The translations under genes were made by a program, and so were the position numbers. Shown here piece after piece: positions 1-64,000 of a stretch of DNA of 64,000 nt. The stretch lies in NCBI GenBank assembly GCA_048127485.1, contig JBHNWI010000006.1, positions 46,407,358 to 46,471,357 of the forward strand, read 5' to 3'. Positions within the stretch are counted from its first letter, which is position 1. The number at the start of each line of letters is the position of its first letter. Origin of the DNA: Solemya velum (Eukaryota). The notes beneath the pieces are model-generated. The model was not told the DNA's origin, did no database searches, and saw nothing but the letters and a program-made list of their open reading frames with translations.

Positions 1-159
1 GGGGGTAAAGTCAGGACATGTTTGCTTTGGACAGGAAAAAAAGTTTACAATTTGTAATCATTCAAGCATAAATACTCTGTAACCTTCAGATGAAAACTAT
101 ATGTAGATTTGTATAGCTACCGATAGTTTCACACAAACTTGTTTGGTTTTTTTTGCCAG

Positions 160-261
160 GTGAGCAATTGGAGAAAGGGGTTCAAGATGCCTACATTCTC
201 TCAGAAAGCGAATCATTGATTTTGCAAGCCATAGAAGAATTTAAGGACACAATGTTCAAAG
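160..261 (+). CDS. MVP: MVP exon, first resolved in this window (gene continues upstream). Translation ..GEQLEKGVQDAYILSESESLILQAIEEFKDTMFK. Phase-1 start.
   Basis: AG acceptor at 158-159 and GTAAG donor at 262. Translation aligns with human MVP '..[28 protein letters not shown]'. Confidence 0.85.
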
Positions 262-1138
262 GTAAGATAAGATGGCATATATACTAGTACTATGTTAACA
301 TCTTTCTAAGGATATCTTTCTCCCATCCTGTGTACATATGCCCATAGTTAGAGCCGAGGGTAAGATAGATAATTTACATGTTTATATTCATTTCAATCAC
401 TGTCACTAACAGATCTGGGGACAATTTCACTGCATTGTAATTGATTAAATTACAGATTTCGTGTGTTAGCCTTGACTTACCAGATGAACAAGTTAGTGAA
501 ATTAACACATTTCTTCAAAGACAAGTATGTTTGTTATTTAACCCACTGACCATATCAGAAGACTTTGTTCAAAACCACTTTTCTGTGTATCAAGAATGCA
601 AGATCATCAGCTAAAATTTTAATCAATTAATCAAAAAACAATCTGAAAGTAATCAATGATCACAGAGAATTTTGGACTGAAATTGATTAAATTACAATTA
701 CTTATCATAAAATGTCTGCCTAAGTATTGATTACTTATTATTATTTGGGAAAATGTAATTGATTACCGATTATTATGATTACTGATTACAATTACCCCCC
801 CTCAAAATTAACAGCAGAATTATATTCAGACTTTATTAAATGATTGTTACATTGATTACCTATTATTTTTTAGCAGTCTTCTGTCACCTGCTCTCCATAG
901 GTGATTTGCCATATATATTATGCAAGCCGTGTTGAAAAGTGTGAAAGTTCGGATTTGTTAATATGTCAGGAGAAAGCCGATGATTGTTTCATATGTCGAG
1001 AAAGCTGTTCCTTTGAGACAATCAAATAAAAGGATGTTTGATTCTAGTAGAGACAATTTAAAATGTATTAATCGCCAGTATAGAAAAATGGCAAAAATTC
1101 ATATTCCAAAATATTTTCTTATTTTTGTTTTTCTCCAG

Positions 1139-1226
1139 GAAAGAATCGTGAGCCAGGAGATCGGTGGTTGATCAAAGGTCCACTAGAATACATTCCACCA
1201 ATTAGGGTCAGAGTCGTCAAGAAACG
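1139..1226 (+). CDS. MVP: MVP exon. Translation [30 protein letters not shown].
   Basis: cag|GA acceptor and GTTTGT donor. Matches human '[27 protein letters not shown]'. Phase is continuous with neighbouring exons. Confidence 0.9.
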
Positions 1227-2939
1227 GTTTGTCAATAAAACACAAATCCAGAAGAGTGACTATTTTAACATTGAAATCTGATTAACTTGCATGAAATTAT
1301 TCTATGGTTTCAAGATACAACATAAATTTTGACTCGATTTTGCTGTAATTTTCAAATGCTGTATCTACTAGTACTTAAAGGAATTCTCAGGGCAACAATC
1401 ATTAAATTACTCTAACAAGCAGAATTTTAAAAAAATATATGCCAACTGATACAACTCTAATAAAACTCAACATACCTGGGTTAGTTGTCTTCAAATTTCA
1501 TGCTGTTTATTTATTACTTAAATTACTGTTTTTAAACTCGCCATGTATGTCAGTTTGGCAAGTTCACAAACTCTATTTGAAAAACCGGGAAGATCACACA
1601 GATAATCGACTTCATTGAACTATAAGAAAGATTGAATGTTAATTTGTTGTTTGTCTTAGCGAGATCGATGATATGTTGTGCTATGCATCATTACAAAAAT
1701 CCCCAAACACCCAGACTCCAACACATTCAGAATGCTGTGATTTTGACACTGTTGAAAAAGTCCCAGATTAATGGCTGGGAACAAAAAATGCGTTCGAGAG
1801 AATATTATCTGGAACAATACACTCTTGGTATATGTACAACTATATGAACATGGTAAATGTGTCATATTTCTCACATACCCTGGCATGAAAGACTGGTGTA
1901 TCCCATGTGATATAGCCATGTGATATATCTCTGTCTCACATATCCGGGCCACTGCATGTGGCCTAATGATAACGTCATGAAAAGACGATGATGTTCCGAA
2001 TGCATAAAATGGCGACGTGAGGATGTTAACACTCTATTTAGAGTACCTAAATGGCTTTTTGTGCCAAATTGTGGATCACTGTATGAGAGAAAAAGGAGTA
2101 TTTCATATGCTGGTATGTGATGTAGAATAGTTCTATATTACATACCAGCATATGAAATACTCCTATAGTCTCATCCTCACATTTCAACGTTCAGTTTTGG
2201 AATCCCACTGAAAACAAAAATGTTTTAAAAGAGATTTCAGCTTGGGTTTGGGCTGGGCTTGCTCTTGAGAAAGCTGTCGGTGGATGCTTGTTCCCATAAG
2301 TTTTGATATGTTCTTTCCACTCATCGACAGGACTTATATAGTTGTTATCTACAGAAACAAGCCTCTAAAACAAACCAATTCCCTTAATCCAAAGGAATAT
2401 TACCACACATGGCACCAGTGAATACAAAGACACACAGCAAATGAGGATAAAACTAATTTATGACAGAATATGGTTACCGTTATCTTTGAAGCCCTACATG
2501 AAAGTTGTCATCTGGTGGTTGTTGGGCTACCCCGGTAATGCTTAATTTGATTGCCCTCCCAGAGCCATATCTGCTATGTCTGTACATGTATTTGTTTACA
2601 TGCGCAACTTATGTATATGATAGAAGCCATATCTAAAGACAGGTCGCTGATATGTTTCTCTTCCAAGAAATTTCAAGGCCAATGGGGACACAGGCTTCAT
2701 GTAGTCCAAAGTTATGTGTAGTCAGACATTGTTGAGCTGCAAAGCAGAATTTGATATATGATTGTGCAATGATGCTGAGAGATGACCCAGTAGCCACATG
2801 TATCAGCAGACATGGCCTTATGGATAGAGCTGTGTCATACACACACCGTAATGCATTATCCAAATACCTTCCAGAAGTTAAGACTTGGTAATATTATATG
2901 GAGGAATCAATTTATGTTGGTTTTTTTTTGTTCCCACAG

Positions 2940-3000
2940 AGAGAATATTCCTCTCAGTAAGAATGAAGGCATTTATGTTCAGAACTCACAGACTGGAAAG
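2940..3000 (+). CDS. MVP: MVP exon. Translation (R)ENIPLSKNEGIYVQNSQTGK.
   Basis: cacag| acceptor and GTGAGT donor. Matches human 'IPLDENEGIYVQDVKTGKV'. Confidence 0.9.
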
Positions 3001-3722
3001 GTGAGTCATTTTTTCATGTTGTCACTACATGTTTTGGCGAACAAAATTGTGGTGTAATTAGAGGTAGGCCTCCATAGGACTGGTGTGAAAATCGTTGACT
3101 GACACTATTACTGTGGGCAGGAAAATTCATTGAAGACTTTTGTCTCGAACACCTACTGTTCTGTCAACAGTCAGTCTATGTGAGTACGTCATCAGAAGCA
3201 ATGACCTTGCCCCTGTATGAAACGATATCAATTGGTTTTTAAAAAGTTCAACATTCAGCTCGGGCTCTTTATGTTAGGAGTGACCAAACTGAAGCCATAT
3301 TATTTAATGTGCCCAATTAGATACATGTACTTGTAACTAATGATACATGTACACACATGTTGAAAAATTTTGCTTTTTCAGTGGCACATCTGATTTTTTT
3401 TTCAGATTTCGATTATCCAAGTCATTGAACAAAATCAAAAATATTCTCAAACTAAAAACGTGTTCATTCTCTCAGAATCTTTATTGATAGAAAGACCATT
3501 TAGAAATTTTGTTATTTTAAATTAGCATTATCATCACAGGTACATACTACATTTTATTATGACATCTCAGTCATCTAACATCTCTCAAAGAAGTTTTAAA
3601 AATCCTTACTGACTTGAATGGGCATGAAAAAGTCTATACTGAATGAGCTTATTGTCACTGGTGATATTGAAAAAGATGAAGGAATTATTTGAGATGTTTA
3701 TAAAAAAAATTATGTTTGATAG

Positions 3723-3817
3723 GTAAGAGCTGTGATGGGCCCCCAATCTTATATGTTGACAGCAGAAGAGGAACTTTGGGAGAAGAAACTACCTACAATT
3801 GTCGAGACATTGCTCAA
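3723..3817 (+). CDS. MVP: MVP exon. Translation [31 protein letters not shown](K).
   Basis: atag| acceptor and GTATGT donor. Matches human '[31 protein letters not shown]'. Confidence 0.9.
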
Positions 3818-3957
3818 GTATGTAGAAAGTATTTGATGGTTGCAAATCAACATTATATGAATCTGACAGTCCTGAGTTTTCAATAAATATTCAGCAGAGT
3901 TTCCGAAATGTTTATTTATTACCAGTATTTATAAATCATGTTAATTACAATGAATTT

Positions 3958-4262
3958 TTACCAGCGCAGTGACTTAGTGGTTAGGATGCTTACTCAGGGA
4001 CTGAGGGGTCAGGGTTTCAAACCCTAGCTGGGACAAATAAAAAACTTTAAAATTGGTATTCCTTGCAGCTGACTGTCAGAGCTGGTTAACCCAGTGTTAG
4101 TATAATGTCACTGGGGAGAATGCCATGTGGTATGCAACATGGCATTCCAGTTTGATAGCACCGTAAAGAGTGGCATGAATGAGTCCACACTGTCGCAAAC
4201 AGAAACAGTTCACTTGCATGCACAATCACTCTCATACTTGTCTTATATAGCTGGAAATGACC
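3958..4262 (+). repeat. SINE family A (tRNA-derived head, conserved central core, body and CCAA-rich tail), full copy.
   Basis: Head 'gtgacttagtggttaggatgc...gggtttcaaaccc', core 'aaaactttaaaattggtattccttgcagctgactgtcag', body 'ggttaacccagtg...tgtggtatgc...cactgtcgcaaacag'. Confidence 0.75.
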
Positions 4263-4269
4263 ATGAATA

Positions 4270-4618
4270 GTTTTACAATAGCTGGGGCCTTCATGACCGA
4301 GGGGATAAGGTGCTGCACTCAGCAACTAATGTTGGTGCTTCTAATATAACATTCCTAGTTCGAGCCCTGTTGGTGTCAAACTTTGTTCTAAGCAAACTTT
4401 GTTTCAACGACATAGTCTTCTGATACTTGCTTATGAGAAAGCTGTTGGTAGCTTGCAGATGGTCACAAATCCTTTCCATCTACATCTAGGTGGTTTCTTC
4501 TCCCTGCTACTCGCACGGACATAGGTTTACATAACCGTATTTTTGACTAAACAAAAACAAAAACAAATCATCTCACCTCACCTCACATCTACAATGGTTT
4601 GTTTGAAAAAATTTGTTA
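4270..4618 (+). repeat. SINE family B (tRNA-like head 'g..gaggggataagg..ctgc.ctca'), full copy lying directly next to the family A copy.
   Basis: Near-identical to 44160-44445 ('gaggggataagg...ttcgagccc...gcaaactt.gttt.aac...tatgagaaagctgt...ttcttc.ccctgctactcgcac.gaca...aaacaaatcat'). Confidence 0.75.
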
Positions 4619-5244
4619 GCATTAAATTTGTTTTCAAGATGCTACATGAGTGAGTTCGTGGAAGAAGTTGAATAAATTGATATTAAAGATCTCAAACAAG
4701 ACATTGCTGTTTTCATCTAGATTTGATTTAAGGCTTTTAAACAATATACTCAGTTCTCTAATGTAAGACATAAAGCATACACAAAACATTTAAATCTGCG
4801 GTTATTAAACTGCCTACAAAAATACCTGGATCATGTTTCTAACCTTTTATTCAAATCAAAGTGCTGAATTGGCATCTTAGTCAGAATGGTTTACCTCCCC
4901 CTCCCTGAAATGTCAGTCGGTGTACCGGATAATTCATAGTACTAAAACTGCCACACTCGTATGAATCCCAAGTTGTTAAAATTAGCTCGCATTTTCAGAG
5001 TTGATTTCTAGTATCTCTAATTATATTAGTATATATTAGAGCCAACGCGTCAGGCCCTTGTGCTTGTGGCATGTTTGTCTCTCAACTTGTGAGATTGTGA
5101 GATATGCTATAGCATGTTTGAGTTATCAAGATCTTCTCATCAGATGACAACTGCTCATATCAAAGCTCCTGTTCCAAGGGTATATAAAACCTAGACTCGG
5201 AGCTTCCCTGAAAAAACTCTTATCATGATCTTGTCAACCATCAT

Positions 5245-5530
5245 TCAGTGTGTGTTTCACAACTCAGTCAGGACATTTTAGAGTCACAAGTTGTTTAGTT
5301 TTTGTCTCGTCACGGTCTGCGACAGCAGAAGTGAAACAAAGGGATCACTCTTTCCGTTCAGCGTCGGCGTTGGAGTTGACGGTGTCGTCAACATTTCATT
5401 TCTAGAGAACAACTCCTAAACTACTTGGTAGATTGGAACCATACTGCACACAAGTGGTCCCCATGCACCCTAGATGTGCTATTTGGGGTTGATTACTCTG
5501 CAGGCGAGACAATAATGGAATTTTACTTGT
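5245..5530. repeat. MITE-like repeat, copy 1. The internal TIR is 'ttgtctcg..ctgcgacagcag / ..gcaggcgagacaa'.
   Basis: About 85% identical to 6270-6490. Both end in '...atggaattttacttgtta'. Confidence 0.65.
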
Positions 5531-5927
5531 TATATACTTGATGTGACTGTTGGATTATACCAGTATACCGGGGGAGTTCATGATGGGGGCTGCATGTTGA
5601 ACAGGAGATGCTCACTCTTCCTGAGCACCTGATCTCACTTTCTCTTTGTGGGTGAAGTTTTTTCTCTTTTTTTTTTTGTTTTGTCCATTGACTTCGAGTA
5701 TTGTTTTTGTGATATTGGTCTTGTTCTTCATTTTTTAGTATGGCTTTCTATGAGAAGGGTGAGGGTGATCGAGTGATGTTAGTGGGGTCTTGTTTATTTA
5801 TGAAAAATAGTAAAAGTGATGTGGGTTATTAAAAGGTGGGAATAATTATTTTCTCTAGTCCATCTTTTTAATTTTTCTGAAAAGTTTTCTAAATTGATGT
5901 GTAAATTTGTCTACATTATTTGTATAG

Positions 5928-6006
5928 ACAGGGTGGTGGTTCAGGAGCAGGAGACATTAGGAAAATGGCCTACTTCGAACAGTCCATAGACCCACAGATG
6001 TTGAAG
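5928..6006 (+). CDS. MVP: MVP exon, glycine-rich variable segment. Translation (K)QGGGSGAGDIRKMAYFEQSIDPQMLK.
   Basis: atag| acceptor and GTATAT donor. Exon phases fit on both sides. It occupies the position of the poorly conserved human 'GQDPLADRGEKDTAKSLQPLAPRNK' segment. Confidence 0.7.
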
Positions 6007-6269
6007 GTATATTCAAAATCATATTAGATTCTCAGTTGAGTAAGAATAATTACAAGGATCTATCTATGCTTCTGTTTTCAATCATTTAAAAGAATTAACA
6101 TTGAATATTTTATTTTAGTAATCTCATTATTCATTTGAGGGCTCTAATTTGAATGCATTGAGGAACTTAGCGATACAACTTCCTCTTACATCATGATCAC
6201 ATTAGGAAACTTGGTTTTACCACCTCCATAATTTTAGACCTTGTTAATGAGAGATCCAATGCACACTAA

Positions 6270-6490
6270 TGCCTACATCATTTTTGTCTCGCCTGCGACA
6301 GCAGAAGTGAGACATAGGGATCACTCATTCTGTCCGGCGTTGGAGTTGACGGCGACGTCAACATTTCATTTCCGGAGCATAACTCCTAAACTACTGGGTG
6401 AAATGGAACCATACTGCACACAAGTGATCCCCATGCACCCTAGATGTGTCTTTTCGCAGGCGAGACAATTATGGAATTTTACTTGTTAAA
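6270..6490. repeat. MITE-like repeat, copy 2.
   Basis: 'ttgtctcgcctgcgacagcagaagtgagaca...ggagttgacgg.g.cgtcaacatttcatttc...gcaggcgagacaatt'. Confidence 0.65.
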
Positions 6491-6608
6491 TTGTCCTCAA
6501 CTTGAAATGGCATATATTACTATACATGAAGAGCATAAGCTGTAATTTATTCTAGTAAATCTACATACAATTCCAATACAACTCTATCCATAATTCTATA
6601 TATTACAG

Positions 6609-6665
6609 GGAAGAGTAAAAACACAAGTTATTACATACCGATGTCCCTCGAACACTGCAGTGCAG
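6609..6665 (+). CDS. MVP: MVP exon. Translation GRVKTQVITYRCPSNTAVQ.
   Basis: ttacag| acceptor and GTAAAT donor. Matches human 'TRVVSYRVPHNAAVQ'. Confidence 0.85.
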
Positions 6666-9325
6666 GTAAATATTTATTAGATTTTTTCAACCATAGCAAG
6701 ATGAAGTCTGTTGATTACTTCTCTCATCCTACCACTTGCCCCTCATGTAAGCTTTGTTCTGTTATTTTGTCAAAGTATCCTGATGATATGATTTGATTTG
6801 ATGTCAAGAATCACAAGTTCCACATGAAGCAGACTTTCTTATTACGCTTTAATTCATTTCCATTGCAAAGAAACAATTATTGTTAGTGTACATTGAAATT
6901 CGAATTGAATTTATGCTTCAAGCAAAATATAACATTTAAACCCAAGCTCTTTTAAAAACTAATACATCCACTTCTACTTTTTCACGTGCCCATTCATAAT
7001 ATCATTGCATCGTAGTCACATGTAGCATAAGTGATGTGTGGTATAAACACACCAGACGGCTTCAGGTGACAATGAAGTTTCCCTCAATTCACAATTAATA
7101 AATGTACTGTTCTTGCTTGGACCAAAAACTTGTGGCAGGCTCGGCTAATTCTCGTCTTCTACAAGTTTATTAACCCTCGCCAAATAAACTCCATGTACTG
7201 GCCGTACAATAGTAGCCAAATACATACATGTAACAAGTATAAGCTCTATAGAAGTAAGTGTTGTAGCATGACATAAGAAACAATGTAGAATGCTGAGTGC
7301 TGATCAATGTTGTGTTTGTTGGAATGTTTTTAACATGTATGTTGTGACAACATGTTGCACTTTGGAATATAACCCAGGAGCTGCTGTGTGGCAGTGTTTT
7401 GGCAAGAATGATTTTTACAATACTCATTTTCTATACTTTACAGGATTTTAGCATCCCCGCTATACAATATACAATGCAATATACAATGTTCCTGTTTATT
7501 CTTCGATAAGTGACCAACATCAGTCCCATTCCACATACATCCCATCACATATTACAGTGAAGAGATTTCTGATTCGATCATATAGTATATAATAAGCAAA
7601 AGCTGAACAAAAAAATATTTTAGGACCGACCATATTTAGAACCCAGAAACAACCCCCCCAAAATTTTGAATTTCCCCAACAACAAAAGATTAGGAAAAAA
7701 AAAATAATTAAAAAAATCCCTATCATACACACACACATCACATCGCAGTCTCCTGAAGTCTGTAAAGTAGATTTTCAAATGTATTTCTTTGTAATATTGA
7801 TCAGAAATCTGGTTTGTTTGATATTAGAGAAGCCCCGGTCAAGGGTTCATTATTTGTATATACTATTACCCACTAACATTGATAATATATATATACGTAT
7901 ATATGTCAAGGAAATGTAACAATGTACCAGATACATATTATTTCTGATACTGGGACACATTACTGTTACTTAGTCATAATCTTGATTCACACACACAGAT
8001 TTGAATCTGTTTGGAACAAAAAGTTATGATGACAACCATAAGTCAAACACTTTGAACATACACATTACGTTATCCAAATGCTAAAATTCTAGTTATACTG
8101 AAATCTTGATTATGATCATAACTATTACAATAAATGAAGTTTTGTTTTCGATGCTGATGTATATGAGGTTAGTTTATGTTTGGTACAAATACAATAACCC
8201 TTTATCTCCTCTCCCCCTTCCTTCATCCCATCCCCCCCTCAGTCTTCAATCTGATTCGATTATCATTTCAATGATATAGTTTTTAGCATTCATACAGACT
8301 CACTTTGTTCATTATTTTTGTCTACTCAACTCTTATGACAATCTTATTGTTTTTAAAACAATTTAAATCTACAAATGTTGAATTTGACTTTGAGACTTAT
8401 TATGGTATATTATGGATTTTCATTGACATTGACCAACAGATCACAGCATTGTGTCGGTGTTTTGTTATTTTGTTGTTTTGAATTTGGTCTACTTGCTTCG
8501 TCCAGTCGCCACTCCATGTGAAAGGAGTTGACACAAGGTTTACACATGCATAAACTCCAAAGAAAATCAATACAATCCTAAAATAATCAAACACTTGTTG
8601 ATTTTATATAGCTACCTAGTCTAATTTATAAGACAGAAAAAGGATGTATCTGCAGGATTTGTATGTGGTACATGCACTTCCAGAATAATGTTGAATGTAC
8701 AGTTGCATGTACTAATATTTCTAGATTTACTAGTCGGCACTATATTAGCTGGCAGAAACTAATTGGAACAGCAGTGATGTCTGTTTGAAAGAAGTCTTCT
8801 GTTGAACAGATTTGTTGGAAATGGGGTATATTAGATGTCATTAAACATGGTCTAGTTTTTGCTCGTGGTGCTTTTAACAATAATCCTGTGTTGGTTCCAG
8901 GGGTTCAGGAGAATAGACCCACTGTTCACCCTAGCAGGTCGTAAAAGTCGACCATAAGGACACAGCACACAGAAAAAAACAAAAAAATTTGCATACACAC
9001 AGTTCTGTATGGCTTAAAGATTGCTAAAAAGGATGTTAAACTCATTCAACCAACCAACCAACTTTTAACAATACTGTTATGGAGCATGCGCAGAACATTC
9101 CCAATAGTAATGTTTTACCAGAGTAAAACAGAAATGAGCATTCATGTAGCTTTTCTTTTGTGTGTGTAATAGAAAAATACAAATGAGATATTGTTGCGAT
9201 GAGTATGATTAAAGCTAACACATTCTGCAATTCTTGAAGATTTAAAGCAATGTTCAAAACTAACTGTTTAACGTTTTGCAAATGTACTTGTCTGAAACTT
9301 TTTCATTGTTTGCCTTATTTTGCAG

Positions 9326-9422
9326 ATAAACAACTATTTGTCTAAAACTGCTCGTGTCATCTTCGGACCTGATCTTGTTGTTCTTGGACCACACGAGGAC
9401 TTCAATGTGCTTAGTCTGAGTG
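9326..9422 (+). CDS. MVP: MVP exon. Translation [32 protein letters not shown].
   Basis: ttgcag| acceptor and GTGAGT donor. Matches human '[32 protein letters not shown]'. Confidence 0.9.
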
Positions 9423-9926
9423 GTGAGTACTATGAGAGCTCATTATGTAAATGTACAGAGAGTTCAGTCATACTCGAGAAGTCATAGGCCCTCCATGGTC
9501 TAGTGGAGAATGTGCCATACATTCTGTCTTCAGGCCTCTTACATCTAAATGTTCCACTTCTGAATTATTGTTTTTTCCTTCACCTATTTGCACCAGCACA
9601 GTTGATATTATGCTCAGGGAACCACTAAAAAGAAGCAAATTCCAGTCTGATCGAGATATCAATACTAAGATGGTTGTTTCAACTTTGTAGTGGGAAAATT
9701 GTTGATGACATACCAATAGTTCAACTTCGTTCTGTAAAATAGAGTCTTGTTAATTCTTGTTATTGTTTTTATTGTCATGGTAGGCCTCATTGAAGATCAA
9801 TACACTTGACTTCCTGCTGGTGGGTGGGACTAATTCATTGCCCGGCTGAATCAAATACCTACTCAATTCTTATTATCGATGGTTGGTTATTTCATCTCTA
9901 TAAATTTCTCATTTCATTAATTTCAG

Positions 9927-10006
9927 CTGGAAAACCCAAGGTTCAAAATGCAATGAAGTCCTTGTGTTTGATGCTTGGGCCAGATTTCATCTCAGATGTT
10001 CTGGAA
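9927..10006 (+). CDS. MVP: MVP exon. Translation AGKPKVQNAMKSLCLMLGPDFISDVLE.
   Basis: tttcag| acceptor and GTGAGT donor. Matches human '[29 protein letters not shown]'. Confidence 0.9.
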
Positions 10007-10423
10007 GTGAGTATATGTATACCTAGTTGATGGGAATTACACAAACAGGCAGATAGTTAAAAAAATGAACTTCCCCTCCAGAAAAATTACTTGCTCCATA
10101 TTATTGAGAGAGAAAATGTCAGGATGACTGTCAATTCATGACTCAGGTAGAATGTATATTACTAATCATGTATATTATTATCTCCATTTATACAGTATCG
10201 ATATGTTAATATAATTAATGAACTTCCAAAAATGTAAGGCTGATTATCAGTTGCTACATCATTTCTATACTAGTAGACATTGGCAGACACTTTGACTTTC
10301 CCATACAATTTACTATGATTTTCTATGAAGTTCAATCAAAGTATCCATGGAATATGTACAGCCAGTTAATACAATCCAAAAATAATCACTCCTACAAGCC
10401 ACTTATTCAGTTTTTTGTTGCAG

Positions 10424-10483
10424 GTTGAGACTTCTGACCATGCGAGACTCCGTGTGCAGCTTGCTTTCAACAATAGATTCCAT
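10424..10483 (+). CDS. MVP: MVP exon. Translation VETSDHARLRVQLAFNNRFH.
   Basis: gcag| acceptor and GTAAGT donor. Matches human 'TADHARLQLQLAYNWHFE'. Confidence 0.9.
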
Positions 10484-11613
10484 GTAAGTGAAAATGAAAG
10501 AAACTATTTGTCTGTCGAGTTTATTTCATTAGGCCTGTCCCTAAAACCAAATTATCTTCCGGTATTTTTTGTGCTTCAAAATAAAGTTCAATGATGTTGA
10601 TGTTCTGCTTCACGATTATATCATTTTTCGGAGTAGAAGCAGTGTATTGTTAGTAACTAGTTTGAAATCTTCCAACAATGTAGGATTTTACAGCACATCG
10701 TTATGGTCACTAATTTAAGTAAAAAAACAGCCCCAAATTCATAGACAATTAACCCAGATTAAATTGAGTAATTATAGCGTTGTATCAGTTTGTCTCCTGA
10801 TGACGTATATTAATTTGGGCATTACAGTCAGCATGTCCATTCCCAAGACATACCTTCCTATATCCATGACAATGAAGATCTATATACCTTGACTTCAATT
10901 GCCAATCAGACATGTAATATTACTGTATTCAAAAGTATTCTGAAGTGATATCATCTTAAAGAGCAGCATAAGTCCGCACTGTTGCAAGCAGACACAGATT
11001 ACGCCACATACAGTTACTCTCATATGTATCTTATATGGCTGAAAAATTGCTGGAACGGAAATTAAACCCCAATCGACCAGCAATTCTGCCTTATACAATG
11101 CCAAAGAAATTGAGCTTTCTCAGTACATAAAGCTAGCATCAAACATGCATCGTAGAAGACTTGTGTGGCATCCGCCTCAAAAGTTGCAAGTGACTGCCCA
11201 TTCTGCCATCTATCACAAATAAGAACCTGCTCAGAAAATATTTCAGTACACATGTTCCAGACATCGATTGACTGGTCCTACAGGATCGGATCACAGCACC
11301 CATCAATTGAAGCGAACTTACCAGATAATAGTTTTGTTCAACTAGTGGAGTTTCCAATCAGAGTCTTGGCCTATTCTTTAATGTTTTGTTTAGTAACTGT
11401 TCTGTTAAGCAGCAACTGTTACCATATTCGCTTTCACAAGAGAAATGCTTAGCTGCAGAGGTTGAAGTTCTGAAAATAAGTCATTGAATGTTCAAACAAC
11501 ATGCATTTAATTTTAGTGATAATTGTTTTGAAAACTTGGAATAGACATTTCTTATTGTGAAACATTTTAATATACTACTTATTTCATTTCTACTTTTTTA
11601 TTGATTTTTTCAG

Positions 11614-11692
11614 TGCAAGAAAGGAGACATTGTTAATGAAACCAAACTGTTCTCTGTTCCCGATTTCATCGGATTTGCTTGTAGACAGATAG
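11614..11692 (+). CDS. MVP: MVP exon. Translation [26 protein letters not shown](G).
   Basis: tttttcag| acceptor and GTGAGT donor. Matches human '[27 protein letters not shown]'. Confidence 0.9.
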
Positions 11693-12004
11693 GTGAGTGG
11701 GTGTGGTAAAGCTGTGGAATTCTATTGGTTTATTGAATTCACCATGTTCATATTTGAAACATTGGAGACCAGATTACTATGTTTTTAACTTCTATTCAAA
11801 AACACATTTTAAAAATTAGTTCTCAATCACCACCTGACCACTTCAGGGTTCTCCTTTCAGTTCAAATACTTTTAATATATTGTTCAGCTTTTTCATTTTT
11901 GGGGTTCTCACAATAAGAGGCATTATGCATTTTATTTTATATATAAGAGAACACAGTCCATCGATATGTTGTTGTATTTATCATGTATACCGTATGTAAA
12001 TCAG

Positions 12005-12368
12005 TAGACCAGAATTGTTGCCTAGTGGTAAGGGTACCCACTAGGTGACTGGAATGGCCGAGGTTTACAAAAAGTCTTCAAAATTGGTATTCTTTGTGGC
12101 TGCCTGTCAGGCATCGAATAATGAGATCAGTGCAAGGGCTGGTTAACCCGGTATAATGTGACTGGGGAGGATGTCCTATGGTATGCGGTATTGCATTCTG
12201 GTGTGACAGTCCTTTAGAACAGCATCAGTCCACACTGTTGCAAACAGACACGGGTGTGATTTCACATGTTGTGAAGATATAACATACAGTTGTGCTCAGA
12301 TATATGTAGCTGGGCATTTGGGCTTAATTCTAAAGTGCCATTAATCTAACCAATCAAACAATGACCCA
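12005..12368 (+). repeat. SINE family A, full copy in an MVP intron.
   Basis: Head 'gcctagtggtaagggtacccactaggtgactgg', core 'aaaagtcttcaaaattggtattctttgtggctgcctgtcag', body, and tail '...gggcttaattctaaagtgccattaatctaaccaatcaaac'. Confidence 0.8.
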
Positions 12369-12596
12369 AGTTGAGCATCCATTGTAGCAATATTGATACA
12401 TGTAAATTGCAATAGCTAAGGTTATGTTCTCCAAAGATTGGGTCAAATTGGATGTTTTATTCAATTTCCATTTCTGGAACATATCTTCTGATTTTTTTGT
12501 ATGGATCTTTTCCACAATTATTCTTCAGAACATGCTCTACTAACAAATACTCTGTATTGAATGGTTATAATTCAATGTACGAGCGTTATGATTCAG

Positions 12597-12739
12597 GTGC
12601 CCGTATTAGAGCAGCAGTTGCTCTGGTGCCTTTTGATGAGTTTCACTACAACTCAAGCCAGGTCATAAAGACTGCAGTGTTTGGAGTGCAGGATGATGGC
12701 ACACTCAATTCTGAGCTCAAGTTTGAGGCCAATAACTTG
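12597..12739 (+). CDS. MVP: MVP exon. Translation GARIRAAVALVPFDEFHYNSSQVIKTAVFGVQDDGTLNSELKFEANNL.
   Basis: attcag| acceptor and GTAAGT donor. Matches human '[30 protein letters not shown]'. Confidence 0.9.
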
Positions 12740-13686
12740 GTAAGTTCTGTGGAGTTATCACCCCTACATTCAGTAGTCCCAAATGATATTGTAGTTGCAA
12801 GATTCCATACAGGTCAGCTAACACCTTCACCATAACAAGACCAGGGTACCAAGAAAAATAACAATAAAATGCATTTCCAGTGTGTTTAACTGGTTCTTCT
12901 GGTAAACCTCTCTCAAGATTAGGGAGGCAATAACCAAATTCAATGTCACCCTGTTAAATATACACACACACAACGAAGATTGGTTGTATGTGGGGGGGAG
13001 TGGGGGTACTTGTTGTTGTGTATCATCATGAGATGGGATTTTTCATTTAATTATTTACAGACTAATTAACCATTTAAAAAGGACACATTTACAATAGAAT
13101 ATAGAAATGTGAACAAGTAAACAAACATTTGAATCATCGTCAGCTATTATTATTATTATAGAATATGGGAGTGACTTCAGATCTGCTAGCTATTTATGAT
13201 AAAGCACATTGGTACATTAGTATTGTCATTTTGGATTCATGGTTATAAGTGGTAATATTCCACTTCAGGCTTTGCTTCGGTGGGAGAGAACAAAATTGAG
13301 ACTATTGTGAAATCGTATACGAGGTTTGAAAGACAGCTTTCAAAAATCAGAATCTTTTTCATTATCTAGCCCGTAAGATACTGGGCATTATTTTCTTTTC
13401 TGGAAGCTCCAAGGTCTCCTAGGGAGTGAGACTTGCTTTGTGTGTGTGTGTGCGATCCAAAGCCCATAACCTCCTTGTGTCTGATATGTGTAGTGATTGT
13501 TTCGATGGTTTTATGGATGGAAGTTTCTATGCGAGCACTCATCATAGTTTTTCACCTACACTGTACATGGTTCCTTTTGTATCTGATGAGGATTTCACGA
13601 TAGATTCAGTAGAACTGTGGAAAAACTTTCAGATACCATCCCACTCATAGCACAACTGAAATAACAAGCGTTATTCTATTTAACAG

Positions 13687-13787
13687 GTTATCAGCAGTGT
13701 AGACATACAGAGCATAGAGCCTGTGGATGTTAAGATGAGGGACAGTCTCAGTAAATCTGTTCAACAGGCAATCGAAATATCCACCAG
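13687..13787 (+). CDS. MVP: MVP exon. Translation [33 protein letters not shown](R).
   Basis: taacag| acceptor and GTTAGT donor. Matches human '[34 protein letters not shown]'. Confidence 0.9.
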
Positions 13788-13861
13788 GTTAGTGTCACTC
13801 ATTTGGCATGAATATATCAAACTTATTTTCCCACCATTGTTTGTGTTTGAGTCCTTTCTTG

Positions 13862-13865
13862 TTTA

Positions 13866-13922
<57 letters not shown>
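13862..13922. repeat. (GAT)n microsatellite, about 20 units, in an MVP intron.
   Basis: Direct. It generates the spurious poly-Ser/poly-Asp ORFs 13795-14202 and 13808-14017. Confidence 0.95.
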
Positions 13923-13923
<1 letters not shown>

Positions 13924-15496
13924 CGATGCGGACAACGAAGACGATGACGATGATGAGCTGGTTTGTTTTAGGTCTTCTAATGCACAGTTACAGTTATTAG
14001 GCCCTGTCAGTGCATGAAGGTGGGTCGAAAAACCTTGACAGAAATGTATACATAAATATCCAGGAAGAACTTTCAGGGACCAACAATTTTCCACTAAGGA
14101 ATTCGAGGAAACTGAAGCTTGAAAATTTTCATCGACAGGGAGACTCGAACCCAGGCAGTGAGAGGTTCCACGACCAGACACCAAATCTTGTTTGACAAAC
14201 AAATATGAACACAGTCGACCTTGTCTATAAAGACCATCTCAGGGAACAAACAAAAGTGATCTTAGGTAGCAGATGATCTTTATATGGAAGTTAACTTGTT
14301 CCTAACTTAAACAGTCAAGACTAAAAGTTTATGGTCTTGATAAATGCTTTCTTTTTGTAGAGGTGGTCTTTAATGCAGGTTTGACAGTCTTTCATACTGA
14401 GTATTTAGTTTGTTGGGATTCGTTGAGAAACCTTGGAGGAGAAGTTTGGAAATGTGTCCCAGCTCTTTTGTTTCACGGGCCAACAAAGGATTTCAAACTA
14501 CAGATGATGTTTTTTGTATTTTGTTTTGACTAAAGCCATAATGCCATTCATTTCCTTATAGACTGTTTTTTTCATAAGTAGCATTTAATTATTTCACACA
14601 GCAATAGTCATTTAAAGAGTTAAATTTCCCTATTTACTCTCAATGTTCAATTTTAACTGCAATATACATGTACTCTACTACCATGAAATCTAGGATACTA
14701 GCTCAGAGGGACCTAGTCAAACACCAAAAAATTCGACTTCTATTCCACTCTTTTCTTATATGAATTGAACTGGTCCTGACATTACCCCACCCCCGCAAAT
14801 GAGCAAGTCTCTTGTAATTAGGCCACACCACGCTAATATTCTAAATTTCGTGGTGGTAAGTATATCTAGTTAAAATACATTTTATTCTAAAATTACAAAT
14901 TCTGATGATGCCATTGGTAATTTTAATTGTTAGAGATTGCTTTTGATTTCATGGGAGCTGTTTAAATTAAAAAGTGATTTGCTGAAAGTAATTTTTATGG
15001 AAAAATCAGTGTTTCTCAAACTAATATATGATTTATTGAAGGCTAGGTGATAGCTAAAGTTTAAAACTATGGACACATGTCTTACTTTTACTCTCTTACT
15101 TGTTCATAAACAGTTACTGCTATCACATCACAAATGTAAAACGATCGAGATAGAAAAACTCGATTCCTACTGAAAAACTACAACAATAAAGAACTGATAC
15201 ATGTACATCACTATTACAGTTATCTTGTTAAATTTTCATTGTTAATGGCTATTATAGAATAATGAACATTTTGATGCTCAAAGCAACAGATATGTTCCTA
15301 TAGCATGCATTCTGAAAAGTACTTGAAACACTGGAATGTGTATTAGTATAATGAGATATCAAATCTAGCCCGCAGAAAATTGGAACAACTTTTGATTGGT
15401 TATAATGATACTGGGGAATCTTGTGGCATTCAGCATAGCAGCTTACTCCTGATATTTTTTACGTAGACTATGAACTATTGTACTTAATATATTCAG

Positions 15497-15723
15497 ATCT
15501 ATAGAGGCAGCTGCCAGCCACGAGGCACAGAGAAATGAACAGGTTGCCAGGGGTGAACTGGAGAGACAGAAACTGCTGAACGAGAAAGAGTCTGAAAAAG
15601 AACGAACCAAACTAATAGAATTGCAGGCTATCACTGCAGCTGTGGAGTCAACCGGGTCAGCCAAGGCTGAAGCACAAGCACAAGCTGAGAAAACAATTAT
15701 TGAATGTGAAAGTGAGATAGAAG
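15497..15723 (+). CDS. MVP: MVP exon, start of the C-terminal coiled-coil/cap-helix region. Translation (R)[75 protein letters not shown].
   Basis: attcag| acceptor and GTGAGG donor. Matches human '[61 protein letters not shown]'. Confidence 0.9.
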
Positions 15724-17284
15724 GTGAGGTTAGCTTCATATTGGAGTCTGATGCTTCTATTCTCAGTTCGGTGTGTTCTTGTTTCTCCCACTTTCTTATA
15801 ATAACATAGGGGCAGATATGTTGTGACAGCAGTTATAGTCTGCTTCACTAATTAACATAATGTTAATTAACACACATCGACAGCCGCCTTACCCAACTGA
15901 AGGAACGTTTGGAGACTGGCGCAATGGATGTGATACAGTACACAGACACAGCATCCCATCTTCTGCATTTACAGCGATGATAACAATATATAAATGTTTA
16001 AGTGTAGTGCTTTAAGTTTCATATGTTGTATATATATGTTTTGATTTTAATTAATTATATCTTATTAATGTTTAAGTGTAGTGCTTTAAGTTTCATATGT
16101 TGTATATAAATGTTTTTTGATCTCTTATCAATTAATGTTTTATTACATTTAACATTTTAAGATAGTGTGATAAAATATGAAAACATTTGAAATGGGAATA
16201 AAATGCAGAATAGGTATATTAACAGTTAAATAGAGTTGTGACTGTTTTTAAAATTACAGGTAAAAAATCTTTATCAGAACAGACTATAATTGGTGTGCCA
16301 TTGTTCTCCAGTGTTTGTATAATTTCTTTGATCTCGGAAAAGTGGGAGAAAGAGGAACAAACCCTCAGTTCACAAACTAGAGTAAAAAGTTGGAGTAACT
16401 TTTGTGATTCAAACGGTAAAGCAAAACATGCTGCTGTATAAAGTGGTATGACCTGCCACCCTGAAACTTGAGAAATTTGGAAATAACCCAGCCTGGTGCT
16501 TATTAGCTACTGTGACTACATGATTTATGAAATTACTACAAATCAGTGAGTTGAAGTATGAAACATGTACTACGGAATATTTTATTCATAATCATGATGA
16601 AAAGACAGCTATTTCAACCCCTGACAGGTATCGGAGCTTGCCATGAGTGAGACGGCTGGTTCTCGATATTACAAAAAGCAATTCATGGTATGGCCATGGC
16701 TGTACAGGTTGGTTGTAATGTTGTTTACGACCCTGTGTACTGTAATAAATTTATATGAGTAACAGTTTGAAATCAAGACAATACAATGATAACTCTACTT
16801 TCAACACAGAATTTTACATAACAGGAGCTGTAGATCTTGGACACCTGAGAGTGATATGAATATTGTTGAATCATATGAAGGGGATATTGTTTATACATCA
16901 AATCAGATTGAGTTAATTAAACAAATTTATAAGTGATAATGCATGTGCATGTGATATGGAGTTTCATAGCCTATTTATGTACAGGTCACCCAAACAGCTT
17001 ATGTTATGTTTCATAATCAAATATATATCACATAGATAGATCATGGAAAGTAGATACTGGTAAAATAATCATTTGACCAGAAAACATCCCTTTTCCTGAT
17101 AATACTTTTTGGAAAGAAAGGTCTTCACGTCATCAATACATGGGTCCATTGGTATGTTCCAAAAAGAATTCACTGCCTGTAAGATATGTAAACTATAAAA
17201 TCAAACAAAAGATGAAAATCTGAATAGTTAACAAATAGACATTGGTTAAAGGCCGGGGCTGGAGGAATCCCATGCCAATCCATG

Positions 17285-17545
17285 GTGTGTATTTCTCCAT
17301 TCTCAAGGTGGGATTGGTGGGATTTGGTGGAAAAAGAACCTATGTGTAAACACATGGTAAGAACCACTAGCCAGCCCAGTGTCACTGATAACTTTTGCAT
17401 GAGCATACCAAGTCTGCTGGTGATACACTCCAAGCAGGACTCAAACTCGAGATGTGGGAGGCAGGAGGACTTGGTTCTGGGCACCTTACCCACTGGGCTA
17501 TGGCACCTTCTGTGGGTTCTGGACTCACCGTAGTGTGTTGAAAAG
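17285..17545 (-). repeat. SINE family D (tRNA-derived) on the minus strand, copy 1.
   Basis: Reverse complement reads 'ggtgccatagcccagtgggtaaggtgcccag...ctcgagtttgagtcctgcttgg' (A-box and B-box like). Confidence 0.65.
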
Positions 17546-17639
17546 GCAAATACTAGCAAACAGCACAGAGAAAGCCATAATGGCATATGTGTAGCTGAAA
17601 AGGATGTTATTGAAGGGGTTAGTGTTAGTCATTTAGGAG

Positions 17640-17872
17640 GCATGTGTTCAATCTCTGAAGGGCCCCTAAGGTCCCCATCAATGGGATTAGGAGGGGGAAC
17701 CTAGTTTAAAATCACAGGCCAGCGGCAAATCACTGACAACTCTCGCAGGAGCAAAGCCGACTTTAACATTGAGACCACTTTTTTCCTTGCAGTGGGATTT
17801 GAACTGGAAAGTTTTAGGATTTGATGTCAGCTGTCTTCTCCATGAGGTTATGGCAGTGCCCTATGTTCTTGA
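17640..17872 (-). repeat. SINE family D on the minus strand, a diverged copy 2 in tandem orientation.
   Basis: Reverse complement reads 'ggcactgccataacctcatggagaag...gttcaaatcccactgcaagg'. It shares 'gccagc.gca.tcactga.aact.t.gca.gagca.a.c' with copy 1. Confidence 0.6.
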
Positions 17873-17922
17873 ATCCTAGTTTACTCACTCTTGTTTCATA
17901 TTCAAATCTTATATTTTCACAG

Positions 17923-17987
17923 GGACCAAGTTAAGAATGGAAGCAGCAGATATAGAACACAGCACTAGGCTCAAAACACAGGAACTG
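17923..17987 (+). CDS. MVP: MVP exon. Translation GTKLRMEAADIEHSTRLKTQEL.
   Basis: tttcacag| acceptor and GTGAGA donor. Phase-consistent. Aligns to human 'AKLKAQALAIETEAELQRVQKV'. About 6 aa are missing relative to human after 'IEG'. Confidence 0.75.
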
Positions 17988-18075
17988 GTGAGACAATTAA
18001 CGATTATAAGAAACTTCTGCTTCCATCATTCCTAAACTTATACTCACAGTCAAGAGCCTGTAGTCCCCAAAACAA

Positions 18076-18152
18076 TTCCCTGCCCTGCCCTGCCCTGCCC
18101 TGCCCTGCCCTGCCCTGCCCTGCCCTGCCCTGCCCTGCCCTGCCCTGCCCCC
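18076..18152. repeat. (CCCTG)n pentanucleotide microsatellite, about 14 units, in an MVP intron.
   Basis: Direct. Confidence 0.95.
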
Positions 18153-18789
18153 CTGAAAAACTTCTGAAATCAGAAGCTCTTAGTTTAGTCCAGCTTGAGT
18201 ATCAGTTTCCCTGTCTGAGTTATGGTTCATGGTCATGCTTTTCACAATAATAATATGAACCAGATCAGTACATGGCCAACACTTTAACTAATATGGACAG
18301 TTATTGGGTTTTGTCTAAGAAGTTGCATTTATTTATGATATGTATTTGCTTACAAAATTTAATTCAAACTATAATCTTACATGAAAAAAATAAGTGTAGG
18401 CATATATCTGAAATGCCTAATGGTAACTACACCCCTGTTATACTGCAAATGCAAATTGGTCTTTCAGGTGAATTGTCATCAAACTTCTCACAAAAAATTT
18501 ACTATAATATCGAGTCCAAAGTCAATTGGATGTCATGGTTACTTAAAAATAAAAAAAAAACTCCACCATCTTCCAAATATTATCTATTTTCAAACAACTG
18601 TTAATTATGACAAAGGAGAGTTCTATATTGCTTTCGAAGTCCTTTAGAATATTATTAAAGTCATATGATGTGTCAATTTTACTAAAATACTGAGATAACT
18701 TTTTTTCCCTATAGCCCTAACATATATTAAAATGATGATAAAGAACAAACATCGACTAAAAGTCTTCTTTTTTGGTTAAAATTTACTAA

Positions 18790-19930
18790 AATGTTGTACA
18801 ACCGAATTATTGTCTTCCCGTACAATAATTCGTTGACTGCATTTCCGTATTCATTGACCTTTCAGTGTGACCCCACTCGGCAAGTGTTCGGTCAATCTTC
18901 GGTAGTCGAATCGCGCATGCGTAAATTGTCAAAATGGCGGGACAACAAGAAAACAAACGCGGTGGAAATATAGTTTTGACTGACTCAGCCCGAAACACAA
19001 TCGTATCAAGGTTAATAGGAAGAATAACAAAGCTAGAATATATATGGGGATGGAGTACTACCGGTGGAATGAGCTTAAATGTGTGTTCAAACTCGTACCG
19101 AAGTGATAAAGATTCTCGTGGACATCTCGTAAACAAGAAGTCATCTCACTTCAGCTTCCATGATTGATTGAAGGTCACGGTCGATTATCCTCGGAATCTG
19201 CTTCGGAACCGATTTCCGTAAGTTTCGAAAACTAATGAGCGGCCATTATCGTGAAACAATGACTCGTCAGAACGTCGATGTAACAGCCGATAATGTATAA
19301 CTAGGGCGATGTTACTGCTATCAAAATACACGAAACGCTTATTTTTTATTGTATGAACAATAAGAAGATGAATTTTCCGTGAATATTTTCAGACTAAAAG
19401 CTCGTTTCATATGACTTTAAGGATACTGTGCGAGTCATTCCCTGTGATGTCTAATTTATATATGTGTAGTTTGTCTGTCGAACAGTCTACTATATTATAC
19501 CTCACATAGAAATCTCCTATTCCGATTGGACGAGAATCTGTATATGTCAGCTTATATCTACGGCTACAGCTGTAGATATATGAGTTCAACTCACCCCGCA
19601 TGAGGGCCCCTTGCTAAACATTTATTCATGGACACTTCTGTTCCGCTTCGTTTGATAAAATTATTCTCGGGTAACATAGATAGATTTTGTAGATATTCCA
19701 CATTTTGTTATAAATATTGAGATTATTAATATTAGTATTAAGAATAAAATTAATTGTTGCAATGTTGGCCTCACACTTTGAAGTTTGATGTATTGATGAT
19801 CTGTCAGGTGATTTGGTCGGGTGGCAACGATACATGTAGGGGGCCTCCTATGGGATAACAATAAAGTTGTATTTGGAGGCGGACGTTTTATTTCTTTTGA
19901 TTAATTAGTACTTTTTTTTTTTTTTTTTAC
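18790..19930. mobile_element. Unclassified CpG-rich insertion next to the LINE. It ends in a T16 tract (19913-19930), i.e. poly(A) on the minus strand. Possibly a minus-oriented retro-insertion.
   Basis: Abrupt CpG enrichment (cgaatcgcgcatgcg, cggtggaa...), no recognisable ORF, a 16-nt T run, and the palindrome ctacggctacagctgtagatata at about 19561. Confidence 0.3.
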
Positions 19931-20064
19931 TAAGAACATGGATGTGAGTTATAATATAATAGTTATTTGGGTCTTACCAAGGGGGATATGATGTCACATT
20001 CACAGATTATGATTTATAGTTCATTCACCTTCACCTTCAGCTCATGAAATATAAATCATAATCT

Positions 20065-21510
20065 GTGAATGTAACAAAGTATATATCTTTTGCTGCATAT
20101 GTTATGGTGTCATTATGCTTGATAGGCCTTATTTCTTCAGAATACTACCGCCCTATTGCGCTCACTAGTTGCATTTGTAAAACCATGGAACGTATGATCA
20201 ATGATAGACTTGTCTGGTTCCTTGAATCAAATAAACTGTTAACCAACATTCAGTGTGGTTTCAGGAGCCAGAAAAGTACTACCGACCACTTGGTCAGACT
20301 AGAAACTTTTATTCGCGAAGCTTTTATTCGTAAAGAACATGTTGCATCTATCTTTTTCGATCTTGAAAAGGCATATGATACAACATGGAAATATGGTATT
20401 ATGAATGACCTGTTTGATATGGGTCTTCGAGGACTTTTACCTCACTTCATTAGCAGTTTTTTATATGATAGACATTTCAAAGTAAAAGTTGGGTCTACCC
20501 TTTCTGATCTGCATGATCAGGAAATGGGTGTACCACAGGGAAGCATACTATCTGTTACCCTTTTTAGTATAAAAATCAATAGTCTTGCGAAATGCATAGC
20601 GCCAGGAGCTGAGGGATCTCTGTATGTTGATGACTTCCTCCTGTGCTATCGATCAAAAAATATGAAAAGCATTGAACGTCAACTCCAGTTGTCGCTTAAT
20701 AAAATGCAAAAATGGGCTGACAATAATGGTTTTAAATTTTCTAAAGCCAAAACTGTTTGCATGCATTTTTGCCAATCACGAGGACTTCACCATGATCCCC
20801 AGTTATTTCTCAATGGCACAGCGATTCCTGTGGTAAAGGAAACCAAATTTCTGGGTATCATGTTGGGTCCCAAGTTAACTTTTGTACCTCATATTAGATA
20901 TTTAAAGTCAAAATGCCATAAAGCTATTAATTTGTTGCGAGTTGTAGCACATACCGACTGGGGGGCAGATCGTCAGGTTCTGCTCCGCCTTTATAGATCA
21001 CTTGTCCGATCAAAGTTGGATTATGGTAGTGTAGTCTATGGCTCAGCTAGAAAATCATATCTGAAGTTGCTCGACCCCATTCATAATCAGGGTCTTCGAT
21101 TATGTCTTGGGGCTTTTAGAACATCCCCTGCGGAAAGCTTGTTCGCCGAGGCCAATGAACCCTCGTTGTATCTTCGACGTAAAAAGCTTTCTTTGCAGTA
21201 TGCTACTAAGCTGTACTCAAACCCTGATAACCCTGCTTTTGACTGTGTTTTTAATCCCAAATATGAAGTTTTATTTGTACAAAAACCTAATGCTATTCCA
21301 ACTTTTGGTATACGTGTTGGTCCTGAACTTGCGGAAACTGGTATTGATGTTGATCAGATAGCTGCGAACTCGGTGCCGAGGTCTCCTCCTTGGTTGACAG
21401 CAACACCAAAAATACTTTTCGATTTGAACAAGTCAAAAAAGGCCACTACTGATCCACTTCTTTACCGTTCCCAATTTTATGAGCTTCGTGATACTTATAG
21501 AATTTTATAG
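20065..21510 (+). CDS. LINE pol, reverse transcriptase domain. The track ORF starts at a GTG; this is not a native start.
   Basis: Canonical RT blocks 1-7 of non-LTR elements. Confidence 0.85.
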   Translation: MNVTKYISFAAYVMVSLCLIGLISSEYYRPIALTSCICKTMERMINDRLVWFLESNKLLTNIQCGFRSQKSTTDHLVRLETFIREAFIRKEHVASIFFDLEKAYDTTWKYGIMNDLFDMGLRGLLPHFISSFLYDRHFKVKVGSTLSDLHDQEMGVPQGSILSVTLFSIKINSLAKCIAPGAEGSLYVDDFLLCYRSKNMKSIERQLQLSLNKMQKWADNNGFKFSKAKTVCMHFCQSRGLHHDPQLFLNGTAIPVVKETKFLGIMLGPKLTFVPHIRYLKSKCHKAINLLRVVAHTDWGADRQVLLRLYRSLVRSKLDYGSVVYGSARKSYLKLLDPIHNQGLRLCLGAFRTSPAESLFAEANEPSLYLRRKKLSLQYATKLYSNPDNPAFDCVFNPKYEVLFVQKPNAIPTFGIRVGPELAETGIDVDQIAANSVPRSPPWLTATPKILFDLNKSKKATTDPLLYRSQFYELRDTYRIL

Positions 21511-21512
21511 AC

Positions 21513-22307
21513 ATTTATACTGATGGATCAAGGGAGGGTGACCACGCGGCAGCTGCAATCGCAACTCCAACTGGCATCCTCTCTACAAGACTTCCTGACA
21601 AATCTTCTATTTTTACTGCTGAACTTCGGGCTCTTCATATGGCACTGGACTATGTAGAGGAGTCCCATGACAGAGAGTTCATTATTTTTTCGGACTCTGT
21701 CATGTTCACAAGCATTAAAAATTCTTTAAAGTTCAAAAATCCTATTATATCTAACATTCTTGCAAAGCACAGCTGTCTTCTCTCCCGAGAGAAGAGAGTT
21801 GTGCTTTGCTGGATACCCAGTCATGTCGGTACCCATGGTAACGAACGGATGGATTCTGCAGCTAAAAAAGCACTGAATTTACCCATAACTGATTACAAAA
21901 TATTATATACAGATTTCCAAGATTACATTTTTAAATACATTCGTACCATCTGGCAGTCTCATTGGAACGAGGCTACTTCTAATAAGCTTCACGACCTGAA
22001 GCCTATTTTAGGTGAATGGCGTGAAGCTTACAGGAACATTCGTCGTGAGGAGGTTGTACTGTGCCGATGTCGCATTGGGCATACCCTCCTCACACACTCA
22101 TTTATTTTGAAGGGTGACACTCAACCGCAGTGTGTTTCTTGTTGCTGTCCTTTGACAGTGAAACACATCATGGTTGAGTGTCCACATTTAGCCAGCAATA
22201 GAGACCGTTTTTACAGAGTCCGAACAATGCTAGACTTGTTCGGCTCTGTTTCTACCGACCAGATTTTAAATTTTTTAAAGTATACAAATTTCTTTTCAAA
22301 GTTTTAA
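21513..22307 (+). CDS. LINE pol continuation, RNase H plus CCHC zinc finger. It is frame-shifted relative to RT by one frameshift/stop near 21480-21512.
   Basis: Dx(TDGS), WIPSHxGIxGNExxDxxAK and CxxCx..HxxxxC motifs. Confidence 0.8.
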   Translation: MYTDGSREGDHAAAAIATPTGILSTRLPDKSSIFTAELRALHMALDYVEESHDREFIIFSDSVMFTSIKNSLKFKNPIISNILAKHSCLLSREKRVVLCWIPSHVGTHGNERMDSAAKKALNLPITDYKILYTDFQDYIFKYIRTIWQSHWNEATSNKLHDLKPILGEWREAYRNIRREEVVLCRCRIGHTLLTHSFILKGDTQPQCVSCCCPLTVKHIMVECPHLASNRDRFYRVRTMLDLFGSVSTDQILNFLKYTNFFSKF

Positions 22308-22914
22308 ACATGTTTCATAATTTCAATCATTATTTATGATAATCATTTGTCAGAGTGCATTATGTGGCTGTGATGCATCGCCAACTGCGACCGCGCACAT
22401 CTCCGCCCCGTGAGGTGGGTTTTGGGGAAGGAGTTGTTGAAAAGGAGAGATGATGGCGTTGGTCGTTTTTGCTGATGTGTCGATGTCACATTCTGCACTC
22501 CCCATCTCTGTACATTGTATATATTCACTTATTTATTACTATTAACATACTTTCATTTTTAATTCATCTCATTTCAAATTTCCACATATTTTACTTTTTT
22601 AACTCATAACTCCACATCATTGAAACTTTATTGGCACTATATGGCCTTCTTGTGCCGGTGTGCCGTTAAAGGCTAATTCATCATCATCATCATCATCTTC
22701 AGAATAAATTTGACATCTGGCATTAAAACTTATTGAGTGATTTATGAATTTAAAAACATGAAAGCAGTTAGACTTGAATTTAATTCCACATTTGTTACTA
22801 TTACACTGTTTGTGTACTATGCAATAATTTTGTCTTTTATTTGGCTGAAAACATTTGCATCAAACCAAATTAATATCACCAGCTGAAGTGTACTCTTGGA
22901 ATTTCTTCTTTCAG

Positions 22915-22995
22915 TTAAGAGAACAGGAACTCTCATATCTGGGCACCCAGAATAAACTAGAATTGGAGAGAGAGAGAGGATTGGCAGAAATTGAG
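22915..22995 (+). CDS. MVP: MVP exon. Translation LREQELSYLGTQNKLELERERGLAEIE.
   Basis: tttcag| acceptor and GTGAAT donor. Aligns to human '[27 protein letters not shown]'. Confidence 0.85.
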
Positions 22996-23186
22996 GTGAA
23001 TACATAGTGTGATGTGTCATGTGTGTGTGTCATGTATCGTGTATGTTTCATGTGGTGTGTATGTACCATGTGTGTCAGACATTCTACATGGCTTTGAAAT
23101 TTGAGTCTGATCCTCTAATTAAGGTGCTGAGCAGATTCTGAGAACCATTTTCTGTATTCTGAGGCCTACACTCTACTATATACTAC

Positions 23187-23355
23187 AGTCGAACCTGCCT
23201 TAAAGGGCACCTCTATATAGCAACCACTTGTTTATAAAGGCCATGGAAGCATTTCCCATTTTTACTATTTTCTTAGTACATGTATTACAACCTCCATATA
23301 ACAACCACCTGCTCATAAAGGGCACATCCCCTGGCTCGTTATATACAGTTTGACT
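23187..23355. repeat. Small MITE with TIR 'ctacagtcgaacc / agtttgactgtag'. A related copy lies at about 53350-53560.
   Basis: Terminal inverted repeat plus the shared internal 'acctctatata...accac.tg..cataaagg.cac' with 53380-53555. Confidence 0.5.
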
Positions 23356-23702
23356 GTAGTTTGTTACTGTTTTGTTTTGTTCCCTGACAAGGATGTTCAT
23401 ATTGTTTTCCTTTGTTCTTATCAGTATACCTGAAAGTATTCACTACATTCCTGAGATTCGGTCGGAAGTCTGTCTAGTGCTAGTACTATTTTCGTTGTAC
23501 AAACTAAAACTTCATTGTCTGTTTGTTTCAGACTGACTTTTTACAACTGACTAGCATCCATTTGTTGGAAACTAAATTTCTGGTAGCGACTGCTCTTAAA
23601 GTATAATTTTAATTGTTAGAAACCACACTACCATCACCTCTGCTGAAGGGCCTTATAACCTGTTGAATTGAAATTTAAAAAAATGTTTTTTGCAAATACA
23701 GG

Positions 23703-23783
23703 TGAACAAAATGAGGAAGATGGTTAATGCATTGGGTACAGATACACTGGCTGCCATCTTGACAGCTGGACCACAAAATGAGG
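23703..23783 (+). CDS. MVP: MVP exon. Translation VNKMRKMVNALGTDTLAAILTAGPQNE.
   Basis: acag| acceptor and GTAAGT donor. Matches human '[26 protein letters not shown]'. Confidence 0.9.
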
Positions 23784-25030
23784 TAAGTCTAGATTGATAA
23801 GTTCATTAGCTGTAGTCTAATTTCAGTTGTCTAACTTTTGTTGCAAAAATTTCAAGTCAGTTGAATTTTTTGCCAAATCAAAGCAGTAGTTTGGTTGTCG
23901 ATTCCCTCAGAACCTCACAGTGAATACCATGATTTGCATCTAACAAAAGCATTTGATTAGCACAGATCCGAATATAGTGACTATGGATCAAATTCCGATC
24001 ACTTGCAATTGACTAGAAGAAACTCATTCATATGATGTGTTGTTTTCTGAATCATAATTTTTGCACTATGATATTGGAACCAATCTACAGAATGAAGAAA
24101 TAATTGAATCCATATTAGCTTTATCCTGTCCCTGTCCTTGGACACCTGTGGCATTGCAGACTGTACAACAACATGAGTTGTCGCTCCAATGAACCAAGCC
24201 AACTTCTATGGTATTGCTCAATCATCTGTGCGCCTCTTTGTCTCAAAAGACAACAGGATGTGCCAACAATTTAGTTGGCTGACAGTGTCTACTGGGGCTG
24301 CAAACATGGTAAAGTCCAGTTTTGTGGTGACAGTCTTTGCAGCAGATGTTACATGCAAACTCAGATGGTGAGGGCAGTGACATTTCATGATTTTTTCTTC
24401 TTTTCTACCTCCTGACATGTCCTAATGCCATCCAGAATATGACCATGTAATGAGTTTATTTACTCCTTATCGACCACACACCTTTCGTCTGATGTTGTGC
24501 ATATATACAAGAGGGTAATTATTCTATAAGAGGAGACAACAGGATGAAGTGAGGTTCAATTGGAACTCTCTCTATTATTAGTCAATCGGGATAATTGGGT
24601 CAAGTGTCAATGGCAAGCATACTCTATGATATGCTCTTCAGGATTTTCAATGCGGCTGACATGATCCACCCACCAAAGACAGCCCTGTCTCAGTGTGGCA
24701 TACATAATACGAGAAAGAAGAGCAAATATGTTCAGGCGATGCTCTTGTCTAACTTAATTATGGCACCCATTTAATGCTATACAAAAGTATACTAGACAGG
24801 CTTTATACACAGAACCTTGGTGCTCTTTGTGAGAGAGCTAGTTTCCCACACTCTGTTGCAGTGGTGGGAACCCTTCCTGAATCTGTTCAATCAATGCAGT
24901 CAATATTCGAGACACATGTAACAAGTAACCCACTGGAGATAATTGTATCACCAGCAAGGTTCATACTTGGCTATCTTTAATGGATTTTTTTCTGAGATTT
25001 TTTTATCCTGTTTTATGTTCTTTTTCGCAG

Positions 25031-25141
25031 TGTAAGCTTCTACAAAGCTTGGGGCTTGAAAGTGTTCTCATCACCGACGGAAACAGCCCAATCAACCTTT
25101 TCAACACAGCATCTGGGTTGTTAAGAGAGAAACAAGCCTGA
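25031..25141 (+). CDS. MVP: MVP terminal coding exon. Translation [36 protein letters not shown], with TGA at 25139-25141.
   Basis: tttttcgcag| acceptor. Matches human '[32 protein letters not shown]'. Ends earlier than the human protein, so it lacks the low-complexity C-tail. Confidence 0.9.
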
Positions 25142-28100
25142 TGAAACCACCTTTTTTGTAATACGAATATATTGAACACAGTGTTATGAGATTGATTCAT
25201 CTTGGATTATTGGAGAATCATGGACTTGAGTCACAGTTTTATATCCAATTAGAATTTAATGGTGAAATGTTTTTTGAAAAGTTATCATGGCCAATATTAC
25301 TAGATTCAAATATAGTCATTTTATACATAATATATTTGTTTTCATGAAATGATTTTTTTCTTACACGAATTTTGACACAAGTTCAAGATTGTCTTCTTGA
25401 TCCATAGACTTGTCTTTGCCTTCTGTGTAAACATGATAAACATTGTACATTCGTAGTGTAATACATAGTGCAATTAATCATGATTCTCATCTGTGATAGT
25501 GTAGGAAGTTTGAGGTCAGGTATTTTTGTTTTCCAACAATGTATATTTTACTATATTCCGAGCCCTGAATTGTTATTATTTCAGTGGCACTGAGAAAATC
25601 TTTTTATTTTTTCTATTACATATATAATTTATTACAAACAATTTGGATACTTTTCTAGAAAACTATTTTATACAATCTTATACTGTAAGTAGATATAATA
25701 CTTTATTTCTTCATTTTAGAACTTATGTTAGCACTCTATTTACCTTTATATCTCAAGAGTAAGAGAGGATTGGTACTTCAAATTTTTCCACCCATAAAAT
25801 TTATTCAACAAAATAACCTATCTGTATATTAAAATTTCACTAGAAATATCTCTAGAAGGCTTTAAGATGCTCACACATGCACAGTGTGGCTAAAAGTTTT
25901 CCACAGACATTCCACATATCAGATTTTTTCTTTTTCAAGGAGTAAAGAGACTTTATTCATTATTTGGAGTCTATCTCTTTGAAGCAGAAACTGTGGGTAG
26001 TTCTATATGAAATAAGAAATTGTGAATGGAAATGAAAAAATCTGTTTCCTAGTGAATCATTTCATAGGTGTCTATTTTGACCCTCTGTAGATAGTTATAA
26101 TGTGTAAACTCCAAGTTTAGACCTTTTAGAAGGTTTTATTAATACAAGTTATGCATATCTCATGTATATATACCATTATCTAGAAGTACAGTGTTATGTA
26201 TGTACACCAGTGTCCACTATTTATTGAGAAACAATTTGGAATTTCAAGTCAGGGCTCTGGAAAACCACTGGTCCACTCAACCTAGAAAGTGAAATTTGAA
26301 AATTGGCATGTGGTTTCAGTGGATGAAGAAATTTTATGATCTGATTTGGTTTGTTGTCTGTTGTCATCCATTTATGAACTGTTCATGAGATTCACATGGA
26401 ACCACTTTATAAAAATATCCCATTTATTTCAAATTGGGTCTAAATGAAATTTGTGATTGCAGATGGCTAAAATGGCAGTCATCTTGAGATTCTTGTTACC
26501 GCTATTCCGCTAAAACAACAACAACTGAAGCATTATGCCTGCGGTGTACGCAGGTTGATGGACATTTAGTTCTGAATAAGTCAACATTGACCACATCCTC
26601 AAAACAATAGGTTTTCAATTCATCGTCTTTAAAATTGATAATCATCTAACAAAGTTATTCTTTTTTGTGAAAAATTCAAATGAGTTTTCATGAACTTTCT
26701 CATATTGATAACCTCTGACATTTTATACTAAGAGAAAAAGAGGTTCTGTCAAATTTCCAAGATGGGCACCATGGCAGTCATTCTAAAATTCTCACTACTG
26801 AATTCTCATAAACCATTTATAATATTCTCATGGAATCCCTATTTATTTTTGTTTGTAGGTTTCTAGTTGCGCCCAGATCATATTTATGACTGCGAGATTT
26901 CCAAGATGGCTACCATATTTAGTTCAAAACCATGGCAGTACTGTCAACTAATTTTGAATAGTCAATTCATAAACTGATACAACCCCCCCTATTTCAAGGT
27001 GATCTTATTCTATAATAGTTCCACCAATTGTAATACTTAGATATTTATGCATACATATCATTTTTGCAAACTTTGCAGTGCTCTTGTTTATTTCTGAAAA
27101 ATTGTATCCACTTTAGTCACAAACACAAAAATCAACATAACTACACAGGTTACGCCTTTGTACTTTTGCAGGTGAGTGCCAGCACCTTCTGGGTCTCTTG
27201 TAATCCCTTTTACCATGTCCCAAGTAAGTGGTGTTCAATAAAAAGACAAATCTATAAGTGTTTTTTCTGATTTCAAGAAATAATTTTCTCTCAGTACAGT
27301 GGATGAGTGGTTCCAGAAGTGTTTTCGGAGCTCTGAATAACAGAGTACTAAATTTTAATTTACATGTTTATTGATATCCATCCTCAGTGAATCCACTTAT
27401 TGTACCATTATCAGACACACATGTACATATATGCAGAGCAATGTCCACTATTGATGAGTGTAACATTGAATTTTAACTCACTGTATTAAATTTGTTTTAT
27501 CCATGTATGTGTATGTGTATTTACATTCACCAAGGAGATCCCCATTGTCCAGGGGATGTTCTGTTCTCAGGCCTCTGACATCTTGATGTTTCTGTGCTCA
27601 TGTCACACTGGAAACAAAAATTGTTTCTGACTGTATCTGCTTGTGAGAAAGCTTTTGATTCGAACTGTGTATAGATCTATTACCAGGTTCTTCCTCCACC
27701 TACTTGAACTGACAAAGCACATATAGGAAAATATATTATTCATCCAATGTTAATCCAAGCAAACTCGTATATGGTCAGTCACAGAATCATCAATGACTGG
27801 AAGCTACTGCCAGTGATGTAGTAATTTATTGTTTTTTGTTCAATTTTAGACTAATTTAACCCTTGCCACATTGAGAGGTGATATGGGAATTGTAGGTCCA
27901 CCCTCCTCCTACCCAAGAGTTTGTGAACATGATATTTCTACAAGTGCTGAATTCTTCCTGCCTCTTTGCTACACTTTTCATGGAAGAAGAGAATGACAAA
28001 ACACTTACACATATTCTTGGGGTAATCATTCGTCAAGATGAATTCATACAGTATATCATACTACAAACGTGGCTGTGGTTTTATGAGTCATAATTGTCTA

Positions 28101-28169
28101 TAGCAGTACATTATTTAATATTTGAAGGGGAGCTTACAGTAATAACTGTTTTCATAATATCAGTGATTG

Positions 28170-28330
28170 GGAAGGAAGGGGGCCATTTGCGCATTGCTTC
28201 TGAAAATGGCCCATTGAAAAATGAAAAAGTTATATGACTTATATAAGGAATGGCCCATTCAAATTTCGGAAAACCACCAAAAAGCATTAAATTGGTCCAT
28301 TGAGTAAAATGCCCTTCCCAATCACTTTAA
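28170..28330. repeat. About 160-bp MITE with TIR 'cagtgattgggaagg / ccttcccaatcactt' and an internal triplicated 'aatggcccattgaaaaatg'-like unit.
   Basis: Inverted termini are directly visible. Confidence 0.5.
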
Positions 28331-29269
28331 TATGATACAGACTAAAAAGTCTTTTCAAAGTTACTCAGATAGGGGTAATAAGTGTTTATGGGACAATTGA
28401 AACAACTTATCGGCATTCATGTTGGAATTACTAGCGTAAGGTAGGCTGTTATGCTCAGCTCTCCCGCAAATGGAAAAGTTGTTTAGTAACCATATTCACT
28501 AATTATCATCTAACCAATCAGTGTTCATAAAATGTAACAGTAACTACCCCTTCAGTAACCACTTTCAAAAAAGCTAAATTTGTTGAAATTTAAAGTGTAA
28601 TATTTAGAATTACAATTATATCTATAGTTACATTGATTTTGTTTCTCAAACAACAATAAATGTTGAGGAAATTTCTATTTCTATTAATTTACATAAAATG
28701 TTCTGAATGAAGTTTTCAATCTTTTCCCGCATAATTGCAGAGTTTGATGGCAGTCATTTGGATTCTCCAGTACTTATATGACATTATGTAGTTAATATGG
28801 AATAATTTTAGCACACCTTTCTTTTGTGCAAGGAGAGACAAAGAAGCTAGTATCCATTTTTAGTTTTCAACAACTTTAGAGAATTCTGAATAAATTTGGC
28901 AACTCTGAGAGGAACAAACGGGTGAATGAGTTTCAAAGAAACCAGAAAAGGTTATTGTCACTGTCATCCATCACGATCCCTGCATCACAAATCGAGTGCG
29001 CTACCACTGCGCTATCGGGACAACTTTGGGTGTTTATTGCTCATGAACGGGAAATAACAATTGGAATCATCTCGTTTATCGCACAGGTATTTAGGGACAG
29101 GATGGTGGATTCCTACAGATTATAATAAAATAGTTTTCGGTAGATTAGAAAATAAACGGTATTGTGTTCATTTTCTATTTATTTCCATCTATTACCACCA
29201 CCAAGTCACGATAACAAACCGAAAACAATGTTTTATACACTTTTCTAAAAATTGACCTTCTCTCACAGG

Positions 29270-31830
29270 CCACAGGAACATTACCAGGAACCTACCATCT
29301 GAAGATTGATCCACAAGCCAAACCGGTTGTACACGCAGCCAGAGGGCAACCCGCTGCATTGCTACCTAGGATCACAGAGAAACTTCATGAGATGGGCACA
29401 TTGAGCATGTGCGCCACCCCACGGACTGGGTGAATTCCAAGGTTGTATCGACCCGCGGAGATAAGATAAGGATTTGTATTGATCCAAGTGATTTGAACCG
29501 CGCTATCAAGCGAGAACATTACACGATGAGGACACTCGAGGGAATCGTTAGCAGAAGCCCACACGGGAAACTGTGCAACAATGAACACCCCAATAGGAAG
29601 GTTACGATTACCGTTTGGTATCAAGTCCGCGCCTCAGCTGTACCAGCGAACAATGGACGAGCTACTTGAGGGCATCCAAGATACCTATGCCATAATGGAC
29701 GATATCTTGATCGTGGCCAAGGACAGAGCACACCATGACTTGGTCCTACAGCGTGTTCTTGAGAGAGCTGAGGAATACAACCTGAAGCTGAACTGGGATA
29801 GAGCCAAAATCCGCAAGCCGTGAATCGCCTATGTGGGACACCTCTCAACGGAGAATGGACTGTGCCCAGACCCGGCTAAGGACCAAGCATAGAGATGCCA
29901 GCCCCAGACTCGAAGGAAGCCGTGAGCCGGTTCCTAGGATTCGTAGGGTACTTAGCCTTGTTCCTGCCTATACTGGCTGAGATAGAAGTATCTCTGCGCA
30001 AACTCACAAAGGATGACGTACGTACTGTTTCACTCGGACGCTCCCCAGCAACAGGCGTTTGAAACTATCAGAGAGATTTGCTCGAATCACCCTGTGCTTA
30101 CATACTATGATGTGGAGAAACTATGCACTATTCAGTGTGACACAAACAAGCTTGCAGTAGGTGTTTTGCTACTGCAGTCAGGTAGACCAGTAGCGTATGC
30201 GTCGAGAAAACTGAGATCGTCAGAACAGAGCTTGGCTCCCATCGAGAAGGAGATGTTAGCCATAGTGTTTAGCACATAGTTTCGTGACTATATAGTGGAA
30301 AAGGAAACAAACTGGAGAACATCTTTCTTAAACCCCTGTCCTACGTGCCTCTGAGGCTACAGACCATGATGTTGAAAATCAAAGAGTATGACCTGTGTGT
30401 GCAGTATGTTCCAGGGAAAGAGCAAGTACTTGCCGACACGCTCAGTAACATCACTGACTCACACGAGGACGAGGAACTGAACATTAACATGCTGGAACGA
30501 ATTTCTGTATCGCCCCAGAAATACACAGAATTCAAGCAAAACACAAGCAAAACACATTCAAGCAAAAAACCATCTGGTACAGACTGGATGGCCGGACACG
30601 AAACAAGAGACACCTCACAGTGTCAGGCCGTACTGGAACGTACGACAGGACCTCGCTGCCCTAGATGGAGTCATCTACAAAGAAATGCGCATTGTGGTAC
30701 CACCGTCCATGCAGGCCACTGTGCAAGGACTGATCTACGAAACGCACATGGGCATTGTCAAGTCCAAGCAACTAGCCCGGGATTCAGTCTTCTGGCATGA
30801 CAGCTCAGATAGAGGAGAAAGTGGCAGGATGTGCGGTGTGCAAAGACTATGTGCAGAAACAAACGAAGGAGCTTTTGCAACCTAGCTCTGTACCTGACCT
30901 GCCGTGAAGCAAAGTCGCGTGAGCCCTATATATTGACTATAGACTACTACTCAAAGTTCATCCAAGTGTCCAAGCTACAGTCACTGACCGCAAAAAGCAC
31001 TTTGCAACACATGGCATATCAGAACGCCTAGTGACAGACTGTGGCACACTTGCGCCGAGTTTGTGAAGTTTGGCAGACTATAACATCAACCATGTGCTCA
31101 TCAGCCCGAAACACCACAGGCAAATGGCGAAGCTGAGATTGGAGTAAAAATAGTGAAGGGATTGTGGCGAAGTGCAGAGACAAATAGAAAGCACTCTCGA
31201 ACTATCGTGCCTAGCCGATCCCCGGCATTGAGCTTTCACCATCTCAGTTGCTCATTCATGTCCAGGCAATTGAGAACATCCATGCCTATTGCCCGCAGCG
31301 GACTTACCCCATTGCACAACAACCCAGATAATGTCAAAGCACACATGCGTCCCCAGAAGTAGACGCAAAAGAGTAACTAGGACTGCAGCTCCAAGACCTT
31401 ACACCTCTCAGACCAGGTGATTCAGTCCGTGTGCAGCCACATGACGGTACCAAACTATGGAGAACAGACAAGGTGATCAAGCATCACAGCACGCCATGTT
31501 CATATGTCGTGGAGACTGAGGCTGACAGAATCAGGCGTAACAGACGAGCACTGCTTGTCGTACCACCAGTGCTAACGCCAAGGCTCACCAGAGAGGCACC
31601 GCCTCCGGATGAGGACATTGCACCTGCCCCGAGAACAGTTGTGCCAGAGTCGTCAACTGCCACATCGGCCTCCACCCCCTAGCGCTGCACCACCTCCGAG
31701 GTCGCCAGCCCCTCATCTGAAGCCACCACAGAGAGCTGCCCAGACCTGCGAGGAAGTTCCACCTAACACCTACAGCACAACCCGAAGTGCGCCAACCTCA
31801 GAAGTTGAACCTTTAAGTTTGAACATCAAG
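29270..31830 (+). mobile_element. Degenerate LTR-retrotransposon pol (Ty3/Gypsy- or BEL-like) carrying RT, RNase H and integrase remnants with many stops and frameshifts.
   Basis: 'KIRICIDPSDLNRAIKREHYTMRTLE', 'FGIKSAPQLYQRTMDELLEGIQDTYAIMDDILIVA' (the YxDD motif), 'LTYYDVEKLCTIQCDTNKLAVGVLLLQ...PVAYASRKL...EKEMLAIVF' (RNase H), 'HMGIVKSKQLARDSVFW...ILTIDYYSKFIQV' (integrase), and C-terminal 'VRVQPHDGTKLWRTDKVIKHHSTPCSYVVETE'. Confidence 0.8.
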
Positions 31831-32774
31831 TATCCTCTTTAAGTTTGAACATCAAGTATCCTTGCCCTGATATATATTGATTATTTTTCGGACAATATTG
31901 AGAACTAACGAGATAGTTTCAAAAATGTGTGCTTAGTTTAAAGAACACTTGAACATTATTGCCCTTTGTGAATTCATCCTGAAAGTACTTAAAATAGTAA
32001 ATTTGAATCCTACATATTGGTATTGCATTTGATAATAGGGTGGATGTAATGTATGCTGTGACCTCTGACCATTACGAATAAAGGTCGTCACTTCCGGCTC
32101 CTTGGTGAAGTAAAACATGTGTTGTGTCTATTGATTACGTTGCACTGGGCTACCAAAAAATATCAAACAGACTCAACCCATAATCAGCATAATCCCTCTT
32201 TTAGGTTATTCATAGTATTCTTCCCATTTAAATGATTATAATGAACGGAGACGATGGACACGGATACCGAGGTGGGGTTATGCAGTGTTTTATCATTATA
32301 GGTTTGAGATGCAATGGAGTTTGTGTATGTGTGAAAAATGGAAGGGATTGAGTTTTGAAACACCGCGGGACAGTTGACTGAACTTTCTGATTGAAGAAAC
32401 ATGTTACTAATGTTTATTGTGGAGGATTTATGTCTCTGTTTAGTAATTTCGTACTTTTTAAACTTTACTTATTGCGTCCAACCCTTCATTCTCACGCCAT
32501 TTTAAGAAAGGAAGTCCTTCCAGGGTTATAATGGAGTACCACGAAAAGTCACCTGAGCTGAACCCTGATCCTGGAGATGGGTTCAATACACACCACAGGG
32601 ACAAGTTTTTTTTTTTTTGTTCAAGAGCAAACAATCCAGCAGTATTTGTCTAGTAAAAACATATAGTAAGGACTTTTGTAGGAATGGGAATTGTATACAT
32701 ATATTTTAAAATGTGGATGAATTATATGAATATGAATCTATCGAACATCTATTATAATCCATCCAATCAACTAA

Positions 32775-33125
32775 CCCTAGTTCCCTTCCAAGCCGTGGCC
32801 TAGCTGAGACAGACAAAAGTCTTCAAAATTGGTATTCCTTGCGGCTACCTGTCAGGCGTCCGATGATGAGGTTAGCGCAAGGGCTGGTTAACCCGATGTC
32901 AGAATAATGTGACTGGGGATGATGTCATGTGGTATCCGATATGGTATTCTGGTGTGATAGCACCTTGAAGCGCGGCATCAGTCCGCATTGTCGCAAGCAG
33001 ACATGTTACTCACACTCACAAACACTTTAAATACACAATTTGATTTCACGTGATATAATATACAGTTGTGTTCGTATATATTTTTATGTAGCTGGCACGC
33101 ATGGGCTTAAGTCTAAGATGCCATT
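32775..33125 (+). repeat. SINE family A, 5'-variant copy.
   Basis: Core 'aaaagtcttcaaaattggtattccttgcggctacctgtcag' plus body and the tail 'gtagctggcacgcatgggcttaagtctaagatgccattcatcgaactaaccaacc'. Confidence 0.75.
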
Positions 33126-33144
33126 CATCGAACTAACCAACCTA

Positions 33145-33440
33145 GTCGCCCTTCGTAGTGTAGCGGTTTGCAATCTGAAGGTTCATGGTTCGCTCTCCGG
33201 CGACGGACAGATTTTCAGGTCTCTCTGATCTCGGGGTGTCTTATAGTCTTTCGGATGAGACTTTAAACCGTGTATTGGTGGTCTACACCAGGCACGTTTA
33301 AGAAAAGAAAAAGAGTAAAGTATTGTACCTGGGTTCACCTGTATTCGTCTTTTACTTGCTCCTCTCTTTCACGGACTTATAGGTCTACGGCGTAAGGTTT
33401 TCTATGCAGCCAACCAACTACCAACCGGTCTTCGGCCCTA
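33145..33440 (+). repeat. SINE family C (pseudo-tRNA head 'gtcgcccttcgtagtgtagcggtt...ggttcgctctccggcgac'), ending in a CCAA-type tail 'caaccaactaccaacc'.
   Basis: The tRNA-like head has acceptor pairing but is only about 62 nt and lacks a canonical T-arm. It is followed by a unique body and the family-typical tail. Confidence 0.55.
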
Positions 33441-33789
33441 GTCACGTGGAAAAGCACCAGTTCTGTGTGTGTGTATGCGTGCGTGTGAATTTAAGAAACG
33501 CATGTATTGAAGCCCTTTATTATAACTGAACACACATTCGAAAACATCTGCAACAAATCTGACAAAAACATTTTGATGAGTGGTGGTGTTGAAATAGAAA
33601 TATATTGTTGAACTGAATCGAAAAGAACTGACAAAACAAATTATTTAACATAGAATCACTTGTGGCATATATTAGTAATGATTATTATATCACAGGAGCT
33701 TGATTATTATATCACAGGAGCTTGAAAGAGTTTGTTTTAGTAAAAGCTATTTAGTTAACACTGTGTCTCTTGGGCTTGTGAGAAATACT

Positions 33790-34031
33790 CTATGGAACCA
33801 TGGTTACACATTTCTTGGCCTCTTTCTTCCTTTGTGAAACTGTGGTTGGATGCGACCAAAGGGAGTCCGACGTGGCGAACTGGGTCATTCCTTTCACGGG
33901 TGAGGTATTGGGACGGGACGAAGTCTTGTAGGTATCCCGATATGTGGTGCAGAACTGCATCTTATCATCTTTCCCAAGGTCGCGATGCTCCGAGACTTGA
34001 CGGCATAGGTCGGATCGCTTGGCAGCTTCGC
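33790..34031 (-). CDS. Terminal coding exon of an uncharacterised minus-strand gene. Translation (G)EAAKRSDLCRQVSEHRDLGKDDKMQFCTTYRDTYKTSSRPNTSPVKGMTQFATSDSLWSHPTTVSQRKKEAKKCVTMVP*.
   Basis: atatacag| acceptor on the minus strand at about 34032-34033. The ORF runs to TAG at 33790-33792, phase-consistent with the upstream exon. Confidence 0.65.
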
Positions 34032-34717
34032 CTGTATATGAGTAATACATCATAAATGAAATAGTGTGATAAGAAATGAGCGTTCAATAATTCAGAGCCG
34101 TCCTACTGTAACCACATTTTTAATTCTTAAAGCTATTGAGCCCGCATGTACGCGATGCGCAAAGCGTAGTGCACAATGCGCAAAACGAAATGAACAAACC
34201 GCGTGAAAACCGGTGTGCGTGCTGCGTTGAATTACCTGGTAAGAACTGAAGGCATATGACCTCATGCAATGGAAAAATCCCTGTGGGTAAGTGCGTAGTT
34301 TCAAATGTTCGCTACATGTAGCGATCTTTCTATGCACTGCGCATCACGCACACGTGAAACCACTTCAACAGAAAACTTATATATGTTTGATTTATCACGC
34401 ATACACGCTACATTTTGCGCATCACGTACACGTGGGTTCATAGCTTGATACTCTACATAATACCATGTACAGTTTTCAATATATGACTATTTAGGCTGTT
34501 GGTTGCATTCCAATGGGTTATACACAGGTTCTTCTACCCAATTTTAGAAACTTATATTGCAGATATCGTGATGAAAACCTTCTAAAACAAGCTAATTGCC
34601 TTCCATCAATGGTTATTATGCACCGATGATTTTTCAAATATATCAATAATTAATAGTTCACAAATTGAGCCAAATTCATATGCAATCAACAAAACACAGT
34701 TTTGAGTGTATATGTAC

Positions 34718-34958
34718 CTTTGAAATGAGCTCTCTGTGTCGAAACCAGAAGCATTTTTTCACCGGGTGGCTCGTACTTGTACCTGATCTGGAAATCATTT
34801 GCCGGTTCCGCCCCAAGCCATTCCTGGAAGTCTGTTTGGTACCTGCTTGACCACTGGAAGCGAGAATCGCCAGGCTGATGTTTGATGATGTCCTCGTTCG
34901 CCTTACCTGGTCGGGACGGAGCTAGTGGGGTAACTAAGCCCGGGGGATCAAAATCCAC
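34718..34958 (-). CDS. Exon of the uncharacterised minus-strand gene. Translation VDFDPPGLVTPLAPSRPGKANEDIIKHQPGDSRFQWSSRYQTDFQEWLGAEPANDFQIRYKYEPPGEKMLLVSTQRAHFK.
   Basis: tttag| acceptor and GTACAT donor (minus strand). Matches the track ORF 34686-34958. Confidence 0.65.
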
Positions 34959-35656
34959 CTAAAATGTATTATGTACCGTTAAAAATACAAATAGATTTAA
35001 TTTTGGAGATTTATTTGTTTAAATATCTTTCAGTTTACTGGACTAGAGAACACACTACTGTGGAATATATTACTATCATTCATCAGACAGTATGGCATAG
35101 AAACACGAGCGAGTAGATAGAAAGGAGAGGCCATACGTATGCTTGGAATTCATGTGTTGTGAGAAAGCGAAAGAGTTGGTTCCTTGCAGTCAATCTTTGT
35201 ACTCAACTACTCTACGTGCACATACTGTGATAAGAAGTAACTCCCTGGAATGTATTAGTACCACCAGCGTGGTAAATACTCTAATAATTGTTACACCAGA
35301 GACATAACAGTTTAAACTTGCACATCCGATTTTCGTCATGAACTTCGATATCCGCATTGTTTGGACTGTTTTTAAGACGTTTCAACATAATTGAATAGTC
35401 AAATTCATTCAATGATATTACAGCCACATGAAACGTGTTAGACAACTTCAATTTGACCTATAAGCATCCCGACATAGCCGCGAGAAGAATATACGTGACT
35501 GTGACTATCCTTTAAAAATTAGATTGTTGTGTAAACTGTATACAAAACGAAAATGTTTATAAGAACTGAAAAAGTAACAATGATGTCGAGGCATTCGAGA
35601 GTGAGAATGCTTCGTTTGTGACTAGTCACTACAAAAACGTAAAAACTAAAATATAC

Positions 35657-35931
35657 CTTGTAAGTACTATCCATCACCATAGACAGAGACGGGCGTTTGT
35701 ACGCCTTGATGAGGGCCCATTTGGGTTTCTCTGGGGACTTCACGGGCCATTCCTTGAATGCTACGGATTTTTCTGTCCGCCCGTCAAAAGGGGCATCCAG
35801 AATTTGAGTTGATTGTGGGGGATGGCAACATTTCCGCCGACACACATCAAAGTGAGGTTTGAAATCAGCCATAAACGTTGAGACATTATCGAATGGCATC
35901 ATCACATCAACCATCGAAGTCTTTTTCCCAA
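35657..35931 (-). CDS. Exon of the uncharacterised minus-strand gene. Translation (L)GKKTSMVDVMMPFDNVSTFMADFKPHFDVCRRKCCHPPQSTQILDAPFDGRTEKSVAFKEWPVKSPEKPKWALIKAYKRPSLSMVMDSTYK.
   Basis: cttgtag| acceptor and GTATAT donor (minus strand). The split codon c+tt matches the phase-1 end of the upstream exon. Lies within track ORF 35519-36043. Confidence 0.65.
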
Positions 35932-36681
35932 CTACAAGACAAAAGGCATATTTAAAACGATCATATACACAGATATAATAAGATGAATAAGACCGCGCAC
36001 TAAGAATGGTAAATGTCGTCTGCTTAGCATAGCGGCAGCACACTCGTTTTGCAATATAGAGGTCTCGGGTTCAAGCCACGAAAATGTTCGGAGTTTGAAT
36101 TTCGGTCCCAAATCAGATTTTCAGAGTCTTTACGACATTAATGTGACCTACATTCCGCCGTACCTTGTTTGTGTCAGCTCGCTCTATTGGCGAGGAACGA
36201 TAAACATCACAGAAGATCATTGTACCCGACTTATTCTGGCTCAATCTCTTCCCCTCAAACAGTTAAATAGTTGTTTGACTAAACATGTTGGGGCAGCACA
36301 ATATGAAGATGTGTTCGTTTATATGTCTATGTGGCTGGCACATATGGGCTTAAGTCTAAGGTGTCATTAATTCAACCAATCAGCCGAAGAAACAAACAAC
36401 TTGAATTTAGGTTCACACATCGCATGTAAGTATCATTCTAACAACAAATCTGAGAAGAGTGAAATCTGGGAGCTTCATAGATTTGTAGAAACCTTAAATT
36501 CTGGAAAAAGTCACAGATTGCCATGGGAATAAAAGTTTATCAGGGTCAACACAGCATTCTCCCATGGAAAACACAAGAGCTAGAATCTGATAGCTTGGCA
36601 TCATTATACTGAGTGCATGTATGTTTCATAACCAATAGTAATGTTCCAAGTGGCCTATACAGAGTATGCAAATGTACTTAC

Positions 36682-36835
36682 GCGATTTTGAGGGAACTGG
36701 TGATTGTTTGCCCGACTCCCCGTAGTATTGCTTGTAGAGGGTTAAGCCATCGAACTTTCCACCTGAAGTTCTGTCCTGTTCCATCGGTTTGATCAACGGT
36801 GGGCGCGACACACCTTCAGGTTTCTTGTAGTCACT
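36682..36835 (-). CDS. Exon of the uncharacterised minus-strand gene. Translation SDYKKPEGVSRPPLIKPMEQDRTSGGKFDGLTLYKQYYGESGKQSPVPSKS.
   Basis: ccaacag| acceptor and GTAAGT donor (minus strand). Lies within track ORF 36626-36811. Coordinates corrected by +1 for the local indexing offset. Confidence 0.65.
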
Positions 36836-38226
36836 CTGTTGGAGGAAAATATTCTGTCGATATTACTAGAGTGTATTGAGTATTATGTCCAGCCCACGTG
36901 ATATAAAAGGAACACCATTAATTGCTAGTTACATTCCCAGATGCATTACAATAGCCCGGAATGCAATGGTTGATATGGTCATCAGATACTTCAAATAATG
37001 CGCCCCCGCAGCTCCATTGGCTCATAGTCCTACTACCCCAACATTTTTATCCAGATGATTCCAGCATTGGGGAAACATGATCGATAGCTATGTTTCTATA
37101 TGTATAATATCTGTAGAAGGTGAACCGTTGTTTTCTCCTAATGGCCGATGGACAGTTAGAGTATCGTGGTCACTGGGCTCTGAACCATCCAACTAAAGAG
37201 ATTTAGCCTCACTTGCAGTAAAACCAAATTTGCCATGCGAGGTCTGTCTCGATGCGAAGTTGTATGTTACTTTTGTCGTTACTGTGCTCTTTCTGTGGCC
37301 ACCGTCCTAATCCGACAATAACACTACACAGTTGACATTTTGCTATAGAGACATTATTCGCTTTACGGTTCAAGCCAACCCATCGGAAGTTTGGGCGAAC
37401 AGTACAGAATGTTGAATAGACGGACAACACACGGCCAAAAAAGGGCATTACTATGCTTACCTACGTTTTGCGCAATAAATTTGTATTAAAGGGATAATTC
37501 CACACCCAGTGTTGTAAACTAAATCATCACCAACAGTTACATTAAACTATTTCCCAACAATTTTTCACCACCCACCGGTTGTATTCTGCAAATATAGCCA
37601 ACTTTTGGGGGAGAATCCCCACCCATTTTTTCGGCTATCGGCAACACGTTTACATGTGTTCAAAAGACTGTGTCAACCAATCACAGCGGACTGGTAATCA
37701 TTTCGGGACGCCATTGTGTGACGGAGTGCGCACGCGTGCGAGGAAAGCACTAAAATCTGAAAATACACCGGTATTATGCGTTGCGTCATAATTCAGTTGT
37801 AACAGTCAGTAAGCAATACCGATAAATTTACTCGAGTAAATTTAAGAAAAAGGTCTTCGATAGAGCTAGTTAAAGGTAGACCCTGACCTTTGCTACGCGG
37901 CTACAGTCGACACTCATGGAGGGGTTATCAAAACCGCAAGTACCAACATAAAGGAAGTTACTGGGATTTGGGTGTGGAATTATGGCTTTAACAACGTGAT
38001 CGACCTGCTTGTGTGAAAGATGTCGGTGACTCGCTACTTTCTGGTGTTTCTTATCGTGGGTTTACACAGTACAAACCACATCACGCCGACGGGACCTAGT
38101 GGCTCATAAAGCAATGGAACACGAGCCTCCTGAACAAATACTAACCAACCATGACAGACAGACATGCAGTCGGGAATTCATATACTTTTTACAATTCAAT
38201 ACGATTTCTGAAAATATTCAACAAAC

Positions 38227-38415
38227 CTGCACGGTGGACTCGCCATCGAACTTGCACATTTTGTTTATGTCCAGGGACTCTCGGTGCGTGTCAACTTTGG
38301 GTTTACAGAACTTCCTGGTGTTCTTGTCCGCCTGCTGGTATGAAGTTTGGTAAACCGACCGAACATTGAACGTGGTTGCAGGTATTTTGTATTTCATATT
38401 CGGCTTGTACGACAT
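38227..38415 (-). CDS. First coding exon (ATG at 38413-38415 on the minus strand) of the uncharacterised gene. Translation MSYKPNMKYKIPATTFNVRSVYQTSYQQADKNTRKFCKPKVDTHRESLDINKMCKFDGESTVQ.
   Basis: ATG preceded by tttctag| acceptor (which implies an upstream 5'UTR exon) and followed by a GTTTGT donor. This is track ORF 38218-38415. Confidence 0.6.
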
Positions 38416-39587
38416 TGTTCTATCAACATCCTAGAAAAAGGGGATATTATTATACATAATATGCACATGCATATACTAATAACTAGGATGTGACACAAGA
38501 AGACGATATCATCACATATCTTCCGCTACTACTTATGAAATATTTTTTATTCAAACATGCTACTGCTAGGTCCTTCATAAACGGATAATCGAAGTGTTCT
38601 AGCCTGGGATATTTGCCATTGGATCTGCTCCCTCAGGGACTAGTCCACCCTCCTAGCTAACACCTGTCACCTCCTAGATGGTATTGACATGTGTGTTGAG
38701 TGAAACTATCTGGCACGGTTTTAGAACCTAATGCTCCAGAAACTACGGACCTTTGTTGTTGTTGATGTGTTGTTATTGGTTTTTATTTTTTGTGGAGGGG
38801 GGTATTCGTATCCATCGTAACAGAACATATTGAAAATAAAAACTTGCCCATAGCAGAAGACACAATTAGATCATTAGGTCCTTATGTGTGAAAAAAAATC
38901 ATTCCGTTATCTTTAGCGCATTGGGACTTATGATCCGGAAACAGCAATTTTCATAATTTCGAATATCTGCTTCCATAGTGACAAAGAACTTGTTAAAACG
39001 AAAACATGCTGAGAGCAAAGGGCATTACTAGACAACTGTTTTATGATGTTATCTTCAACGGTTTTGGAGTTATGCCCCGGACACCATCAAAATTGGCTAT
39101 TTGTTTCTATGGTAACAGAAAAAAGTGTGGGAATTAAAAACTTCCAAATAGCAAAAAACACTATTAGACCATTTGATTGACATGTGTACGAAGTCTCAGG
39201 AAGTTATCTTGAACGGTTTTGGAATCATGCTCCGGGAACGCTGTCTGACAGCACGAACAGTGCTCAATTTTATACCCCGTTGCGAAGGATAAAAATATTG
39301 AGAAGTCAAAGATTTTTAATCTTTATTTTCCTCAATTTCCATAATGAACGCTAGGTATTCCCGACTGAAGGGTCGCTGGCTATGGTGCACTCTCGGTATT
39401 TCGTCTAATGTCGATGGAATTTGTAAAATAACATGCAATTATCATGCTACCTTTGGAATCGTTTGGCCTATTATTTTTTATATTAACCTTGAAAGACCAA
39501 GACTGGACAATACAAATCGCAGTGGATGGCAGTTAGACTTCTCAGTGCACAATGGTATCCTGTGGTATTTATCTACACCTCCATCGG

Positions 39588-39848
39588 CAGGGGCGGATCC
39601 AGGATTTGCGCAAAGGGGGACGCAGACCCCAATCGGCGAGCGTCGAAGGCGCGGAGTCTTTGTGCGGAGGGTCTGAGGGACCTCCCCCAGGAAAATGTGA
39701 AAATCCGTAATGTCAAATACGCGTTCTCCTGGGATCTGAGAGCTGGAATTTAAGAGTAAAAAAAAATACTCTCTGAAAAAAACGTTAGTGTGCCGAAATA
39801 AGGAGGGCGCGCGCCGCGTCGCGTGCGCCCCCGCTAAATCCGCGCCTG
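39588..39848 (-). mobile_element. MITE copy C of a ~250-bp family (TIR CAGGSGCGGAT...), flanked by a perfect 5-bp TSD ATCGG. It is inserted into a LINE 3' fragment.
   Basis: 'atcgg|caggggcggatcc...ccgctaaatccgcgcctg|atcgg'. It is the reverse complement of copy A (47920-48174). Confidence 0.85.
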
Positions 39849-39857
39849 ATCGGTGTT

Positions 39858-40200
39858 TTACTACTTTTATACGACTGCAACTCGAATACGCATCAGAAGT
39901 ATGGGATGGATATGGGATACTGAACACAGACCTTTTAGAAAGGATCCAAATAGAAATGGCAAGAATAGTAATTGGATTACCAAGCCATACAAGGAAACAC
40001 ACTGTTACAAAACGGGGTGGGAACCATTAGTGAATAGGCGGGAAAACAGACAACTAATTTTAATCTATAAAATAATAAATACCCCAGTACCCGACTATCT
40101 CTTAGATAGTTTGCCGACAGAAATAAATGCAAGGGCAACTTACAACTTAAGAAATAAGAATAATATTGACGACGTTCGTCCATACTAATTACAACATAAA
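39858..40200 (+). mobile_element. 3' terminal fragment of a CR1/L2-type LINE (C-terminal conserved tail of the pol ORF).
   Basis: 'FIRLQLEYASEVWDGYGILNTDLLERIQIEMARIV...GWEPLVNRRENRQLILIYKIIN' resembles the CR1-like 'LEYCVQ.W.P...KD...LE.VQRRA...LGLFSLEKRRLRGDLI.VYK' tail. There is one frameshift near 40020. The sequence upstream of the MITE (39480-39587) may continue the same element. Confidence 0.6.
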
Positions 40201-42654
40201 TTTGGAACCAATTACCCGCTTCGGCGTGAGATGTTAGAAGTCTAAATGCTGTTCAAAAATGCCTACAGAATACTGACCATAAGCTTGCTCCTAACTACTA
40301 TTACATTGGAAATAGACAACTACAGATTTTCGTAAAATCCACCTCGCTGATTCTCCGGTTCGTTCGTGTGGTCAGGCTCCAGAAACAGCTTCACGTTATT
40401 TAGCATTCTGTCCACTGATAAGCAAAACCTACTTTTAACAACACATATATCGAACAATAATTACAGCATCTCACTAAGGGGATCGGGGGATTTGAGCAGC
40501 ATGGAAAACCAGGCTATAAATATTTAAAAGTACAAACATATATAAAGGAAACTAAACGCTTCTGAAATGAAAATATCAGCAATCCGGAGACCCCCCTCCT
40601 CACATCACACACCACCCCTCCCTCTCACACCCCTACTCCTGCACTCAATATCTTTACTGTATTTTAATTATATATTTATGTATATGTAATACACATATAT
40701 CAAAATTACCTGTTCATCTGTTTTTAATCTGTATGCGGGAAAGGGCGTTCATAAATAGAAACATTTGCTGACCATTTTGACAATAAAACTTTATCAAACA
40801 AAAAAAAATTTGTTGTTTTAATTTTAAATAGATGTCATAACTACATTTGAAACGTCTCATAATTTTGAAAAAAAAAATGATCATCAATTTTACACTTCGT
40901 TTACAACTCGTTCTGTTAGTGTCCAGTCACATCTAACCAAAACACGTGAAGACGTTGACTGACGATACTGACAACAAGATTATAGCCGAAAACTATTGGT
41001 TATATCTTTTCAAGCTACACAAAGCATAAAGGATTTCGCGATAGTTTATATTTTTATTAAAAAGTTACGACTAGACCAAAGGAAACTTGTTATCACAATG
41101 ACCTCAATCGCTCAATGCCAAGATCATCTTGGTTCCAAAAATTGTGTCTCTCCGTGAATTGAGTCACTCCCTATGTATATTAAAAACATAAAAACATAAA
41201 AACATATATAAATAAATATACTATGATTCAGACATCAAAACACACATAAATGAGTTGAGGTCAATGCCATAGTGATTATATTAACCAATGTGACCTTGAC
41301 CTCTCAACACAGTAGGGAACACCATACCATAGACCCAAACGGATATATGTCAAACGGCATTGGATCTAGTCGAGTAGTGCCTAATTAAATTGTTCACAAA
41401 AGAATATGAGCGTAGGGTTTAAACTAAATTTGCCTCAGATATGGACTTTATAGGTATAGCTGTATAAAAAATGTGTGACTAACCTTGGGGAAGAACTCCA
41501 CATCATAGGTTGTCCTTGTGTGCATAGACGCCGCCATTGGTTCAAAATCTATCTTTCTGCAATCAGCTTTTTTCTCGATCTAAAGATAACAAATCGCGTT
41601 AGATGCATAGAAAAGGGACATGCTAGGTCTGTCTAAAATCTACCAAAGCAATATGCAAAGTTACTATACACGCACAATTAAAGTTGCGCTTACCCTTTAC
41701 ATAGTTAAGGCCTGTTAGATGTCCTGCCCTGGCACGGTACTATAGGGCACAGTATTTGGAGCCTAGCCTTCTCTTCTGTCTACATCTTCCATGAATGACC
41801 AGGTACTCATTCACTGCTTGGTACACAGGGAGTGCTTAAAGCCGCTGGCCCCTGGCACTCCAACCACTGAGTCGACCACGGCGCGGCTTCACTCTCTAGC
41901 ATGGTGTGTACTCAATGTCTTTTCGAATAAACTTGATTCCATTTTATGATTCTTAGATGAAAAATGTATCTTTCTCTCTTTATGCCCATCCTTCGGGGAC
42001 ACTTGTTCTATCGGCGGGGTCTCGCGTTCTTTCACTTTCTTGTGTAGTTACGTTGCCATGCATACGGATTGGTGTCTTTTAGTTTGCGATTCTGGCAGTT
42101 GGGTAGCTAGCTGATTTCATGGCACCTTAGTCCTGAGCCCATATGTACCAGCCACAATGACAAACATATGGACACAACTATATGCTATGTCGACACAGCA
42201 TGTTAAATCATACCAGTAGATGAATGCATCCGTTGATCATAAAGATCTCTGTTTCAGTAGGAGGCGACCAGTCCTGTTGCATTTTGCAAATGTCAGCATT
42301 GGTATATATCACCACGAAACTCGGGTCTGTCTGCTAACATTCAACTTGAAGTACTTTAATACCTTACAGTGGTCCCATCCTCCCAATACCCAAAGGGAAC
42401 GCAATATTGTACCACCCAAAAACCCGAAACACTACACAATGTAACCCATAATTATTCTACCTGATGAGTTGTGAAATCTTCACGATAAATTGTTTGCAAA
42501 TCCAGTCCACCAATCACTTCCGAACGCTGAACTGGTGGTCTTATACAGTCACACGGTTTTTGATAGGGCCAATTTTGATAAACCTTGAAATATAAAAACG
42601 TATATTTGATTCTTGTTTTTCTTGTACTAAAAAGTATAATTAATAAAATACGAT

Positions 42655-43030
42655 AACATCAGGTTCGTTGGTTGGTTGGATAGAAGACCTTAGACCTTCA
42701 GACCCATATGTCCGTGAAAGAAAGGGAGAGAGAGAAATAGTAAAAGACGGATACAGATGAACCTGGATACAATATCCCACTTTTGTTCCCGATATAGCCA
42801 CATACTTCTTTACATTGCTGTAAGTTGGTATGTAAACGGAAATCTCAGCCTGGTAGGTCGGTTGGTTGGTTGGTTGTATAGAAACCGTGGGCCGTAGAGC
42901 CATATGTTTGTGAAAAAGAGGAGAGTGAAAGACGGATACAGATGAACCCGGATACAATACCCTACTTTTTCTCGATAGAGCCATCTGGTTCTTTAACATA
43001 CTCGGTACAGAGCACCGATACACTGGTCTT
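42655..43030. repeat. Tandem duplication, 2 copies of about 185 bp each. Each unit begins with a (GGTT)n tract.
   Basis: '..cgttggttggttggatagaagacc..agaccttcagacccatatgtccgtgaaagaaaggg.gagag..a.agacggatacagatgaacc.ggatacaata.ccc.acttt' repeated. The spurious ORF 42640-43023(-) lies across it. Confidence 0.8.
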
Positions 43031-44159
43031 CGGTTTAAAGTCTCATAAGGTCACCCCGAGATTATAGAGACCTCTGAAAATCTGACCGACACCGCGGAGC
43101 TGCTAGCTATAAATAGCGAGAAGACAGGTCATTCGAAGGAAATTTCGAAAACGCAAATTATGCAACAGCCTTGGATATTGTTATCTGCGAAAAAGAAACG
43201 CCGAGGAAAACTTGATGTGATCTCGGTTGGTTACTTTATTAGCAAACCTAAATTGACTAATATTAAAATCATCAATTGGGTTTGGCCACAAATTCTTGAA
43301 CTTAGGATCGACCTCACTAGTACATCGAGATAACAAATAAAGTTGCCATATCAGTTGGAATATGCGGGTGACATGAAGGTACTATCTACACCTATCGACA
43401 TAAAATATTACAATAGTAATAGAAGATGTGCCATATACTCATTTAGTTTAATAATAACTTAATGATAGTGAGGTTCTGGAGATATCGTAGATCAGTGAAG
43501 CCGAGGCCAACTACAGTCTTGAGTTTTGTCGTCAGTTGCGTTGACGTTAATGATCAATGAAACCAAACGGTTAGCGATGAATAGTATTAGTGAGCTACTT
43601 GGCTGAGGTTTCTGTTCACACTCTGACCTACGGCACAGTTACGTGCTCAATGTAAAGAACGGATACACAGGACATCGGTTTATAGTCTCATCTGAAAGAC
43701 ATATGTCTACAACACAAAAAGTTGGAAGTGTTGTGATTGAATAGGCCTACATGCCATCGAATAAAACTTGATTTTCTGGTAAATTTTGGACAACCTTTAG
43801 GGGTCCCTTGCTATAATAAAGAGAATTTTCTCGGAAAGAGATGTCTAGATGCAATTTAAACTCACCGCAGAAAAAGAAACGAATGAAAAAAATTACCCGA
43901 AACATTTTAGAAATAAATAGACCGGAAATAAGAAGATGATTTTTTTTAATTACATCTCCGAAATGGTATGCTAGTTTAAAATGAGTTTCTTTGGGGTTGT
44001 TCAAGATTTATATATGCAACTACTTTTGAATAGACTGTTCAGTGATAGTAAGATAGTTTTTGTAGATTTCAGAATAGTTTAGTATCATGAGACGACTTGT
44101 CTTGTAAAAAATCTGGTTAGTGCTTTCTCCATCATTTTCTTGAACTTGAAGACTCTTTG

Positions 44160-44445
44160 GGGCATCCGTGGCAGAGGGGATAAGGCCCTGCGCTCAACGT
44201 CTAATTCCGATGCCTCTTACATCTCAACGGATCCGAGCCCCGGTTGTAGCAAGGTTTGTATCAAGCAAACTTGTTTTAACTGCGGAAGCATCCTGGGTTT
44301 ATGAGAAAGCTGTCTTCAATGGTCGCAAGCTCTTTCCGTCTACTTCTAGACAGTTTCTTCCTCCTGCTGCTCGCACCGACAGGAGCTTACATAGCCGCAA
44401 TTGTGCTGAACAAACCTCTAAAACAAATCATGCTACGTACTACGT
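44160..44445 (+). repeat. SINE family B, full copy.
   Basis: 'ggcatccgtggcagaggggataaggccctgcgctcaacg...ggatccgagccccggttgtagcaag...' then a body shared with 4270-4618. Partial copies at about 2215-2365, 27590-27725 and 62285-62365. Confidence 0.75.
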
Positions 44446-45399
44446 AGTCTTGTTGCATTTTTCATATTAATTTGTAGCATATGTAATGTGTGGTCATGAT
44501 GCAATTCAAACCAGTAGCATGAGAACTAAAATATTAAAACTAATGAGAAAGTTCAACACAGTTATAGTCTGTCCCAAGACACTGTTCTCATGTTTTCTAT
44601 GTCTCGAGTTCGAGAGTGAAAAATGTATATCAACAGCTGTACACGACTTGTTTCTGGGATTATTTTTGGTGATTCGCGGCTGCCAGGTTCTCCTCACTGT
44701 GTGTTCACGAGCGGGTTCTTCCTCCACCAAGTTCCACCGACGAAGGCCTAATGTTCGATATAGTGATTGAACACAAACCTCCCAAGAGAAATAATTACCA
44801 ACCAACCAAGACAATGGGGAGAATATCTAAAACTAAACTAGCATTCTACATCCAAATTATAACGTATTGTTGAAGTGACATTGCGAAGATATACAGTTTT
44901 CAGATTTCAAAACGCCGCCATATTCTTTCCTAATGGTTAATTTTCAATTTAGAAAAAAAAAACAGCAAACTTGACTCACCGACTGATACTCCGAAGTGGT
45001 GTTATCATCAACATTCAATATTGGTTTGGCGGTTACTGTCTTAGGATCACAGCCAGGTATTTTATTTTTCAAACTGAAATAGTTTTACAAATAGTCAGTT
45101 TGAAGTCCAAATTTAATCATATGTAATATATTGAGAGCAGATCAATAAAATTGTATAAATATACTTTCCACCTGAAGGCTGAAGAACAATTTTGCGGCGT
45201 TCCATATTTGACGTAGAAGTATAATAATTAAAACCAAACAGATTGAAGAAACAAATGAAAATTGAGTTGTGATTAGTTAGTAAATATACCTGTGATGAAT
45301 TTTCAATAAACCATCATCAAAATTTTTCAAAGCTACCATTGCGAGAACATCCAGTAACTGCAGCTAACATACCCTTGCCATCACATCACCTTCATGATA

Positions 45400-45545
45400 T
45401 TTTCACTTGTGACGTCGTATTAATTAGTGACGTCATAGTTATGAGCGACAACACTGTGTCGTACGAAATAATTTCGTTGATCACGTCGTGTGCTGAGTTT
45501 CGTACCAAATTGTACTTTCGTGCAATAATACGTCCGACGAATCAC
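45400..45545. promoter_or_regulatory. CpG-containing cluster of CRE-like motifs: TGACGTCG at about 45410, the perfect palindrome TGACGTCA at about 45428, and CACGTCG at about 45483.
   Basis: Motifs read directly. No gene assigned. Confidence 0.2.
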
Positions 45546-45894
45546 CCAAAAAATAAACTATTGAGAAGTACGTAAGTTGATCATATATAAATAAAAAAGA
45601 GTTTTTTTAGTGACCTTGATGTTAGGAATGTTAGAAAGATATACATAAAACATACCCATACCAATAGCCGCGGACCCATGTTTTAGTTAGGAAGGCGCAT
45701 ATATTCTTGACTTCAGTTTTACACACCCAGTATTTCACACGGGAGACATAAAACTAGTTGCTATATATTAGACGCCGGTCGTCCTAACCACCGAATATGA
45801 TGCGTATTGCTACTGGGGGATGTGCCGTGCCCCATCCTTACAAGAAAACAATAATTTCAATGGTGTAGGCATGACCCAAAAACGACCAAATCGT

Positions 45895-45902
45895 TGCAGT
45901 AG

Positions 45903-45969
<67 letters not shown>

Positions 45970-46065
45970 TTAAAATTATTAATAATAATAGTGATAATAG
46001 TAATAATAGTAATAATAGTAGTAGTAGTAGTAATATTTATAATAACAACAACAATAACAAATAAC

Positions 46066-46120
<55 letters not shown>

Positions 46121-46135
46121 TTAATAATAGTTTTT
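45895..46135. repeat. Compound (AAT)n/(ATA)n/(AGT)n microsatellite block.
   Basis: Direct. It produces the poly-Ile/Asn/Tyr track ORFs 45810-46167. Confidence 0.95.
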
Positions 46136-46559
46136 TTAAAGAAGGTAATTGAATTAGTTACAAACAACTAATCTTCCTTGGAGCGTTTCTAAAAATACTA
46201 TGAACATAATTGGATAATCAACATATATCACATATATATGATATTCACTCGTATCTGCAATAATTTAAATATATATATATTAATTATTTTATTTTATTCC
46301 GAAACAACTGGACTAAAACAGATAAAGAATCAATCATCATACAATCATTACAATTCAAATCTAAACTCACACTGAACAGACACATGAGTAAAAGATGTTG
46401 GCCTAGTATGAATTATAAGAAATAAGGATTTAGCTAGATCACAAGTCATCAAGACCGTGATTTCTAGTATATTCTGCTTCATATTCAGTTTTTAAAACCG
46501 TTTTATAATTTAGCTCAAATGAAACCAGACTAGATCAAAATTTGATGTATGGGAATAGA

Positions 46560-47570
46560 GTTCCAAAAGTGTACACCAGAATAACTAAACGATGTTTTAA
46601 ATAGTTCTATATGTATCTCGGGTAAATCAAATTCCTGTGTGTTGATGATCTCAAGTTATGTGAATTACAGTGCGTAACAGAAAATTCATTCTGTAGATAT
46701 TCAGGCGTAAGGTTACGAATGGTTTTATATACAAGATTACCAATGTGATATTTACATCTATAAGGTAAGAATGACTGGTTTAAATCCTTGAACATATCAA
46801 TCGATGGTGTTAACTGAGGTTTGTTCAAAATCATTCGTGCTGTTTTCTTTTGTAATTTGGTAAGTCGTTCAGTGTGATTTTTAGTTGATAAGCCCCAGAC
46901 TACAGATCCATAATCCAGTATGGAGTGATATAGGCATAATAGAATAGTAGCTGACTTTCCATGTTTAAGAATTTGCTTATTCGGCGAAAAAATCCTAGTT
47001 TGGATGAAAATCTTTTACAATCGCTATCAACTTGTTCATTCTAAGTGAGATATTCATCCACATACACACCTAGTATTTTTTGAAAATTAAGAGATGAGAT
47101 ATTATTGCCACCCATTGCAAGATTAAGAAGATCATCTTGCTTTACCATGTTTTTAGTACCTAATAGCACACATGTAGGTTTTGATGGGTTCAGGGCCATA
47201 TTATTATTAGAGTACAAAATATCAATTTTGTCAATACCATTCTGTAGTTTTTCTTCGATAACAGAGCAATTTTTGCCATCAGCATACATGTCAACATCAG
47301 CAGATTTTGTTACAAGTGGCAAATCGTTTATAAATAGAAGAAATAAAATTGGACCTAGGGTTGAACTCTGTGGGACACCAACCGTTACATTCAAAGAGGA
47401 AGATTTCATATCACCTACTTGAAGATGTTGTTTTCTATTCTGTAAATATGACTCTATTAGGTTTAAAACGCTACCGGAAAATCTATAAAATTTCAGTTTC
47501 CATAACAATATGTTATGATCTACCATATCAAACGCTTTCTTCAGATCGAGGAATACAGATTCCCAGAAGC
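46560..47570 (-). mobile_element. L2-clade LINE fragment carrying the RT C-terminal half and the characteristic 3' tail.
   Basis: ORF 47041-47526(-) 'GVPQSSTLGPILFLLFINDL...MYADGKN' (RT). ORF 46607-46834(-) '...YRCKYHIGNLVYKTIRNLTPEYLQNEF...HNLRSSTHRNLIYPR' resembles the L2 tail 'RI.FK.L.L.YKAL.G.AP.YL..LL......R.LRS'. Confidence 0.75.
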
Positions 47571-47919
47571 CTAGCTATTCGAACTGAGATCAGTCAGTAT
47601 TGGGCCCTGTCCCCGGGTTAATCTGGTCACAATCCCTTCCTCTAAAATTATTGTGATGACATAATATGCAGTTGTGTTCGTACAATTGTCTGTATGGTTG
47701 GTACATATGGACTGAAGTTTGGTGTGCCATTGATTCAACCAACCAACCAACCAACCAATTAACCAACCAATCAACAAACCAACCAAACACTCTTGTGAAA
47801 TGTGTTGCAAGCAATACAAGCCAACCGACGCTCTCAATGCTATATCTGGTTAACCGTAAAAGAGGAATTCCATTGTCAAACGTGCAACCACTCCTTCCAT
47901 AGACAAAATACTGAATGAA

Positions 47920-48174
47920 CAGGCGCTGATTTAGCGGGGGCGCACGCGGCGCCCCCCCCCCCGGCTTATTTCGGCACACTAATGTTTTTTTCAGAGGGTT
48001 CAAATTTTGGTCATATATAAAAATGTTTTTTGCTGGTGATTGACTTAAATTTCAGCCCTCAGATCCCGGGAAAACGCGTATTTAACACTCCAGATTTTCA
48101 CATTTTCCTGGGGGGGGCGGTCACCCCGCACAAAGGCTTCGCCCCCCTTTGCGCAAATACTGGATCCGCCCCTG
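47920..48174 (+). mobile_element. MITE copy A of the same family, with 5-bp TSD ATGAA.
   Basis: 'atgaa|caggcgctgatttagcggggg...ctggatccgcccctg|atgaa'. Confidence 0.85.
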
Positions 48175-48212
48175 ATGAACAACTCCATATACATATGGGA
48201 GATAAGTAGTAC

Positions 48213-48550
48213 TTCACAAGGCTCGTGGCCTACTGGTTAGAGCGACCACTCAGTGACTGGGAGGTCGGAGGCTGGAACCTCGGCTGGGACAAACCGAAAT
48301 GGTATTTTTTGCGGCTGCGGTGTCAGTATAATCTGACTCGCCGACAGGATGTCATGTGGTATGTATGACATTCTGGTGTGGCATCACTTTAAAGAGCGAC
48401 ATCAGTTACTCACACTCACAAACACTTGCCTACATGGTTGTGATTTCACATGATGTGGATATATAATGTACAGCTGTGTTCGGATATATATGTCTGTGTA
48501 GCTCGCGCATGTGGGCTTAAGTCATTAATCCAACCAACCAAACAAATAAC
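48213..48550 (+). repeat. SINE family A, full copy lying next to MITE A.
   Basis: Head 'ggcctactggttagagcgaccactcagtgactgggaggtcggaggctggaacctcggctgggac', then core and body, and the tail '...gtgggcttaagtcattaatccaaccaaccaaacaaataacc'. Confidence 0.8.
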
Positions 48551-49049
48551 CTCTGCTGAACTTCAGTCAAAGAGTAATCCTTGTGCATTACAGAAACTAT
48601 ACTGGACCGCAAAGCTAACATTGCCTCAATAATATCAAAAGCTCTCAGGTGGTGAGGGCTGGAAGAAGGTCCTGGTAGCTCTGGCAGTGAGGGGACGTCA
48701 TGCTGGGAGGTGTGATGTGGGTATCGCGCAAAATGGGGTCTCAGAACTTTCCCAATGTACTGAACAGTCGTTAGGAGTGTTCCTGCTTGATTCAGTGCCA
48801 TCAATTTCATCTCCAATATGGCTCTCGAGATCGCCGGAAGCATTTTGTGCCCGAAGAGCAGCATGTCTCTAGAACAATATCGAATACAAATGCTACTGCA
48901 TGAATATATTATAATTGTAAACTGTTCTGTCTTTCCCCTTACATTATATACTGATGGACCCAAGTCCAAGACACTGAATTGCATTTCTAGTAATTGAGTT
49001 GACGGCTAGTTTTTTATTTTGTTCATATAAAATATCAATTTCATACTCA

Positions 49050-49700
49050 ATGTCATTTTTTATTTTATCTTGTTGATCAAATCTCCAACCATCCAAGAGC
49101 AATGACATTTTATCCCCACTGATGAGAAGAACTGAAAGATCGGGTCTCCAAAAGAAGAAGCTGGTACAAAGTTCTCCGTGTTCTTCGCACAAGTGATGCT
49201 GCACGTGGTATTCACGTGCACACCGAAACCTGGGTTCAACATTCGTATTACAATACCAGTACTTTGCCGAGATACAAATCAGCTCAGAAGATCAAGGCAC
49301 TTGGGAGACTTGATGCTGACCAGAATATACTAGCCGTTGCCAATCACTATCTAGCAAGGATCATCTACAGGCTGAGCGGCGTTCCCTTGCCACTCTTGTC
49401 TATAAACAGCAAAGGACAGCTACTTGTCGAGTAATTAAGTTCACTCGACGAGAATCTTGGCGAAATTATGTCTCTACGTACGCTCATTTCTCCAACCTGT
49501 CTGCAATCAGTATGTCGTGCCATTCGTAGTTTAAAGGGACAATCATCTGGCTTTCAGGCCCCTCGCCACCTTTTGGACAATAATCGTACTATAACTGATC
49601 TCCCCGACATTGCGGATACTCTAGCGGATACTCTAGCATCCACTACCGGCCATAACTCCTCTATTGTCATGTGTAACCCTTCCTCTCTAGAATATCTCAC
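49050..49700 (+). mobile_element. Possible LINE 5' portion (end of the endonuclease domain through the start of RT). Degenerate and low confidence.
   Basis: 'ISPTCLQSVCRAIRSLKGQSSGFQAPRHLL' resembles the conserved LINE RT N-terminal block '...EV..AI..LK..K..GPDGIP.E.LK'. Confidence 0.3.
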
Positions 49701-49867
49701 TTAACTTTTATTTGCCATCTTCTTGTCCCGAAAGACCCTCTTAGTTTAAAATATTTATTCTCCACAAAACATAAAAGAAATGTTAAAAATGCAGTACAAC
49801 AAAAATAATGTCGAATAGGATGGGAACGAAAGCATTGCTTATTACTGTTCCTTTCCTAAAAGACCCT

Positions 49868-50745
49868 TTTGGGTTGTGGGACGGTAATACAATAACCAAC
49901 CAACCAACCACTAACAGCACGAGTTATCGTCCTAGCACTGGACGACCAAGGGTGATAACACAGAGACAAAACTGCCATGTTGTGTGACATCATCTGTGGG
50001 ATCCGTTCATTCGAGCGACTGAAACAACACGTCAGAAAGTGTGATAAGCGACACAGTACGTCGACGTCTCAATCAGGGGCGGATTCAGCACAATTTTTTT
50101 TTTTCAGAGGGTATTTTTTTTGTCATAAATGAAAATGTTTTTTTCAGGTAATTAACTCTTAAATTTCAGCTCTCAGATCCCGGGTGAACGCGTATTTGAC
50201 AAATCAGATTTTCATATTTTCCACCCGCTCCAAGGCTTCGCGCCTTCGCCGCCCGCCGATAAGGGGCTGCGCCCCCCCCCCCCCTTTGCGCAAATCCTTG
50301 ATCCGCCCCTGTCAATAGCGCGAATCTCAGTTGCCATAGACCTTACCATGGACCAATCCTCTCCTCGTTGTCGACGTAAACTATTTCAGTGGGCCGTGCA
50401 GCATCAATATTGCCGATACAGACAGTGAAGAACAGTTCTGTTCACTGACGAGAGTCGTTACTGCGTGTTAACTACAGATGGCACAGTGAGAATATGGCGT
50501 TGACGTGGTCAACGTTATTCATAAACAATTTGTTGTGGAAAGCGACACGTTGGGAGGTCCAAGCATCATGATATTGGGTAGAATCGGTCTGAACCAGAGA
50601 GTGGATCCTGTTTTCTTCCAAAACATGGATCCAGTGGGAGGAAGAGGTGGCATCACAGCAGCGCGTTACATCGACAAAATCTCGTAGACCCACGTCATTT
50701 TGCACGTCACCGGAACCACGTCTTCCAGCATAACAACGCCCGTGA
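49868..50745 (+). mobile_element. Tc1/mariner-superfamily transposase relic. It is interrupted by MITE B (50074-50311) and cut short or followed by a SINE at 50752.
   Basis: 'TGRPRVIT.RQ' (the GRPR motif) at about 49925. After the MITE: 'KLFQWAVQHQYW..VLFTDESRYCVLTTDGTVRIWR.RGQRY...CGKRHVGRSKHHDIG' resembles Tc1 'RL.WA.EH..W....W..VLFSDESRF.L..SDGR.RVWRR.GERY....V..T.KHGGGS.MVWG'. Further on, '...FQHNNAR' resembles 'QQDNAP.H'. Confidence 0.7.
50074..50311 (+). mobile_element. MITE copy B of the same family, with 5-bp TSD TCAAT. It is inserted inside a Tc1/mariner transposase relic.
   Basis: 'tcaat|caggggcggattcagc...cttgatccgcccctg|tcaat'. It shares the internal 'ttcagagggt...aaatttcagcyctcagatcccggg.gaacgcgtattt' sequence with copy A. 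Confidence 0.85.
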
Positions 50746-50751
50746 CCAGAG

Positions 50752-50950
50752 CCGTGGCATAGTGGATAGGGCGCCCGCTCGGCAACTGGGGGGTCGTGGG
50801 TTCGAACCCCGGCCGGGACAAATCAAAATCTTCAAAATTGGTATTCCTTGGGGTGATCCCAGCAAAGGCCCCCAAGCGAGCCTGCAGGGACGGGCCACGG
50901 GAAAGGTCTTTTGGTGGGATTACCAAACCAACATGCTACAGGTGGTGTAA
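50752..50950 (+). repeat. SINE with a distinct tRNA-like head fused to the family A conserved core, truncated after the core.
   Basis: 'gccgtggcatagtggatagggcgcccgctcggcaactggggggtcgtgggttcgaaccccggccgggac' then 'aaatcaaaatcttcaaaattggtattccttgg'. Confidence 0.65.
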
Positions 50951-51096
50951 ATATATATAAATTGTAGCGACCGATTCGGGTGAAATTGTAGCGGTCAGTT
51001 CGGGTGAAACTGTAGCGGCCGATTTGGTTGGCGACCGGTTCGGGTGTAATTCCTTATTCTAGACCACTGTCACCTGACATAAATAATGTTGTTTGA

Positions 51097-51285
51097 TTTG
51101 TGGATGAGAACGAGGCTAGTTTCGGTTTCACTTCCGTGGAGTCCGACGTTTGGAAAGCGAATGGTGTGAAAAAACACATCTTTTTATCACTCGTTTAATG
51201 GTAATAACATTCCAAAATATGCAATATCCATTTAGTATAGATCTAGTGCGAAACGTATCCATATTTATTTACAACAATGAGATAA
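51097..51285 (+). repeat. About 190-bp dispersed repeat, copy 1. It is a direct repeat of 54917-55100.
   Basis: 'tttcggtttcacttccgtggagtccgacgtttggaaagcgaatggtg...tttatcactcgtttaatggtaataacattccaaaatatgcaatatccatttagtatagatctagtg' is near-identical to the 54.9-kb copy. Confidence 0.7.
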
Positions 51286-51707
51286 AATTATGTAACAGAA
51301 GGAATAGATTAATCTTTTCTACGTGTTTTATGGCCTACTACTTTTAGTTTCACTTTCGTTTTGGGAATTCCATTTATCGAATATTCTAAAAACTTAGTCT
51401 TTTGTTCATTTATATATAGCGTATGACATAATTGTATGTGGTTTTCTATTTACGCGTATATCTTTCACAGATTTGTTGGATGTTAGGTAAGTTTCGACAG
51501 AGAAAATATCTAAGACGTCGATTGCGTACTGTACTGTGTTTATAAGTTCATTACCCTAAGCCTACCTGAGTATTTATTCTGATATTAATAGGTTTTAAAC
51601 AGGCATATACATTCACACTCTTCTCAAGGTCATGATCAGCACCTAATTTTCAAGAATTCCTTACTGGTACTCTTAATTTTTATAATGACTCCCAATAAAG
51701 GTAATAG

Positions 51708-53277
51708 GTCGTTCCGGCCCCAAACCGTCGGCGTCCCGCAGTCGTTCCGTCCCCAAACCTGGCTGACCCCAGTGGATCCGTCCCCAGTCGATCCGTCTCC
51801 AAAGTATAAATATAAATCAAAGGTATATATGCATAATTTATTAACGAATTAAATATTCACAAATAAGAAATATATACATTTCAACAATTTCAATATCTTT
51901 TAGTGCTGTCATGAGTTAACCCGATAACGTCCACGTTCGAAGACGTTTACACCAAAAACGTCTACAAAAATTGTACAAAACGTCCACAGTTTTAGTCGAG
52001 AACGTCTACAAAAAATTGATAACAGCTACAAAGGAAAAAGACTAGAATAGTTATTATTTTTTTTTAATAACATCGTTAATTTTGTTTTCAAACAGCATAT
52101 TATTCATCATTTATATAAACAGCATATTATCTATCATTTATATTAACAGCATATTATATATCATTTATATCATTTCATTAATAAACGGGCAATGGCGGCC
52201 ACAGTCTGTCTAGGTGTAAATTCTTTAGCTTCGTACCGTCCCCAAATACCATGAAGGGTCTCATTGAAAGTTCTTGTTTCTTTCCGGGAAATCCTGAGAT
52301 TTGATCGTCGGCAGCTTGTTAAGAGATAGTAATCAAAACAGTTGGCTATTACATATTTCAATATCAAGTGGGAATGATTTTAATAAGTACATTGTATTAT
52401 TAAATTTACAGCAACACAAACACAAAACAAAAACATTATAAGAAATGTGTAAGGCCTAAAGAAAGGTAGCTCAAAACGGCAACAGATTTTATTCACAATC
52501 AATGTTTAGACATACAACGCATACTACAGAAATAATTCTACCTCAAACAATTTCAACAACCTCACTGTTATACAATATATCAATTTTACATGTTTTATTT
52601 TTCAAACTTTATAGCAGGTGACCTTTTTGTAGACGTTATGAACTATTTTGTAGACATTTTGGTGTGGACGTTTTGGTTTATACATTTTTGAACGTGGGCG
52701 TTATGCGCCCCTGACATTTCGGTTAGTTCGTTCGGTCACGTTTCAATCTTCTTCAACAGTTGGCGTCGCAAAAGGCTCCCCGCTGCAGTGAGAGAGGCGG
52801 AGGTTTTGAGTTTGGCTTATTATTGTTGTTTCAGTCATGTCGGTGATTAGTGTTAATTGGTCTTTGAATATACTTCCGACACAAAGCTGAGTGAGCTTAT
52901 TTTTGTTTTTTCAGTCATGTCAGCATTGATGAGTTAATTTTAAGTTATTGAAAAAAAAAGATTGTTTTTATCGAAATTGAATTTTAACCATCACAAAATA
53001 AGAGTTGCTGTTGTCATGAAACAATTTTCATTTAAAACTGTTAGGTTATTTTTCTTGTTTCCGTTTTCTAAGATATAAGATATATATTTCTTTCCTAAAA
53101 TATTTTCATATTTTACTGCATATTTCAATGCACATTTAATTTAATTTGTACATCGAAAATATCTATAAACATAAGGGGATGGATCGACCACGGTAACTGT
53201 GGTCGGACTTGACTTGGGGACGGATTGACTAGGGATGGATCCACTGGTGACGCAGCGACCTTGTGGCCGGAACGACC
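51708..53277. mobile_element. Foldback / long-TIR non-autonomous DNA element of about 1.57 kb with no transposase ORF.
   Basis: The left terminus 'ggtcgttccggcc...ccagtggatccgtcccc agtcgatccgtctcc' is mirrored by the right terminus '...ggggacggattgactagggatggatccactgg...ggccggaacgacc'. A second inverted pair lies inside: 51945-52030 'acgtccacgttcgaagacgtttacacc aaaaacgtctacaaaaattg' versus 52600-52700 'cctttttgtagacgtt...tgaacgtgggcgtt'. Confidence 0.7.
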
Positions 53278-54916
53278 CTAAATCCTCAATAAGTAGTCAG
53301 AGTTCTCCAACCCTCGCCCTAGGCTAAACCATAGGTGCTCGACTACAGGGCAGAGTCTATTAATTCTTTCACATATACATTCTGTAGAGACCACCTCTAT
53401 ATAAAGAAAACTTGTCTACAAAGACCACTTAATTTCAGTCCAAACAAGTTAAATTAGGTACAATTTAACTTGCATATAATGACCACCTGTACATTGAGAC
53501 CACTTTTGTATGATCCCCTGGGTGGTCTTCATAGACAAGTTTGACTGTATTACACTGAAAGCTGATGGAAACAAAGTATTGGCATGGAAATATATTTTAT
53601 TACTAATTTTATAACATTATGAACTGTATCCAAGCATTATTATACATTACATGTAGTTAACAACGAATAAATGCGATTAACATAAACACACTTATGTACA
53701 TGTATAGACAGAAAAAACCTGCAATCATCCGCAAGCCACCAACAGCTTTCTAACAAGCGAGTTCAAGATGACTCTGCTGTTGAAACAAAGTTTGCTCAAA
53801 ACAAACCTTGCCACCAGTGAGGCTTAAACCTGGAACATTGAGATGTGAGAGATGCCGGAATTATATGCTGAGATCAGGGCCTTATTCCCCCAGCTACGAC
53901 GGAGGCCCCCTAACCAAATACTATTAACATGAAAACACATGTGTACATACACACAGACTCTGTATCACACAGCCTAGACATAATACACATACATTAGTTA
54001 ACAAACATAACAAGAACATGTCCAACACACACACATAATCAATCTACCCTAGAGATACAAATACAGACATGTTCACAAATAACCTTGATAAAACATAATC
54101 AGTGGCAGGGTGGGTGCGTAAAGATTCTTCAATCCACTAATCCTTCCCGCTTCACCATATATACCCGAGTTGACTAGCTCATTAACATAAAAATGACTAG
54201 TGAGTATTTCATTCTTCTGCAATCGATTCACTATGACTAACCTCAATTCTACTGTTATTACAACATGAACATACAGTCAACGTTTATTTGGACATGATAG
54301 AAACATATTACATGTATGATACTCCAATAAATTTATTTATGTGAATTTATAATTATTCAGTTTGAGATCAAAGTTTATCACTTACAGTACAAGGAAAATA
54401 CAAATGCCAATAAAATATAAATAAATAGATTGGATGGATTCTCTATTTTATAGGCTGTGTTGATGCTAATGTTCGATATATTCACTGAAAAATCATTCCT
54501 TTCTTGCTTATTTAGCATACTTCAAAAATTGTGTGTTGAGGGATTATATAAGTCTTGATTTGGTGTTGGGTCAGCTGCCTTTGAGGCATGGGCACACTCT
54601 AGTCACATATTGCTCTATCTGACCGATCATTTTTGGCCATTTTATTGTGCAATTTGTGTAGGGTCAAGTCTTTATCGACTAGGGAATACCAACTGCTGAC
54701 GAACAACTCCTCCTGGCAACTGTGAGAATCTGTACAAAAGCTTCTTGTCGACTTTCAGTTTTGGGCACTCTCTCAACAAGAGTTTTCTGTCATTTCCATT
54801 CAATGTTCCCCCACTGTAGGTTTCCTTCCTTCTGTTACATAAAACAGCACCCTGGAAATAATTCAATGAACTTTCTAAGTTTCCACTAATCTATCATGAC
54901 TGATTGGGGTTATGAT

Positions 54917-55100
54917 ACTGAAATCTCCTTTGGTTTTCGGTTTTATTCCTGCAGAGTCCGAAGTTTGGAAAGACATTGGTGGGAAAGAACCACTTTTTTA
55001 TCACTCGTTTAATGGTAATAGCATTCCAAAATATGCAGTATCTATTTATTATAGATCTAGTGTGTAAATGTATCTATATTAATATACACCACTCTCGGCT
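54917..55100 (+). repeat. About 190-bp dispersed repeat, copy 2.
   Basis: See copy 1. The overlapping track ORFs 51150-51347 and 54976-55158 share 'FITRLMVI[TA]FQNMQY', which is a repeat artefact. Confidence 0.7.
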
Positions 55101-57339
55101 TGTGAACTTGTATGGCTGTAATGTCAATGTGTTTGGAGTCGGACAGAATCGAATATAAATTTTTTCCCTTTGAAGAACAGGTTAGTTACAGACATTATTG
55201 CATTTTTATTTTAGTGCGAAATGTGCCATTTCCATGCATTTATAATGTGAGCTGAGAAGTTGATTTCTTGTGATGAGAACTCGATTAGGTTAGCCAGAAT
55301 GGCACGTATGAGGCATGATTCTGTTCTGTCATAAAATAATTAGTGTGGGTACACATTTTTTCTGAGAAAAGTGCCATAACAACTCTTGGGCTTAATTATA
55401 CATGTATTAAAAACTTTAATTGTCACAGAATGTTCGACCTTTTTTTTAATCCTTTGTTATGCATGATTGGTTGCAAAATCCTGATTTCCTTATTGTTGTC
55501 CTTGTATATCTAGAGGATATTTGTGTTTTTGTTTGTGATTACCTGGTATGTTTTATTGAGTGGTTGAATATTTTCATGAGTGGTGAAATCATGAGTGAAA
55601 ATGTCATAGTTTTTGTAACACAAGATGAAATATTTCAGGTATTCACCAAAAAACCCTGCAGATTTCCTTTTTATAATTCATTTCCCACTTGGTCCGCTAA
55701 AATTGGCCACAAATTGTCGGCTTATCTAGGTCACCTGGTTTGTGATCTCTTCATATCATAGGGATCTATTGCTCAAATCTAGCTTCAAAGATTAAATGAA
55801 CTATACACCATAAAACAGGGAAAGACATGACATAAACTTTTCACTTATATGTATGTTTAACCTCAAACATTGGCATTTATTTCGCTTTCTCCAAACACCA
55901 CGAGGTGAATTTTTTCTAAAATTTGTCTGCTTCTTGTTGACCAATCAGAATTGCTCCCAATTACGAAAAGGGTCGAGCAGTGCCGAATGAGGTGTGAAAG
56001 TATAGAGCTATATTTTCACCAGTGTGAAATATCAACCCTGAAATATGGGTTATATTTCAAGTTTATTTTCCGATATTTCACTAATAATAAAAAAATAAAT
56101 TATAATATACCAGCAATGCAAAATGTGACTAATTAATAATTTGAACATATGCTGAAATATGTACATTCCTATTGTCATTATTTTAGACAGATGTTATGCC
56201 TGACATGAAACCAGCTGTCTAAGACCTATCGATCTTACATTGAAAACAAAATGGCATCAAAAGAAGGTAACTTCTATTTTTTTTCACTTTGTTAGGCTAT
56301 AATTTTGTTTTTTGAATTCACTTGAGGGGGCACCACACAGTTCTGGCTCAAATAGAACTATTCCACCTCCAGTAGACAGTTAACTTTATAACACTTGTTG
56401 ATCAAATAACTATTTATTGATCGTGTTTCATGCTGAAAAGATTGTGGATTGACAGCCGAGGATATCGGGCACAGGTATACATAAAAATGGTGCCTTCTGG
56501 CCAAACACAAAGAGGTAGTTAAGATTTTCAATAATTGAATTTTTCATATAAAGTGATATCTAGCAGTATTATATTGAATGTGAAGTGTTCTGAAATAGTT
56601 GAATGAAAACATGGAGTTGTCCCCCTTACACCATATATGGACCAAGACCATATAATTTCGTTGATTTTATACCACATAATGTAGAGACTATACCAATGAG
56701 TAAAATCATTTGATTTTCTGTGTGAAGTACATTAAATCTCTATAGTATGTTTTTAGAAAACCAACAAATTTTAACTGCTTGCCATAGAGATATTCTAATA
56801 TAGATATCATAGACTGAGAAAGTTTAAAAGGAGCCCCATAATGTCAATTTTCACAGAAGTGAAATAGAAGTTAAATTTGTTATATCATTTAGTTTGTTTA
56901 TGGGAGCTGCCAGTAATTTATATGGCTGGAAAATGGAATCTTTTGTTTTTCTGGAAAGTAGGTCAGAGTAGGAATGTTTTTGACAACACATTTTTAGACA
57001 CTTGCATGGAGCAATCTCTTGGTGATATTGTGGATGAAGTATCATCATTCACGCCGACAAGAGGGAGCTCGATTTCTGACGGTATATCTGGTTGATTATC
57101 ACTGAACACATTATCTTGATCAGTTTTGTCAAATGGGGAGTTCAAAGACTCATGGCTGGTTGCCTTTTGTATATTCTCGAAGGTTGGATCCTCATAACAG
57201 TCAGATTTCTGTGTTTCTCTTAGCACCAGAAAATTTCCTAGCATTATACCATAGACTATCTTTGTGTAAATACATGAGATCTCTTGTTTGACAGTTTACT
57301 GATGGTAACATGCGACCAGATGGACTTTTTCCAACTTCG

Positions 57340-59540
57340 TTATATGGATGATTGGTAGATCTGGTGGTATCCTGACCAAATCACAAGATCAAAATCATTA
57401 ATCTGAAGCTGCGAACCAGTGTACTGATCATGCTGAGTTAGCATTTCATGTAATGAAAATCCTCTTGCTCGGATATGAGTATTCAGTCTTGCCACAGCTA
57501 GAAACAAAACAAATGATAATACTGAACCAGACATTGATATAATAATTCGTGTTCCTGAATAGTCTTTTCCGTCACTGGGTTCTTAATAATGTTTTCAATA
57601 CTGATACCATATTTTGAGAGGATGTCATCATTAACAAGAGAAACAAAACATGATGCCAAATCGGAGCGCAGAACTATAGAAATAGACACAAGTCCAGACC
57701 AAGGGACAGCGGAACATTTTTTATTGTCTTGCACTGTTCAGTTTCAACAAGACCAGTCCTTGTATATGATATTACACATTCTCAAAAAAACAAAAACATT
57801 GTCTCGCTTATTTCATAGTATCCTCTGTGAATGATACTTCTACACTGGCTGGGGGGCTTTCAGAAGATTGTTCACTAACAACATGCGGAACCTTTTGTAA
57901 TGAAGCACAGTGATGGCACGACATGGTCACTCTGTCCAATGTGTCATCCAAATCTAATGCCAAAAAATGATGACGTACAATCAATTTTAGCTGAGTACAA
58001 GATGGGTGATCTAACTTTATGCAGAGCAGTCAACAAGCCCTTGAGAACTTCTCTTGGTACGACAATGCATTCTTCCAGCGAAGGGTCTGTCCATTCCACA
58101 ACTAATAACATGTCCTTTGTAATAGAAACATTGTTCAGATAGTGCTTGACATCTTTAATATTTGTTATCTTTTTGTAGGGACAGTGCCTTGTTTCAGATG
58201 TGCACTTTGATTTTATATTCAACCACATAAACCTTTTAGTGAAAGGTAGTTTGAAAAAATCCAACAAATTGGCATGTGCATTTGAGCAACTTACAACGAA
58301 TTCTCTAGTTTGCAATATGAACAAACAATTTTGGAATTTCTCGTCACTGCAATTTTGTGCCTAACGGCTTGCAAAATTTGAGGGTATATTTGCTGAACCA
58401 GCAAGATTTGAATTTGAGTACAGAATCAACATTGGGCATGGGAGAAGATTGTGGTTTACTGTATCTAGCGACATCGGTGATCGCAGGAACTACCGGTAGT
58501 CTAAATCGACCATTAGACTTTTTTATTAGAAAAGATGGGTTCACATTATTATGACGTACTCTACATTGTTGTTCTAGTTCATTAAATTGGTCTTAGAGCT
58601 CTACAACTTTATCCTTAGAGTACAATTTTTTAGAGGGGCTGTACAGGTCTCATATTAACAACAGCTTTGAAAGGCCCAGACTTGCCATTATAACCCTTAA
58701 AGTTAGGGCTGAACACTTCATTGTACTGTTCAAGTAGAGAACTGATATTTGCTCTATCTGAGCATAAAAGTGTATTGTCTGAATCTACTGCCATTGCTGT
58801 GGAATGTAGTGTGTGTGGCTGTGTATTGACTCAAGAGGTTAGATGCTGTTTGTGTTCCTGCATAGGTAAAGTCCACACTTGAAAATGATCTGGAACGAAT
58901 GTTGTTAAAACTTGACAGAAATGTTCGTTTTTTTTGCAATGTTTGCAGATAATTAGTCAAGTTCACTATTCTGATTTTACCATCAAAACTATGAACAATA
59001 TCTGGAGCTGGCAAATGTTATTATACTCGCTTGGTCTACTACAGCCATCTATACACGATTCAATCGCATAGGTCCCATCCAGAGGCAAGTTTGTCTTGTA
59101 GATCTACTTCAGCATATTCATCAGGAAGCACAGTAGTGTGTATGTTAGGCGCATGCAGTACTTGAGCTCGATGTACAGAATGGCAGGAACTGGCAGACTG
59201 TTGGGCTTCGTATACATAGATTGTACCATCATGAAGAATGGCATGTTTCTTGGCTGGCCAAACACTGATATCATTCAACTCCATGAGATGTGTACTAGCC
59301 AGAATTTCGACGTCTAAATTCTGAACTACTAAACCTCTAAGAAGAGTGAAATCGATGCAAGTTTCACCAACAACAGAGAGTGGTGACAACGAATCAGCAT
59401 GATGTGCGGACTGAGTACTCTTTTCAATTTTGGCACTGAGAACTTTGCAGGTAGAATTTCTTATCATATTCCCAGTTGCCCCGCTTTCAATCATAAGTGC
59501 TGTGTGATAATAGCAAAAGCTGTCGAAGTGAGCCAACTGT
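57340..59540 (-). mobile_element. Degenerate LTR-retrotransposon fragment (aspartic protease plus RT) on the minus strand.
   Basis: ORF 59060-59536(-) has 'ALMIESGATGNMI' (the retropepsin D-S/T-G-A motif). ORF 57944-58324(-) has 'KDVKHYLNNVSITKDM...ILYSAKIDCTSSFFGIRF', resembling RT 'DYR.LN..T.KD.YP...FSKIDL.SGYHQI'. ORF 57498-57734(-) has 'FVSLVNDDILS', a YxDD-like motif. Confidence 0.6.
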
Positions 59541-62500
59541 CAGACCTCTTTCGTTTTCTTCTCCAATTGGAATCCTTTGACTGAAAATCAGGCGAAAAAT
59601 CGGGATCTAATGACAGTGTATACTGCAAGTTTTGTTTCCAATTTTCAAAATTAATTACAGTTTCTGATTTGCCGAGACTCCATTGTTTCAGTGTTTGATG
59701 TCTGCCATGATTTAAAAGTTTGTCTATTCCATGTTTTTTTCGTTTGGACAGTAGTGTGGTGAGCTGTGCTACCCAAACATCTATACCTGCCTGGCTCGTC
59801 ACTTTATGTAAATTGTTGTTACCAATGGTTCGTACTGTATGTATAGCGTGACTTCATATCGTTTCATATCGCTACCACCATGCCAGTCAGAAGTAGTTCC
59901 CCTGGACAACAACGAGTCAAGACACAGACACACACACAAGATTCAATGTAACATTTTAATATATAGCTGCAGTGAAATGCAGTAAAATTGACAACAACAG
60001 ACTATTGAGCGATATGACAATGACGCATGGCTGAAGTTATATTGTACATAAGAGTGTCCACAATAAATTATGGAACACTGACGAAGGTTTGAAGTCCTAT
60101 CAATGTTACTTGATTACGGAAAGATCATTTCACTTTCGGTTTCATTGGTTGGTAAATGATGCCAGCAATCAACAGCGGAAATTTGTGTCTGTGAATACAT
60201 CATTGATTTGGGATAATGTACGAATCAGATAGTTTCTTTCAAAACAAAAAATGAATAATTAAAATACTCCGGATCATATACAGGAAATAGCATGCCTATC
60301 TATTGGCACTCATGCAAGTGTGCGTTACAACACCTCATTTGCATAATTTATTAAGCAGAATGGCAGGAAAGCCAGATTTGTGAAGAATGGTCTGCTCTGT
60401 GAAGGAAATTTAGTTCTTAGTAAATATTGCCTTTACACACAATTTATACCAAATGTTTGTTTCCAGTTTTTGAGAGGCATGAATGATAAGATTTTTATTC
60501 CTGAACAACTTCAACTTGCTGTGGCTACTGTGCCAATCATCATCATAAATCTAGATTGCTACATCACAGATTTTCTATTGGTTGCCTCACTAAATTGAAA
60601 TTAAAAATTATCAATATCTTTTTCGTGTAAATGCTTATTGCAGCTGATACAAGGTATTTGGGTCATGATTGTCACATAGTACATGCAGTCCAGGGGTGCA
60701 GGTATTGGAGACAACACAAAGTCTTATGTGATGTCGCGTCGTTATCCAACGAGAAAAAGAAAGGTGCTAGAGGCACAATCATCCTCTTGTATATCTATCA
60801 AAATAGTCAATTGTGAAATTAAGTAGAATCAAGCTGTGCATTTTTCTGCAGATATATTTCAATTGAATCAATAAAAACTTCAGGTTAGACAAATTTTATT
60901 CTCATTGACTATACACATGTACATGTATGTCAGTATTATGTGATGTGGAATACAAAAGTGATTCAGTACAAGTAGTATGTGTACATGTATTCTGAAATAA
61001 GTGGCTTGAAATAATTATAACATTAGTCAGGATGATTTATGCATATGCAGTTTGCAACAATTAAGTTTTATGTTTTAAAACTTTGGTGCAAATTTTATAT
61101 AAGTGAAAGTTTGTGTCATTTATGTGTCATAATTATATAACATGTTATTTGATTGTCCTATCTAAAATCTAATTTTTAAGCCTGATGCACAGAACCATAT
61201 CTCTAAAAACATCCAAACACAGTGAGAGGTTATGGCGTCACACAATGTTTCCAGTTTTTTTATAATACAACAAATTTGGAGCTTTTTGCATCAAACAATT
61301 ATTTTTTTTCTGAAATATATAGAGCTTTGGTGCTTGTAGTAATGTTCACAAGAGGAATGTATTTCAGGAGAGAGGAGGGGACAAATCATTTTGACAATGG
61401 CCCATTATGGGGTTAAATTAGTAGAACCAGATCCAGAGTTCATAGCTTTCACAGTAGGAAAAAAACAAAGATATTGAGAAAAAAAATTCAAAATGCAACT
61501 GATGATTGGTCAATCTGAACAGGTCATCAGAGAAAATCTTGTGGTATGCCACAGTTAATCAGAACTCCAGGGGGCTGCCTAAAACATGCTTAATCGAGAA
61601 CAGAATAAGATGTTCTTTCACGCTGTCATTAGTATCCAGAATAGTTGATGCATGCACTCACAGTCCTTCAAAATGGCAGCAAATGGAGATGTCAAATTTC
61701 CATTCTTTTTTTGTTCATCATAAACAAATTACAGAAAATTTCTTTACTGAAGAGTGAGAGGAGATTTAGTTAATAAACTGCAGACCAACATGAGTGACAC
61801 CATTTCAAACTGCTGCATACGTGAGATGTGTCGGCTAAATACGATTGCCTAAGACAATGTTCTGATATGACAAATGTTTTTGAGGAAAAAATTTGGTTGA
61901 TTTGACGTTGTTACTTTTTTATTGTTGTATTAGGAGCCATCAATAAAAACAGTTATGTTGAAATACGCATGTTAATTGACCATTCAAGATTAGAATGAAA
62001 TTGTATATGTCGAATAATGACACTGTACAAAAATTATCTGGAGCTATGTCAAAGTTTTAATAATTCATATTTTGTTAAGGGCTCTTTCTGAAATGATAGA
62101 ATTTGATCAATCTTATGAGAGTACTGACTTCTCCCAATCTAAATTTAGCCCCGAGGGAATTCCTTTTATAGGTGAGTATTAGTTGTTATTATCAGTTGTT
62201 GGCATATTAGATTGCATGGAATAGATAGAAAGGAATTTTTCACTTTTATAGACTAGCTATGAAAAATTTCAAGTATTATTATTTTTTTCTTACATTGCTG
62301 TAATTGTGCTAAACAAGCTTCTAAAACAGATCATACTCACCTCAGCTCATCTAACCATTGATTTAGACAGAAACAAAATATCAATGGCAATCTATTGGAA
62401 GGTGCAACTGGACATATCATAATCTAGGCTTGAACGTTTTGAAGTATCTGACCATTCTTCCACTTTTGGGTGGATTTCCCTCATTCTGTTTCAATCTCAG

Positions 62501-64000
62501 AACTATGTCATCCAATCTGGTATTCTTAGTCTGTATGTTTTGTAATTCCTACAGCCTGTACAAAATGGAAATCAAACCAATGCTGATCAAGGTCATCAAT
62601 TTTAGATTTATAGACTGACTACATGTGGCAGATTTACAACAATCATCTATATTTCGCTATGCTGAATGTAGGAAGTCCAAAGTACATGTATTTGGAAAAA
62701 AAGTGAAAAATTAAGAGTGCCGATATCCATCAACCAAGATATTGTTTTGGTGTGCTCTAAGGCTCAAATAATTTCTTTTTCTATGCTCGCCATGGTAGAG
62801 GTATTATGGGGGCACAGTTCTGTCTAAAATACAACAATCATGGTAGTCACACGAAATACCGTTAAGTTTTTTATCTCCTGCAAAACATTGAATTGAGCTT
62901 TGTCTGTCCTTCTGTGCATGTTCAGTTTCTAGGCTGGCTTATGAAAAACGATTAAGATATCTTAATGAAATTTGGTAGGTATATATACCAGGTATTGAAG
63001 TGATGCCTTTTGTTTTAACATTTCCTCATCATATATTTTCCTCGTTACCATGGAAACAAGTTTGAAGTCACCAAAAGTTTTGGTTTCGAACCACAACTAA
63101 AAAAACTATAAGATATGTTAATGAAACTTCATATGTATAGGTACCAAGTACTGAAGTGCTATTTGCTATTTTGACATTTCTGCATTATATACTTTCGGCG
63201 GTACTGTGGAAACAAGCTTGAAATCAAAAATTTTGTGTTTCCGAGCCAGAACATAAAAAACATTTAAGATATCTTAATGAAACTTAATATGTATATAAAC
63301 CCACTACTGTGTTATGCCCCCAGCATATATATACTGAATAGCAAAAGAAATGCAAAAAATATGGTGTTTCATGGTTGTGTAATTTTTTACCTTAATAGGA
63401 AGCAGTGCTATGTTTGACCTTAATAGTACTTACAGGACAATGTTTACGAGTGGCACAAATTGATTTTCATGGGAATAGTGCCCTCTCTTTGCATGGAACA
63501 CTCGTGTTAATGGTGTTTTTCATATATATGTTTCATGTGTTGTGTGGCAACATGTACAAGCAGTGCACAAATCTGGATGTTGGGTTGCGTTCATTTCAGG
63601 AAGGCGATAAAAAGCACAATGTTACATTTTGTAGCAGTCCAACAGAGGACACTAAAACCATGCCAAGACTTACACCTGAACATCATCTGCAGGTTGTTAT
63701 TTATTTAATATTGATGTCACCCCAACATATGCATGCTAGCTGGGTACCTGACTTTTATTTATGAATCTGATCATGGACATTTATGCGAAAAGGCTTAAGT
63801 GTTGTTCGTTTTTCTGTCTATTGTTCAATGTCCAGTTGCATGTTTTAAGTTGCATGTTATATTTCAACCCTATCCATTTTTATGTTAGTGAGAACAAAAT
63901 CAAGGTCAATGTTGCTATAAATATTTTTTTTGGTTTCCAGGCAATAACTTTAGTTGTATTTGTTGCTTGTTTGTTATAACCTATTGTTGGTTAGTTGATG

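Follow-up and report, generated by a model that had tools for sequence, protein, structure and literature searches.

A nine-exon SAXO-type gene with twelve Mn repeats in the clam Solemya velum

Introduction

Proteins of the SAXO (stabilizer of axonemal microtubules) family were described by Dacheux et al. (2012, PMC3280300) as linear arrays of Mn-like repeats with conserved S/T and F/Y residues, each repeat comprising a motif of about 15 aa plus an inter-repeat of about 18-20 aa; mouse Saxo1 contains 12. Other SAXO traits include an N-terminal cysteine motif 1, [GR][KT]CVC[ESR][LI]CTCGK[HC][KR]C, and a CP motif accompanying the last Mn-like unit, while the founding proteins have a pI of 8.25-9.05 and a proline content of 11.6-20% (PMC3280300). 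In TbSAXO, microtubule binding, stabilisation and flagellar targeting all require the MnL repeats, which also suffice for them, and the Cys motif is dispensable (PMC3280300). The Mn motifs found in SAXO1, SPM1 and FAP363 contact tubulin at its luminal interface, running along protofilaments, and twelve such motifs could cover 96 nm (bioRxiv 10.1101/2022.09.29.510157); all three proteins have been described as luminal (PMC10973386; bioRxiv 10.1101/2022.09.29.510157). A strict Mn signature, [TS][TS]x4[YF], has been defined (PMC10973386), and the spacing of SAXO proteins is quoted as '~8 nm/40 aa' (PMC13087473). Here we describe a gene of the protobranch clam Solemya velum whose 492-aa product, judged by its sequence, is a divergent but otherwise unremarkable member of the SAXO/MAP6-related family, known for microtubule inner proteins of cilia and sperm tails.

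Results

Structure of the gene

The initial annotation of the window, the 64,000-nucleotide stretch of Solemya velum DNA analysed here, had proposed a five-exon gene encoding 366 aa. The five exons (38415-38227, 36835-36682, 35931-35657, 34958-34718 and 34031-33790) are indeed in frame, with canonical AG/GT sites, and make up 1101 nt, or 366 aa plus a TAG stop. They are, however, the 3' part of a nine-exon gene, and 126 aa were missing from the N-terminus of that model. The ATG at 38415, taken as the gene start, codes for a Met within the protein, 15 nt into an exon whose AG acceptor is at 38430. On the minus strand it is directly preceded by DVDRT, and homologues align across the supposed start (RT/MSYKP versus RTEPYKT and RTKSYAP). 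Four upstream exons (45339-45290, 45073-44980, 42583-42461 and 41579-41484) complete the model, which runs on the minus strand from 45339 to 33790 and comprises 1479 nt encoding 492 aa, with all nine exons GT-AG and in frame. The translation is identical to the NCBI entry "hypothetical protein ScPMuIL_000164 [Solemya velum]" (P0001). The features of the locus are as follows.

45410..45435, no strand assigned: putative promoter elements; CRE palindrome TGACGTCA at 45428-45435, ACGTCA half-site at 45410-45415
45290..45339, minus strand: exon 1; annotated start ATG at 45339; encodes MVALKNFDDGLLKIHH plus 2 nt; 100% identical by tblastn of P0001
44980..45073, minus strand: exon 2 (tblastn of P0001); aa 17-48; first part of Mn core 1
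42461..42583, minus strand: exon 3 (tblastn of P0001); aa 49-89; end of Mn1 and whole Mn2 (TIYREDF, 42493-42473)
41484..41579, minus strand: exon 4 (tblastn of P0001); aa 90-121; Mn3 (TTYDVEF, 41513-41493)
38227..38430, minus strand: exon 5, corresponding to the first exon of the initial annotation; aa 122-189; Mn4 (SVYQTSY, 38358-38338) and start of Mn5
36682..36835, minus strand: exon 6; aa 190-240; end of Mn5 and Mn6 (TLYKQYY, 36742-36722)
35657..35931, minus strand: exon 7; aa 241-332; Mn7 (STFMADF, 35881-35861), Mn8 (TEKSVAF, 35776-35756) and start of Mn9
34718..34958, minus strand: exon 8; aa 333-412; end of Mn9, Mn10 (SRYQTDF, 34847-34827) and Mn11 (STQRAHF, 34742-34722)
33790..34031, minus strand: exon 9; aa 413-492 plus TAG stop; Mn12 (TTYRDTY, 33948-33928)
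33516..33521, minus strand: predicted AATAAA polyadenylation signal, 269 nt 3' of the stop

Exon 7 is the most conserved part of the gene (PFDG.T...WPV..EKP.WA), giving scallop tblastn matches of E about 1e-22. Exon 3 is independently backed by tblastn with homologues from Haliotis (abalone), Mytilus (mussel), Owenia and amphioxus (E 1.5e-6 to 0.025), and the TTY.V.F.PK block of exon 4 is invariant across the mollusc alignment. Within exon 2, 'NKIPGCD' is matched by 'NQIPAWD' in scallops, and 'SEYQ' does not vary. Exon 2 contains no Met; therefore, some exon must lie upstream of it. The proposed exon 1, placed by the database annotation and by its signals (the ATG context CGCAATGG and a GT donor after the exon), is the least certain of the nine. 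Annotation and signals also place the 3' end of the gene, probably at the AATAAA listed above.

Assignment to the SAXO family

The initial annotation had found the protein unassignable to any family, although the source database entry already carries a PF05217 tag; its guess that the repeats were of the SAXO/MAP6 type proved correct. Searches with hmmscan matched Pfam PF05217 (SAXO1-2, formerly STOP) with 35.4 bits (E=8.3e-9) for the 366-aa piece and 37.9 bits (E=1.5e-9) for the 492-aa protein, the curated whole-protein gathering score being 26.5 bits. The margin is modest, and scallop orthologues fall below the cut-off (21.3 bits or no match). SAXO1-2 was the sole Pfam family returned at E<=10; membership in STPG/SHIPPO, CIMIP/FAM166 or SPMIP, a check suggested by the initial annotation, gave zero Pfam matches at this threshold. 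A profile built from the 492-aa protein and three scallop relatives matched bovine SAXO1 in the PDB (8ou0_D) with E=7.6e-12. The profile of the nearest relatives bearing a Cys motif matched SAXO1 at 2e-49 and Toxoplasma SPM1 (7miz/7tnq) at 6e-6, as well as trypanosomatid STOP/DMIP1 chains and, weakly, Chlamydomonas FAP363 (6u42, E=0.15). SPM1, FAP363 and the trypanosomatid chains were reached by this second profile only, not by the mollusc one.

The Mn repeat array

The seven scattered motifs listed in the initial annotation are all present, but the full repeat set consists of 12 regularly spaced units. Their cores, [ST]-x5-[YF], lie at aa 44, 79, 112, 146, 186, 221, 258, 293, 329, 370, 405 and 441, with a spacing of 36.1±2.3 aa (n=12 units) that agrees with the '~8 nm/40 aa' of SAXO proteins (PMC13087473). 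Four of the 12 carry a longer prefix, [KP]-F-D-G-x-[ST]. In an alignment of 24 sequences, including vertebrate SAXO1/2, cnidarian and placozoan proteins, each core pairs with one of the 12 in canonical SAXO proteins, in register; in every unit, core position 1 is S/T in 67-100% and position 7 aromatic in 96-100% of the sequences. The strict signature [ST][ST]x4[YF] occurs 6 times in the 492 aa versus 0.98 expected in shuffles (P=2e-4), a 6-fold enrichment, and F[DE][GN] occurs 4 times versus 0.18. The clam protein is thus a linear Mn-like array as defined by Dacheux et al. (2012).

Terminal motifs and predicted structure

The animal form of the N-terminal Cys motif is CICQICxCGRHxCPH. No such cluster was found in the annotated N-terminus, nor an exon encoding one in any frame of the 64-kb window, the sole C.C..C.C match (54033-54010) being TG-rich low-complexity DNA followed by a stop. 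The alignment showed the motif to be missing also from the scallop, mussel, oyster and abalone orthologues. On a mussel contig, probably a transcript, an in-frame stop lies 6 nt upstream of the ATG of an N-terminus that has no Cys motif. The C-terminal GHxFF motif is missing from the Solemya protein and its mollusc clade, and Solemya has no CP motif at the last Mn unit, reading RPNTSP where relatives have RPKSCP.

The calculated pI, 9.19, is basic as in the SAXO founders; proline (8.1%) lies under the founders' 11.6-20%, which is a feature of composition and not a strict criterion. The 492-aa protein is predicted to be largely unfolded. AlphaFold2 returned no fold (pLDDT 49, pTM 0.16) and five short helices, three of them on Mn cores 1, 4 and 12, plus a 3-residue turn on Mn5. 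An unfolded prediction with helices at the cores accords with reports on Mn-repeat proteins (PMC10973386, PMC13087473).

Phylogeny and orthologues

Relatives were found in bivalves, gastropods, annelids, a brachiopod, a nemertean, echinoderms, hemichordates and amphioxus. Identity is 35-37% to four scallop proteins and about 20% to vertebrate SAXO1/2. In a tree of 39 sequences, built solely by a distance method (neighbor joining, NJ), the gene sits in a non-vertebrate bilaterian SAXO paralogue group (group A), split from the vertebrate SAXO1/2 group at 81% bootstrap. Group A comprises the Owenia_A, Lingula, Tubulanus, echinoderm, hemichordate and amphioxus proteins along with the clam gene, and within it the mollusc clade, Solemya included, has a bootstrap of 95%. 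Both paralogue groups are represented, by a single member each, in Owenia, in Asterias rubens and in the genus Haliotis; a canonical group-B SAXO is kept in molluscs (Haliotis P0187). The group A paralogue was not found among vertebrates. The mussel orthologue is a full-length uninterrupted ORF on a 1.7-kb Logan run-assembly contig, most simply explained as a transcript.

Invertebrates appear to carry two SAXO paralogues. Tentatively, and with somewhat less than even confidence, we suggest that the clam gene represents a second, ancient bilaterian paralogue (group A), present in lophotrochozoans, echinoderms, hemichordates and amphioxus, whose mollusc copies shed the Cys and GHxFF motifs while keeping 12 Mn units.

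Genomic context

The contrast in CpG content noted in the initial annotation held: the observed/expected ratio is 0.87 in the gene body and 0.85 in the CDS, versus 0.37 (1-18 kb) and 0.25 (22.4-28 kb) on the side of MVP, which has an MVP_shoulder exon on the plus strand (12452-12835). MVP is nevertheless not the immediate neighbour, a decayed retroelement at about 29.4-31.8 kb separating the two genes. In invertebrates, less-methylated, dynamically regulated genes are distinguished from housekeeping genes (PMC4378018). Reading the high CpG as a sign of an unmethylated gene, and expecting expression in testis or ciliated tissue, are both plausible. The putative promoter elements lie about 70-95 bp 5' of the annotated ATG; the full CRE palindrome has 1 match in the 64-kb window, against an expectation of 0.7 over that length. 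The surroundings of the gene start contained no strict RFX X-box.

Discussion

The most likely function of the protein is that of a filamentous microtubule inner protein (MIP); while the structure of the gene, its family and the number, spacing and register of its repeats are shown by the present data, we infer its luminal location, tubulin contacts, stabilising action and tissue of expression. It is likely, in our view, that this nine-exon, 12-Mn SAXO-type gene encodes a luminal filamentous stabiliser of axonemal microtubules. Solved relatives suggest that each Mn core would fold into a short helix docking on the tubulin interface, at the luminal face of one protofilament. One Mn unit would be accommodated per 8-nm tubulin dimer, and therefore the 12-unit extended chain could stretch up to about 96 nm inside axonemal microtubules. 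Such filaments may be located in the axonemes of the sperm flagellum or of gill or larval cilia, where they would stabilise the microtubule lattice.

Alternatively, the protein could bind microtubules through its Mn repeats outside the axoneme lumen, as a cytoplasmic, centriolar or neuronal factor of the MAP6/MAP6d1 kind whose targeting changed with the loss of the terminal motifs. We consider this unlikely. MAP6-family Mn proteins do act outside cilia (PMC3280300), the mollusc clade has lost both the Cys and GHxFF motifs, a Cys-less start being seen on the presumptive mussel transcript, and the retained group-B SAXO could fill the ancestral axonemal role. Yet TbSAXO reaches the flagellum without its Cys motif, the Mn repeats being sufficient (PMC3280300); all 12 units and their spacing are retained in the clam; and the solved relatives SAXO1, SPM1 and FAP363 are luminal.

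It is very unlikely that the gene is a relaxed or decaying SAXO duplicate whose microtubule function is being lost. Long branches, identities as low as 37% to scallops and about 20% to vertebrate SAXO, the absence of terminal motifs and a Pfam score just over threshold might be read in this way, but the 492-codon ORF is intact over nine exons with canonical splice sites, the mussel ORF is equally intact on a transcript-like contig, and the diagnostic S/T and aromatic positions are retained in 12/12 units. Moreover, the STQRAH, CRQ.SEHR and TTYRDTYK blocks are conserved between protobranch and pteriomorph bivalves. Membership in another short-motif MIP family (STPG/SHIPPO, CIMIP/FAM166, SPMIP) is effectively refuted: such families also have short, aromatic-rich repeated motifs, and isolated Mn-like units occur in other MIPs (PMC10973386), but Pfam returned SAXO1-2 alone at E<=10, and the protein aligns collinearly with SAXO proteins along its whole length, through all 12 units.

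The luminal stabiliser thus proposed gives a name and a testable function to a 'hypothetical protein' of Solemya velum, and the first-pass gene model is corrected from 366 to 492 aa. The finding opens no new kind of biology. Nonetheless, a mollusc copy of one paralogue that has lost both terminal motifs and kept 12/12 tubulin-binding units provides a comparative handle on which parts of SAXO serve lumen binding and which serve targeting. If this is truly an ancient second paralogue, it could occupy other protofilaments, or another microtubule type, than the canonical SAXO of the same genomes, and would constitute a natural experiment on the role of the terminal motifs.

Comparison with known systems

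MAP6 and MAP6d1 (STOP proteins) share with the clam protein an Mn-type microtubule-stabilising motif. Unlike it, MAP6, described in vertebrates, combines a palmitoylated Cys cluster at its N-terminus with a few Mn modules that overlap with calmodulin binding; the missing cluster and the 12 regular units, rather than 3-4, set the clam protein apart from MAP6/STOP proper. Vertebrate MAP6 was absent among the named matches that we looked up.

With SAXO1/SAXO2 (FAM154A/B; PF05217; bovine SAXO1, 8ou0 chain D) the clam protein has in common an array of 12 Mn units that agree in order and register, an Mn spacing of about 36 aa, a length of about 470-490 aa, a basic pI, the lack of a globular fold and a significant profile-level similarity. 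It differs in having no CICQICxCGRHxCPH, GHxFF or CP motif, and in belonging to the other paralogue group (NJ bootstrap 81%). The closest non-mollusc relatives are the group-A proteins of Owenia (CAH1785214), Antedon (XP_071949293), Branchiostoma (XP_035674561) and Tubulanus (XP_074641400), which share with it the C-terminal-half blocks WPV..EKP.WA, YEPP.EK and TTY..TY. These proteins keep the Cys, CP and GHxFF motifs, whereas the mollusc clade lost Cys and GHxFF.

Mollusc orthologues, named SAXO1-like, SAXO2-like or uncharacterized, occur in Pecten, Mizuhopecten, Argopecten, Ylistrum, Mytilus, Saccostrea, Haliotis rubra, Mercenaria and Lottia. Automatic naming has labelled the Mercenaria orthologue 'microtubule-associated protein 6 homolog'. 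Those aligned (scallops, Mytilus, Saccostrea and Haliotis rubra) have a collinear architecture and, as in the clam, an N-terminus without Cys motif. The scallop, mussel and oyster proteins read 'SCP' after Mn12 where Solemya exon 9 has 'TSP', and scallop proteins contain, unlike Solemya, an insert of roughly 35 aa between Mn6 and Mn7.

Toxoplasma SPM1, Chlamydomonas FAP363 and trypanosome TbSAXO/STOP differ from the clam protein in unit number (6 in TbSAXO) and are only distantly similar to it. Published descriptions place SPM1 and FAP363 among the luminal MIPs and present TbSAXO as a stabiliser of axonemal microtubules. Like the clam protein, they are filamentous Mn-repeat proteins, and they provide the mechanistic model for its proposed action.

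Gene structure

The initial annotation had proposed a five-exon gene on the minus strand, running from an ATG at 38415 to a TAG and encoding 366 amino acids. Reading of the 33500-38700 interval on that strand bore this out: AG acceptors and GT donors are found at every internal boundary, and the joined exons (1101 nt) specify an uninterrupted 366-aa sequence that ends with TAG and contains all of the motifs quoted in the annotation. The 5' end of the model did not hold, the gene having been truncated by four upstream exons and given too short a first exon. The codons for DVDRT (GAT GTT GAT AGA ACA) precede the proposed ATG in the same exon, following an AG acceptor at 38431-38432, and the exon really reaches 38430. 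A search with the 366-aa protein returned a 100%-identical NCBI entry of 492 aa from a protobranch clam, "hypothetical protein ScPMuIL_000164 [Solemya velum]", which already carries a precomputed PF05217 tag. The four extra exons were placed by tblastn of the 492-aa protein on the window and by reading of the DNA. The nine exons total 1479 nt, are bounded by GT-AG throughout and translate into exactly the NCBI protein.

Exons of the SAXO-like gene (exons 1-4 from tblastn and DNA reading; exons 5-9 with limits and lengths as initially proposed)
45339-45290, minus strand: exon 1
45073-44980, minus strand: exon 2
42583-42461, minus strand: exon 3
41579-41484, minus strand: exon 4
38415-38227, minus strand: exon 5, 189 nt
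36835-36682, minus strand: exon 6, 154 nt
35931-35657, minus strand: exon 7, 275 nt
34958-34718, minus strand: exon 8, 241 nt
34031-33790, minus strand: exon 9, 242 nt

The upstream exons have backing beyond the annotation: exons 2-4 encode residues invariant in scallops (SEYQ..Y..WP.Q.P, T.Y..D...H and TTY.V.F.PK), abalone, mussel, Owenia and amphioxus proteins match the window at 42592-42455 (tblastn, E down to 1.5e-6), and these same four homologues run uninterrupted over the Met of the shorter model ("RT/MSYKP" aligned with "RTEPYKT"). Homologue support was seen for exons 2-4 and none for exon 1 (16 codons); some upstream exon is needed because Met is absent from exon 2. An AATAAA occurs 269 nt past the stop codon. 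No match to the exact 492-aa protein was found among recorded encoding contigs. The presumed 3' UTR includes an exact 22-nt tandem duplication (CAAGCTCCTGTGATATAATAAT x2; 33681-33724, minus strand).

Family assignment

The short motifs had been likened to the Mn repeats of SAXO/MAP6-type proteins, with STPG, CIMIP/SPMIP and FAM166 named as alternatives. Pfam returned nothing for any of these alternatives at E<=10. Its sole match was SAXO1-2 (PF05217), at 35.4 bits with the 366-aa fragment and 37.9 bits with the 492-aa protein, above the curated cut-off of 26.5 bits that defines membership. A phmmer search of the PDB with the single 366-aa sequence gave no match at E<=10, so that SAXO1 was reached there by profiles only. 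The profile of A1, an alignment of the protein with three scallop relatives, matched bovine SAXO1 (PDB 8ou0 chain D, E=7.6e-12). The profile of A3, built from the nearest relatives retaining an N-terminal Cys motif, gave the following matches.

PDB matches of the A3 profile
8ou0_D: bovine SAXO1, E=2e-49
7miz, 7tnq: Toxoplasma SPM1, E=6e-6
9e78: trypanosomatid DMIP1/STOP family protein, E=0.0065
9e2g: trypanosomatid STOP axonemal protein, E=0.022
6u42: Chlamydomonas FAP363, E=0.15 (weak)

Among the SAXO features listed by Dacheux, the protein has the Mn array and a basic pI; it departs from them in the Cys motif, the CP motif and proline content. The gene adds a divergent but otherwise unremarkable new member to a family already known.

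Twelve Mn units

The minimal Mn signature, [TS]-[TS]-x4-[YF], corresponds to a helix some 7 residues long (PMC10973386). In its strict form it occurs 6 times in the 492-aa protein, as against 0.98 in shuffled sequences (P=2e-4), and F[DE][GN], which serves as prefix in the longer Dacheux motif, is found 4 times where 0.18 would be expected. When one S/T was allowed, 12 cores were obtained (residues 44, 79, 112, 146, 186, 221, 258, 293, 329, 370, 405 and 441), spaced by 36.1 aa on average (sd 2.3). We examined the corresponding columns of A4, an alignment of 24 sequences from molluscs, an annelid, echinoderms, cnidarians, Trichoplax, a fluke and vertebrate SAXO1/2. At all 12 cores, S/T occupies position 1 in 67-100% of the sequences and an aromatic residue position 7 in 96-100%. 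The protein is therefore a collinear 12-unit SAXO protein, and this register, the PF05217 score and the SAXO1 profile match together support the SAXO/MAP6-type reading. Seven of the units had been recognized initially; the true count is 12, three of them lying in the exons missing from the shorter model.

The calculated pI is 9.19. AlphaFold2, run with the 24-sequence alignment, predicted no fold, at low confidence (mean pLDDT 49, pTM 0.16); of five short helices, three coincided with Mn1, Mn4 and Mn12, and Mn5 carried a 3-residue turn. Such an unfolded model is what the Mn-repeat class would lead one to expect.

Phase-0 introns cut the 7-residue cores of Mn1, Mn5 and Mn9, that is, every fourth unit, at a near-identical position in the core.

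Core-cutting junctions
44980/42583, minus strand: aa 48/49
38227/36835, minus strand: aa 189/190
35657/34958, minus strand: aa 332/333

The pattern hints at an old duplication of a 4-unit block. When the array was compared as three 4-unit blocks, Smith-Waterman z values were only 1.9-3.0 and some alignments were out of register; because of these low values and the unshared register, a three-block origin is unsupported.

Paralogue groups and terminal motifs

An exhaustive profile search yielded 303 cluster representatives at E<=1e-3, for 30 of which names were looked up.

Close relatives
Bivalves: Mytilus, Saccostrea, Mercenaria, Sinanodonta, four scallops
Gastropods: Haliotis, Lottia
Annelids: Owenia, Capitella
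Other: Lingula, Tubulanus, Antedon, Asterias and Strongylocentrotus (echinoderms), hemichordates, amphioxus

When the Cys-motif-bearing relatives served as query, a second Owenia protein emerged that lies closer to vertebrate SAXO1/2; both kinds of protein also occur, once each, in Asterias rubens and in the genus Haliotis. A tree of 39 sequences, built by the neighbor-joining distance method only and with non-exhaustive taxon sampling, separated two groups at 81% bootstrap.

Groups in the tree
Group A: the Solemya gene within a mollusc clade (95% bootstrap), the first Owenia protein (Owenia_A), Lingula, Tubulanus, ambulacrarians, amphioxus
Group B: vertebrate SAXO1 and SAXO2, cnidarians, Trichoplax, a fluke, a millipede, the second Owenia, Haliotis and Asterias copies

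No vertebrate appeared among the named group-A-like matches looked up, a non-exhaustive sample. On these sequence comparisons, group A is an apparent second bilaterian SAXO paralogue.

The non-mollusc proteins of group A retain an N-terminal CICQICxCGRHxCPH, a CP motif and a C-terminal GHxFF. In contrast, the mollusc clade lacks both CICQICxCGRHxCPH and GHxFF, and the Solemya protein has TSP where its relatives have SCP. A six-frame search of the 64-kb window for a missed first exon encoding the Cys cluster gave no convincing candidate. The mussel orthologue is present as a full-length ORF on a 1736-nt Logan run-assembly contig (SRR34257100), probably a transcript, in which an in-frame TGA stands 6 nt upstream of the ATG (contig positions 68-76). 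Given this stop codon and the lack of a Cys-cluster exon in the window, the Cys-less N-terminus of molluscs is real and not an artefact of annotation. Of most interest here are the apparent second bilaterian paralogue and the disappearance of both terminal motifs specifically in molluscs.

The mollusc SAXO profile also matched two sea-spider proteins (E about 1e-107 to 1e-111), in 21 separate stretches of a 2266-aa protein of Nymphon striatum (KAG1663059) and 41 of a 5512-aa protein of Pycnogonum litorale (CAM1331508). They represent giant SAXO-repeat proteins or else gene models in which tandem genes were fused; should they be genuine, their Mn arrays would be many times longer than any described.

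CpG content and surroundings of the gene

As initially claimed, the CpG-rich SAXO-like locus stands against a CpG-depleted MVP gene (0.87 versus 0.25-0.37 observed/expected). We assign the left, CpG-poor part of the window to MVP because an ORF or exon with Pfam MVP_shoulder (E=2.4e-12) lies there at 12452-12835, on the plus strand, opposite to the SAXO-like gene.

CpG observed/expected
1-18 kb: 0.37
22.4-28 kb: 0.25
33790-45339, SAXO-like gene body: 0.87
CDS of the SAXO-like gene: 0.85
45.3-53 kb: 0.94
53-64 kb: 0.43

In invertebrates, housekeeping genes are methylated whereas dynamically regulated genes are sparsely methylated (PMC4378018), a pattern that the contrast in the window would fit. 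The high-CpG stretch also holds retroelement remnants, and others within the low-CpG MVP region lift local CpG observed/expected to 0.64-0.84.

Retroelement remnants
20065-22307, plus strand: RVT_1 and RNase_H ORFs (481 and 222 aa), within the low-CpG MVP region
30013-30279, plus strand: RT_RNaseH_2 fragment, in the GC-rich stretch between MVP and the SAXO-like gene
47041-47526, minus strand: sub-threshold RVT_1 fragment, upstream of the SAXO-like gene

A second low-CpG domain (53001-64000), starting some 8 kb upstream of the SAXO-like gene, suggests another germline-methylated gene; Pfam gave no match for the ORFs tried within it. The repeat scan of the gene region revealed small intronic repeats only, of no evident relevance. 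Exons 4 and 5 are separated by a 3-kb intron that holds a 174-aa ORF (39478-40002, minus strand) with no Pfam match, adjoined by a family of 43-nt direct repeats about 150 nt apart (38896-39235); an unclassified repeat element is the probable source.

In mammals, spermatid genes are typically under CRE/CREM-type control. The only full CRE palindrome (TGACGTCA) of the 64-kb window, where about 0.7 would be expected, is situated some 90 bp upstream of the SAXO-like gene's annotated start codon, 13 bp from an ACGTCA half-site (the pair within 45410-45435). These are putative promoter elements of the gene. A search for RFX X-boxes near the gene start gave no strict matches, only loose A/T-rich ones.

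Proposed role and comparison with known SAXO proteins

SAXO1, SPM1 and FAP363 have been described as binding within the microtubule lumen, the latter two in the same mode as SAXO1 (bioRxiv 10.1101/2022.09.29.510157). Bovine sperm SAXO1 is a filamentous microtubule inner protein with its Mn motifs at the luminal tubulin interface; it follows individual protofilaments of the B-tubule and of endpiece singlets, and with 12 motifs it could extend over 96 nm (bioRxiv 10.1101/2022.09.29.510157). In Trypanosoma, microtubule binding, cold/nocodazole stabilisation and flagellar targeting all require the Mn-like repeats, which also suffice for them, and the Cys motif is dispensable (PMC3280300). From these precedents we infer a luminal location and function for the Solemya protein: it may thread along one protofilament within axonemal microtubules, placing one Mn helix on each tubulin dimer, and would thereby stiffen or stabilise them. 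Mouse and bovine SAXO1 have likewise been reported to carry 12 units, and the spacing of the Solemya cores agrees with the "~8 nm/40 aa" given for SAXO proteins (PMC13087473).

Follow-up and report, generated by a model that had tools for sequence, protein, structure and literature searches.

Three copies of a short, non-coding MITE family with 5-bp target-site duplications in a 64-kb window from Solemya velum, probably of hAT5 type

The window considered here, by which is meant the whole 64-kb stretch of Solemya velum DNA that was analysed, contains three true insertions of a non-coding, non-autonomous DNA transposon of the MITE type. These three copies (A, B and C) are listed below, together with the target-site duplications (TSDs) that bound them and the resident repeats that act as hosts for copies A and C.

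39583..39587 and 39849..39853, no strand assigned: TSD of copy A, ATCGG (as read on the plus strand), exact
39588..39848, minus strand: MITE copy A, 261 bp; 5′ terminal inverted repeat (TIR) CAGGCGCGGAT and 3′ end ATCCGCCCCTG, in element orientation
39854..40215, plus strand: C-terminal tail of a LINE ORF2 (CFTTFIRLQLEYASEVW...YKIINTPVPDYL...), host of copy A, recognised by translation and BLASTP
47915..47919 and 48175..48179, no strand assigned: TSD of copy B, ATGAA, exact
47920..48174, plus strand: MITE copy B, 255 bp; 5′ TIR CAGGCGCTGAT and 3′ end ATCCGCCCCTG
49264..50752, plus strand: decayed Tc1-like transposase pseudogene, host of copy C, recognised by tblastn of intact homologues, by Pfam HTH_Tnp_Tc3_2, and by protein and DNA empty-site alignments
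50069..50073 and 50312..50316, no strand assigned: TSD of copy C, TCAAT, exact
50074..50311, plus strand: MITE copy C, 238 bp; TIR of 11 nt without mismatch, CAGGGGCGGAT / ATCCGCCCCTG

A sequence-only reading of this DNA had proposed three copies of a family of ~250 bp, and all three were located at the positions and on the strands that it gave. The termini it described, with the consensus CAGGSGCGGAT, were likewise verified at the element ends of each copy: the 5′ ends read CAGGCGCGGAT, CAGGCGCTGAT and CAGGGGCGGAT in copies A, B and C respectively, and the 3′ end is ATCCGCCCCTG in all three. The consensus TIR is 11 nt long, or ~15 nt if mismatches are allowed, and the complementarity of its two ends amounts to 91% in copy A and 100% in copy C, with two mismatches in copy B. 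The internal core quoted in the same reading is also real, in that a 26-nt pattern drawn from it occurs three times in the window at no more than one mismatch, as against an expectation of none from shuffled sequence, and the exact string CCTTTGCGCAAAT is present three times. Towards the ends, the family has GC-rich subterminal regions, of which copy C lacks ~43 bp of the 5′ segment found in copies A and B. Divergence between the copies runs to 13–19%, with large indels in addition. At 238–261 bp, and bounded by TIRs, all of them fall within the size of a MITE (under ~800 bp).

Each copy is flanked by a perfect 5-bp TSD, a duplication of fixed length as expected for a MITE, and an attempt to read the flanks as 8-bp duplications fails, the repeat being 5 bp long in all three cases. 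Given the base composition of the window, the chance of a matching pair of 5-mers is ~1.3e-3 per element, or ~2e-9 jointly for three. These figures bear on a sceptical view of the data, namely that no transposition took place at all, and that the three sequences are pieces of some larger repeat, or else local duplications, with flanking 5-mers that match by chance. What speaks for such a view is that only three copies are seen, all within 10.7 kb of a single 64-kb window. Apart from the small probability just given, there stands against it the fact that similarity among the copies ends precisely at the inverted termini, the sequences beyond the TSDs being mutually unrelated, and, most directly, the fact that the site occupied by copy C can be restored exactly, by which this view is effectively refuted.

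That restoration was possible because copy C lies within the Tc1-like pseudogene, between the codons for ...VRRRLN and SANLSCHRPY... of the transposase. If the 238 bp of the element and one TCAAT are removed, the DNA aligns without a gap to an intact Tc1 copy (L003), whereas keeping both TSDs leaves an excess of 5 nt and removing both leaves a deficit of 5 nt. At the protein level the restored sequence, ...VRRRLN|SANLSCHRPYHGPIL..., aligns without gaps to intact homologues (P0122-P0126), and across the junction it is collinear with Pfam HTH_Tnp_Tc3_2, 34 residues matching 34 profile positions. The earlier contention that the perfect duplications are direct evidence of transposition is upheld in all three copies, and for copy C it is reinforced by this empty site. 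The same pseudogene also holds a second nested insertion, at approximately 49378-49906.

The surroundings of the other two copies are of a different kind. The LINE ORF2 tail begins directly to the right of the TSD of copy A, and it matches the tail of an RT-bearing LINE lying at 46.5–47.5 kb in the window (BLASTP E=3e-5). To the left of copy A the LINE would be expected to continue; in the corresponding empty-site comparison, the alignment of the in-window LINE paralogue to the host starts only 10 residues past the junction. (As regards the RT encoded in the window, its closest relatives are only 67–73% identical to it; for two ORFs of the window, exact look-ups gave no record.) On either side of copy B lies a copy of one SINE-like repeat, and a 5′-truncated LINE adjoins the element. 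It follows that the hosts had been wrongly assigned in the sequence-only reading, which had put copy B in a Tc1 transposase and copy C in a LINE tail: tblastn, Pfam and the empty site all place copy C in the transposase, and it is copy A that adjoins the C-terminal tail of a LINE ORF2. Insertion did occur into older resident Tc1-like and LINE repeats, though not into those named for each copy.

As to coding capacity, there is none that Pfam or homologue searches could reveal, as would be expected of a MITE. No ORF spanning the copies has a Pfam match; the longest open frame, of 86 aa in copy A, found no homologues among 1.84 billion representatives using HMMER (apart from one spurious match of low complexity); and when the six-frame translations of the three copies were joined into one protein query, a word-indexed search gave no match at E<=1e-3. 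An RNA or SINE nature was ruled out, there being no Rfam match and no tRNA. A foldback or hairpin structure was also considered and set aside, since folding of the DNA gives z-scores of just −1.0 to −1.9, with nothing beyond the pairing of the TIRs themselves.

Searches for relatives of the family were made at several levels. Genome-wide, a MITE would be expected in moderate to high numbers; the present count, of three, is for 64 kb. Beyond these three, the window contains neither another copy nor a fragment of one, and no autonomous partner carrying the same TIRs; among stop-to-stop ORFs of at least 70 aa, Pfam recognises RT, RNase H, MVP and one zinc finger, and, other than the Tc1 remnant, no hAT or other DNA-transposase domain. 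Outside it, the conserved core and the motif comprising the 3′ subterminal region and TIR gave no exact-pattern matches in metagenome, genome and viral collections, and no copy was present in the mollusc loci ENA ERZ25069866, Haliotis asinina GCA_037392515.2 and Logan SRR19345945. For three points to fall inside 10.7 kb of a 64-kb window, the calculated p is ~0.07. Local hopping was rejected as a cause of this clustering: the copies are not recent jumps from one another, because they differ by 13–19% and by large indels.

Turning to the question of which superfamily mobilised these elements, it is helpful to begin with the length of the TSD. Elements of the hAT superfamily in general give 8-bp TSDs. 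On that basis the sequence-only reading had considered a 5-bp duplication in combination with CAG termini to be unusual, and had pointed instead towards Transib or Ginger. The premise is mistaken, since there is a hAT group, hAT5, that makes TSDs of exactly this length and that has been known since 2007 (PMC12730594; PMC9004415); it was described by Kapitonov & Jurka (2007, Repbase Reports 7:1188), corresponds to the RepeatMasker class DNA/hAT-hAT5, and is known in invertebrates. The present family has several features in common with this group. All six ends start with CAGGC or CAGGG, which fits the YARNG motif of hAT termini (PMC3014272), itself short and permissive, and places G at position 3, the base always found there in hAT as opposed to the C of Transib and RSS (PMC1131882). 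The 11-nt TIR is short and falls inside the 5–27 bp range reported for hAT (PMC3517528), and the 5-bp TSD is found in all three copies. Where the comparison differs is that hAT5 is defined by its transposase, an enzyme for which a BED zinc finger, a DDE/RNase-H fold and a hAT dimerisation domain would be expected, whereas for this family neither a transposase nor a partner element was found.

Transib itself deserves consideration, as a 5-bp TSD is its hallmark (PMC1131882) and is shared by all the copies described here. However, the termini of Transib carry an invariant CAC at positions 1–3, within a 38-bp TIR composed of a CACAATG heptamer, a spacer of 23 bp (or 12 bp) and an A-rich nonamer (PMC1131882), and none of this architecture is seen: the ends begin with CAG in six cases out of six, ungapped complementarity stops after 11 nt, and at both of the positions where a nonamer might be sought the sequence is GC-rich. 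Transib also prefers GC-rich targets, while the TSDs of two of the three copies are AT-rich, although with n=3 this is a weak point. A non-autonomous element derived from Transib is accordingly very improbable.

Duplications of 4–6 bp are typical of integrase-type enzymes. A Ginger2/TDD-like origin, or a relationship to LTR elements in the form of a solo LTR or TRIM, might be entertained for that reason, given that LTR elements and the Dictyostelium elements TDD-4/5 typically carry TSDs of 5 bp (PMC2836005; PMC6839031). Ginger elements have TGTNR termini and TIRs of 40–270 bp, with 50–180 bp given for Ginger2/TDD, and in metazoans Ginger2 gives TSDs of 4 bp (PMC2836005), in contrast to the CAGG termini, 11-nt TIR and 5-bp TSDs of the present copies; for a solo LTR or TRIM one would look for 5′-TG...CA-3′, but on both strands the elements read 5′-CAGG...CCTG-3′. 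Such an origin is scarcely credible, and less so even than Transib. The pointer to Transib or Ginger thus finds no support, the defining termini and TIRs of both being missing from elements with CAG ends and an 11-nt TIR.

A rather less remote suggestion is that the family is moved by some 5-bp-TSD transposase lineage other than hAT5, whether undescribed or belonging to a known superfamily with atypical termini. This is unlikely, but it gains something from the facts that the superfamily is judged on nothing more than the length of the TSD and a TIR of 11 nt, that the window yielded no partner element, and that the family was not found in the collections searched. Against this, every hAT terminal feature that was tested is present, an invertebrate hAT group with exactly a 5-bp TSD is already known, and nothing in the data demands a new lineage. 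A more specific version would invoke an undescribed lineage that is neither hAT5 nor Transib, combining a 5-bp stagger with hAT-like CAG termini, or, more modestly, a mollusc-specific branch of hAT5 without a catalogued autonomous element; this must be regarded as quite improbable.

The reading preferred here is that these are short, non-coding, non-autonomous cut-and-paste elements mobilised by a transposase of the hAT5 type, to which a probability of about 0.65 may be attached. Since the window holds no partner and no further copies were retrieved, we infer the superfamily from the elements' own sequence; and as the defining character of hAT5 is its transposase, it is solely the termini and the TSD length that speak for membership of that group. 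The hAT-derived MITEs Mar and Vege of Drosophila willistoni were placed in hAT by TIR and TSD before their partner was known (PMC3517528). They too are short and non-coding, with an imperfect 11-bp TIR starting CAGGGG and an AT-richer interior, and the 11-bp Mar TIR, CAG(G/A)GGTAGGC (PMC3517528), resembles the present one in form. Mar differs in having 8-bp TSDs (Buster-type nnnTAnnn) and a length of 610 bp, as against 5-bp TSDs, ~250 bp and GC-rich subterminal regions in the family described here.

According to the hAT5 reading, the transposase gene would lie elsewhere in the genome, and its product would act in trans by binding the 11-bp TIRs (CAGGSGCGGAT), and probably also the GC-rich subterminal inverted motifs. 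It would then excise the element and join it to a target cut with a 5-nt stagger, the repair of which would give rise to the 5-bp TSD. Excision by hAT enzymes characteristically leaves short palindromic footprints that derive from hairpins. The most likely source of such an enzyme would be an element belonging to the hAT superfamily and, within it, to the hAT5 type.

All in all, this combination of features is nothing out of the ordinary for an invertebrate genome rich in repeats, and the family is probably a new member of a kind of element that is already known, the hAT5 group. Its importance beyond repeat annotation is little. Nonetheless, a clean consensus whose ends and TSD are defined would allow better masking and classification of transposable elements in a molluscan genome, and the nested insertions provide a relative chronology, in which the MITE is later than the Tc1-like and LINE copies. 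The case also illustrates that a 5-bp TSD does not by itself signify Transib, the features that discriminate being the third terminal base (G rather than C) and the architecture of the TIR. Should a partner hAT5 transposase be found, the family would supply a mollusc example for a sparsely documented subgroup of hAT.

Reading each interval and aligning the three copies with one another upheld the view, taken in the sequence-only reading, that a single repeat family lies at the positions below, and the perfect 5-bp target-site duplication (TSD) claimed for each copy proved exact in all three cases:

39588-39848, minus strand: MITE copy A, 261 bp; exact direct repeat ATCGG (on the plus strand) at 39583-87 and 39849-53
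47920-48174, plus strand: MITE copy B, 255 bp; exact direct repeat ATGAA at 47915-19 and 48175-79
50074-50311, plus strand: MITE copy C, 238 bp; exact direct repeat TCAAT at 50069-73 and 50312-16

In element orientation the 5' ends are CAGGCGCGGAT (A), CAGGCGCTGAT (B) and CAGGGGCGGAT (C), while the 3' end is ATCCGCCCCTG in every copy. Solo LTRs have the termini TG...CA, which the MITE lacks. The 11-nt terminal inverted repeat (TIR) is fully complementary (100%) in C, 91% complementary in A and mismatched at two positions in B; inward of it pairing is only patchy, at the GC-rich subterminal sequence GGGGGCGCA and its complement, which an indel puts out of register. The internal core quoted previously was also borne out, in that a 26-nt core pattern has three occurrences, each with no more than one mismatch, and is absent from shuffled sequences; CCTTTGCGCAAAT occurs exactly three times in the window. 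Sensitive BLASTN and TIR searches found no fourth copy or fragment within the 64 kb, pattern scans of three DNA collections (metagenome, genome and viral, none of them covering the source genome) gave no match, and no copy was present in the related mollusc loci. The core also holds an inverted repeat (CCCGGGAAAA, 28 nt, TTTTCCTGGG; 39686-39733 in A and 48065-48112 in B), conserved in A and B and degraded in C, which may serve to bind the transposase or have a structural role.

The element is not coding. An 86-aa open frame in copy A has no homologue that could be found, a six-frame composite of the three copies gave no match, and no Pfam family matched the ORFs spanning them. Current models recognise no RNA-derived element in the copies, and no unusual folding was seen there beyond the pairing of the ends.

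From base composition, the chance of a matching pair of 5-mers is about 1.3e-3 per element, or about 2e-9 for all three. Longer readings of the TSD, for instance 8 bp, do not match at any copy, nor do the flanks beyond the TSDs resemble one another across the three. With gaps excluded the copies are 81-87% identical (differences of 13-19%), and large block indels set them apart as well: some 43 bp of GC-rich 5' subterminal sequence is missing from C, B is shorter by some 38 bp towards its 3' end, and an AT-rich block of the interior is absent from A. Despite all this, 30 of 30 TSD bases are intact, an outcome estimated at about 8% if the whole of the divergence post-dated insertion; part of it therefore probably separates source subfamilies rather than reflecting decay in place.

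Copy C provides an independent test of the element boundaries. It had been proposed that copy B lies in a Tc1 transposase, but it is in fact copy C that interrupts such a gene, Tc1-like and decayed, whose pieces were mapped by intact homologues to 49264-49377, 49907-50041 and 50311-50752. When the 238 bp and one TCAAT are conceptually deleted, the empty-site protein reads ...SDTVRRRLN/SANLSCHRPYHGPIL..., and five intact Tc1 transposases, one of them from Haliotis asinina, align with it across the junction with no gap. Against Pfam HTH_Tnp_Tc3_2, 34 residues align to 34 profile positions; the match is weak (E=0.015, or 7e-4 with a frame-corrected composite). At the DNA level, comparison with L003, an intact Tc1 copy, is likewise gap-free at the junction when the element and one TSD are removed, whereas keeping both TSDs leaves a 5-nt excess and removing both a 5-nt deficit. 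These alignments confirm the ends of the element and show that insertion duplicated the 5 bp.

Similarly, the LINE tail assigned earlier to copy C belongs instead beside copy A, which abuts the C-terminal tail of a LINE ORF2 (plus-strand translation CFTTFIRLQLEYASEVW...ERIQ...YKIINTPVPDYL). This tail resembles that of the reverse transcriptase (RT)-bearing LINE at 46.5-47.5 kb (E=3e-5), and from the translation the host LINE would extend to the left of the insertion. The surroundings of copy B are non-coding: on either side is a copy of a SINE-like dispersed repeat that ends in (CAAC)n, and a 5'-truncated minus-strand LINE adjoins the MITE. The suggestion that the MITE arrived after its host elements were resident holds for C, and probably for A as well. 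Other features of the window are as follows:

10370-10591, 12416-12832 and 15474-15806, plus strand: exons of a major vault protein host gene (Pfam MVP_shoulder, E=7e-11)
~3960-4200, 12007-12380, 32800-33143, 36264-36400, 48205-48565 and 50745-51010: dispersed SINE-like repeat, ~350 bp
20065-21510 and 21639-22307, plus strand: jockey-like LINE, mostly intact, whose ORFs encode RT (481 aa) and RNase H
29530-30882, plus strand: Gypsy-like LTR-retrotransposon pol fragments (RVT_1, RT_RNaseH_2, integrase-like ORF)
45905-46129: long (TAA)n microsatellite, ~75 units
57811-58360, minus strand: weak H2C2 zinc-finger match (E=0.002)

The vault gene also shows a weaker Vault_3 match and a cap-helix-like exon; no other clear cellular gene was seen. 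Copies of the dispersed repeat, 62-77% alike, begin with a tRNA-like head (ggctcgtggcctactggttagagcg...) and end in (CAAC)n; neither ARAGORN nor Rfam made a call on the repeat, and its features suggest a SINE family of molluscs. A second nested insertion in the Tc1-like pseudogene (49378-49906, ~530 bp ending in (AACC)n, between transposase codons ~40 and ~45) is probably a retroposon of this family. The Gypsy-like fragments lie in the GC-richest part of the window, and the zinc-finger match suggests another decayed integrase-bearing element. The best database relatives of the window's RT and Tc1 sequences are 60-73% identical, those of the RT being in Plakobranchus and clam-associated assemblies and a Tc1 relative in Haliotis asinina; for the jockey-like LINE the nearest are 67-73% identical, in mollusc-associated assemblies. 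The RT and Tc1 relatives suggest a molluscan source genome.

As to superfamily, it had been argued that hAT elements make 8-bp duplications, so that 5 bp would point to Transib or Ginger-like elements. This is contradicted by hAT5, a known hAT group with 5-bp TSDs, which occurs in invertebrates and fish (PMC9004415) and is a standard RepeatMasker class (hAT-hAT5), for example in Hydra (PMC12220107). All six ends of the MITE copies start with CAGG. YARNG is a hAT terminal motif (PMC3014272), and the third terminal nucleotide is always G in hAT, whereas Transib and RSS heptamers have C there (Kapitonov and Jurka, PMC1131882). In Transib, CAC is perfectly conserved across all families and the 38-bp TIR runs from CACAATG through a 23-bp spacer to an A-rich nonamer (PMC1131882); the CAGG ends, the 11-nt TIR and GC-rich sequence at both possible nonamer positions do not fit this pattern. 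Ginger, with TGTNR termini, TIRs of 40-270 bp and, for metazoan Ginger2, a 4-bp TSD (PMC2836005), does not fit the CAGG ends, 11-nt TIR and 5-bp TSD either. A close parallel in TIR form is Mar, a hAT MITE with the imperfect 11-bp TIR CAG(G/A)GGTAGGC (PMC3517528), although its TSDs are of 8 bp rather than 5 bp. No hAT domain was found in any window ORF of at least 70 aa. Judged by its terminal features, the family would have been mobilised by a hAT5-type hAT transposase, a reading to which we give a probability of roughly two in three.

What the copies show is at least three insertions of a non-coding element whose inverted ends are defined, each insertion accompanied by a 5-bp duplication. From what is known of class II elements, a trans-acting transposase would bind the TIRs and subterminal motifs, excise the element and integrate it at a 5-nt staggered cut. 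The combination of a 5-bp TSD and CAG termini agrees with a known hAT subgroup and in this respect the MITE is an ordinary one; the family most likely belongs to a known kind, either as a new member or as one that has simply escaped cataloguing.
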